Below the pieces are notes generated by a model. The model worked only from the letters and a program-made list of their open reading frames with translations, was not told where the DNA came from and searched no databases. A stretch of 56,144 nucleotides of DNA, taken from positions 38,413-94,556 of the forward strand of contig PS015052.1 of the NCBI GenBank assembly GCA_048213135.1, written 5' to 3'. Source of the stretch: Reclinomonas americana ATCC 50394 (Eukaryota). Position 1 is the first letter of the stretch. Each line of letters starts with the position of its first letter. This document shows positions 1 to 56,144 of the stretch, one piece after another. The position numbers and the translations under genes are program-made.

Positions 1-434
1 TCTCTCTCTTCTCTTCTTCTCTCTTCTCTCTCTCTCCTCCTCTCTCTTCTCTCTCTCCTCCTCTCTCTCTCTCTCTCTCTGACTCCCTCTCTGTCTCTCT
101 CTCTCTCTCACCTATCAATATCCGGTGCGCCTTCACTATGAAACCGCTGCAAACAACAACAAAACAACAACAAAAGAGAGAGTAAACACACACATAATCG
201 GACCTGCTAAAACGACTAAGACAATCAACTCACCGGATCTGTGTGTGAGAGAGAGAGGCACATAGAATGTGAGTGAGCGCATGTGTGTGACTGAGAGAGT
301 GAGGGAGTGAGAGAGAACGCACCCATGCCTGTCGCTGTTTGAGGGAAATTAAATAACAGTCGTTACTCTGTTGGTCGGACTGGACGGTGGATTGCATACA
401 GGGCCCTTTCGAGGAGAGTGAAGGTCTTTTGTTG

Positions 435-643
<209 letters not shown>

Positions 644-1355
644 CGACGACGNNNNNNNNNNNNNNNNNNNNNNNNNNNNNNNNNNNNNNNNNNNNNNNNN
701 NNNNNNNNNNNNNNNNNNNNNNNNNNNNNNNNNNNNNNNNNNNNNNNNNNNNNNNNNNNNNNNNNNNNNNNNNNNNNNNNNNNNNNNNNNNNNNNNNNNN
801 NNNNNNNNNNNNNNNNNNNNNNNNNNNNNNNNNNNNNNNNNNNNNNNNNNNNNNNNNNNNNNNNNNNNNNNNNNNNNNNNNNNNNNNNNNNNNNNNNNNN
901 NNNNNNNNNNNNNNNNNNNNNNNNNNNNNNNNNNNNNNNNNNNNNNNNNNNNNNNNNNNNNNNNNNNNNNNNNNNNNNNNNNNNNNNNNNNNNNNNNNNN
1001 NNNNNNNNNNNNNNNNNNNNNNNNNNNNNNNNNNNNNNNNNNNNNNNNNNNNNNNNNNNNNNNNNNNNNNNNNNNNNNNNNNNNNNNNNNNNNNNNNNNN
1101 NNNNNNNNNNNNNNNNNNNNNNNNNNNNNNNNNNNNNNNNNNNNNNNNNNNNNNNNNNNNNNNNNNNNNNNNNNNNNNNNNNNNNNNNNNNNNNNNNNNN
1201 NNNNNNNNNNNNNNNNNNNNNNNNNNNNNNNNNNNNNNNNNNNNNNNNNNNNNNNNNNNNNNNNNNNNNNNNNNNNNNNNNNNTTGCCAGAGCTCAGTTA
1301 ATGCGCGATAGGAAAATGTCTAGCAATCAGCCTGTGTCTTCCTCGCTCCTTTTCC

Positions 1356-1817
1356 ACCCTCTCTTGCTCCCGTTCGACCCTCTCTTGTTCTCGTGCAACC
1401 CTCTCTTGCTCTCGTGCAAGCCTCGTGCAACCCTCTCATGCTCCCGTCGACCCTCTCTTGCTCTCGTGCAAACCCTGTCTTCCTCCCGTGCAATCCTCTC
1501 TTGCACTCGTGCAACCCTCTCATGCTCTCGTGCATTCTCTCTTCCTCCCGTGCAATCCTCTCATGTTGTCGTGCAACCCTCTCCTGTTCACGTTCGACCC
1601 TCTCTTGCTCTCGTGCAGCCCTTTCTTGCTCCCGTTCGACCCTCTCATGCTCCCGTCAACCCTCTCATGTTCCCGTTCGACCCTCTCATGCTCCCGTCAA
1701 CCCTCTCATGCTGTCGTACAACCCTCTCATGCTCCCGTCAACCCTCTCATGCTGTCTCGCGCAACCCTCTCTTGCTCCCGTTCGACCCTCTCTTGTTCTC
1801 CTGCAACTCTCTCTTGC
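1356..1817. repeat. Minisatellite, 20-21 bp unit (CCCTCTC[T/A]TGCTCCCGT[T]C[G/A]A and TCGTGCAA variants)
   Basis: About 20 degenerate head-to-tail copies with no unique spacers. Probably intronic, upstream of the acceptor at 2211. Confidence 0.9.
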
Positions 1818-2211
1818 CAGACTCAGTTACATGCAACAGGAAACGCTCTAGGAATCACTACACTGCAGTTTCATTCTGCCCCTCGCCTTCTGCATTCTGC
1901 CTTTCGCTTCTCCATCTCTCATCGCCTTTGACTCCTTTCTCTCTTTTGCTGTCAGCCCGCCCCCTTGACTCACGATCAGCACTGCCGCAACTTCTGCTGT
2001 CCTCCCTCCACATAACTTCATTCGACTTCATCCTTTCCCCTATTCCTCCCTTCGCTTCCCCCTTCCGTCTTCCCCCCTTCCCCCTTCCCCTTCCTTTCCC
2101 CCTTCCTTTCCCCCTTCCTTTCCCCCTTCCTTTCNNNNNNNNNNNNNNNNNNNNCCTCTGCCCTCCCTCTCCTCCCCCCCCCCCTCTCTCACCCTGTCCC
2201 CTCCTCTACAG

Positions 2212-5200
2212 CACGAGGTCGTCGCCGAGCTGCGCTCCGTTCGCGAGAGAATACAACAGGCGGACGAGGGGAGGCGCGTCAGTGGCCTCGGGACACCTCC
2301 ACGTCGTCCGGCACCCGCACCGCGTTCCAGTGGCGGCGGCAGCCAGTCCCGCCTTCTCGGCCGCAGCGATGACGATCTGCTGTCGTTCCTCGACGACGCG
2401 CTCGAGTGGACACCACCGCCACCACCACCACTGCGGCGGCGTGAGCGACACTCTCTCTCGCCCGGGAAGCGATCGGTTCACGCCGGTCGCCCGCAGCCGC
2501 AGCGGCCATTCCCCGCACCGACGGTGACGGTGACGGAGAGCGCGGATGACCATAATGAGCTGCGCCACTTGCAGGAGGCCTTGCAAGAGGTCGAAAAGGA
2601 TCGTGCATCCTGGGTGAGTCTTAACATTGCGAGCGTGAGCAAGAAGAGGCTCATGTGATTGCTGTGCAGCGGATGCGTGCCGAGGACGCCGAGCGCAAAC
2701 TGGAAAACCTCAACCAGTCGGTGCGCACCGCTCTTGCATTCAATTCTTGCACTCCGTCTTTTTCTTTTCTCACACTCCACCACAGCACTCGAAAATGACG
2801 GTACAGCTGCACGAATTGGAGGACGAACATGCTCGCATGCGCGGCGCGTATGAGGAGCAGATTCGACTGGCGTCGCGCTGGAAGTTGCAAGCGCTGCGCA
2901 ACAAGGAGGCAGAAGAGATTCGTGGCGAGCAAGGTGTGTGTACACGAGGGAGAAGGAAAACCAGAGGGGGGAGATACGCACGCTGTGTGGCATCTCTTTT
3001 GTCTTGTTCGCTGGTTCGTGATGTGGTATCGTTTCTGAGAAATAATGTGCCGTCAGTCAATCTTCACTGTCTCTTTCCCTCTGTCTTCCCTTCCTTTCCC
3101 TGTCTCTTCCCTGTCTTCCCCTCTCTCGTTCCCTCCTTTCCCCCCTTTTCTCCATTTCCTCCCCTTTCCCTCTCTTTCTCTCTCTCTTTCCCTCCCTCTC
3201 CCTCCCTTTTCCTCTCCCTTTCCCTCCCTTTCCCTCTCTTTCCCTCCCTTTCCCNNNNNNNNNNNNNNNNNNNNNNNNNNNNNNNNNNNNNNNNNNNNNN
3301 NNNNNNNNNNNNNNNNNNNNNNNNNNNNNNNNNNNNNNNNNNNNNNNNNNNNNNNNNNNNNNNNNNNNNNNNNNNNNNNNNNNNNNNNNNNNNNNNNNNN
3401 NNNNNNNNNNNNNNNNNNNNNNNNNNNNNNNNNNNNNNNNNNNNNNNNNNNNNNNNNNNNNNNNNNNNNNNNNNNNNNNNNNNNNNNNNNNNNNNNNNNN
3501 NNNNNNNNNNNNNNNNNNNNNNNNNNNNNNNNNNNNNNNNNNNNNNNNNNNNNNNNNNNNNNNNNNNNNNNNNNNNNNNNNNNNNNNNNNNNNNNNNNNN
3601 NNNNNNNNNNNNNNNNNNNNNNNNNNNNNNNNNNNNNNNNNNNNNNNNNNNNNNNNNNNNNNNNNNNNNNNNNNNNGGCACGGAGGGCGGCGACGACGGA
3701 AAAGCAAATGACTTGACGGACTCGAGCACCGAGGTCGGCGGCATGCCATACGAGACCGAGGTGAGAAGCGGGGCGGCTGGAGGCGACGACGCGTGTCGGT
3801 GGCGCTCCTTGATGTGCAACGACTGCAGACCCATGTAGTCGCGCACGGCGGCCAACTGATATTCGAGGTTGGAGATGCGATCGGCGTCCTCGTGTTGACG
3901 CAGACGGGCGGCCTCGGCAATGGCATCGCGTTCCTCGGCCAGTTGCTGGATGGTGCGCTGGAGATCGCGATTGCGTTCGGCCACCTCGCGGAGTTGCAAA
4001 TGTTCTTGTTCGATGCGGCGCTCGCGGTCCACCACTGAGAATAAGAGAAGTGAGAGAGGGAATTAGAGAGGGAAGGGGGAGGGAGAGAGAGGGAAAGAGA
4101 NNNNNNNNNNNNNNNNNNNNNNNNNNNNNNNNNNNNNNNNNNNNNNNNNNNNNNNNNNNNNNNNNNNNNNNNNNNNNNNNNNNNNNNNNNNNNNNNNNNN
4201 NNNNNNNNNNNNNNNNNNNNNNNNNNNNNNNNNNNNNNNNNNNNNNNNNNNNNNNNNNNNNNNNNNNNNNNNNNNNNNNNNNNNNNNNNNNNNNNNNNNN
4301 NNNNNNNNNNNNNNNNNNNNNNNNNNNNNNNNNNNNNNNNNNNNNNNNNNNNNNNNNNNNNNNNNNNNNNNNNNNNNNNNNNNNNNNNNNNNNNNNNNNN
4401 NNNNNNNNNNNNNNNNNNNNNNNNNNNNNNNNNNNNNNNNNNNNNNNNNNNNNNNNNNNNNNNNNNNNNNNNNNNNNNNNNNNNNNNNNNNNNNNNNNNN
4501 NNNNNNNNNNNNNNNNNNNNNNNNNNNNNNNNNNNNNNNNNNNNNNNNNNNNNNNNNNNNNNNNNNNNNNNNNNNNNNNNNNNNNNNNNNNNNNNNNNNN
4601 NNNNNNNNNNNNNNNNNNNNNNNNNNNNNNNNNNNNNNNNNNNNNNNNNNNNNNNNNNNNNNNNNNNNNNNNNNNNNNNNNNNNNNNNNNNNNNNNNNNN
4701 NNNNNNNNNNNNNNNNNNNNNNNNNNNNNNNNNNNNNNNNNNNNNNNNNNNNNNNNNNNNNNNNNNNNNNNNNNNNNNNNNNNNNNNNNNNNNNNNNNNN
4801 NNNNNNNNNNNNNNNNNNNNNNNNNNNNNNNNNNNNNNNNNNNNNNNNNNNNNNNNNNNNNNNNNNNNNNNNNNNNNNNNNNNNNNNNNNNNNNNNNNNN
4901 NNNNNNNNNNNNNNNNNNGCCACCGCCACTGCCGCCAACAGCGCAGTTGACGCCACCGACGCTGCCATTGCCGCGCAAGTCACCGCCAAAGCCGCCATTG
5001 TCGCAGGCGCACAGTGGTGAGTGGAGGAAGAAGAATGCGCCCACAATGACTACTCTTCTCACGTTTCTCCCTGTAGGTGCCTGGGACGCCGCCGCCGCCG
5101 CCTCCTCCACGCCTAGCCCCCGTCGCCTCGTGCCACCCGCGTCACCTGGTGACGCCGCCGCCGCGAACAATTCACGCCCGCCTCTGGTGCCGCGCCTTGC

Positions 5201-6116
5201 GCTCGGCGGAATGTCGCCACCCGCTGTGTCGGCCACCGGCGTCATCTCCCGTTCGGCGCCCACCTCTGCTCGCCGCACGTCCTCCTCGTCGCATCATGAC
5301 GTGCGACAGCAGAGTACGGTGTCTCCGCACACCGACATTTCCTCGTCGCTAGTGACCACTGACGTGGAGGACGACGACGACGACGATGACGATGACGGCA
5401 CAGGCATCGATGTGGACGACGATGCTGACGATCGTTCGCAAGCCCACGGATCGGAGCTGATGAGTGGAGCCAGCTCGCGAGCCGGCACAGTGCCGCCAGA
5501 ATCCATGACTGCCACCAGCAGTGTGGCGGGTGACACGGAAGAGCAGGATGAGGAACGCCATCATCCTCAACATCACCACCACCACCACCACCACCACCAC
5601 GCGCAGCAGCAGCAGCCACAATCGGCACAATCGGCACGCGATAGCGACGCAGACGAGTCGGAGCGCCGGCAGCGTGCTCGCATGTCGAAGCAGGCGGGAC
5701 CTTCTGATTCTGTCGGCACAAATGGAGCCACGCCGCCACCGCCGCCGCCGCCGAGCCGCACCCGGCATGTGCACATGAACGGGGTGGGCTCGTCGCCGCC
5801 TGCGCGACCACCACCTCGACCGGCAGTCGCGAATGGGCTGTCACCACCGACCAGGTTACCGCAACCGCCACCAGCGTCGTCGTCGCCCGAGGCACCATCG
5901 CACACGTCCAAGTCGATTGTCTCGGACCTGCTCAATATTTTCAGTCACATGGATGACGATGCGGTGTCGCCACTGTCGGCGCACTCGACGCGTGGCCACG
6001 AGCTGGCGGCTGAGGCGCTGCGTACCGACATTGACCAGTTGAAAACCAAGTTGCTCGACATGCAGCAGCGAGGCGAGGCCAAGATGAGATCGTTGCAGCG
6101 TGGTGGCGATGCTTGA
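2212..6116 (+). CDS. Uncharacterised coiled-coil + Pro/Ser/Asp/His low-complexity protein; 5'-partial, multi-exon
   Basis: GT-AG exons with compatible phases: 2212-2613, 2670-2720, 2786-2933, then 4034-3677 (on a flipped contig) continuing into 4919-5016, and 5077-6116 (TGA). Heptad-rich segments include LRHLQEALQEVEKDRASWRMRAEDAERKLENL and LREVAERNRDLQRTIQQLAEERD. No family recognised. Confidence 0.75.
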
Positions 6117-6220
6117 TGGAAGTGTAATTGTACGAGATACTTGACGAATCAGGGATGATGATGACATAAGACAAAAGTGCACGTGAGCAGCTGCATCATG
6201 GCAGCATCACCCTCGATGAC

Positions 6221-6361
6221 AACAACAATTCACTCACCAACCAACAAGCAACAGCTGTCTTGATGACCAAGTTCGACCGTATCCAAAACATCAACACAGA
6301 CACCAGTCTCGAGGCAGCAGCAGCAGGTTCCTTGTGTGTGTGTGTTCTCTCTCGGAGCTCC
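6221..6361. repeat. Dispersed ~140-bp repeat, copy A (copy B at ~23601-23742)
   Basis: Both loci share CTGTCTTGATGACCAAGTTC[G/A]ACCGTATCCAAAACATCAAC...CTCTCGGAGCTCC in the same orientation. Confidence 0.85.
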
Positions 6362-6643
6362 TTCACTCGACTCACTCCTCCTCCTGCGACAACAGCAATA
6401 GTCAACTGGATGAAGTGAAAGCTCACGAGCAGAGTCCATCCCTTACAACACAAAGCAGCTGCTCCAAGTGTCCCTCTTGATCCTATTCTTCGACACGCTC
6501 CATCGATCTCACAAAGAATTTGCATGTCCAGGGAAATCTCGTGCCCCCTCTCATGCGTTCTGCTGCCACAAGCACCGGTACAGGCATGCCATCGTCCATC
6601 CTCGGCAGTATCTTGATCGCCACGCCACCTTTTATTGATTGCT

Positions 6644-9600
6644 TTACACGTCCTCGTCATCGTCCTCGTCCTCCTCCTCTTCCTCTTCCTCTTCTTCCTC
6701 CTTCTCCTCCTCCTCCTCCTCTTCCTCTTCCTCTTTCTTCACCGCCTCCATTTTCACCGGTTTCTCGTCACCCAGCACTGCATCACGCTCGTCAGTGCTC
6801 ATGATGAAACGACACGCAACAACAGCAGCAGGTGCATCAAGATTGTTGGATTTCGAGCACTCACCGGCGCGCTCAATCTCCCCCTTCGATAGGCAGCCGT
6901 CTCGAAGCAGAGTGGCCAGCAGGCCTGGACAGTCGTGGAGCAGACGCATGGCCTGCTGGATATATGGCAGAAGAACACTTTGACGGACTCCCTTCCACAA
7001 CTTTGCTGATTCCTGCCACCCATGATATCGGAAGGTGAGTCAACATCATCAATATTCAAGAGCACAAACAGCTGTGCACATGCCTCACAGTAGCCGCAAT
7101 CGTCGATGACAATCATTGGTCTCTCGACAGCATCCAGCAGCGCAGCTCCTCGAAGACCGCTCTTCTGATGATTGCACACTCATGGAGCTTCAGTCATCAC
7201 CAGAACGTCACGATCGGAGGCGACACCGAAACAGCACAACGACGCTCACCTCGACGAAGTGGCTCACGCTCGCCAGCACGCCCTCAACTGACTTGGTCGT
7301 CCTGCTGCGTGCCATGCCGGCACTACTGGCAAGACTCGTGCCAAATGCGGACATGACAGCGGACGACGGACAGCCCGGTCCCTCCGACGGCAGTCCGCAG
7401 TCGTCACAGGCAAGCAGGAAGAGAAGGCGCTGATGATGGAGGACTGTGGATCCCATCACAGAGAGTGCCATGAGGCCGAATGCCTTCACCAGTATCTTCT
7501 TCCTGTTGCATGCCTGTTCGCATGTTAATTGGGTGAGTGGAAGAGAGTGAGGAGTTCACGATAGCATCAACGGTGACATGCAAGGAGATAACAACAACAC
7601 GCAACATGCAGTTTCGTCAGCATCAGTTGCTCGCTGACACTCAGCTTCGCAGGATCAACCATGCGGCGCTGTGAAACACAAGCCATGCAGTGTTGAGACG
7701 TACCTCATGCATTTCACTGAAGAGAGCGTCGGGCGTACCTTCTTTCCCTTCCCATCATCGTCCTCATTCTCACTTGCGTCAGCATGCTCCCTATCCTTCC
7801 CCTCCACCTCTTTCTTGAGAATCTCCATCTCCCTCAGAGCTGTCCATTGCTTGTTAGCACATCGTGCAGCAATGTACAGCAAAGAATGTCACGCAGCCAA
7901 ACCTCGTTCACTGCACCACTCGACGGCACGCTCCATATCTGCCTTCGAAAGACAACCGTCTCGAAGCAGAGTGGCCAGTAGGCCAGGACAATTGCGGAGA
8001 GCTTGCACGGCCTGTGTGACGAACAGCAGAAGAGCATTTGGAGGACCTCGCTTCGACAACTTTGCTGATTCCTGTCACCCGAGAAACGCGAACGTGAGAC
8101 AACATCTGCGGCGCACAACCATCGTCCACATGCCTCAGATTGACCACAATTGTCGATTGCAACCAGCGGTCTCTCGACAGCTTTCACCAATGCAGCTCCT
8201 CGAAGATCGCTCTTCTGATGATTGTCCACACGGGTCAGCCAGCAGGTAAGCCACCATCGATGTGAAACTGGAGCAACAAACTAACACTCACCTCGATGTA
8301 ATTGCTCACGCCCTCGAGCACGCCCTCAACTGACTTTGATGTAGTGCAGCGTGCCGTGTCGGCACTTTTGGAAAGACTCTTGCCGAATGCAGCCATGACA
8401 GCGGATGATGGGCAACCCGGTACCTCTGACGGTAATCCGCATTCGTCACAGGAAAGCTGGAAGAGAAGGCGCTGGTGGTGGAGGACGGTGGATCTCAGCA
8501 CCACGGGTGCCATGAGGCCGAATGCCTTCACCAGTATCCTCTTCCTGTTGCAGCCCTGCTCCCATGTGTGATGGGCAGACGCAAGTGAGGATTTCATGGG
8601 AACACTGTCGGTGACATGCAAGGAGATGACAGCAACACGCAACAAGCAGTTTCGTCAGCATCAGTTGGTCGTTGACGCTCAGCTTCGCAGGACCACTGTT
8701 GCGGCGCTGCAAACGCACACAATGAATTGTTTAGAACCTCACCTCTTGCACAGAACGCAGTGACGAATGTACCTTGTTCCTGCCATTCTCTCTCGAGTCG
8801 ACATCTTCATTCTCGCTGTCGTCATCATCCTCCTGCTCTTCCTCCCTCTTCTCCTCTTTCTTCCCCATCTCCATATCTCTCAGAGCTGGGCCAGATTGTC
8901 AGTAAGTGCACAAACAGTGCAGCAAACGACGGTCATGCAGCCAAACCTCGTTCACTGCACCACTCGGCGGCACGTACAATATCTGCCGCAGACAAACAGC
9001 CGTCTCGGAGCAGAGTGGCAAGCAGGCCAGAGCAGTTGTGGAGAGCATCCAAAGCCTGCGTCACGAACGGCAGCAGTCGCGTCTGCTTGTTGTGCTGCAT
9101 CCCTGGCAAAAGCGACGACTCCTGACATCCGAATTTCGGAACACAAATCGTGAGAAACGCCATTCAGCATGCATGATACACACAGCGGCAACAACCTCGG
9201 AACATCCTATTTCATCCACCACAACCAGAGGTCTCTCAATGGCATCCGCCAGAGCCGCATCGCACAGTTCACTCTCCTGCATAATGGCACATATGTTAGC
9301 GCTCACCATTGATAAAGTTGTGCAAGAAATGGTCGTTGCTCACCTCGACAAAGTTGCTCATCATCTGGAGCACTCCCTCAACTGACTTGGGCGTCTTGGC
9401 GCGCGCATTATTCACAAATTTGCTAAGACTCTTCCCGAATGAGCTCACCACTGCCGGCGAAAGACACCTTGCTTTCGATGCAGAGACACCACCGCATTCC
9501 TTGAAAGCGAGTTCAACAAGAAGTCGCTGATGATGGCGGACTTTGGATCCCATAACCATCGGAGCCATGATGCCAAACGACATCACCAGTATTTTCTTCT

Positions 9601-12552
9601 TGTTACAGCACTGCTCGCCCATGAATTACATGTATGGTGCAATGAGCATTCAATCAGCCACCAGACCATCGAAGAAACATGACTGCAAATACACGCAACA
9701 AGCAGCCTCGCCAGCATCAGTTGTTCGTCCCTGCTCATTGTCGCAGAACCACTCCCTCGTCGCTGTGGATGCGCACCATGAGATGCAGTCACAGTGTGCA
9801 CCCGCCCCACCATCCATGTCACACCTTGCTCCCGCCACCTTTGCCAATGTCGTTGTCCTCATCTTCCGCCCCGCTGACCCTCGAATCATCCTCCTCGATT
9901 TCCCTAATTTCTTCTAATTTCAGCACCTTCGCCGCCAGCAGAGCTGCATCTTGCTTCAGTCAAGATCCACACGGTTGAACGTACTCGATGCCATCAAACC
10001 TCTTACACTGCACCACTCGACAGCCCGTGCGATCTCCTCCTCGGAGAGACAGCCGTCTCGAATCAGCGACACTTGCAAGCCAGGACACTCACGTAGGGCC
10101 TGCGCGGCTTGGGCGATGAGCGGCAGGAGACGGTCGTTACCCTTCCCTTCTTTCTCTACAATCGTCCATGACTCCTAAAGCACGATTGACATCGTGAAAG
10201 TAGCATATGAGTCGCCACAAACCGAGAAACGCAAAGAGCACACTATTTGGAAAGTTGGCTTACCTCCGAATGGCCCCGTTCATCAACCACAATCAGTGGT
10301 CTCTCAACTGCATCCGCCAGAGCAGCACCACTAAGTTCACTCTTCTGTAGAGTTGCGATGTTGGCTCATGTTCCAATCACGTGAGGGGCAGCACAGACAG
10401 ATGCTCACCTCGATGAACTTGCTCATGCTCTGGAGCACTCCTTCAACGGACTTGGGCGTGTTGGTACGTGTATTGTTGACGGCCTTACCAAGACTCTTGC
10501 CGAACGAGTCCATGACTGCGGACGACGGGGAGCCAGCTCCTGACGAAGGGATGCCACACTCCTTGCATGTGAATTCAAACAGAACCCGCCGATGATGAAA
10601 GACTGCGGATGACTTCACAATCGGTGCCATGATGCCGAATGCCGTCACCAGTATCTTCTTCTTGTTGCACCGCTGTTCGCACACACACACGCGCCAGGTG
10701 TTATGGCAGGCAATCACGTGGTAGAGCGAAGCAATCTGCCTTGCTGAAGTGCACACGCAACTAACAGTCTGTCCAGCAGCATTCGCTCGGCCTTGCTGAG
10801 ATCTGCATCACATGAAAAGCGACCACGCTTGACGCGCTGAAAGATGCACAATCCATCAATCAACACAACTGCATCACCAACCAAACAAAAATTGGCATTT
10901 GTCGAACCTTTCTCGGCATCGATTCTTCTTCATCCCCGCTGGCTGCATCCACCTGTGAACACACAAGGCATTGATGTTTGACCAAGTCCGTGAACACACG
11001 TGCATATACACACAGCCTCTGTTGATCATGCACTGGCATACCTTGATGTCATCCTTTTCCACTTTGATGACATCATCCTCTCCGTCATTTTCCTCCTCCT
11101 TCTTCACCATCATCTTCACATCGCCAGAATCTGCGTGGTGCTGGTCAAACACCAGCGCAAGCAACACCAACAGCGGTATGAGATTGCAGACCTTTTGAAT
11201 GGCACCACGTGACGGCGCGTGCTATCTCGGCCTTAGAGAGGTGGCTGTCTCGAAGCAGAGCAGTCATGAGACCACCGCACTCGCGCATCGCTTTCATGGC
11301 CTGTGCGGCAAATGGCTGAAGATGATCTTTCTTGTTTTTGAATCCTGTTGGCAATCTCTCCCACGATCCCTGGGACATACAAGCCAAGTGAGCGAAGATC
11401 AGTAGACGTGATCACAGCAGATACAGGGGATCGCGAAAAACCCAACTCACCTCCGAATACCCGCGCTCATCCACCACAATGAGTGGTCTTTCGACAGCAT
11501 CCACCAGAGCCGCGCCACTGAGCTGGCTCATCTACAGAATGCAATCATTTACATCTTGGTTCACATTCCGCGATCGTCACAGCCGCACATACTTGCTCAC
11601 CTCGATGAAATTGCTAACGCTCTGGAGCACACCCTTCACGGACGTGGGCGTTGAGCTGCGTGAATAACTGGCAGTCTTAACGAGACTCTTGCCGAATGCA
11701 CACTTGACTGCAGAATACGTGCGACCCGGTGCCGACATTGAAATCCCGCAGTCGTCACAGGCCAGCTCAACGAGAACACTCTGATGGTGGATGACTGTGG
11801 ACCTTTGGACGATCGGTGCCATCAGGCCAAATGCCTTCACCAGAATCCTCTTCCGATTGCATCGCTGCGAGTGACACAAGAAGAATGGTGAGTGCATTGA
11901 GGAGAAGGTGGAGCGCTGGGTTGCAGAGATCATGCACACGCAACAAGCAGCCTGTTCAGCAGCAGCTTCTCGCCTGCGCTCAACTTCTCTGGCTCTTTCG
12001 CAGCTCGAGTCTTGCCACACTGCGAATCCACAGCATGCATCATTGACACAACGAACCCAAATGCAGATCCATCGATGAACAAGCACAACAATGTAAGCGA
12101 CAGAGAATCCACACCTTCTTCTTCTTAGGCGGTACAAGCTCGTCATCGCTGGGCGCGTCCACCTGCAGAGAACAAAGAACCATCAGGTGTCAACTGCCAT
12201 GCACGAGCAGGAGCAAGTGTGACGCATGCCTCAACGAAGCTCACCTCCAGAGAACGCTTGCGGGATGATGTCTCAACTGAGTCTCGTGCAAGCAAGTCCT
12301 CACTGTGATCCACCAGAGACGAGTCGACTCGCTGTCTCCTCGCACGTTGCTGTGCAATCATGTAAGAGAGAGAGAGAGAGAGGGAGAGAATTCAATGAGA
12401 GACAAGCTCATCTTGGGATGACAGACACAATCACAGTACCTCGACGATGCCATCCATCGCTGTGTATTCCATGTGCTCCTGGTGAGCAGCTGTGTGCATG
12501 CACCACCCAGGTGAGACATCACGTGACGCGAGAACACCAAATACTGCGACAG

Positions 12553-12602
<50 letters not shown>

Positions 12603-12627
12603 GCCACCTCGCTCAGTGCGTACTTCG
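6644..12627 (-). CDS. Five-module repeat protein, copy 1 (5' end lost in the gap at 12628-12647)
   Basis: Five tandem ~1.0-1.2 kb units with the same exon order, encoding CNxKxILVxAFGxMA..HHQ..CxxCG..FGKSL..TPKSVEGVL..NFIE / AVERPLIVVDERG / CPGL..LLRDGCLS..EIxRA / acidic linker. An upstream exon encodes PPKKKKK. TAA at 6644-6646 follows a poly-Glu tract. Confidence 0.8.
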
Positions 12628-12715
12628 NNNNNNNNNNNNNNNNNNNNCCGGAAGGGAAAGGGGGTGGGAAAGAGAAAGGGGGAAGGGAGGGGAAAGTTGG
12701 GATGAGAAATAAGGA

Positions 12716-13008
12716 GTACAGCGACAAGAGTGGAGCACAGGCGACAAGAGTGGAGCACCAGCGACAAGAGTGGAGCACAGCGACAGGGAGGAGCACCAGC
12801 GACAGGGAGGAGCACCAGCGACAAGAGTGGAGCACCAGCGACAAGAGTGGAGCACAGGCGACAAGAGTGGAGCACCGCGACAGAGTGGAGCACAGCGACA
12901 GAAGGAGCACCGCGACAGAGTGGAGCACAGCGACAGAAGGAGCACAGCGACAGAGTGGAGCACAGCGACAACAGGAGCATCAGCGACAGAGTGGAGCATC
13001 GCGACAGG
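12716..13008. repeat. Minisatellite, ~17-20 bp unit (GCGACAAGAGTGGAGCAC[C]A) in an SDR intron
   Basis: About 15 degenerate tandem copies read directly. Confidence 0.9.
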
Positions 13009-13059
13009 AAGAGAGAAGAGAACTGAAACGAGAGGTCCGCTATCGTTGACAAACGCAAC

Positions 13060-13692
13060 TTGACAACACGCCTCCAGTCGGCATACTTGAGATCGGCGAT
13101 GGCATCAATGTGCTGCACACCAGCATTGATCACTGCACATGACAACAGCATATGAATGAAACAGAAACGCATTTACGTGGTCGCTGCTGCTCACAAAGCA
13201 TCTCGTCACTGCTTGACACCAACTGATGCTCTGCTTTCACGAACTTCTGATTGCCCATTCTCCTTCTTCTTTCTGCTCATCATCAGTCTCTTCAACAACT
13301 CTCTACGTACTATGGCTTCCAATCTCACTTGCCGCTAATCCCGCACCTCAAACTCTCTTCCTTGCTCAGCTTGCCAACAGCTCATGCCACGACGCTTTCT
13401 ATGTCTGCTCAGCTGCTTTTTCCGAGTGCAGGTTGCATTCTCTCACCAATCGTATCCAGTCGCCCATACGTCTTCACCGTTGCATCCACCATCTCATTCA
13501 CCGCCTTCTCATCCGTCACATCCACCGCCACCGCCATGCCCTTCCCGCCAATGGCCGCCACCGTCGCTCGCGCCGTTTCCGCATTCAGATCGGCGCACAC
13601 TACACGCGCGCCGTCACGAGCATACCGCAACGCAATGCCGCGTCCGAGCCCAGAACCGGCGCCGGTAACCACGCACACCGTGTCCTTCAGTG
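13060..13692 (-). CDS. Classical short-chain dehydrogenase/reductase, D-3-hydroxybutyrate dehydrogenase (BdhA)-like; partial (two exons)
   Basis: Exons 13692-13447 and 13132-13060 splice in phase to LKDTVCVVTGAGSGLGRGIA...VVCADLN...VDVTDE...YGRLDTIVINAGVQHIDAIADLKYADW. This contains TGxxxGxG and a NAG motif followed by the BdhA-type QH. The start exon and the catalytic YxxxK half are not visible. Confidence 0.85.
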
Positions 13693-25836: not shown

Positions 25837-28800
25837 TCAATCCAGCAACAACGTAAACTGCCCACACGCCTCCCGCAGCGCGCGCATCCCCTCCAACACC
25901 TCCTGTGCCGTCGGCCGTTCATACCGCATGCTCATGCACCGCATTCCCAGCTCAAACATCGGTTCGGCGAGGCGCGGCGTCCACCCAGCTGCCCGTCCAT
26001 CCACCACCTCCATCACGCGCAGCGAGGCTGGCGAGTCGTCCCACTCCACCGACCACTCCACCACGGCGGCCACCGGCTTGCCGGTGACCAGCTGCACCAG
26101 CACCATGCCCATACTGTACACGTCGTTTTTCGGCTGCGGTCGGCGCACGCGCATCGCCAGCGGGTCCATGTAATCGAGTGTGCTGGCGGCGGTCATGGTC
26201 TGTGGGGGTGAGAGATGGGTTTAGAGAGCGGGAGGGAGATGAGAAAGAGAGAGGTGGGGGGGAAGGGTAACCTGGCCATCGGCAATCGATCGCGCAATGC
26301 CAAAGTCGCCGAGACACGCCTCGAAGCGGTGATCGAGAAGCACGTTGGAGGGTTTGATATCGCGGTGCACGACGTTGTTCTGTGTGGCGGAGGTAAGTGA
26401 GTGAGGGCATCATCGAAGAAGAAACAAGGAGCAAGAAACACAGGTTTGTGAAGCGAAGGGGGAGTGAGGATGCACTGAACACTAGAGGAGAGGGCGAGCG
26501 AGAGAGGCATGGGAAATCGAGAACGGAAGAGACACAGACGTAGAAGAATGCAAAGGTTTGTGAGACTTCGTTCCAGAGAGAACGAAAAATCGCTTGAGAA
26601 ACTTCTGCTCTTTGTGAATACAAACAAGAGAAGAACGGACAGATACAATCGGAATACGATTGTGACTGCTCCGTTCTTCTCTTCCAAAACCAAAGTATAC
26701 TTAACAGTAACTATCACGAACAAGGAAGGGCAAGGCGCGGAGTGACGACGCTAAGAACACGTGAGACTGATATACAAGCATGCACGTGTACAAGAGGAGG
26801 CACGATGGGTGACGTACAACAGAGGCGAGCGAGAGAGGCGTGGGGAAGCTGAGACCACGAGAGAGACAGAGATACATAAAGGCAAAGGATTGGGAACCAA
26901 GCAGGTGGGAAAGAGGGAGCAGTTGCACAGAATAAGGGAGACCGAGAGGCAAGAATGCAAGGCGAGGCACCGGGCGGCTAAAAAAAAGGAGCGCGGAGAC
27001 GAAGCACATGAGAACCTGGGAGTGCGGGAGGCAGTAAGACTTCAAGACCTGGCATAGTGAGATACAGTACCAGAAAACACAAAAAGAGAGGCACTCAAGT
27101 CGATACTGAGAGATACGAGAGTAAAGAATTACGCAAAACGACGCAGAGCAAGAGAGCCATTCAATCCCGAACACCCGAGAAATGGGAATATCCAGAGAGT
27201 GGCAAGAGTCCCGAGTGAATGTGACAACATTTCCCAAGGGTGGCTGATGCAAAAGTACCTTGTGCAAGAACGCCACAGCCTCTGCCAGCCCGACACCAAT
27301 CTGCACACGCTGTACGACAGAGAGTGGTGCTCTCCCCACTCGCGGCAGCAGCAAATGATCCTCCAGGTTTGAAACTCTGCGCGCTCACAATGAATGCGAC
27401 CATCAACAGCTACAACAAACGAACGCAGACGCACTCAAGAGCCTTGTACACGAGACAGCGTGCCTTGTCGTCGCCAACCGCATACCCGAGAAGGGGTACG
27501 ATGCGACGGTCGCGCAGGCGTCCAAGAGTGGCGACCTGTGACTAGATGTGAGAAGAGAACGATGGAGAAGGAAATAGGAAACAAACGCGCCTCGTTCTCA
27601 AAAGACTCCATCGTCCACGGTGCCTCGGGATCGAGCACCTTGATGGCCACGTGCATCTCGCGTAGCAGGGTGATGTAGACGGCGCCCTGGCCGCCTGCAC
27701 CAACCTTGAGGCGCGGCGAGAACGAGTCGGTAGCGANNNNNNNNNNNNNNNNNNNNGCACGATCTCGGGCCACTCGAAGCGCTGAACCGCAGTGTCGACT
27801 GCGAGGAGAGGAAGGGGAATGAGACGAGAGAAGGCTATGGCAACGGCGGCGAGTCTCTGGAAAACGCACATCTCTTTCTTTCCCCCCTCTACTTATCGTA
27901 TCTGTGAAGTAAGAAATGTGGACGAACTCTTCCTGACGTGCGAAAAAGAGAGAGAAGGAGAAGACAGCTTATCGAGGCAAATCAGAAGACAGGACGTCTT
28001 CCACAACTCATTTCTACTCCCTTCCCCTCTCCCCCCTCTCTCTCTTCTCCCCCTCTCCCCCCCTCTCTCTCTTCCCCTTCCCACCCATCTCCCCACCTTG
28101 CGCAAGAAGCTGCTGCTGCCTGAGCTGGGACACGAGGCGATCCCTCTCCTGCAGCTGCGCGGCGAGATCGGCCTTCTCGTGCAGCGCCACTGCCAACTCA
28201 GCAACAGCGCGATCTCGCTCGGCTTGCACTTGCGCGTGAGCACGTTGCCAGTCGGCGTTGATGCGGTGCAGCTGAGCGACCTGTTGCTGCAGCTCGGCGT
28301 TCATCTGCCTCTCCTCCGCATGCGACAGCTGCCACTCCGNNNNNNNNNNNNNNNNNNNNNNNNNNNNNNNNNNNNNNNNNNNNNNNNNNNNNNNNNNNNN
28401 NNNNNNNNNNNNNNNNNNNNNNNNNNNNNNNNNNNNNNNNNNNNNNNNNNNNNNNNNNNNNNNNNNNNNNNNNNNNNNNNNNNNNNNNNNNNNNNNNNNN
28501 NNNNNNNNNNNNNNNNNNNNNNNNNNNNNNNNNNNNNNNNNNNNNNNNNNNNNNNNNNNNNNNNNNNNNNNNNNNNNNNNNNNNNNNNNNNNNNNNNNNN
28601 NNNNNNNNNNNNNNNNNNNNNNNNNNNNNNNNNNNNNNNNNNNNNNNNNNNNNNNNNNNNNNNNNNNNNNNNNNNNNNNNNNNNNNNNNNNNNNNNNNNN
28701 NNNNNNNNNNNNNNNNNNNNNNNNNNNNNNNNNNNNNNNNNNNNNNNNNNNNNNNNNNNNNNNNNNNNNNNNNNNNNNNNNNNNNNNNNNNNNNNNNNNN

Positions 28801-31627
28801 NNNNNNNNNNNNNNNNNNNNNNNNNNNNNNNNNNNNNNNNNNNNNNNNNNNNNNNNNNNNNNNNNNNNNNNNNNNNNNNNNNNNNNNNNNNNNNNNNNNN
28901 NNNNNNNNNNNNNNNNNNNNNNNNNNNNNNNNNNNNNNNNNNNNNNNNNNNNNNNNNNNNNNNNNNNNNNNNNNNNNNNNNNNNNNNNNNNNNNNNNNNN
29001 NNNNNNNNNNNNNNNNNNNNNNNNNNNNNNNNNNNNNNNNNNNNNNNNNNNNNNNNNNNNNNNNNNNNNNNNNNNNNNNNNNNNNNNNNNNNNNNNNNNN
29101 NNNNNNNNNNNNNNNNNNNNNNNNNNNNNNNNNNNNNNNNNNNNNNNNNNNNNNNNNNNNNNNNNNNNNNNNNNNNNNNNNNNNNNNNNNNNNNNNNNNN
29201 NNNNNNNNNNNNNNNNNNNNNNNNNNNNNNNNNNNNNNNNNNNNNNNNNNNNNNNNNNNNNNNNNNNNNNNNNNNNNNNNNNNNNNNNNNNNNNNNNNNN
29301 NNNNNNNNNNNNNNNATGGCGACCTCGTGGTCCTGTCGCTCCTGCTCTCGCTGCTGCCGCACCGAGGCGAGCTCGTGCTGGAGCTGCGCCGCGTACGCGA
29401 TGTAGTCGGCAAGGTGGCGTGCTACGGCGGCGTCGTGGTCGGACGCCTGCAGCGAGAGGAGTGTGAGAGGCACGGAGCACACGCAGAAAGAGAGAGAAGG
29501 AAGATCCGAGTCTCACCGAGCGAGCAGGAGCTGCGAGCAAGGAGTGAGCAACAAGCGTGAAAGGGAGATTGCACACAGAATGAAGATTTCATACCTGCTT
29601 GCTGTTGCTGGCGTGGCGATCGCGACCCTGCTTCTCCGCGAAATAAGAAACACAGACAACAAACACAATGTGACGGACAAGAAGGAATAGGAGGACGGAA
29701 GTGAACAATGCTCACCAGCTTGCTGCTGGCGCGGCGATCCTGCTCGTTCCGAAGAAGGAGCAACAAATGACAGTAAGGAGTGAGTAGGAAGAGCAAAGAT
29801 CATGTCGTCTGATCGAAGCTCACCTGCTTGCTGCTGCTGAGGCGGCGATCCTGCACAATCCACGAGATGAGAACAGAAACAACGCGAACGTAAACGACAG
29901 CGATGAACAACGCTCACCTCCCTGCTGCTGTTGAGGTGGCACTGCTCGTTCCGCACACCGTGATCGCAACGCGTAAGAGGAATGAGCAAAGAATGCAGCG
30001 CATCAGACAACATCCTACCTGCTTGTTGCAGTTGAAGCGACGATCCTGCTTGTTTCGAAGAAGGAGCACGGGATGACCGTAAGGTGTGAGCGGAAAGAGC
30101 GGCGAAAGCAGCGCATCAGACAACATATCACCTCCTTGTTGCGGTTGAAGCGACGACCCTGCTGGGTTCAGCGAGATGAGGAACACAGGCAACAATGTGG
30201 TGGGGATGGGAAGAGAGAAAGAGCAAAGAATTCGGCACGTGAACAAGTCTCACCTGCTTGTTGCGGTTGTATCGACAATCCTGATTGTTCCACGAAAAAA
30301 GAAACACAGAAAAAATGCTGTGAGCGACAGGATGGTAACTGAAGGATGTCGAGAGAAACACCGCTCACCGCCCTGCTGTGGGGGAAGTGGCACTGCTTGT
30401 TTCAAATAGGAGGAACAAGGACAGCAACGCGTGAGATGAAAGACCACAGAGTGCTTCTCCTGAAATCAAATCTCACCTCCCTGCTGTGGGGGAAGCGGCA
30501 CTGCTTGTTTCAAATAGGAGGAACAAGGACAGCAATGCGTGAGATGAAAGACCACAGAGTGCTTCTCCTGAAATCAAATCTCACCTTCGTTTCCTTGCAG
30601 ATGCGGGAAAGGTGCTGCTGCTGTTCCCGGAGAGAGTAGTGAGGAGAAAGAGCAACGATTACGTCACAAGAACAGATCTCACCTGCTGGCTGCTGTTGGG
30701 CACTCGACACAACTTTGCCACAACAGACAACAAAAAAGTGAGCGACGAAGGGCAAGATTGAAACCCCCCATATGACAAATCAACTGCACCTCCTTGCGGT
30801 TGGTGTTGAGACCCTGCTGCTCACAACAATCGGTCAGAGAAAGCTCACGGATGGCTTCTCAACAGCACAGGCCTCACCTCTTTGTTGTTGTGTCACTGCG
30901 CGGGGAATAATCGCACGCACAGTGAGACATCGGAAGAACACAAGAAACCAACCTGACAACATACCAAGATACTCACCTGTCTGCATCTGCTGCTCAACCG
31001 CCAGCCGGTCGAGCAACTTGGCCACCTGTTGGTGATTCTCTGCACGCGCCAACTGCGCCGCCGTCTTGCCACGTTTGTCGAGCATCGGAACCAGATCAGG
31101 GAAGTGCGTGGCCAGGAGCCGCACAATGACTTCGTGGCCTTCCACGGCGGCAAAGTGCAGTGCTGTGCAACGCGGAAACACAAAGCCGTCGGTGGTGACC
31201 GCATGCACGGTTTCCGGCGGACATCGTCGCTCGTCGGCCAGCAACCACTCGACAACTCGCAGCTGTCCGCGAAAGGCTGCTGCCATCAGTGGAGTCATGC
31301 CCGCGACGGTGACCATTCGTGCGAGCTGTTGTCCTGCACCACTCTCCTCCCACAGATACTCCAGCACTGCGAGGTGGCCTCCGTGGGCGGCAAAGTAGAA
31401 GGACGACTGGTTGTTCTCGTCCATTTCGTCGCGTTTGAGCAGTGTCGGAGCGCCCTCGCGTGTCACCAGCTCGCGGAGGGCTTTTATGTCGCCGCTGCTG
31501 GCCATGAGCCAGGCTTTCTTTCGTTGTTGGGTGCTGGGTAAGAGAGAGAGAGAGCAGGGTGAGTGTGGATGCTGACAACTGTGATGCAATGAGCATTGGT
31601 TGAATTCGCACGCGGAATGCACCTCAT
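25837..31627 (-). CDS. Ankyrin-repeat + Gln/Pro micro-exon linker + coiled-coil + IRAK/Pelle/RLCK-type Ser/Thr kinase
   Basis: Phase-consistent model: 31627-31623; 31533-30977 (ankyrin repeats: SSFYFAAHGGH, TPLMAAAFRGQ, TALHFAAVEGH, GKTAAQLA); 14 micro-exons in 30895-29517; 29446-gap-28097 (coiled coil); then 27798-27591, 27535-27435, 27376-27259, 26379-26272, 26199-25837. Kinase motifs: FEWPEIV..ATDSF, VGAGGQGAVY, VAIK, HRDIKPSNVLLD, GDFGIAR, YMDP, DVYSMG. Confidence 0.88.
29517..30895 (-). repeat. Tandem micro-exon/intron array (~95-125 bp period), including a near-exact 108-bp duplication (30364-30471 / 30472-30579)
   Basis: Recurring AG|(G)SxxQQQxG|GT units, seen on the + strand as CTCACC..CTG. 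Confidence 0.85.
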
Positions 31628-31662
31628 TGTGGTTGGTTCTGGGGAGTTGTGGACGCAGTGGC

Positions 31663-31696
<34 letters not shown>

Positions 31697-32119
31697 CTTG
31701 TCGTCTTGTGATGGATATTTCACGCGGAGGACAGTGTGAAGTAATGCATTCACAAAAAACACTTGCATCGCTCTCCTGTCCACTCCGCACACGCCAGTCA
31801 GAAGCCACAGCCATGGATAGAGAGAGTAAAGGGCGTGCTGGAAGTTTGAAATGGCAAACAGCGTGGACAGGACGTCGACGTCGACAAAATATCGAAGGCC
31901 AATGTTTGTCAACACCGGCTGCAGTCCAGGCCTCGCATTTTCCTCCACCTTCTTCTCCCCATCGACCTTCCTCCACGACTCCCCCCTGCTCATCCTGTCA
32001 CTCCAGCGGCTGGCGTATAGTACACATGTTGTCGTGCCAGCGGCGGATACCCGGCAAAAAGTTGTCAATCCCCGACATCATTTCGATTTTCTTCCACCCC
32101 ACTCTGGCACGCCAACACC

Positions 32120-32719
32120 ATGGGATCCGGCGCCTCCGCATCCTCATCACGCGTGGAAGACTGGGAGGCCGACAGCTTCTACGAGGTCGACGTGATCCGC
32201 GTGAACTTTGTCGGCAAGGGCATCGCTGCAGCCGCCCTCCTCTTCCCTCCCGCGTGGCCCGTGGCCGTTCCCTCTCTGTTTGGCGGTCGCACCGGCGTGG
32301 GCGAGAACAGAATGGCCGAGCATCAGGGCCTCATTCTGCGTCAAGTCGGCGATGTGGCGTTCTGGTCGTGCCAGTTGCTGCAGGTCGGGGAGATTGACTG
32401 TCGTGTGTGTGCTCATCGCTCCTCATGCCTCTCTCCCTCTTCACAGAGCGGACAAGTGGAGCTCATGCACCACTCGTCGGTGCGAGACGCCGGTCAGCAC
32501 ATTCAGGACTTGGTGTGGGGCGGTGGCGGCGAGTGGAAGTACGTGGAGCGGTGTGATGTTAATCCGCGACACTATCACCAGAATGTGTCGCGCACTCGCG
32601 TCAGAGATTTCAATAAGAGGTGGGAGGCCGGCGGAGGCTACGATCTGTGGTCGCGCAACTGTCAGCACTTTTGTGCGGCGTTTTTGGAGGAGTTTGCGGG
32701 GGGTGCGAGGCGGATTTGA
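32120..32719 (+). CDS. Permuted papain-like (NlpC/P60 superfamily; PPPDE/LRAT-type) thiol peptidase or acyltransferase, predicted N-myristoylated
   Basis: His motif (AEHQGLIL) lies N-terminal to the Cys motif YDLWSRNCQHF. MGSGAS N-terminus. Probable in-frame 63-nt GT-AG intron at 32384-32446. Confidence 0.8.
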   Translation: MGSGASASSSRVEDWEADSFYEVDVIRVNFVGKGIAAAALLFPPAWPVAVPSLFGGRTGVGENRMAEHQGLILRQVGDVAFWSCQLLQVGEIDCRVCAHRSSCLSPSSQSGQVELMHHSSVRDAGQHIQDLVWGGGGEWKYVERCDVNPRHYHQNVSRTRVRDFNKRWEAGGGYDLWSRNCQHFCAAFLEEFAGGARRI

Positions 32720-33016
32720 TGGGGAGGAGAGAGGGGAATTCGAAGAGAGGGGGAGAAAGAGGTGGGTACCGGTGAAGTTTTGCGTGAATGATGAGGTGTT
32801 TTTGTAAAGGAGGATCCGAGGATGTTTAGCGCCGGAGAGAGAGAGAGGCCTTGTGTTCTCAGGCGGGGGCAGTCTCGATGATGGGAGGGGTGGTGGGCTT
32901 GTGCGTCTCTTCCTCGACTTCCGAAGAGGTTGCTGCTCTGTCGGGTCTACGGATACCGCTGTACTTCCTATCGGCTCCTTCGCAGCGGGCGCGGTTGGGT
33001 ACAGGGGTTGTGGATT

Positions 33017-33275
33017 TCAGCTGCATCGCGATATCGAGACGCTCATTGTGGCTCTTCCACTGTGTCCATCGAGGTTGAATGCTGCCATTATGCAACTGTT
33101 CATGTTGTTGTTCTCTGTGTGGAGTTGTTGTCCATCATCACCTCAGCACCCAGCTTCGCCTGATCCATGTTCCCTCCAGAAGAGGTCCGAAAACAAAGAG
33201 ACATGCATGCTGCTGGTCATGGAGCAATCGCAGTTGACGATGCACCAAGGTTGCCCAGTTCTCTGACATCCCTCT
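33017..33275. repeat. Diverged direct repeat, left of module-gene copy 2 (partner ~42436-42700)
   Basis: Colinear shared blocks: TCAGCTGCATC[G/T]CGATATCGAGAC, GATCCATGTTC, GGTCATGGAG, AAGGTTGCCCAGTTCTCTGACA. Confidence 0.8.
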
Positions 33276-33526
33276 CCTCCCTCTCTTCCTTTCTCACCTC
33301 GCTCCTCCTCCTCCTCCTCACCTTCCACATCACGACTTGTCACCTTTTTCATCTTGCTGTTCGGATCAACGAATCTTCATTGCTTCTCTCTTCGTTTCTT
33401 GCATCACGCAGTGCGCGCGTGTGTGCGAAACAACAACAGAGACGCACACAAGTGGCCTCTCGACCTCCTCCTCCTCCTCCTCCACGCCCTCACTCAACAA
33501 CAACAACAACAACTCCTTCACTGCCA

Positions 33527-36500
33527 ATGTCTGCCTCTTCTCCACGTGACGATGAGAAAGCAGACATGATGCTCATCGACAGTAAGCAGCATGTGACGAC
33601 GCCAATGATGATGATGATGCATTCCTCCTCTCTCTCTGTCAACATCAACGATGATGATGATGATGATGAGAAGAAGATGAAGAGCGCATTGGGGTCATCT
33701 ATTCATCGTGCTGNNNNNNNNNNNNNNNNNNNNNNNNNNNNNNNNNNNNNNNNNNNNNNNNNNNNNNNNNNNNNNNNNNNNNNNNNNNNNNNNNNNNNNN
33801 NNNNNNNNNNNNNNNNNNNNNNNNNNNNNNNNNNNNNNNNNNNNNNNNNNNNNNNNNNNNNNNNNNNNNNNNNNNNNNNNNNNNNNNNNNNNNNNNNNNN
33901 NNNNNNNNNNNNNNNNNNNNNNNNNNNNNNNNNNNNNNNNNNNNNNNNNNNNNNNNNNNNNNNNNNNNNNNNNNNNNNNNNTCCTCCTCCTCCTCCTCCT
34001 CCTCCTCCTCTTGCTCTTGTTCTTGTTCCTGTTCTTGTTCTTGTTCTTCTTCGGCTTTTACTTCTTCTCCTTCTCTCTTCTTCTTCTTCTTCTTCTTGTT
34101 CTTGTTCTTCTTCTTCTGCCTCATCATGGATTGTCGTTGTGTTTCATTCCCTGTTGCAGATCCAGCTGGCCTCGTGAAAGGCAAGAAGGAGAAGAAGCAC
34201 ACCGACGAGAGCACAGCCGCCATTGCCGCTGCGAGAAGTGATGCGGAGAATCACATTGCACAGGGTGCGTCTCTCTCTCCTCCTTCTTGCTGTCGTAGGT
34301 GTTCTCGTGTTACGTGATGTCTCACATGGGCGATACACGTGCGCACAGCTGCTCACCAGGAGCACATGGAACACACAGCGATGGAAGGCATCGTCGAGGT
34401 ACAGTTGATGTGTGTCATCCCAAGATGAGCATGTCTCTTACTGCTCTCTCTCCCTCTCTCTCTTGACATGATTGCACAGCAACGTGCGAGAAGACGGCGA
34501 GTCGACTCGTCTCTGATGGATCACAGCGAGGACTTGCCTGCACGTGATTCAGTTGACACATTGGTCCGCAAGCGTTCTCTGGAGGTGAGCTCCGATGTGG
34601 CACGCGTCTCACTTTGCCTCTCGCTCGTGCATCACAGTCGACACCTGATGGTTCTTCATTCTCAGCAGGTGGATGCATCCGGAGATGACGAGCTTGCACC
34701 GCCAAAGAAGAAGAGGAAGGTTTGGATTCTCTGCTACTGACATTGTTGTGCTAGTTCGTCGATCTGCAGTTGGGTTCTTCGTGTCAATGATGCATGCATG
34801 CTGTGGATTCACAGGGTGGCAAGACTCGAGCTGCCAAAAAGCCAGAGGAGTTGAGCGCATGCGAGAAGCTTCTGCTGAACAAGCTGCTTGTTGCGTGTGC
34901 ATGCTCCATTTGTCATCATTGCGATCCACTTTGCTCCTCCTTTTCCTCGATGTACTCACCATTCTTACTGTGTCTCTCGCAGCGGTGCAATCGGAAGAGG
35001 ATTCTGGTGAAGGCATTCGGCCTAATGGCGCCCATTGTTCACGGGTCCACTGTCATCCACCATCAGAGTGTTCTCTTTGATATTGCCTGGGACGAGTGCG
35101 GGGTTCCATTGTCGGAGCCGAGTCGCATTTCGTCTGCAGTCAAGAGTGCATTTGGCAAGAGTCTCGGCGTGACTGCCAACCATTCACGCGCCAAAACGCC
35201 CAAATCAGTGGAGGGTGTGCTCAAGAGCGTGAGCAACTTCATCGAGGTGAGCATGCATTTTGCCTGTGAACGACTGTTGAATGTGAACCAACATGCAGAT
35301 GATGGCAATGTACAGGTGAGCCAGCTCAGTGGCGCGGCTCTGGTGTATGCTGTCGAAAGACCACTCATTGTGGTGGATGAGCGCGGATATTCGGAGGTGA
35401 GTGTGGGTTTTTTATTGCCTTCTGTTTCTTTTGCCATCATGCGACTGATCTTCGTTCACTCGGCTGTATGTGCCAGGGATCTTGGAGGAAATTGCCAACA
35501 GAATTTAAAAACAAGAAAGATCATCATCAGCCATTTGTCAAACAGGCCATATATGTGATGCGCAAGTGCGTTGGTCTCATGGCTGCTCTGCTTCGAGATA
35601 CCTGTCTGTCGGATGCGGAGATTGCACGTGCCGTCACGTGGTGCCATGCAAAAGGTCTGCAATCTCATACCGCTGTTGGTGTTGCTTGCACTGGTGTTGA
35701 CCAGCGCCACGCAGAATATGGCGATGTGAAGATGGTGGTGAAGAAGGAGGAGGAAAATGACGGAGAGGGTGATGTCGTCAAGTTCGAAGACGATGACATC
35801 AAGGTACGGGGAACAAAAGCTGCGGGCGAGCAAGTGTTCGTGGACTTGGTCGACAATTGATATCTTGCGTCTCCACAGGCGGATGCAGGCCGTGACGATG
35901 ACGGAGGAACAAAGTCGAGCACGGTGCGACAATGTGTCTGGATGGTTGGTGAGGCAGGCTTGTTGATTGTGGATGTTGTATGGGATGTGCATTTGCAGCG
36001 CGTCAAGAGTGGTCGCCATGTATTCGATGCGGATTTGAGCAAGGACGAGCGAGTGCTGCTGGACAGACTGCATGTTGCGTTTGCATGTCCACAACACCTT
36101 AGCAAGGCAGATTGCACTCTTCCATGCGCTGTGCCATAACACCTGATGCTTGGAACAGCGGTGCAACAAAAGGAAGATACTGGTGACGGCATTCGGCATC
36201 ATGGCGCCTATGATTAAGCCATTTGCAGTCTGGCATCATCATCGTGTTCTGTTTGAACTCGCCTGCAAGGAGTGTGGTATCCCATCATCTGGAGCTGGCA
36301 TTCCGTCATCCGCAGTCATGGTCTCGTTCGGGAAGAGTCTTGGCAGGGCCGTCCAAGTCGCACGCACCAACACACCCAGGTCAGTTGAAGGTTTGCTCTA
36401 TGGCATGAGCAACTTTATCGAGGTGAGTATCTGTCTGTGCAGTCCGTCTCACATGTAACTGTAGAGTGAGCCAACATCGATGCATATGCAACTCTTGCAG

Positions 36501-39500
36501 AAGAGTGAACTGCGCGATGCTGCTCTGGTGGATGCCATTGAGAGACCACTGATTGTGGTGGATGAACGGGGCCATTCAGAGGTGTGCCGACTTTGCTTTG
36601 TGCTATTTGCATTTCTTGGTTTGTGTCGACTCACTTGCTTTGTTCACGATGTCGGTCGTGCTGCAGGAATCATGGAAAATGATGGAGATGAAGCAGAAGA
36701 AAAACGACCATCTCCTGCCGTTCATTGTGCAGGCCGCGCTGGCCTTGCGTGAGTGTCCTGGCTTGCACGCGTCGCTGCTTCGAGACGGCTGTCTCTCCGA
36801 GGCGGAGATCGCACGGGCCGTCGAGTGGTGCACCGAAAGAGGTTTGATGGCATCGGATGCGCTTCTACTGTGTGCATGGCGTCAGGACTGACAGGCGAGA
36901 TGCAGCTCTGGTGGAGGCGAAGGTGATGAAGAAAGAAGAGATGAAGGAGGAAGAGGAGAAGGAGGAGGAACAGGAGGATGATCCAAGGGTCGATGGGGAA
37001 GACGATGAAGACGACGGCATGGATGAAGGTGACAGGAGGAAGGTATGACCATGGATGATTGGACAAGTGCACGTTGTGGCAGCATCTCATGGTGCGCATT
37101 CACAGCGACGAGGGAGCGGTCCTGCAACAATGAGCAAGGACGAACAACTAATGCTGGCAAGGCTACATGTTGAGTGTGCTTGTAGTCATGTCCTTCCTCG
37201 GTAGTCGTCTGGCTGATTGAGCTCTCATCCTGCCACCCATGTGTTCCATGCGAGAGCAGTGCTGTAACAAGAAGAAGATACTGGTGACTACATATGGAAT
37301 CATGGCGCCGTGTGTGGTGGAATCCACAGTCCGCCATCATCAGCGCGTTCTTGTTGAACTCGCCTGCAAGGAGTGTGGCATCCCTTCATCGAAAGCAGGC
37401 TGTCTTTCGACGTCAGTCGTGAGCTCATTCGGTAAGAGCCTTGGCATGTACGTTAGAAAAGCACGCAAGATGACGCCCAAGTCAGTTGATGGAGTGCTCC
37501 AGACCATCAGTGACTTTGTCGAGGTGAGTGTTGCCCGTCTCACCCGTCACATCAACGATCAGCGCTAACATATGTGACATTTTGCAGAAGAGTGAACTGT
37601 GTGGCGCTGCTCTGGCGGATGTCATTGAAAGGCCACTGGTTGTGGTGGACGAACGCGGCTATTCGAAGGTGCGGTTGCCCTGTATTCTGCGTGAAGATAG
37701 CGATTCTCACATTCTGTTTCCGGAATTCGGATGTCAGGAGTTGTCACTCTTGCCGTGGAAGAAGCGCAGCAAGCAGAATGCTCTTTTGCCGTTGTTCACA
37801 CAGGCCGTCGATGCCGTGCGCAACTGCCCAGGTCTGCTGGCCACTCTGCTTCGAGACGGCTGCCTTTCCGAGGCAGATATTGCACGTGCCGTCGAGTGGT
37901 GCAGTGAACGAGGTTTGGCTGCGTGACCTTCGTAATTGCTGCACTGTTTGTGCATGTGTTGACAATCTGGCACAGCTCTGAGGGAGATGGAGATGGTGAA
38001 GAAGGAGGAGAAGAGGGAAGAAGATCAGGAGGATGCTAACGACAGCGAGAGTGAAGATGTCGACGCGAGAGGGAATGGCAGGAGCAAGGTACGCCCGCCC
38101 GCCACTCCTTTCTGAAAGATACAAAAGGTATGTATCTTAACATTTCATGGTGTTCATGTCACAGAGCCACAACAAAGATCCTGCGAAGCTGAGCATTAAC
38201 GAGCAACTGATGCTGGCGAAACTGCTTGTTGCGTGTTGCAGTACTCTATTATCACCGACAATGCTCACCATGAACCCATCATTCACTCGCCCGCCCATCA
38301 CGCACGCGAACAGGGTTGCAACAAGAAGAGGATACTGGTGAAGGCATTCGGCCTCATGGCACCCTTGGTGATGGGATCCACAGTCCTCCACCACCAGCGC
38401 CTTCTCTTGCAGCTTGCCTGCGGCGAATGCGGAATGCCGTCGGAGGGACCTGGCTGTCCGTCATCCGCAGCCATGTCTGCACTCGGCAAGAGTCTTGCCA
38501 ATAGTGCCTACACGGCACGCTGCAAGACGCCCAAGTCAGTGGAGGGCGTGCTGGCGAGCGTGAGCAACTTCATCGAAGTGAGTGTCTCTGTGTTGGCTTC
38601 GTATTTCATTCGTGCCTGGTTGCTGATCCGACGTTCATGTGCATGTAATTATCAGAAAAGCGGTCTTCGAGGAGTCGAGCTGGTAGATGCTGTCGAGCGA
38701 CCACTGATTGTGATTGACGAACGTGGCTGCTCGGAGGCTTGTGGACATAATTGTGTGCATCGATGTGCGTCAATAATATATTGTCTCACTTTCTCGATTC
38801 TCGGGTCGTAGGAATCAGCCAAGCTGACGCAGATAAGCAGCAAGCAACATGTTCTTCTGCCGTTTNNNNNNNNNNNNNNNNNNNNCACTCAGCAGCGCAG
38901 CTCCTCGAAGACCGCTCTTCTGATGATCCCGCGCGAATATATTGAACTCAAGTCAATCAACAGCTCGTCACGATCGGAGGCGAATCAGAGAAAGCAAACT
39001 GACACTCACCTCGATGAAGTTGCTCACGCTCTCGAGCACGCCCTCCACCGACTTGGGCGTCTTGCTGCGTGCCTTCTCGGCATTTTTGGCAAGACTCTTC
39101 CCAAATGCAGACATGACAGCGGAATAAGGGCAGCCGTGTCCCTTGGACGGCATGCCGCATTCGTCACAGGTTAGCTGGAAGAAAACACGCTGATGATGGA
39201 GGATCGTTGATGCCACCACCACGGGAGCCATGAGGCCAAATGCCTTCACCAGCAGCCTCTTCTTGTTGCATCCCTGCTCGAATAATCATTGGATGAGTGG
39301 AGTGAGGAGCCGAGCAGAGAGATAGCAACAACACGCAACATGTAGTCTCGTGAGCATCAGTTGCTCGCTGACGCTCAACTTCGCAGGGCCACTCTTGTGG
39401 TGCTGCGATTGAGAGCCGCGCAGTTTTGAAAGGCGCACATCATTCACGCCTCATAGATAGCAGTGACGGGCGTACCTTGTGTCTCCTGTTTCCCTCCACG

Positions 39501-40931
39501 TCGTCGTCCTCATGCTCGCTCCCGTCATCATCATCCGCCTGTTCGTCGTCCTCCCCTTCTTCTCTTTCTTCACCACCTCCATCTCCCTCATGACTGGTCA
39601 CTTGCTTGTCAGCACACGCACACACTCTCCAGCAATGATCGAAACGCAGCCAAACCTCGTTCACTGCACCACTCGACAGCACGCTCCATATCTTCCTCAG
39701 ACAGAAAGCCGTCTCGAAGCAAGGTGACCAGCAGGTCTGGACAGTTGCGGAGAGCCTGCATGGCCTGTGTGACNNNNNNNNNNNNNNNNNNNNNNNNNNN
39801 NNNNNNNNNNNNNNNNNNNNNNNNNNNNNNNNNNNNNNNNNNNNNNNNNNNNNNNNNNNNNNNNNNNNNNNNNNNNNNNNNNNNNNNNNNNNNNNNNNNN
39901 NNNNNNNNNNNNNNNNNNNNNNNNNNNNNNNNNNNNNNNNNNNNNNNNNNNNNNNNNNNNNNNNNNNNNNNNNNNNNNNNNNNNNNNNNNNNNNNNNNNN
40001 NNNNNNNNNNNNNNNNNNNNNNNNNNNNNNNNNNNNNNNNNNNNNNNNNNNNNNNNNNNNNNNNNNNNNNNNNNNNNNNNNNNNNNNNNNNNNNNNNNNN
40101 NNNNNNNNNNNNNNNNNNNNNNNNNNNNNNNNNNNNNNNNNNNNNNNNNNNNNNNNNNNNNNNNNNNNNNNNNNNNNNNNNNNNNNNNNNNNNNNNNNNN
40201 NNNNNNNNNNNNNNNNNNNNNNNNNNNNNNNNNNNNNNNNNNNNNNNNNNNNNNNNNNNNNNNNNNNNNNNNNNNNNNNNNNNNNNNNNNNNNNNNNNNN
40301 NNNNNNNNNNNNNNNNNNNNNNNNNNNNNNNNNNNNNNNNNNNNNNNNNNNNNNNNNNNNNNNNNNNNNNNNNNNNNNNNNNNNNNNNNNNNNNNNNNNN
40401 NNNNNNNNNNNNNNNNNNNNNNNNNNCTGTCGAGAGACCGCTGATTGTGATTGACGAACGTGGTCACTCTGAGGCATGTATCCTGGATGTGTGGTTCTGT
40501 GAATCGATGTTAGCTTGCTCACTTTGCGTACTCTGGCAGGAATCGGCAAAGTTGACGAAATACAGCGATCGAAACGCTCTTCTGCCATTCATCACGCAGG
40601 CCATGCATCTGCTCCACGATTGTCCAGGTCTGCTGGGCACTCTGCTTCGAGATGGTTGTCTTTCGAAGGCGGAGATTGAGCGTGCTGGTGAGTGCTCCAA
40701 ATGAAATGTTCAGAGAGCACCTGCTGTTGGCGTCGTTTCATCATGAGCACTGACGAGCTTGATTCAGTGCTGGATGACGAGAAGCCAAGGAAGATGGCAG
40801 TGGTGAAGAAAGAGGAGGAGGACGAGAAGGAGGAGGAGGAGGAGGAGGAGGAGGAGGAGGAGGAGGAGGAGGAGGAGGAGGAGGAGGAGGAGGAGGAGGA
40901 GGAGGAGGAGGAGGAGGAGGAGGAGGAGTAG
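33527..40931 (+). CDS. Five-module repeat protein, copy 2 (possibly pseudogenising; contig 38886-39773 flipped in the assembly)
   Basis: ATG at 33527 (MSASSPRDDEKADMML..). An exon encoding PPKKKRK ends at 34719. Modules start at ~34814, ~35999, ~37106, ~38166 and on the flipped contig. TAG lies inside (GAG)n at 40929-40931. Exon 34299-34398 is out of phase compared with copy 1. Confidence 0.75.
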
Positions 40932-41869
40932 GAGGAGGACAGTNNNNNNNNNNNNNNNNNNNNNNNNNNNNNNNNNNNNNNNNNNNNNNNNNNNNNNNNN
41001 NNNNNNNNNNNNNNNNNNNNNNNNNNNNNNNNNNNNNNNNNNNNNNNNNNNNNNNNNNNNNNNNNNNNNNNNNNNNNNNNNNNNNNNNNNNNNNNNNNNN
41101 NNNNNNNNNNNNNNNNNNNNNNNNNNNNNNNNNNNNNNNNNNNNNNNNNNNNNNNNNNNNNNNNNNNNNNNNNNNNNNNNNNNNNNNNNNNNNNNNNNNN
41201 NNNNNNNNNNNNNNNNNNNNNNNNNNNNNNNNNNNNNNNNNNNNNNNNNNNNNNNNNNNNNNNNNNNNNNNNNNNNNNNNNNNNNNNNNNNNNNNNNNNN
41301 NNNNNNNNNNNNNNNNNNNNNNNNNNNNNNNNNNNNNNNNNNNNNNNNNNNNNNNNNNNNNNNNNNNNNNNNNNNNNNNNNNNNNNNNNNNNNNNNNNNN
41401 NNNNNNNNNNNNNNNNNNNNNNNNNNNNNNNNNNNNNNNNNNNNNNNNNNNNNNNNNNNNNNNNNNNNNNNNNNNNNNNNNNNNNNNNNNNNNNNNNNNN
41501 NNNNNNNNNNNNNNNNNNNNNNNNNNNNNNNNNNNNNNNNNNNNNNNNNNNNNNNNNNNNNNNNNNNNNNNNNNNNNNNNNNNNNNNNNNNNNNNNNNNN
41601 NNNNNNNNNNNNNNNNNNNNNNNNNNNNNNNNNNNNNNNNNNNNNNNNNNNNNNNNNNNNNNNNNNNNNNNNNNNNNNNNNNNNNNNNNNNNNNNNNNNN
41701 NNNNNNNNNNNNNNNNNNNNNNNNNNNNNNNNNNNNNNNNNNNNNNNNNNNNNNNNNNNNNNNNNNNNNNNNNNNNNNNNNNNNNNNNNNNNNNNNNNNN
41801 NNNNNNNNNNTTTGCACCGGTGCGTGGTGAGGGAATGAGAGTCAGGCAGAAGGGGGAAAGAGAGAGGGG

Positions 41870-42085
41870 AGAGATTTCGCTGGGCTAGCAGCACATGCAA
41901 GTTGTATGCGAGATCAATAGAGCTTGTCGAAAGAGAAGAAGAAGACAGCAGAAACCCCAGTGCACCAAGAGGGACACTTCTGAGCAGCAGCCTTGCGTTG
42001 TGAGGCATGTAGTTTGCATGTGAGTTTTCTTTTCAACCAGCTGACCACTGTTGTTGTCGTAGGAGGAAGAGCAAGACGAGTGAAG
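41870..42085 (+). repeat. 3' tail shared by module-gene copies 1 and 2 (homologous to reverse complement of ~6361-6540)
   Basis: Colinear blocks GAGATTTC..ACATGCAA..GAGATC, CAAGAGGGACACTT..GAGCAGC, and CCAG[C/T]TGAC..TGTTGTCG[T/C]AGGAGGA..CGAGTGAAG. Confidence 0.75.
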
Positions 42086-42435
42086 TAAGATTGGAACCGG
42101 GGACCATCATGCAACTTGCGAGGCAAATGAATGCTGGTGTACGTGGAGCCGCCGGGAAGCATTCATCTGTTGTCGTGAAGTTGCCTGAGAATGGACGTCT
42201 TTTTGACAAGGTTCAGCCATATTCGATGCACCGACACGTGCTTCACGGCAGCGGCAGAGCAGCACGCCGCTGGTGCATGACTACCAGGTGTGGGGAGGGA
42301 GCCACCCATCGTTAGATTATGCAGGTGACTCGTGCATTTGTGGATCGATACGAATCGAGCAGCAGGAAGTGCTACTCCTGCAACTGCACTCGACACCGCC
42401 GGTGCGCTTGGAATGCAGTCTCGATGTCTGTGTTA

Positions 42436-42700
42436 TCAGCTGCATCTCGATATCGAGACCTTCTCAATGTGTCTGGTTGCCTCTCTTCTTCGGTGTCCTT
42501 CGAGGTGATGCTGCCATGATGCTTTTGTTCATGTGCGCTTGTGTGAAGTTGTTGTCCACCATCATCCAGCACCAACTTCTCGGATCCATGTTCTCTCCGC
42601 AAGAAAGAGATCCTAAACAGAGAGACGAACATGTGCAGGTCATGGAGAACAATCGCAGCTGGCGATGCACCTAAGGTTGCCCAGTTCTCTGACACCCCTC
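42436..42700. repeat. Diverged direct repeat, right of module-gene copy 2
   Basis: Matches 33017-33275 with several indels. Confidence 0.8.
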
Positions 42701-42795
42701 TCTCCTCCTGTCCACCTTCGCGAGCACGTTGAAAAACGCAAGTGGAGACATTAACACGTCTTCGACCACGCCTACTGCATATATTGTGACACCAC

Positions 42796-44395
42796 TCACA
42801 CAAGCTGCACGTTCGCGGGCCGATATTGCAGCGACGTGATGTTGCGAACGAGAAGCATGGGCGGGCGACGAACTCTGTGCAACATTATAGAACTCAGAAG
42901 ACAAAGACGCAGCCAGCAGCGGAGACCAGCTACGCAGTCGAACCTGTGGGCGTATTGAATGATTTGCCACACATATCGTGCGGTGCAGACGGCCAGCGCG
43001 AAGCCACGACCACGCAGGAGCGACACAGTGGACGAGGTGACAAAGCCGACGAGGTGTCGAGAGGAGCTCTGTGTCAGCACAACCGCGAATGAGCATATAC
43101 AAATAAAGACGAAGAGAAGGGTGAGGGACAGACGGATAGAACGACAGGAGTGGAGCAAACGAATCATCCATGGTAAACGGAGACAGGAAAAGAGAAGGAG
43201 AAAGCGAGTTGTTTGAAAATGAGTCGGGAATTCGTTGTGTGAGCAAAGGAAGAGAAGACCGGGAGATGACATGAGACGATCCATCTGAGCAACAAGCAAG
43301 CGCCCACTCGGTTGTGAGCAGACCGGCGGTAGAAAACGCGACCCTCGGACTCACTCACTCACTCACTCACTCAAAGATGAAAAATCTTTCCAATAACGCA
43401 GACACGCACTCGCGCACAGACACACAGCCGTGCTCTCACCAAGAGAGGAGGAGGAGAAGAGAGTTGAGAGAGAGAGAGAGAGGAAGGGAGGTGAATAGGG
43501 AGAGAGTACGTGGGAGGAAGAATTGTGCAATCATGCGGAGCAATGGCGAGTCAATGCAGGACGACACGCAACACGTATGGCGAGAGAGGCTCACTTTCAC
43601 AGTCTACCATCAATCTCTCCTGCTCTCGTCTGTCGTCCCTTCTCTCTTCGTTTATCTTCCTGTTCTCTCACTCGCTCAAGCGCTTTCCAGAACCTTGCAA
43701 GCGTAACGACAAGAGCTCTTTCTCTCCCTCCCCTTCCCCTCCCCCCTCCCCTTCCACCCCCACCACCCACCACATCACCACCGCGACCTCGCGATTCCAT
43801 CAAGCCCTCCCACTGCGCCGACTGCCGCGCAGTGTACTCCCGCAGATCCTCCTCCGTTGGCATGTACACATGCGCATTGAAAGTGGGATTGCCACGTCCG
43901 GCAAAATGCAGGCGCACCGTGACGAGCGCGGGCGGACTCACGCTCACTGCGAGGAACAAGTGAGAAAGAGATAGACAGAGAAGAGAAAGGGAGCGAGTGC
44001 ATGTCGCAACAGAAAGCGGGAGGTTCTTGGACGGCTGCAGCAGCGGCGCGCTTGAAGGCAGTCAGCTCACTGCCGCGGAGAACACGGAACCTGCGAGTCA
44101 CAACGGATGAGCACAACAGGAGAGATTCTCAATTGTTCAACGGCGAGTCAGGCGCAACGGAAGCACAGCGTCGACGGGCAAAATGACTTCGCCGGAGGGC
44201 GTCGGCACGTCAGCAGCCTCCTCTGGAGGATCTGGGGAAGAGAAGAGGCCAGAGAGAGAGAGAGAGTGAGCAAGATGAAGACTCCAGCTGCTCACATGAC
44301 CCCCACAACAAACGAACGCGCTCTCGCGAGGGCGTTGCTTGCGACCGACGACCGCTGACGACGCCTCTCTCTCTCTGTCGTATCTCTCTTTCGTC

Positions 44396-44444
<49 letters not shown>

Positions 44445-47400
44445 AGGACTGTCATCCCAAACACGCCACAGTACAGGACACACCCACATATATCCACGAT
44501 TTCCCCCTCATTATACACAAGCAACTGGCAGAGATCGTTAACACTCTCATGCACTCATTTCCCCCGACATTCACATGTCCACAGTCGTTCTCTCATAGAC
44601 TTGCATTCTCCTTCTCTTCCCCCCTCCCTTCCCAACACTTACCTACAGCCTCCTCGCCATCCAAACGCACTTCCACCACTGCAGAGCACTCACCAAGTCA
44701 ATCACCCCCTCCCCACCAGTCCTCGCCGAATCCTACACCAACACTCACCATTCGTGACCTCGCCATTTGCCTTGCTCTCATCCTCCTCCTCATCCTCCTC
44801 TTCTTCAACGCCCTCCATGCTCTCCTCGTCTTCCTCAACATCCTGCCCCGCATCGCCGCTGCCGACTGCCGCCATTCCTCCACTCACAATGTCCCATCTC
44901 GCGACAAACGGGTACGAGATGCGCAGCTGCAAAATAAACACGGATGAGTTTCGACAATCACTAACTTGCTCCGTCCTCGCCAACCTTGGCATAATTGACA
45001 CGCTTCGCCGGCGGCTTCTTCGTGAACGCGCGGGCCAAGGTGGAACCCGTCACCTGCGCCTCGTGCACGTACGACAACGTATCCGGTACGTCGACTGGAA
45101 AATGCGGCACGCCGGCCTCAGTGTGCATGCGCACAGTCTCGCGAAGACCGATGGGTCGAGCGCCGGCACGAACCAGGGATTTCCAGAATGGCATCCCTGT
45201 GGCAGGCGAAGGGTGAGATCACACACCACAATTAATCTGTTCTCGCTGACTCGCTCTGCATCGTGCACATTAATGTTTCGCTCAGTCCACATTTACATCA
45301 GTGCATCCACCACCACTTCAAGCCACCCAGGATTTCAGATACGCTGTCACTCACTCACTCCTGCGTCGCTGGCTCCATCACACGGTCAAATGCTGTCTAC
45401 TTCCCATCCCCGACAAGCGTTCTCCACAAACTCACTTCTATTATTCTCAGGCATGAATAGCTCGTCATCTCCCGCTTCCCACGACTCCCCTCTCCCGCCT
45501 GCTCTCAACACATTCACATTGCTAGACTATGTTTCTTCTCTTCTGCACCCACTTCCGATTCGCATCGCATCATCGTCTCTCTCTCTCTCTCTCGCTCTCT
45601 CTCTCTCACTCTCTCTCTCTCTCCCTTCCCTTCATCATCTCTCGCTCGTCCTCTCCCACTTTCCATCAGTTCTGTGGTGCTTGCACAATCATCTCTGTCT
45701 CCCTTCTTCCCAACCAATACATTCGTTTCCACCTGATTCCTGACTCCATTCCATCTCTCGATCATCTCCCGCTCGTCATCTCCCACTTCTCCCATTCCCC
45801 TCGATCTCAACGCACTGCTGTTTTCAGCTTTCGTTCACGTGGCTCATTTTTCTATTCTCCTCTCCTCTCTGTGTGGCATCGACTACCGAGTTTCTTTGCA
45901 TCATAATCATCTCTTTCCTATCCCACACACCCACCCTCCCAACACGCTCATTTTCACCCGAGTCCTCGTACTCCTAACTCCATTCCTTCGATGTCTTCTC
46001 CCGTTCCCATCCCACGACTCTGCCTTTACCCTCGATCTCAACACATGCACACTTAGTCTGCGTCTCACAAGCTCACTTCTCTTCAGCTAAAGTACTGCAT
46101 CATCATCTCTTTTTCGCACTCTCTCTCTCCTTTCCTTCCTCCCTTCACATTCATTTACCAACGGTTTCCTTGTCAAAGCTCTCCCACATCATCTCCTGCT
46201 CGTCCCTCTACCCCCCTCCCCCTCCCCTTCTCTCCCCTCCCCTTCCGCCTCCCCAACGCACCCCAATTCGCCGGCACAATCAACGACCACCCACACCCAT
46301 GCGCCCTCGTCTCCTCAAGCGGCGGCTGCTGAATCAACAACACGTGCGGATTGTCGTCGCGCTCCTGCGCCAGTGCCTCCATCTCGGCGTTGCGAGTGAG
46401 GCGCAACACAAACTGTTGCGCAGTGAGGACGCGCTTGACAAACAACAATGGTGACCACATTGGCGGCGCACCTGCGAGCGCAGCATGTTGACGGACTTCT
46501 CCGACTGGATGGTACGCTTCAGCTGACGCCTGGCATCCCCATTGTAGAGCGAGGACGCCGACACGCCGCAGGGCCAGAACTCCAGCAGCGACTGCACGAG
46601 ATCACCGTCCAGTGGCGCGCGCGTGTCGCCGGCGCCTGCCGCTTCTTGCTGCTCCGTCTCCACCGCCTCACTCTCCATCGTCACAGGCTCTCCCATGTCA
46701 TCGTCAGCCGGCACGCCACCACTGCTGCTCCCAGTCGCAGCCGCGGCCTTGGTGGAAGTCTTGTTGGAATGGAGATATGAGGCAATCGCAGAGTGCGACA
46801 CTTTGGCGGCATTGCATACCTGTGCGGCTGGCTTTTGTCGCTTGTAATTGGCCGCCGGGTTGATGTTGACAAAGTNNNNNNNNNNNNNNNNNNNNNNNNN
46901 NNNNNNNNNNNNNNNNNNNNNNNNNNNNNNNNNNNNNNNNNNNNNNNNNNNNNNNNNNNNNNNNNNNNNNNNNNNNNNNNNNNNNNNNNNNNNNNNNNNN
47001 NNNNNNNNNNNNNNNNNNNNNNNNNNNNNNNNNNNNNNNNNNNNNNNNNNNNNNNNNNNNNNNNNNNNNNNNNNNNNNNNNNNNNNNNNNNNNNNNNNNN
47101 NNNNNNNNNNNNNNNNNNNNNNNNNNNNNNNNNNNNNNNNNNNNNNNNNNNNNNNNNNNNNNNNNNNNNNNNNNNNNNNNNNNNNNNNNNNNNNNNNNNN
47201 NNNNNNNNNNNNNNNNNNNNNNNNNNNNNNNNNNNNNNNNNNNNNNNNNNNNNNNNNNNNNNNNNNNNNNNNNNNNNNNNNNNNNNNNNNNNNNNNNNNN
47301 NNNNNNNNNNNNNNNNNNNNNNNNNNNNNNNNNNNNNNNNNNNNNNNNNNNNNNNNNNNNNNNNNNNNNNNNNNNNNNNNNNNNNNNNNNNNNNNNNNNN

Positions 47401-50400
47401 NNNNNNNNNNNNNNNNNNNNNNNNNNNNNNNNNNNNNNNNNNNNNNNNNNNNNNNNNNNNNNNNNNNNNNNNNNNNNNNNNNNNNNNNNNNNNNNNNNNN
47501 NNNNNNNNNGGGGGAAGGGGGGAAGGGGGAGAGGGACAACGGCGTGAGATGAGCGCCAAAGAGGACGGGATAGGGATCGAGAGAGAGAGAGAGCGAGATA
47601 GGAACACGGCATTGTGTACCACAAAGCTGTGTGACAGAAGGAGCAGAAAGAGCGGAAATGAGCTTTCTCTCTCTCTCTCCCCCGCACACGCACACATGGA
47701 AGCACACAGAGAGCGGCAAACATATATACACACATATACAGGAGGGGCAGAGAGCGTGTGTCAAAACGCGCGTGAAAGAAGGAACGAAGAGAGGGGAAGA
47801 GTTATTTTCTCTTTCCTGCACATGCACACAAGGAAAAACAGAGAGGGAGAGGTAGAGCGAGACAGAGCGAGAAAGAGAGATCGACACACATACAGAAGGA
47901 AGAGAGTGCGTGTGTCACATGAGTGAAAGAGAGCAGAAAAAGCGAGAATGAGCTCTCTCTATCCCCTGCAGACACTGAGGCACAGATCGAGAGAGAGAGA
48001 GGGAGGGAGGGAGAGGGAGAGCAAGAAAGCGACACAGAAGTAGACACAATGCGCAAACACGGACACAGAGAGAGAATGGCAGTGGGTGTCACAAACATGC
48101 GTGAAACTAGGAACAGACAGTAAAAAGAGTAGTTCTCTGTCTCTTTCCCCACACGCACCCACGGAGGAACAGAGAGAGCGAGAGAGAGAGAGAGAGCGAG
48201 AGCGCGACAGAGTCGTAGACACACAGTGTACACACACAGAAAGAGGGAAGGACAGCGTGTGCTACACAAATGCGTGAAAGAAGGAATGGAAAGAGAGATC
48301 GAGTTGTTCTTTTCCAATCTCACTCTCCTGTACACGACACAGACAAGTGGAGAGAGCGGCCTGGAGGGCAGCAAGCACAAGCGTAGACAAGAGACTGGGA
48401 GAAACCAGGTTATAAAGGTCTCGTTGTGGTTCATAGACCGCGACTCACCTGGCTGCTCGCTCAGGGCCGCCGATTGGTTCAAAGTGTACAGCACCTCGCG
48501 CAGCGCAGCCGGATGCACCCACAACCACAGGGCGCGAGGCAACATGTCCGCACTGACCATCCCCGCATCGTGAGCAAACCACATTTTCACCATCACATTC
48601 AAAAGAAACGCACCGAATGCTGCTGTCGGTGCACGGAGAGGCATGCGCATCCGCCTCGCCATCACGCTGGTGCCACAGGAACTCAGCGGTGCACACAAAG
48701 CCGGCGGGATATGCGCTGCACTTGTACACGTCGAGGTGGCCAGCAAACGAGCCGTCAATGTACCTGCACGGGGGAGAGCAGTTAGCCGAGCACGCAAATA
48801 CGCTTGTCCTATCCCTTCCAACGTGTGTGCGCAACTTGAGATTGGCCACCGCCGATACCCCCGGATCGCTCACTCGCTCCACCGCGCGAATCAGTGCGCC
48901 CTGCGGACCATGCAGCTCCACCACCTCCACGAACGACGCGTCGTGCAGTGTGCAGCCGGTCGCCGCCTGCCGGTGCGACGAGCGCACGCATTTCTCGTTG
49001 GGGTGCACCGCCAGCTTGTAGCCGTACAGCGGACGCATGTGCATGCGCTTGGCATGCCACAGGTGCGTCTCCAGCCACTTGAATGAGCGCTGACGGCGGG
49101 CAAACTCATCGCTCAGTCGGCCGGGGCGTCGTCGCTTGACGCGCTTTTGCGAGGTGGGTAGTCTGGGGAGGAGGGGGAGGGAAAAGGGGGGGGGGCGGGA
49201 GAAAGGGGGATTGGGGAGAAGGGGAAGGGTGAGGAGAAAGGGGGAAGGAGGAAGCTTCTCTTCTTATTCCCTCCTCTCGCTCTCGCAGGCGACAAGATTC
49301 GGCACACCCTGCATGAAAGAGAAGTGGGGAAGGACACTTTCTCTCTTCTCTCTCTCTCTCTCTGACACTCTCACGCACAAGCGATACAGAACACGCCTTG
49401 ACATGCATTACCTCCCACACACAAGTGAGAACCAGCGACCCCCGCATCGCAACAAACGGAAAAAAGGCCTTTGCATGCATCTAGTCTCCCCAGTCCCCCA
49501 CACAAGCGAATCACGGCACCAACATGCATCCTCCCTCCCTCTTCCCCTAACACAGCACGACTATAGACACGCCCTTGCTTGCATCCATCCCCCTTGCGAA
49601 CCCCGCACTGCAACAAACGACACAAGCTTGACTTGACATGCATCCACTCTCCCCCTCCCCCTACACACAAGCAAGAACCAGCACGACAACAGACACGCCA
49701 ATGTATGCATCCCTCCCCCTTGCCCCCACACACATGCGAACCCCGCACTGCAACAAACGACACAAATTTGACTTGACATGCATCCACTCTCCCCCTCCCC
49801 CTACACACAAGCAAGAACCAGCACGACAACAGACACGCCTTTGCTTGCATCCCTCCCCCTTGCCCCCACACACACGCAAACCCCGCACTGCAACAAACGA
49901 CACAAACTTGACTTGACATGCATCCAATCTCCACCTCCCCCTTCCCCTAACACAGCACGACAACAGACACGCCTTTGCTTGCATCCATCCCCCTTGCGAA
50001 CCCCGCACTGCAACAAACGACACAAACTTGACTTGACATGCATCCACTCTCCACCTNNNNNNNNNNNNNNNNNNNNCCCCCTTCCCCAAACACAGCACGA
50101 CAACAGACACGCCAAAGCACGAACAGCACGACAACAGACACACCTTTCCATGCATTCCCTTCCCCTTTACCCCCCTTACAGTCCCCTCACCTATCCTCCC
50201 CCTCGCCCTCCTCCTCCGACTTGACCACCACCTGCTCCATGCGTTGCATCTCTCGCTTCCCGCGCGCCCTGCGATTGCGCGGCAACAGATGCATGTTGTG
50301 ACTCATGGCGCGTCGGCGCTTGTGCTTGGGCAGTGTCTGGAAGACGCGACGGGTGCCCGAACGCTCGCCCGCGTGCAAGTCGGCAGTGAGCTTGGCCACT

Positions 50401-50831
50401 TCGGTTTCGCGAGCCTGAGAGGAGCACGAGAGAGAGAGANNNNNNNNNNNNNNNNNNNNNNNNNNNNNNNNNNNNNNNNNNNNNNNNNNNNNNNNNNNNN
50501 NNNNNNNNNNNNNNNNNNNNNNNNNNNNNNNNNNNNNNNNNNNNNNNNNNNNNNNNNNNNNNNNNNNNNNNNNNNNNNNNNNNNNNNNNNNNNNNNNNNN
50601 NNNNNNNNNNNNNNNNNNNNNNNNNNNNNNNNNNNNNNNNNNNNNNNNNNNNNNNNNNNNNNNNNNNNNNNNNNNNNNNNNNNNNNNNNNNNNNNNNNNN
50701 NNNAAAGGGGCGAGTGAGCGAGATGCTGCAAACACACTCTCAGTGTCTCTCTCGCATACACACACACGCACGCACGCACACACAGAGGGGAGAAGAGCAG
50801 GCACAGCAGTGGCCGCAAGGAGAGCACGCAG

Positions 50832-50867
<36 letters not shown>

Positions 50868-51023
50868 CTATCTCTCTCTCTCGCACCTTCAAAAACTCGA
50901 GTGCATTCAGCACACGCAAGTTGCCTGCACGCACGCATTCATTGAGTCGGAGAGTCAACGACCACCTCCTCTCTTCTTTGTTTTCTTGCTGCGTGTGTTA
51001 CCTGCGGAAGAGGCGGAAGCCAT
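42796..51023 (-). CDS. POP1: RNase P/MRP protein subunit POP1 (multi-exon)
   Basis: Exons from ATG 51023: 51023-51002, 50924-50887, 50414-50191, 49162-48836, 48763.. and onward. They give LNALEFLKARETEVAKL, FQTLPKHKRRRAMSHN, WLETHLWHAKR, LHDAS, LWVHP, POPLD-type GCGWSLIVPANW / PFWKSLV..IGLRE..FPVDVPD / KPPAKRVNY, then LVGFVTS and the C-terminal LVRNITSLQYRPANVQLV*. Confidence 0.93.
49370..50150. repeat. Composite tandem repeat (periods 140, 140 and 120 bp) inside a POP1 intron
   Basis: Core CCCCGCACTGCAACAAACGACACAA..TTGACTTGACATGCATCCA at 49601, 49741, 49881 and 50001, with a degenerate copy near 49441. Confidence 0.9.
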
Positions 51024-51167
51024 CGCGTTGATGACAAATAAAGAGGTAAGTCCTGCGACGTTTTTTTCATGCAAAGATTGGTTTGCTTGAGAAACGCTGC
51101 TGACTCGCCTCTCTCCCCCCTTTTTCTCACCATGCCCACCACACTTCTCCTCCAGGCCCTTCACACG

Positions 51168-51364
51168 TCACGACTTGGTCACGTTTTCATCTTGCTGTTC
51201 GGATCAACGAATCTTCATTCTCTTGACTCTCTTCGTTTCTTGCATCACGCAGTGCGCGCGCGTGTGCGAAACAACAACCAAGACACACACAAATGGCCTC
51301 TCGACCTCCTCCTCCTCCACCACGCCCTCACTCAACAACAACAACAACAACTCCTTCACTGCCA
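51168..51364 (+). promoter_or_regulatory. Conserved upstream/5'UTR block of the module gene (also ~33330-33526); lies in the ~340-bp divergent interval with POP1
   Basis: CACGACTTG..TTTTCATCTTGCTGTTCGGATCAACGAATCTTCATT..GCATCACGCAGTGCGCGCG..GCGAAACAACAAC precedes the ATG of copies 2 and 3. A regulatory role is inferred from position only. Confidence 0.5.
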
Positions 51365-54300
51365 ATGTCTGCCTCTTCTCCGTGCGACGACGAGAAAGCA
51401 GACATGATGCTCATCGACAGCAAGCAGCATGTGACGACGATGATGATGCACTCCTCCTCTCCCTTCATCAACAGCAACAATGATGATGATGATGATGAGA
51501 AGAAGAAGAAGAAGAGTGCATTGGGGTCGTCTGCTCATCGTGGNNNNNNNNNNNNNNNNNNNNCTGATTGTGTGTCGTCCCAAGATTAGCATGTATCTCA
51601 CTGAATTCTCTCTCTCTATCTCTCTTTCCATGATTGCACAGCAACGCGCGAGGAGGCCGCGAGTCGACTCGTCTCTGGTGGATCACAGCGAGGACTTGCT
51701 TGCACGTGGCTCAGATGAGACATCGGTCCGCAAGCGTTCTCTGGAGGTGAGCTCTGATGCGACATGCGTCTCACTTTGCCTCTCGCTCGTGCATCACAGT
51801 CGACACCTGATGGTTCTTCATTCTCAGCAGGTGGATGCATCCGGAGATGACGAGATTGCACCGCCAAAGAAGAAAAAGAAGGTTTGGATTCTCTGCTACT
51901 GACATTGTTGTGATCGTTCGTCGATCTGCAGTTGGGTTCCATGTGTCAATGCTGCATGTTGTGGATTCACAGCGTGGCAAGACTCGCGCTGCAAAAGAGC
52001 CAGAGTTGAGCGCAGACGAGAAGCTGCTGCTGAACAAGCTGCTTGTTGCGTGTGCTTGTCACTCTGTCATCAATTTAACCCATGGCCACCTTGATCCTCC
52101 TTTTCCTAAACGCACTCACCATTCTTCATGTGTCACTCGCAGCGGTGCAATCGGAAGTGGATTCTGGTGAAGGCGTTTGGCCTGATGGCGTCCATTGTTC
52201 AGGAATCCACCGTCGTCCACCATCAGTGTGTTCTCTTCGAGATTGCCTGTGGCGATTGCGGGGTTCCGATTTCGGAGCCGGGTCGCACGTCGTCTGCAGT
52301 CAAGAGTGCATTTGGCAAGAGACTTGGCTGGACTGCAAGTGATTCGCGCAGCAAAACGCCCAAATCAGTGGAGGGTGTGCTCCAGAGCGTGAGCAACTAC
52401 ATCGAGGTGAGCAAGCATGTGCGGCTGTGACGACCGTGACATGTGAACCAACATGCAGATGATTGCAATGTACAGGTGAGCCAGCTCAGTGGCGCAGCTC
52501 TAGTGGATGCTGTTGAGAGACCACTGATTGTGGTGGATGAGCGCGGATATTCGGAGGCGAGTGTGGGTTTTTTTATTGCCTTCTGTTTCTTTTGCCATCA
52601 TGCGACTGATCTTCGTTCACTCGGCTGTATGTGCCAGGGATCGTGGAAGAAATTGCCAACAGAATTTAAAAACAAGAAAGATCATCATCAGCCATTTGTC
52701 AAACAGGCCATATATGTGATGCGCAAGTGTGTTGGTCTCATGGCTGCTCTGCTTCGAGATGGCTGTCTGTCGGATGCGGAGATTGCACGTGCCGTCGCGT
52801 GGTGCCATGCAAAAGGTCTGCAATCTCATACCGCTGTTGGTGTTGCTTGCACTGGTGTTGACCAGCGCCACGCAGAATATGGCGATGTGAAGATGGTGGT
52901 GAAGAAGGAGGAGGAAAATGACGGAGAGGGTGATGTCGTCAAGTTCGAAGACGATGACATCAAGGTACGGGGAACAAAAGCTGCGGGCGAGCAAGTGTTC
53001 GTGGACTTTGTCGACCATCGATATCTTGTGCGTTCACACAGGCGGATGCGGGGAGTGACAATGACGGAGAAACAAAGTCGAGCACGGTACGGCGATGCCA
53101 GTTTATGTTTATGGTTGGTGAGGCATGTGTTGAATGTGGATGTTGTATGGGATGTGCATTTGCAGCGCGTCAAGAGTGGTCGCCATGTATTCGATGCGGA
53201 TTTGAGCAAGGACGAGCGAGTGCTGCTGGACAGACTGCATGTTGCGTTTGCATGTCCACAACACCTTAGCAAGGCAGATTGCACTCTTCCATGCGCTGTG
53301 CCATAACACCTGATGCTTGGAACAGCGGTGCAACAAGAGGAAGATACTGGTGACGGCATTCGGCATCATGGCGCCTATAATTAAGCCATTTGCAGTCTGG
53401 CATCATCATCGTGTTCTGTTTGAACTCGCCTGCACGGAGTGTGGCATCCCTTCGTCAGGAACTGGTTCTCCGTCGTCCGCAGTAATGGAAGCATTCGGCA
53501 AGAGCCTTGGCTATTTCGTCCAAGTCTCACGCTCCAACACACCCAAGTCTGTTGAAGGTTTGCTCCAGAGCATGGGCAACTTCATCGAGGTGAGCATCTG
53601 TCTGTTCTGTCTATCTCTCACATAATCGGAAAGTGAGCCAATATCGATGCATGTGCAACTCTGCAGAAGAGTGAACTGCGCGGTGCTGCTCTGGTGGATG
53701 CCATTGAGAGACCACTGATTGTGGTGGATGAACGTGGTCATTCAGAGGTGTACCGACTTTCCTTTGTGCTATTTGTATTTCTTGGTTTGTGTAGACTCAC
53801 TTGCGTTGTGCAGGAGTCATGGAAGATGATGGAGAAAAAGCAGAAGAACAACGACCGTCTCCTGCCGCTTGTCATCCAAGCCGCGCACACCCTACGGGAG
53901 TGTCCTGGCTTGCAGATGTCGCTAATTCGAGACGGCTGTCTCTCCGAGGAGGAGATCGAACGGGCCGTCGAGTGGTGCAGCGAAAGAGGTTTGATGCATC
54001 GAGTGCGTTCTTCTGTGTGCATTGTGCCGTGGCTAACACGCGAGTTGCAGCTCTGACGAAAGCGACGGAGCTGAAGAAAGAAGAGATGAAGGGGGAAGAG
54101 GCTGATTCGAGGGTCGACAGGGAGGAAGATGACGACGACGAGATGGGCGAAGGTGAAGGTGACAGGAGCAAGGTATGACATTCAATGGTGAAGTGGGTGC
54201 ACACGGNNNNNNNNNNNNNNNNNNNNNNNNNNNNNNNNNNNNNNNNNNNNNNNNNNNNNNNNNNNNNNNNNNNNNNNNNNNNNNNNNNNNNNNNNNNNNN

Positions 54301-56144
54301 NNNNNNNNNNNNNNNNNNNNNNNNNNNNNNNNNNNNNNNNNNNNNNNNNNNNNNNNTGACAGCGTCTCATGATGCGCATTCACAGCAACGACGAGGGAGC
54401 GGTCCTGCAACAATGAGCAGGGACGAACAACTGATGCTGGCAAGGCTACATGTTGAGTGTGCTTGCAGTCATGTCCTTCCTCGGTAGTCGTCTGGCTGAT
54501 TGAGCTCTCATCCTGCCACCCATGTGTTCCATGCGAGAGCAGTGCTGCAACAGGAAGAAGATACTGGTGACTACATTTGGAATCATGGCGCCGTGTGTGA
54601 TGGAATCCACAGTACGCCATCATCAGCGCGTTCTTGTTGAACTCGCCTGCAAGGAGTGTGGCATCCCTTCATCGAAAGCAGGATGGCTTTCGTCGGCAGT
54701 TGTGAGCTCATTCGGTAAGAGCCTTGGCATGTACGTTAGAAAAGCACACAAGATGACGCCCAAGTCAGTTGATGGAGTGCTCCAGACCATCAGTGACTTT
54801 GTCGAGGTGAGTGTTGCCCGTCTCACCCGTCACATCAACGATCAGCGCTAACATATGTGACATTTTGCAGAAGAGTGAACTGCGTGGCGCTGCTCTAGCG
54901 GATGCCATTGAGAGGCCGCTGTTTGTGGTGGACGAACGCGGCTATTCGAAGGTGCGGTTGCCCTGTGTTCAGCGTGAAGATAGCGATTCTCACATTCTGT
55001 TTCCGGAATTCGGATGTCAGGAGTTGTCACTCTTGCCGTGGAAGAAGCGCAGCAAGCAGAATGCTCTTTTGCCGTTGTTCACACAGGCCGTCGATGCCGT
55101 GCGCAACTGCCCAGGTCTGCTGGCCACTCTGCTTCGAGACGGCTGTTTGTCTGAGGCGGAGATTGCACGTGTTACCGAGTGGTGCAGTGAACGAGGTTTG
55201 GCTGCGTGACCTTCGTAATTGCTGCACTGTTTGTGCATGTGTTGACAATCTGGCACAGCCCTGAGGGAGATGGAGATGGTGAAGAAGGAGGAGAAGAGGG
55301 AAGAAGATCAGGAGGATGCTAACGACAGCGAGAGTGAAGATGTCGACGCGAGAGGGAATGGCAGGAGCAAGGTACGCCCGCCCGCCACTCCTTTCTGAAA
55401 GATACAAAAGGTGTGTACCTTAACAATTCATGGTGTGCATGTCACAGAGCCACAACAAAGATCCTGCGAAGCTGAGCATTAACGAGCAACTGATGCTGGC
55501 GAAACTGCTTGTTGCGTGTTGCTGTTGTATTGGCATGTCAAATTCTGTCATGAACTCCTCACTTGCATGTGCCAACACACTTACGAACAGGGATGCAACA
55601 GGAAGAGGATATCGGTGAAGGCATTCGGCCTCATGGCACCCTTGGTGATGGGATCCGCAGTCCTCCACCACCAGCGCCTTCTCTTTCAGCTTGCCTGTGA
55701 CGAATGCGGAATGCCGTCGGAGGGACCTGGCTGTCCGTCATCCGCAGCCATGTCTGCACTCGGCAAGAGTCTTGCCAATAGTGCCTACATGGCACGCTGC
55801 AAGACGCCCAAGTCAGTGGAGGGCGTGCTGGCGAGCGTGAGCAACTTCATCGAAGTAAGTGTCTCTCTCTGTGTTGACTTTGTATTTCATTCGTGCCTGG
55901 TTGCTGATCCGACGTTCATGTGCATGTAATTATCAGAAATGCGGTCTTCGAGGAGTCGAGCTGGTAGATGCTGTCGAGCGACCACTGATTGTGATTGACG
56001 AACGTGGCTGCTCGGAGGCTTGTGGACATAATTGTGTGCATCGATGTGCGTCAATAATATTGTCTCACTTTCTCGATTCTCGGGTCGTAGGAATCAGCCA
56101 AGCTGACGCAGATAAGCAGCAAGCAACATGTTCTTCTGCCGTTC
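51365..56144 (+). CDS. Five-module repeat protein, copy 3 (runs off the window end within module 4)
   Basis: ATG at 51365 (MSASSPCDDEKADMML..), a PPKKKKK exon, and modules starting at ~51973, ~53167, ~54387 and ~55448, with the same introns as copies 1 and 2. Confidence 0.82.

Follow-up and report, generated by a model that had tools for sequence, protein, structure and literature searches.

Iterated small in-frame exons produced by duplication of an exon together with its intron are found in the PEVK exons of titin, the spider Flag silk gene and the 54-bp exons of collagen, where the polypeptide is extensible or repetitive and each exon supplies a single unit of it. All of these are animal structural proteins with introns far longer than the ones described here. 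Exon 2 of SmPoMuc in Schistosoma mansoni is described as a 27-bp exon for a 9-residue repeat, present in tandem with its flanking intron in up to ~20 copies, the repeat number differing between genes and between transcripts (PMC2576457). The schistosome micro-exon genes (MEGs) are reported to carry runs of very short symmetric exons that keep the frame on removal (PMC4015677; bioRxiv 10.1101/2023.06.21.545858); their products are small secreted proteins, mostly with a signal peptide, up to 75% of whose coding sequence consists of micro-exons; introns reach 5 kb, and cDNA sequencing has demonstrated skipping of exons. In tropoelastin, according to PMC12554196, all junctions are phase 1:1 and exons can be removed as cassettes from a repetitive, low-complexity protein rich in Gly and Pro.

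We analysed a window (the whole stretch of DNA under study) of 56,144 nt from Reclinomonas americana ATCC 50394 (assembly GCA_048213135.1, contig PS015052.1, positions 38,413-94,556 of the forward strand), which contains 24 gaps and 15% N. A preliminary description of this DNA had proposed a series of 14 small exons, and all 14 have the coordinates and lengths claimed, each lying on the minus strand with AG before it and GT after it:

30878..30895, minus strand: micro-exon 1, 18 nt, phase 1-1, VTQQQR
30790..30813, minus strand: micro-exon 2, 24 nt, phase 1-1, GSQHQPQG; weaker donor GTGCAG, CAGCAG acceptor
30683..30712, minus strand: micro-exon 3, 30 nt, phase 1-1; AAG acceptor, the sole non-CAG acceptor
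30585..30614, minus strand: micro-exon 4, 30 nt, phase 1-1; triple CAGCAGCAG acceptor
30477..30500, minus strand: micro-exon 5, 24 nt, VPLPPQQG
30369..30392, minus strand: micro-exon 6, 24 nt, VPLPPQQG; two bases differ from exon 5, both synonymous
30254..30280, minus strand: micro-exon 7, 27 nt, GLSIQPQQA
30132..30158, minus strand: micro-exon 8, 27 nt, GSSLQPQQG
30019..30045, minus strand: micro-exon 9, 27 nt, GSSLQLQQA
29918..29941, minus strand: micro-exon 10, 24 nt, VPPQQQQG
29824..29850, minus strand: micro-exon 11, 27 nt, GSPPQQQQA
29716..29739, minus strand: micro-exon 12, 24 nt, GSPRQQQA
29595..29627, minus strand: micro-exon 13, 33 nt, GSRSPRQQQQA
29517..29530, minus strand: 14-nt exon, shifting phase 1 to phase 0; outside the repeat family

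Phase tracing from the ATG at 31505 agreed with the preliminary description that 13 of these exons are multiples of 3 (18-33 nt) in phase 1-1 and that the 14-nt exon then restores phase 0 for the exon at 29446, where the coiled-coil frame is open; the 14 exons sum to 353 nt, taking phase 1 to phase 0 as that frame needs. The phase 1-1 run is local to the 13 micro-exons, since phase 0 follows the 14-nt exon and later intron phases differ. The 15 introns measure 64-95 nt. The many NAGNAG acceptors reported were also found, at 9 of the 14 listed exons (9 of 15 acceptors when that at 29446 is counted), as was the Gln/Pro-rich linker: the spliced array encodes 118 residues, 79% of them Q, P, G, S or A. 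The peptide repeat is 8-11 residues per exon, (G/V/A)-(S/P)-x-x-Q-(P/Q)-Q-Q-(G/A), and the linker is probably a disordered tether.

As in SmPoMuc exon 2, the repeated unit here is a small 3n exon plus intron, with one peptide repeat per exon; the SmPoMuc unit, however, is described as ~1 kb long and >94% identical between copies, with GA microsatellites between them (PMC2576457), whereas here it is ~108 nt and identity between copies is mostly 60-75%. SmPoMuc is moreover a secreted mucin of an animal parasite, while the present array sits in an intracellular-type ankyrin/kinase gene of a protist. The symmetric micro-exons fall within the 3-81 bp given for MEGs, but here they amount to 353 nt in a gene that also encodes a coiled coil, a kinase and, over 528 nt, ankyrin repeats; the protein begins at its Met with an ankyrin repeat, and the introns are 64-95 nt where those of MEGs reach 5 kb. 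With tropoelastin the locus has in common a run of phase 1:1 exons and a repetitive low-complexity product, yet the 1-1 run is limited to 13 micro-exons where in tropoelastin, as described, every junction is 1:1; tropoelastin is also a protein of the vertebrate extracellular matrix, encoded by larger exons separated by long introns and subject to documented alternative splicing. Despite these differences, the array belongs with tropoelastin, SmPoMuc exon 2 and the schistosome micro-exon genes, and its layout is of a known kind.

The array is built of tandem modules of ~108 nt, one exon and one intron each, arranged head to tail. Compared with itself at a shift of 108 nt it gave a 533-nt alignment at 70.7% identity (E 1.6e-54), and 20 of 20 off-diagonal BLAST rows lay inside it. 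Introns of modules 4-13 have a mean identity of 0.63, against 0.37 +/- 0.14 in shuffles, and a MAFFT alignment of the modules shows intron blocks in common. The most recent event is well delimited:

30364..30586, minus strand: youngest module duplication, comprising modules 5 and 6 (TRF: 108-nt period, 2.1 copies, 97% matches)

Between modules 5 and 6 the introns are 0.99 and the exons 0.92 identical. Such near-identity, pointing to gain and loss of modules in the DNA as the putative source of length change, also means that module number may be misassembled in a window with this proportion of N. BLAST found 0 matches to the module outside the array within the window, and introner-like spread is rejected for this window. 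A scan of the window for GTGAG spacing found no other minus-strand array of the same type; on the plus strand it returned a CTCAC branch-motif echo of the array. The scan also recorded one 4-site run at 19693-20012.

Several lines of sequence evidence support the view that the segments behave like real coding micro-exons. Multiples of 3 account for 13/13 exons but 4/15 introns, and when only distinct lengths are counted the contrast is 5/5 against 2/10 (hypergeometric P 0.007). The two synonymous base differences between exons 5 and 6 belong on this side too, as does the spread of differences between equal-length exons over codon positions 1/2/3 (12/50/54). Splice consensus goes beyond the GT/AG by which the sites had been picked: among 15 donors, the last exon base is G in 15, intron +3 is G in 13, +4 is A in 12 and +5 is G in 13, and among 15 acceptors, -3 is C in 14 and -4 is G in 13, while adjacent intron columns score just 5-11. 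A branch-like motif, CTNAY, precedes the AG of every intron by 18-45 nt, and the array introns are similar in size to two homology-anchored introns of the window (64 nt in an ARF gene and 72 nt in the kinase, both GT-AG). Retention would cause a frameshift or stop in 13 of the 15 introns. Nonetheless, a 3-nt periodicity can arise in CAG/CAA-rich DNA that does not code, and we rejected the open frame as coding evidence, given that stops are nearly absent from each of the three frames of the joined micro-exons; for the same reason a chain of AG..GT-bounded open segments is not significant by itself. What exceeds chance is the module homology, the 3n-only exon lengths beside free intron lengths, and the splice consensus retained beyond the GT/AG. 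Between modules, exon identity (0.61) does not exceed intron identity (0.63), and second codon positions are as variable as third; selection on the peptide sequence therefore seems weak or just compositional.

The same observations bear on whether the modules are translated at all. It may be asked whether the array is a minisatellite within an intron, made of pseudo-exons that decayed or were never used, with the ankyrin exon spliced straight to the 14-nt exon. Such a join would preserve the frame, phase 1 meeting phase 1, and so would any transcript skipping all 13 micro-exons, so the frame logic does not need their inclusion; exon segments diverge as quickly as intron segments, and all frames are open in DNA so rich in Q codons. 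Neutral decay, however, should leave exon indels that are not multiples of 3, contrary to the distinct lengths given above; almost every module retains the extended consensus at donor and acceptor although adjoining columns vary; and both exon differences between the youngest copies are synonymous. We therefore regard untranslated modules as improbable and retain coding micro-exons as the working interpretation. A plus-strand gene under the array is rejected, as its two longest frames (118 and 98 residues) had no Pfam match above cut-off. Rfam gave 0 matches across the whole window.

The exons on either side of the array encode recognizable domains:

30977..31533, minus strand: ankyrin-repeat exon, coding from the ATG at 31505 and ending in phase 1; donor CAG|GTGAGT
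29316..29446, minus strand: first coiled-coil exon, starting in phase 0 and running into a 976-N gap (28340-29315); no Met
28097..28339, minus strand: coiled-coil exon beyond the 976-N gap, donor CAAG|GTGGGG, phase 1, joined in frame to the next exon
27591..27798, minus strand: first kinase exon, with Gly-rich loop and VAIK; a 20-N gap at 27737-27756 lies inside it
26272..26379, minus strand: kinase exon with HRDIKPSN and DFG, Pkinase positions 116-152
25837..26199, minus strand: last kinase exon (C-lobe), Pkinase positions 153-259, stop codon at 25837-25839

Against Pfam, the ankyrin exon matched Ank_2 (71.2 bits, E 1.1e-19, cut-off 27.3) and Ank (60.8 bits, E 8e-17, cut-off 21.1), and the exon at 28097..28339 gave a weak coiled-coil-type match below cut-off. 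With the Pkinase profile (cut-off 31.7), the HRD/DFG exon scored 37.9 bits and the C-lobe exon 26.8 bits; the joined kinase exons contain the catalytic motifs HRD..K..N and DFG, and the intron between the last two (26271-26200, 72 nt, GT-AG, phase 0) falls at Pfam positions 152/153. Nearest solved relatives are BRI1, SYMRK and IRAK4 for the C-lobe exon and BAK1 for the HRD exon, consistent with an RLK/Pelle/IRAK-like Ser/Thr kinase of the TKL group, a placement made at group level from a gene model with two gaps. N-terminal ankyrin repeats followed by a TKL-group kinase are also found in ILK and TNNI3K, and the R. americana gene shares this order; what sets it apart is the long Q/P linker and the coiled coil that separate the two domains.

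We assign ankyrin repeats, linker, coiled coil and kinase to a single gene on the basis of the phase fit, the lack of Met in the linker and the coiled-coil exon, and the in-frame join at 28097, where the donor connects the coiled coil to the first kinase exon; the 976-N gap interrupts the reading of this gene. The preliminary description of a linker between ankyrin and kinase thus stands as regards continuity with the coiled-coil/kinase part, but the spacer also holds the coiled coil and is not a plain ankyrin-to-kinase spacer. Two separate genes, namely an ankyrin-only protein produced by reading through introns 1-2 to a stop at 30834 and an independent coiled-coil kinase, would suit the fact that intron 1 is 81 nt, a stop-free multiple of 3, so that the ankyrin frame stays open on to 30834, and also that the searches gave a single close relative, an EST peptide of 154 residues with ankyrin sequence only. 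This division appears very improbable to us, as neither the coiled-coil exon at 29446 nor the 14-nt exon nor any micro-exon contains a Met, the reading frame lacks a start upstream of 29446, and the EST peptide comes from one truncated read, diverges before the ankyrin domain is complete and is silent on what follows.

That peptide (P0075), from a Reclinomonas EST, is the nearest relative found, 64% identical to the ankyrin exon with the same Met start and ending before the linker. Among proteins of similar length the ankyrin exon had 2 matches, P0075 alone being close; among longer proteins it had 47, all generic ankyrin proteins at 24-43% identity. The only specific-looking relatives among the 150 proteins listed from the full representative library were P0075 (64%) and P0143 (44%), and P0143 has no similar linker after its ankyrin part. 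With the C-lobe exon as query, 0 of 1025 candidates among longer proteins scored, and of 149 pattern matches to related loci in metagenome contigs 0 were confirmed. No orthologue of the ankyrin/kinase gene was found in these searches, the kinase-exon search being empty and the ankyrin matches generic.

Within a single gene, the preliminary description had further noted that any subset of the micro-exons could be skipped without frameshift, and this holds, all 13 being 3n and phase 1-1. Because every exon ends in G, junction codons are GNN (GCA, GCT, GGA, GGG, GTG and GTT), so that no stop arises at any possible junction and each of the 2^13 exon subsets is in frame and stop-free. It may thus be that the micro-exons are cassettes, varying subsets of which tune the tether between ankyrin repeats and coiled coil plus kinase. 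The frequent NAGNAG acceptors and the weaker sites in modules 2 and 3 (GTGCAG donor, AAG acceptor) speak for this, and precedents exist in the skipping variants described for the symmetric exons of schistosome micro-exon genes (PMC4015677) and the cassette-like splicing reported for tropoelastin with its phase-1:1 junctions (PMC12554196). Yet symmetry is no sign of combinatorial splicing, since tandem duplication of a coding module already demands it: only 3n modules can be duplicated without loss of frame, and the AG|GT donor consensus sets the common terminal G; the phase 1-1 symmetry and the split Gly/Val/Ala codon at every junction follow from the two together. Short introns with strong sites are expected to be removed individually under intron definition. 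The introns, at 64-95 nt and with donors (GTGAG) and acceptors (GCAG) that are strong and uniform, would accordingly favour constitutive, intron-by-intron removal. A comparative survey found intron retention commoner than exon skipping in all but one species, and frame-preserving skipping enriched in animals, unlike other eukaryotes; its association of short exons with skipping in three named species nevertheless argues against fully constitutive inclusion (PMC6142364). On balance, combinatorial skipping seems unlikely, though it is the least so of the readings that depart from ours. The stronger claim of an evolved molecular ruler, in which regulated skipping and NAGNAG choice set the reach from ankyrin repeats to coiled-coil kinase, strikes us as doubtful; if true, it would provide a protist counterpart of the cassette splicing of titin PEVK and tropoelastin in a lineage where frame-preserving skipping is thought rare.

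The best explanation, which we favour by somewhat more than an even chance, is a tandem module array whose exons are mostly or all included and whose length changes chiefly in the DNA. One ancestral module would have multiplied by repeated unequal recombination or slippage into the 1.4-kb array of ~108-nt modules, each a 24-33-nt exon with a 64-95-nt GT-AG intron. The short introns would most likely be spliced out singly, keeping most or all exons in the mRNA, and full inclusion would yield a 118-residue tether rich in Gln, Pro, Gly and Ser that connects the ankyrin domain to the coiled coil and kinase. Linker length would shift, also between strains, mainly via module gain and loss, with choice at NAGNAG acceptors possibly changing it by one residue.

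In summary, this case leaves the existing understanding of how such arrays arise unchanged. It carries a warning for annotation, because gene finders that ignore exons <35 nt would break the gene into two. Two questions can be put cleanly to the array: is the splicing of symmetric micro-exon arrays outside animals constitutive or combinatorial, and does the linker length of a multidomain kinase vary between strains? If confirmed by transcripts, it would represent a very compact form of protein-repeat growth by duplication of whole modules, at ~108 nt per module, in the setting of a signalling kinase from a poorly sampled protist lineage.

We confirmed that all 14 segments named in the preliminary description, thirteen symmetric micro-exons and the 14-nt exon after them (29517-29530, minus strand), are preceded by AG and followed by GT on the minus strand, with lengths as described there (18, 24, 30, 30, 24, 24, 27, 27, 27, 24, 27, 24, 33 and 14 nt). 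Phase 1-1 is kept through the first thirteen joined segments, and the 14-nt exon then shifts to phase 0, as the exon from 29446 needs. Intron lengths across the array, that is, the micro-exons with their introns, are 64-95 nt (n=15). The neighbouring features are:

30977-31533, minus strand: ankyrin-repeat exon; ATG at 31505, phase 1 end with donor CAG/GTGAGT, Pfam Ank_2 E 1e-19
28340-29315: assembly gap of 976 N, into which the exon from 29446 runs
27536-27590, minus strand: 55-nt intron, GAG/GCGCGT ... CACAG/GTC

Read in its phase 0 frame, the exon from 29446 has a heptad-like translation rich in Q, E, R and A; this coiled-coil style resumes past the gap, up to a phase 1 donor at 28097, which joins the first kinase exon in frame via a 298-nt GT-AG intron. 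The HRD/DFG and C-lobe exons, separated by a 72-nt GT-AG intron, match consecutive positions of the Pfam Pkinase profile (116-152 and 153-259). Because, among solved structures, the C-lobe exon comes closest to BRI1, SYMRK and IRAK4 and the HRD exon to BAK1, the predicted kinase is assigned as RLK/Pelle/IRAK-like. No Met occurs in the micro-exons or the coiled-coil exon in the joined translation, and therefore the kinase part depends on the start codon of the ankyrin exon. The reading of ankyrin repeats, micro-exon linker, coiled coil and kinase as one gene is probably right. The linker encoded by the micro-exons does lie between ankyrin repeats and kinase, as proposed, but it is not the spacer alone, the coiled coil coming after it. 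Within the kinase, motif continuity (..SFENE / VATLGRL..) needs the 55-nt intron, which starts with GC rather than GT; either it belongs to the GC-AG class or the draft assembly has a wrong base there. At the junction downstream of it, around 27380-27440, no canonical sites could be placed by eye.

The array is built of exon-plus-intron modules of roughly 108 nt, duplicated in tandem. Tandem Repeats Finder reported a 108-nt period with 97% matches at 30364-30586, corresponding to modules 5 and 6, and a BLAST comparison of the array with the window returned an alignment shifted by one module (533 nt, 70.7% identity, E 1.6e-54) and nine more pairs of shifted matches, every one inside the array; no copies were found by BLAST outside it in the 56-kb window. 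A MAFFT alignment of 14 units revealed intron blocks in common (a GTGAG..TTGTTC start, TCTTTGCTCTTTC, CTCAC and a GGAAC(A/G)AGCAG end) and placed the 14-nt exon outside the repeat family. Mean intron identity in modules 4-13 was 0.63, against 0.37 +/- 0.14 in shuffled introns; modules 1-3 are more diverged, yet at the exon 3/intron 4 boundary BLAST still finds a match to later modules. Identity among modules spans about 60% to 97%, so units have been added both over a long period and recently, and length change at the DNA level is recorded in the sequence itself. Several introns (29447-30976, minus strand) close with the same 9 nt (aacaagcag) as several exons (AACAAGCAG). The branch-like intronic CTCAC, as the GTGAG donor in reverse complement, also creates a series of GTGAG sites at regular spacing along the plus strand. 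Both may preserve traces of the module's origin, or be coincidence.

Whether the segments are real exons is a separate matter. An open chain bounded by AG and GT was rejected as evidence, such chains being common and all three joined frames almost stop-free. Four lines of evidence are independent of site picking: length, extended consensus, local intron fit and the youngest copies. The length of every one of the 13 exon segments is divisible by three, which holds for 4 of 15 introns; as copies share ancestry, counting only distinct lengths is safer, and gives 5/5 for exons versus 2/10 for introns (hypergeometric P = 0.007). Donors (n=15) carry G at exon -1 in 15, and G, A and G at intron +3, +4 and +5 in 13, 12 and 13; acceptors (n=15) carry C at -3 in 14 and G at -4 in 13, while adjoining intron columns agree in only 5-11 of 15. 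A CTNAY motif lies 18-45 nt upstream of the AG in every intron. The array introns also fit two other introns of the window with borders set through protein homology, the 72-nt kinase intron and that of an ARF-family gene, which without it encodes an intact 181-residue ARF:

22486-23098, minus strand: ARF-family GTPase gene; one 64-nt GT-AG intron at 22918-22981, Pfam Arf E 4e-55

Between modules 5 and 6, the youngest copies, two exon bases are changed, both synonymously. Differences among equal-length exons (12/50/54 at codon positions 1/2/3) lend weaker support, given that CAR-rich DNA could mimic this pattern without coding. Against strong constraint, exons are no better conserved than introns (identity 0.61 vs 0.63), second codon positions are as variable as third, and leaving out all 13 exons together would keep the frame as well. 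On balance, we consider it quite likely that the segments are included in mRNA.

It had been suggested that subsets of micro-exons may be skipped, so that splicing could tune the ankyrin-to-kinase spacer. Indeed, dropping any subset causes no frameshift, the exons being multiples of three in phase 1-1. Every exon ends in G, so that any junction codon is GNN (here Gly, Val or Ala) and a stop at a junction is therefore impossible. Yet tandem duplication of a module requires an exon that is a multiple of three, and the common AG/GT donor fixes the final G; since the origin of the array explains both features, neither counts as evidence for the use of skipping or for selection on it. If anything, the architecture leans away from skipping, with its 64-95-nt introns and strong, uniform sites; under the intron-definition model, short introns with strong sites are expected to be recognised one by one. 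In a broad comparative survey, intron retention was more frequent than exon skipping in every species except one, and frame-preserving skipping was enriched in animals, unlike other eukaryotes; the same survey links skipping to short exons in three species that it names, and so the skipping idea stays alive (PMC6142364). Of the 15 introns here, 13 would do harm if retained, by shifting the frame or introducing a stop; introns 1 and 12 alone are both stop-free and a multiple of three. NAGNAG acceptors are many, as first described (9/15), and use of both AGs would change the product by one residue; the nine cases are not independent because the motif is inherited with the module. Diversity through splicing would, in our estimate, be a less probable reading than one in which the exons are included constitutively and length evolves via module gain and loss.

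A search of a representative library (1.84 billion) with the ankyrin exon found only one close relative, P0075 (64% identity over residues 1-138). It is a peptide derived from an EST of the jakobid Reclinomonas americana, with the same Met start and an end before the linker. P0143, another protein relative, has 44% identity to the ankyrin exon and no similar linker. Word-index searches returned no further close relatives, and a metagenome scan confirmed no related locus. The DNA may thus stem from a jakobid or a related lineage. The genome of Andalucia godoyi is compact and intron-poor (PMC7050145), and the window is unlike it.

Elsewhere in the window, a family of ORFs of about 105-200 residues, with at least 10 copies clustered on both strands, has the common motif CN[RK]K[RK]ILV.AFG.MAP ... 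TPKSVEGVL, and a second conserved ORF (QKSELRGAAL.DA.ERPL.V.DERG) follows each copy. Pfam gave no match for the ORFs at 54504-54848 and 54811-55206, nor for a nearby third ORF (52440-53303); it has the look of a tandem gene family specific to the lineage, or of a repeat element. Other features are:

7211-7555, 8238-8654, 9299-9625, 10340-10807, 11580-12182 and 38971-39285, minus strand: ORF-family copies
52110-52427, 53314-53622, 54504-54848 and 55483-55926, plus strand: ORF-family copies
48448-49263, minus strand: POP1 N-terminal domain exon (RNase P/MRP subunit), E 5e-23
13412-13699, minus strand: short-chain dehydrogenase exon, E 1e-15

The window is a draft-quality scaffold with 24 N runs (8517 of 56144 bases), and microsatellites of the (GA)n/(CT)n or (GT)n type border many of the gaps. 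It holds several minisatellites, including a 140-nt period of 3.4 copies (49595-50056) and periods of 20-41 nt (1345-1817 and 12711-13007). Four GTGAG sites spaced 77-143 nt apart lie in a low-complexity, purine-rich stretch adjoining N gaps (19693-20012, plus strand).

With all exons in, the linker has 118 residues, of which Q (38), P (19), G (13), S (13) and A (10) make up 79%, arranged in repeats of 8-11 residues, one per exon (for example GSSLQPQQG and VPLPPQQG); this composition suggests a disordered, flexible tether. The closest structural precedent is the SmPoMuc mucin family, in which an exon of 27 bp, coding for a repeat of 9 residues, has been copied together with its intron as many as about 20 times, but the unit there is about 1 kb, the copies are nearly identical and the protein is secreted (PMC2576457). 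Tropoelastin resembles the array in its phase 1:1 logic and in the low complexity of its product, whereas here the phase 1:1 rule is confined to the array (PMC12554196). Symmetric micro-exons are likewise common to schistosome micro-exon genes (MEGs), which differ in having long introns, consisting mostly of micro-exons and encoding small secreted proteins (PMC4015677). This gene is not a MEG, because two defining features of MEGs, tested here, are absent from it. Exons of titin PEVK, Flag silk and collagen offer further parallels. The array is a compact new example of an already known mode of building repetitive protein segments.

What the first reader, a model, noticed from the sequence alone, without database searches (positions are those of the whole stretch)
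33527..40931. Unrecognised protein family built from five tandem five-exon modules, in three dispersed copies
Seen: copies at 6644-12627 (-), 33527-40931 (+) and 51365-end (+) repeat a ~1.0-1.2 kb genomic unit. Copies 1 and 2 each have five units; four are visible in copy 3. Introns sit at the same positions and phases in every unit. Spliced, a unit is about 230 aa: LSxxExLxLxKL|xCNxKxILVxAFGxMAP..HH(Q/R)..LxCxECG.P...G..SSAV..xFGKSL......RxxTPKSVEGVLxSVSNFIE|xSxLxGAALVDAVERPLIVVDERGxSE|...LLPFxxQA..LRxCPGL..LLRDGCLSxAEIxRAVEWC|acidic linker. Module identity (1-5) is kept across copies, so the internal duplication is older than the gene duplications. I recognise no family. Inference: a roughly 1,400-aa beads-on-a-string protein that may bind metal (conserved HH, CxxC and further Cys) and belongs to an expanding lineage-specific family.
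Basis: partly seen in the sequence, partly recalled or inferred. Interest (0 to 1): 0.85.

Follow-up and report, generated by a model that had tools for sequence, protein, structure and literature searches.

The report
Orphan five-module nuclear protein family
Three copies of a real, intron-rich gene in an unidentified eukaryote each encode a long protein made of repeats of a basic, helical module that matched no known family in the searches run, joined by acidic spacers behind a nuclear-import-type signal; it probably binds chromatin, but that is a guess.

Summary
Three gene copies carry 14 modules of 1.04-1.22 kb. All 77 introns examined are GT/GC-AG at matching positions, frames stay open, and dN/dS is 0.38-0.44, so these are selected genes, not dead repeats.

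Corrections: modules 1-3 keep their identity across copies, but modules 4 and 5 are not resolved. Part of copy 2 lies in a flipped contig, almost certainly an assembly error, with one frameshift. The CxxC is broken in 2 of 14 modules.

Best reading (0.45): a non-catalytic nuclear protein whose basic modules bind DNA or chromatin, tempered by acidic linkers and a poly-Glu tail. No RNA test was possible.

The scan has noted what reads as the same family on five other pieces of this genome; I could not link them by sequence.

The parts
6644..12627 (-). Copy 1: five complete modules and acidic tail; 5' end lost in the N gap 12628-12647
   Evidence: 29 exons, 28 introns, 1,237 codons without internal stop
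10908..12019 (-). Copy 1 module 1 (exons B 12019-11945, C 11864-11601, D 11531-11451, E 11369-11192, linker 11130-11042 and 10952-10908)
9825..10836 (-). Copy 1 module 2
8773..9762 (-). Copy 1 module 3
7739..8706 (-). Copy 1 module 4
6644..7668 (-). Copy 1 module 5 with shortened exon E and acidic tail (70% D/E)
12115..12132 (-). NLS-type motif PPKKKK, with an upstream RKR in the previous exon
   Evidence: motif class recalled from general knowledge
33527..40931 (+). Copy 2: ATG to TAG, low-complexity N-terminal arm, five modules, poly-Glu tail
34699..34716 (+). NLS-type motif PPKKKR of copy 2
34815..35923 (+). Copy 2 module 1 (B 34815-34889, C 34983-35246, D 35316-35396, E 35477-35654, linker 35715-35803 and 35879-35923)
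35999..37042 (+). Copy 2 module 2
37106..38088 (+). Copy 2 module 3
38165..38865 (+). Copy 2 module 4, exons B, C, D and first part of E
38886..39773 (-). Flipped contig holding the end of module 4 and the start of module 5; 1-nt frameshift in the linker exon near 39553
   Evidence: joins both neighbours in frame when reversed; exon length not a multiple of three against copy 1
40427..40931 (+). Copy 2 end of module 5 and poly-Glu tail (77% D/E)
51365..56144 (+). Copy 3: N-terminal arm, NLS-type motif at 51861-51878, modules 1 (51973-53086), 2 (53166-54172), 3 (54386-55371) and part of 4 (55448-56144)
32985..33299 (+). Non-coding stretch upstream of copy 2, repeated directly downstream of copy 2 at 42398-42717
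   Evidence: 85% over 295 aligned columns; 77% over 279 by blastn
41845..42085 (+). 3' flank of copy 2, homologous to the 3' flank of copy 1 (6567-6361)
   Evidence: 79% over 206 aligned columns

Best explanation
A family of protein-coding genes built by repeated tandem duplication of a five-exon cassette whose outer introns are both phase 0, then multiplied as whole genes with their spacers (shown from the sequence). The product is imported into the nucleus by a basic motif in its low-complexity N-terminal arm (inferred). Each module folds into a mostly helical domain with a basic exon-C half, possibly clamped by a metal on invariant Cys and His residues (fold predicted for exon C only; metal inferred). 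The five modules bind DNA, chromatin or another nuclear polyanion together, without catalysis. The acidic linkers and poly-Glu tail act as intramolecular mimics of the ligand or as histone-binding arms that tune binding, as D/E tails do in HMGB1 (inferred by analogy).
For: Splicing model, open frames and selection: (dN/dS 0.41, 0.38, 0.44; upper 95% bounds 0.51, 0.47, 0.62). 38 of 185 columns are invariant against 13 expected at a uniform rate. NLS-type motif in 3 of 3 copies. Cores have pI 7.5-9.7; exon C net charge is +3 to +10 in 13 of 13 modules counted; linkers are 31-51% D/E and tails 70-77% D/E. Exon C folds as five helices, mean pLDDT 85 in the best model. D/E repeats autoinhibit and speed target search in DNA-binding proteins (PMC10250230, abstract only).
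Against: No homologue, so nothing ties the module to DNA binding directly. A basic domain with acidic linkers and an NLS-like motif also fits protein scaffolds and nucleolar proteins. Exon D is acidic or neutral (net 0 to -7) and exon E mixed. Three of five models of exon C had pLDDT only 65-68, and the D+E model was poor (47). Lys columns are among the fastest-changing, which does not suggest a fixed phosphate-binding surface.
Confidence: 0.45

Rival explanations
1. The module is a strongly diverged piece of the helical middle region (DUF3684; TPR-like repeats and 'Fold B') of Tiamat / NO VEIN / sacsin-like proteins, cut free of the ATPase and nuclease and amplified as a protein-binding or sensing array, perhaps in defence.
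For: ESM Atlas feature search with the D+intron+E frame: score 0.96-0.97; of 30 hits, the sets shown with a family carry DUF3684 (15-17% of members) or DUF8348 (20-28%). The Tiamat preprint describes that region as helical folds like beads on a string, and says ATPase-DUF3684 fusions sometimes have N-terminal NLSs (10.64898/2026.09.30.754977; passages and sections 17, 21 read). dN/dS near 0.4 and patchy exchange between copies fit a birth-and-death family.
Against: Atlas recognition was 1522, below the 2300 mark, so the score is weak; 23 of 30 hits had no family; the query held 23 intron-derived residues; exon C gave no usable hit. PF12449 matched 0 of 14 exon C rows and 0 of 20 D/E rows; PADLOC 0 of 10 queries. 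No ATPase or nuclease domain is seen in the visible gene.
Confidence: 0.15
2. The gene is cargo or a product of a mobile element (transposon or endogenous virus), and the copies spread by transposition.
For: Copies are scattered among housekeeping genes (ARS2, Arf, a kinase, ankyrin, POP1) in both orientations. Non-coding flanks are shared, and a direct repeat of about 300 nt brackets copy 2. A 141-nt flank piece recurs alone at 23596-23742.
Against: No terminal inverted repeat among the 25 longest pairs shown per region. No transposase, recombinase or viral hit. 28 or more spliceosomal introns per copy. The flanks are as diverged as the introns, which is what whole-gene duplication from a tandem array would leave.
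Confidence: 0.1
3. Each module is a metal-dependent enzyme (for example a nuclease or hydrolase) using invariant His, Cys, Asp, Glu and Arg residues.
For: Invariant His-His, four invariant Cys columns, invariant ERP, Asp-x-x-Gly and Arg-Asp, with synonymous changes at nearly all of these codons. Cys/His columns are more often invariant than the rest, 5 of 9 against 33 of 176, p = 0.02.
Against: Leu (9 of 25) and Gly (5 of 13) columns are often invariant too, as in any folded core. The Asp-x-x-Gly sits at a predicted hairpin turn (low confidence). Five tandem catalytic copies with acidic linkers are less usual than tandem binding domains (general knowledge). No enzyme family hit.
Confidence: 0.1
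4. Exon C is a degenerate histone fold, and modules pair in a handshake within or between chains as a histone-like chromatin component.
For: 19 of the top 50 VIA-align rows are histone-fold chains by my reading of their titles (H3, H4, CENP-A/T/X, TAFs, NC2, archaeal histone), aligned to model residues from about 20-28 to 87-88.
Confidence: 0.07
5. The copies are decaying repeats or an assembly artefact, and no protein is made.
For: One frameshift and one flipped contig in copy 2; copies 2 and 3 break at the same homologous base; exon and intron identity are similar (83% against 80% for copies 1 and 2).
Against: dN/dS well below 1 at every level, no stop in 14 cores, frame-keeping exon length changes, 77 of 77 intact splice sites. 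Copy 1 differs from the others by dS 0.37-0.39, so it is not an assembly duplicate.
Confidence: 0.03

Closest known systems
HMGB1 / UBF-type proteins (tandem basic helical boxes plus acidic tail)
   Same: Nuclear-type signal, tandem basic helical domains, D/E-rich tail. HMGB1 tail function from PMC10250230 (abstract); UBF architecture recalled.
Tiamat / NO VEIN / sacsin-like middle region (DUF3684, PF12449)
   Same: Helical folds strung on flexible linkers (preprint 10.64898/2026.09.30.754977, section 17); weak language-model feature match.
   Different: No GHL ATPase or PD-(D/E)xK domain seen; no Pfam or PADLOC match; modules here are near-identical in layout and 49-73% identical between positions.
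Histone fold and double histone fold proteins
   Same: Helix-loop-long helix-loop-helix order in the exon C model; basic surface (PMC13088155, passages read).
Lineage-specific birth-and-death nuclear families built by exon-cassette duplication (for example tandem zinc-finger repressors, GTF2I-repeat or BEN-repeat proteins; all recalled)
   Same: Tandem domain amplified inside genes, genes amplified in the genome, moderate dN/dS, exchange between paralogues.
   Different: The domain itself matches none of them in Pfam.

Membership tests
HMG-box (HMGB/UBF) | Sequence match to HMG-box profiles | tested here: not met
   0 of 14 exon C rows, 0 of 20 D/E rows in Pfam; exons only, filters drop most matches above E 0.1
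HMG-box (HMGB/UBF) | L-shaped three-helix fold | tested here: inconclusive
HMG-box (HMGB/UBF) | Acidic C-terminal tail | tested here: met
   70% and 77% D/E in copies 1 and 2
HMG-box (HMGB/UBF) | Binds and bends DNA | not testable with these tools
   needs biochemistry
Tiamat / DUF3684 | N-terminal GHL ATPase and C-terminal PD-(D/E)xK or other effector | tested here: not met
   The visible gene is arm + five modules + acidic tail; three arm exons gave no Pfam hit; a 268-N gap in the arm of copy 2 is too short for an ATPase if its size is right
Tiamat / DUF3684 | Homology of the module to PF12449 or to the TPR-like / Fold B units | tested here: inconclusive
   Weak Atlas lead; no Pfam hit on exons; no DUF3684 sequences could be obtained for a profile comparison
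Histone fold | Short helix, long central helix, short helix | tested here: inconclusive
Histone fold | Sequence match to histone-fold profiles | tested here: not met
   0 of 14 rows
Histone fold | Handshake dimer | tested here: inconclusive
   see Tried and rejected
Zinc finger with CxxC knuckle | Invariant CxxC plus two further ligands | tested here: inconclusive
DNA transposon | Terminal inverted repeats and a transposase | tested here: not met
   None among the 25 longest inverted pairs shown per region, of 234 and 26; no transposase family. Copy 1's 5' end and copy 3's 3' end are not in view
P-loop NTPase | Walker A GxxxxGK[ST] after a strand, Walker B | tested here: not met
   A GKS and a later hydrophobic-DE motif exist, but no Gly five residues upstream, the GKS lies inside a predicted helix, and there is no Pfam hit

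The most novel reading that the evidence does not exclude
The module is a new metal-stabilised helical fold that reads DNA or chromatin. This lineage has expanded it into a family of five-reader arrays whose variable surfaces (end of the long helix of exon C, start of exon E; dN/dS 0.6-0.7 against 0.2-0.3 in the core) are reshuffled by gene conversion. That would be an independently invented counterpart of tandem zinc-finger repressor families in a microbial eukaryote.
Probability: 0.15. Interest if true: 0.75.

Novelty: new variant of a known kind. Interest (0 to 1): 0.42.

Why it matters
If the module is a new nuclear binding fold, it adds a chromatin or DNA reader from a poorly sampled eukaryotic lineage, and one that the genome has amplified at two levels under selection. 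It is easy to test, because one module of about 190 residues can be expressed alone. Against that, orphan repeat families are common in unstudied protists (general knowledge), and nothing here yet shows an unusual mechanism.

Tried and rejected
No whole genome is held, so copies could not be counted. RNA: no RNA holder was listed; this is not evidence on expression, and no reads could be laid.

Homologue searches. Word-index search: none at E <= 1 among about 8,000 candidates each, for exon C (longer proteins) and D+E (longer; near length). Full HMMER scan of 1.84 billion representatives with the exon C profile: 2 hits at E 5e-4 and 7e-4, rejected as unrelated repeat proteins scoring by summed short stretches; D+E was not run through this scan. 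Contigs: metagenome, 1 of 540 pattern matches passed, L001, rejected as the antisense frame of another gene's acidic tract; viral, 0 of 25 for exon C and 2 of 7 for exon E, of which L002 was read and rejected as a short match between stops, L003 having the same coordinates and score and not read; prokaryote genomes 0 of 179 and 0 of 3. Pfam, PHROGs, PADLOC and PDB sequence searches: nothing near a cut-off. Rfam: 0 matches in the window.

An automatic splice finder over-split exons; the model was set by hand from homology and checked. Maximum-likelihood tree programs did not load; a neighbour-joining tree was used. Literature: 0 papers for the orphan-family terms, 0 for the GTTGCG donor terms, 1 for DUF3684. 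These word searches cannot show that the family is not in print. The Tiamat preprint's supplements (folds, alignments) were not seen and bear on that rival.
Full report
Setting. The window is eukaryotic, with short introns, many microsatellites and 8,517 N in 24 gaps. Neighbours with Pfam hits are ARS2, Arf, a protein kinase, an ankyrin protein and POP1 (7 of 18 frames scanned had hits). No whole genome is held and the organism was not identified.

Observation. Self-comparison shows three long related regions with an internal period of about 1.1 kb. I set the exon model by hand from homology and checked it. Copy 1 (minus strand, 12627-6644) has five whole modules, and its 5' end is lost in a gap. 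Copy 2 (33527-40931) has five. Copy 3 (51365-end) has three and most of a fourth. A module is exon B (63-75 nt), C (264-267), D (81), E (148-178) and an acidic linker exon; introns are phase 0 except the phase-1 intron after E. Module 1 has one more intron in its linker. All 77 introns examined are GT-AG (71) or GC-AG (6). All 14 B-to-C introns start GTTGCG (12) or GTTGAG (2).

The genes are under selection. Exon length differences between copies keep the frame in 11 of 12 cases, intron differences in 8 of 55. No core has a stop, where neutral drift predicts about 16 per copy at the depth of the copy 1/copy 2 split. dN/dS is 0.41 (0.34-0.51), 0.38 (0.31-0.47) and 0.44 (0.31-0.62) for the three copy pairs, and 0.30-0.54 between modules of copy 1. 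Against this, nucleotide identity in exons is barely above that in gapped intron alignments (83% against 80%), so constraint is moderate.

Assembly. The stretch 38886-39773 is reversed between two gaps. Turned round, it continues exon 4E and leads into the rest of exon 5D in frame with nothing missing. Copy 2 and copy 3 break at the same homologous base (38865 and 56144). The simplest reading is a repeat collapsed and mis-oriented by the assembler, so this contig may mix copies 2 and 3. Its single frameshift, in a purine-rich run of the linker exon, may be a sequencing error or real.

History. Modules 1, 2 and 3 each group across copies with bootstrap 100, and 4 with 5 form a clade at 100; inside it, positions are unresolved (38 of 100). 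Informative sites favour grouping by position only 19 to 14 to 10. So the array grew to four modules long ago (dS 0.8-1.3), and the fifth arose near the time copy 1 split from copies 2 and 3, or has been homogenised since. Copies 2 and 3 differ patchily, 0.5-17% per 200 nt in the 5' block, with identical runs of 211 and 203 nt (0 and 17 of 2,000 shuffles reach them). That fits gene conversion, with the assembly caveat above. Non-coding flanks are shared, and one 300-nt stretch stands both before and after copy 2, as if the copy came out of a tandem array with its spacers. No terminal inverted repeat was seen.

Protein. About 1,360 codons of copy 2 are visible. A low-complexity arm ends in RKR...PPKKK(R/K) in all three copies; from general knowledge this is a classical nuclear localisation pattern. 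Cores are basic (pI 7.5-9.7), mainly through exons B and C; linkers are 31-51% D/E and the tails 70-77%. 38 of 185 columns are invariant, against 13 expected at a uniform rate. They include a Cys at the start of exon C, His-His, the second Cys of the CxxC and a Cys in exon E; a further Cys near the end of E is invariant in the 11 modules that have it. The first Cys of the CxxC is lost twice independently. A metal site is plausible, a canonical CxxC knuckle less so. The most variable stretches are the end of the long helix in C and the start of E.

Relatives. None was confirmed; the searches and rejected hits are listed under Tried and rejected. The strongest negative is the full HMMER scan of 1.84 billion proteins with the exon C profile. 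All searches used 27-184 residue pieces and shallow profiles, and eukaryotes are thinly covered, so remote homology is not excluded. One lead stays open: the Atlas placed D+E near clusters some of whose members carry DUF3684 or DUF8348, at low recognition. A preprint resolves DUF3684 as the helical middle of Tiamat / NO VEIN / sacsin-like proteins (10.64898/2026.09.30.754977; outline, passages and sections 17 and 21 read, supplements not seen). I could not obtain such sequences to test it.

Mechanism. Shown: cassette duplication, gene duplication, selection, charge pattern, motif. Inferred: nuclear import, binding of DNA or chromatin by the five basic modules, and tuning by the acidic parts, by analogy with HMGB1 (PMC10250230, abstract only). 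I put this at 0.45. Rivals: Tiamat-derived scaffold or sensor 0.15, mobile-element cargo 0.10, enzyme 0.10, histone-like pairing 0.07, dead repeat 0.03. It works, at best guess, like a UBF/HMGB-type protein, but it is not a member of that family.

Earlier notes. Five notes on other pieces of this genome describe what reads as the same family, with 1 to 4 genes each where a number is given, and name UBF/HMGB-type proteins as closest. My look-ups by sequence found no look-alike window, so the identity is untested, and their agreement is not independent evidence. One note describes GTTGCG as a second donor class in this genome, which fits the B-to-C introns here.

Verdict. Real, selected, orphan by every search that could be run, function untested. 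An undescribed domain in a familiar kind of architecture: interest 0.42.

Noticed in passing
all 14 B-to-C introns, e.g. 34890, 36074, 11944 (-): Donor is GTTGCG (12) or GTTGAG (2) in modules that diverged to dS near 1; 6 of 77 introns are GC-AG, five of them the D-to-E intron of modules 4 and 5.
   Followed up: partly
38886-39773: Contig flipped between N gaps whose true sizes appear to be zero, so gap sizes in this scaffold are unreliable.
   Followed up: yes
23596-23742 and 6214-6361: A 141-nt non-coding piece of copy 1's 3' flank recurs upstream of the Arf gene with no module nearby; short interspersed repeat or relic of a lost copy.
   Followed up: partly
13080-13500 (-): Exon pieces that look like a short-chain dehydrogenase (recalled motif; no Pfam hit) run towards the 20-N gap before copy 1, so that gap probably hides much more sequence.
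   Followed up: partly
43600-50438 (-): POP1 gene (N- and C-terminal Pfam hits) lies head to head with copy 3, under 1 kb from its ATG, with minisatellites in an intron (49595-50056).
   Followed up: no
1356-1817, 12711-13007, 30364-30586: Minisatellites of 21/41, about 18-20 and 108 nt period.
   Followed up: no
32400-32716 (+): Open frame ending just upstream of copy 2 with a motif recalling PPPDE/DeSI peptidases (recalled; no Pfam hit).
   Followed up: partly
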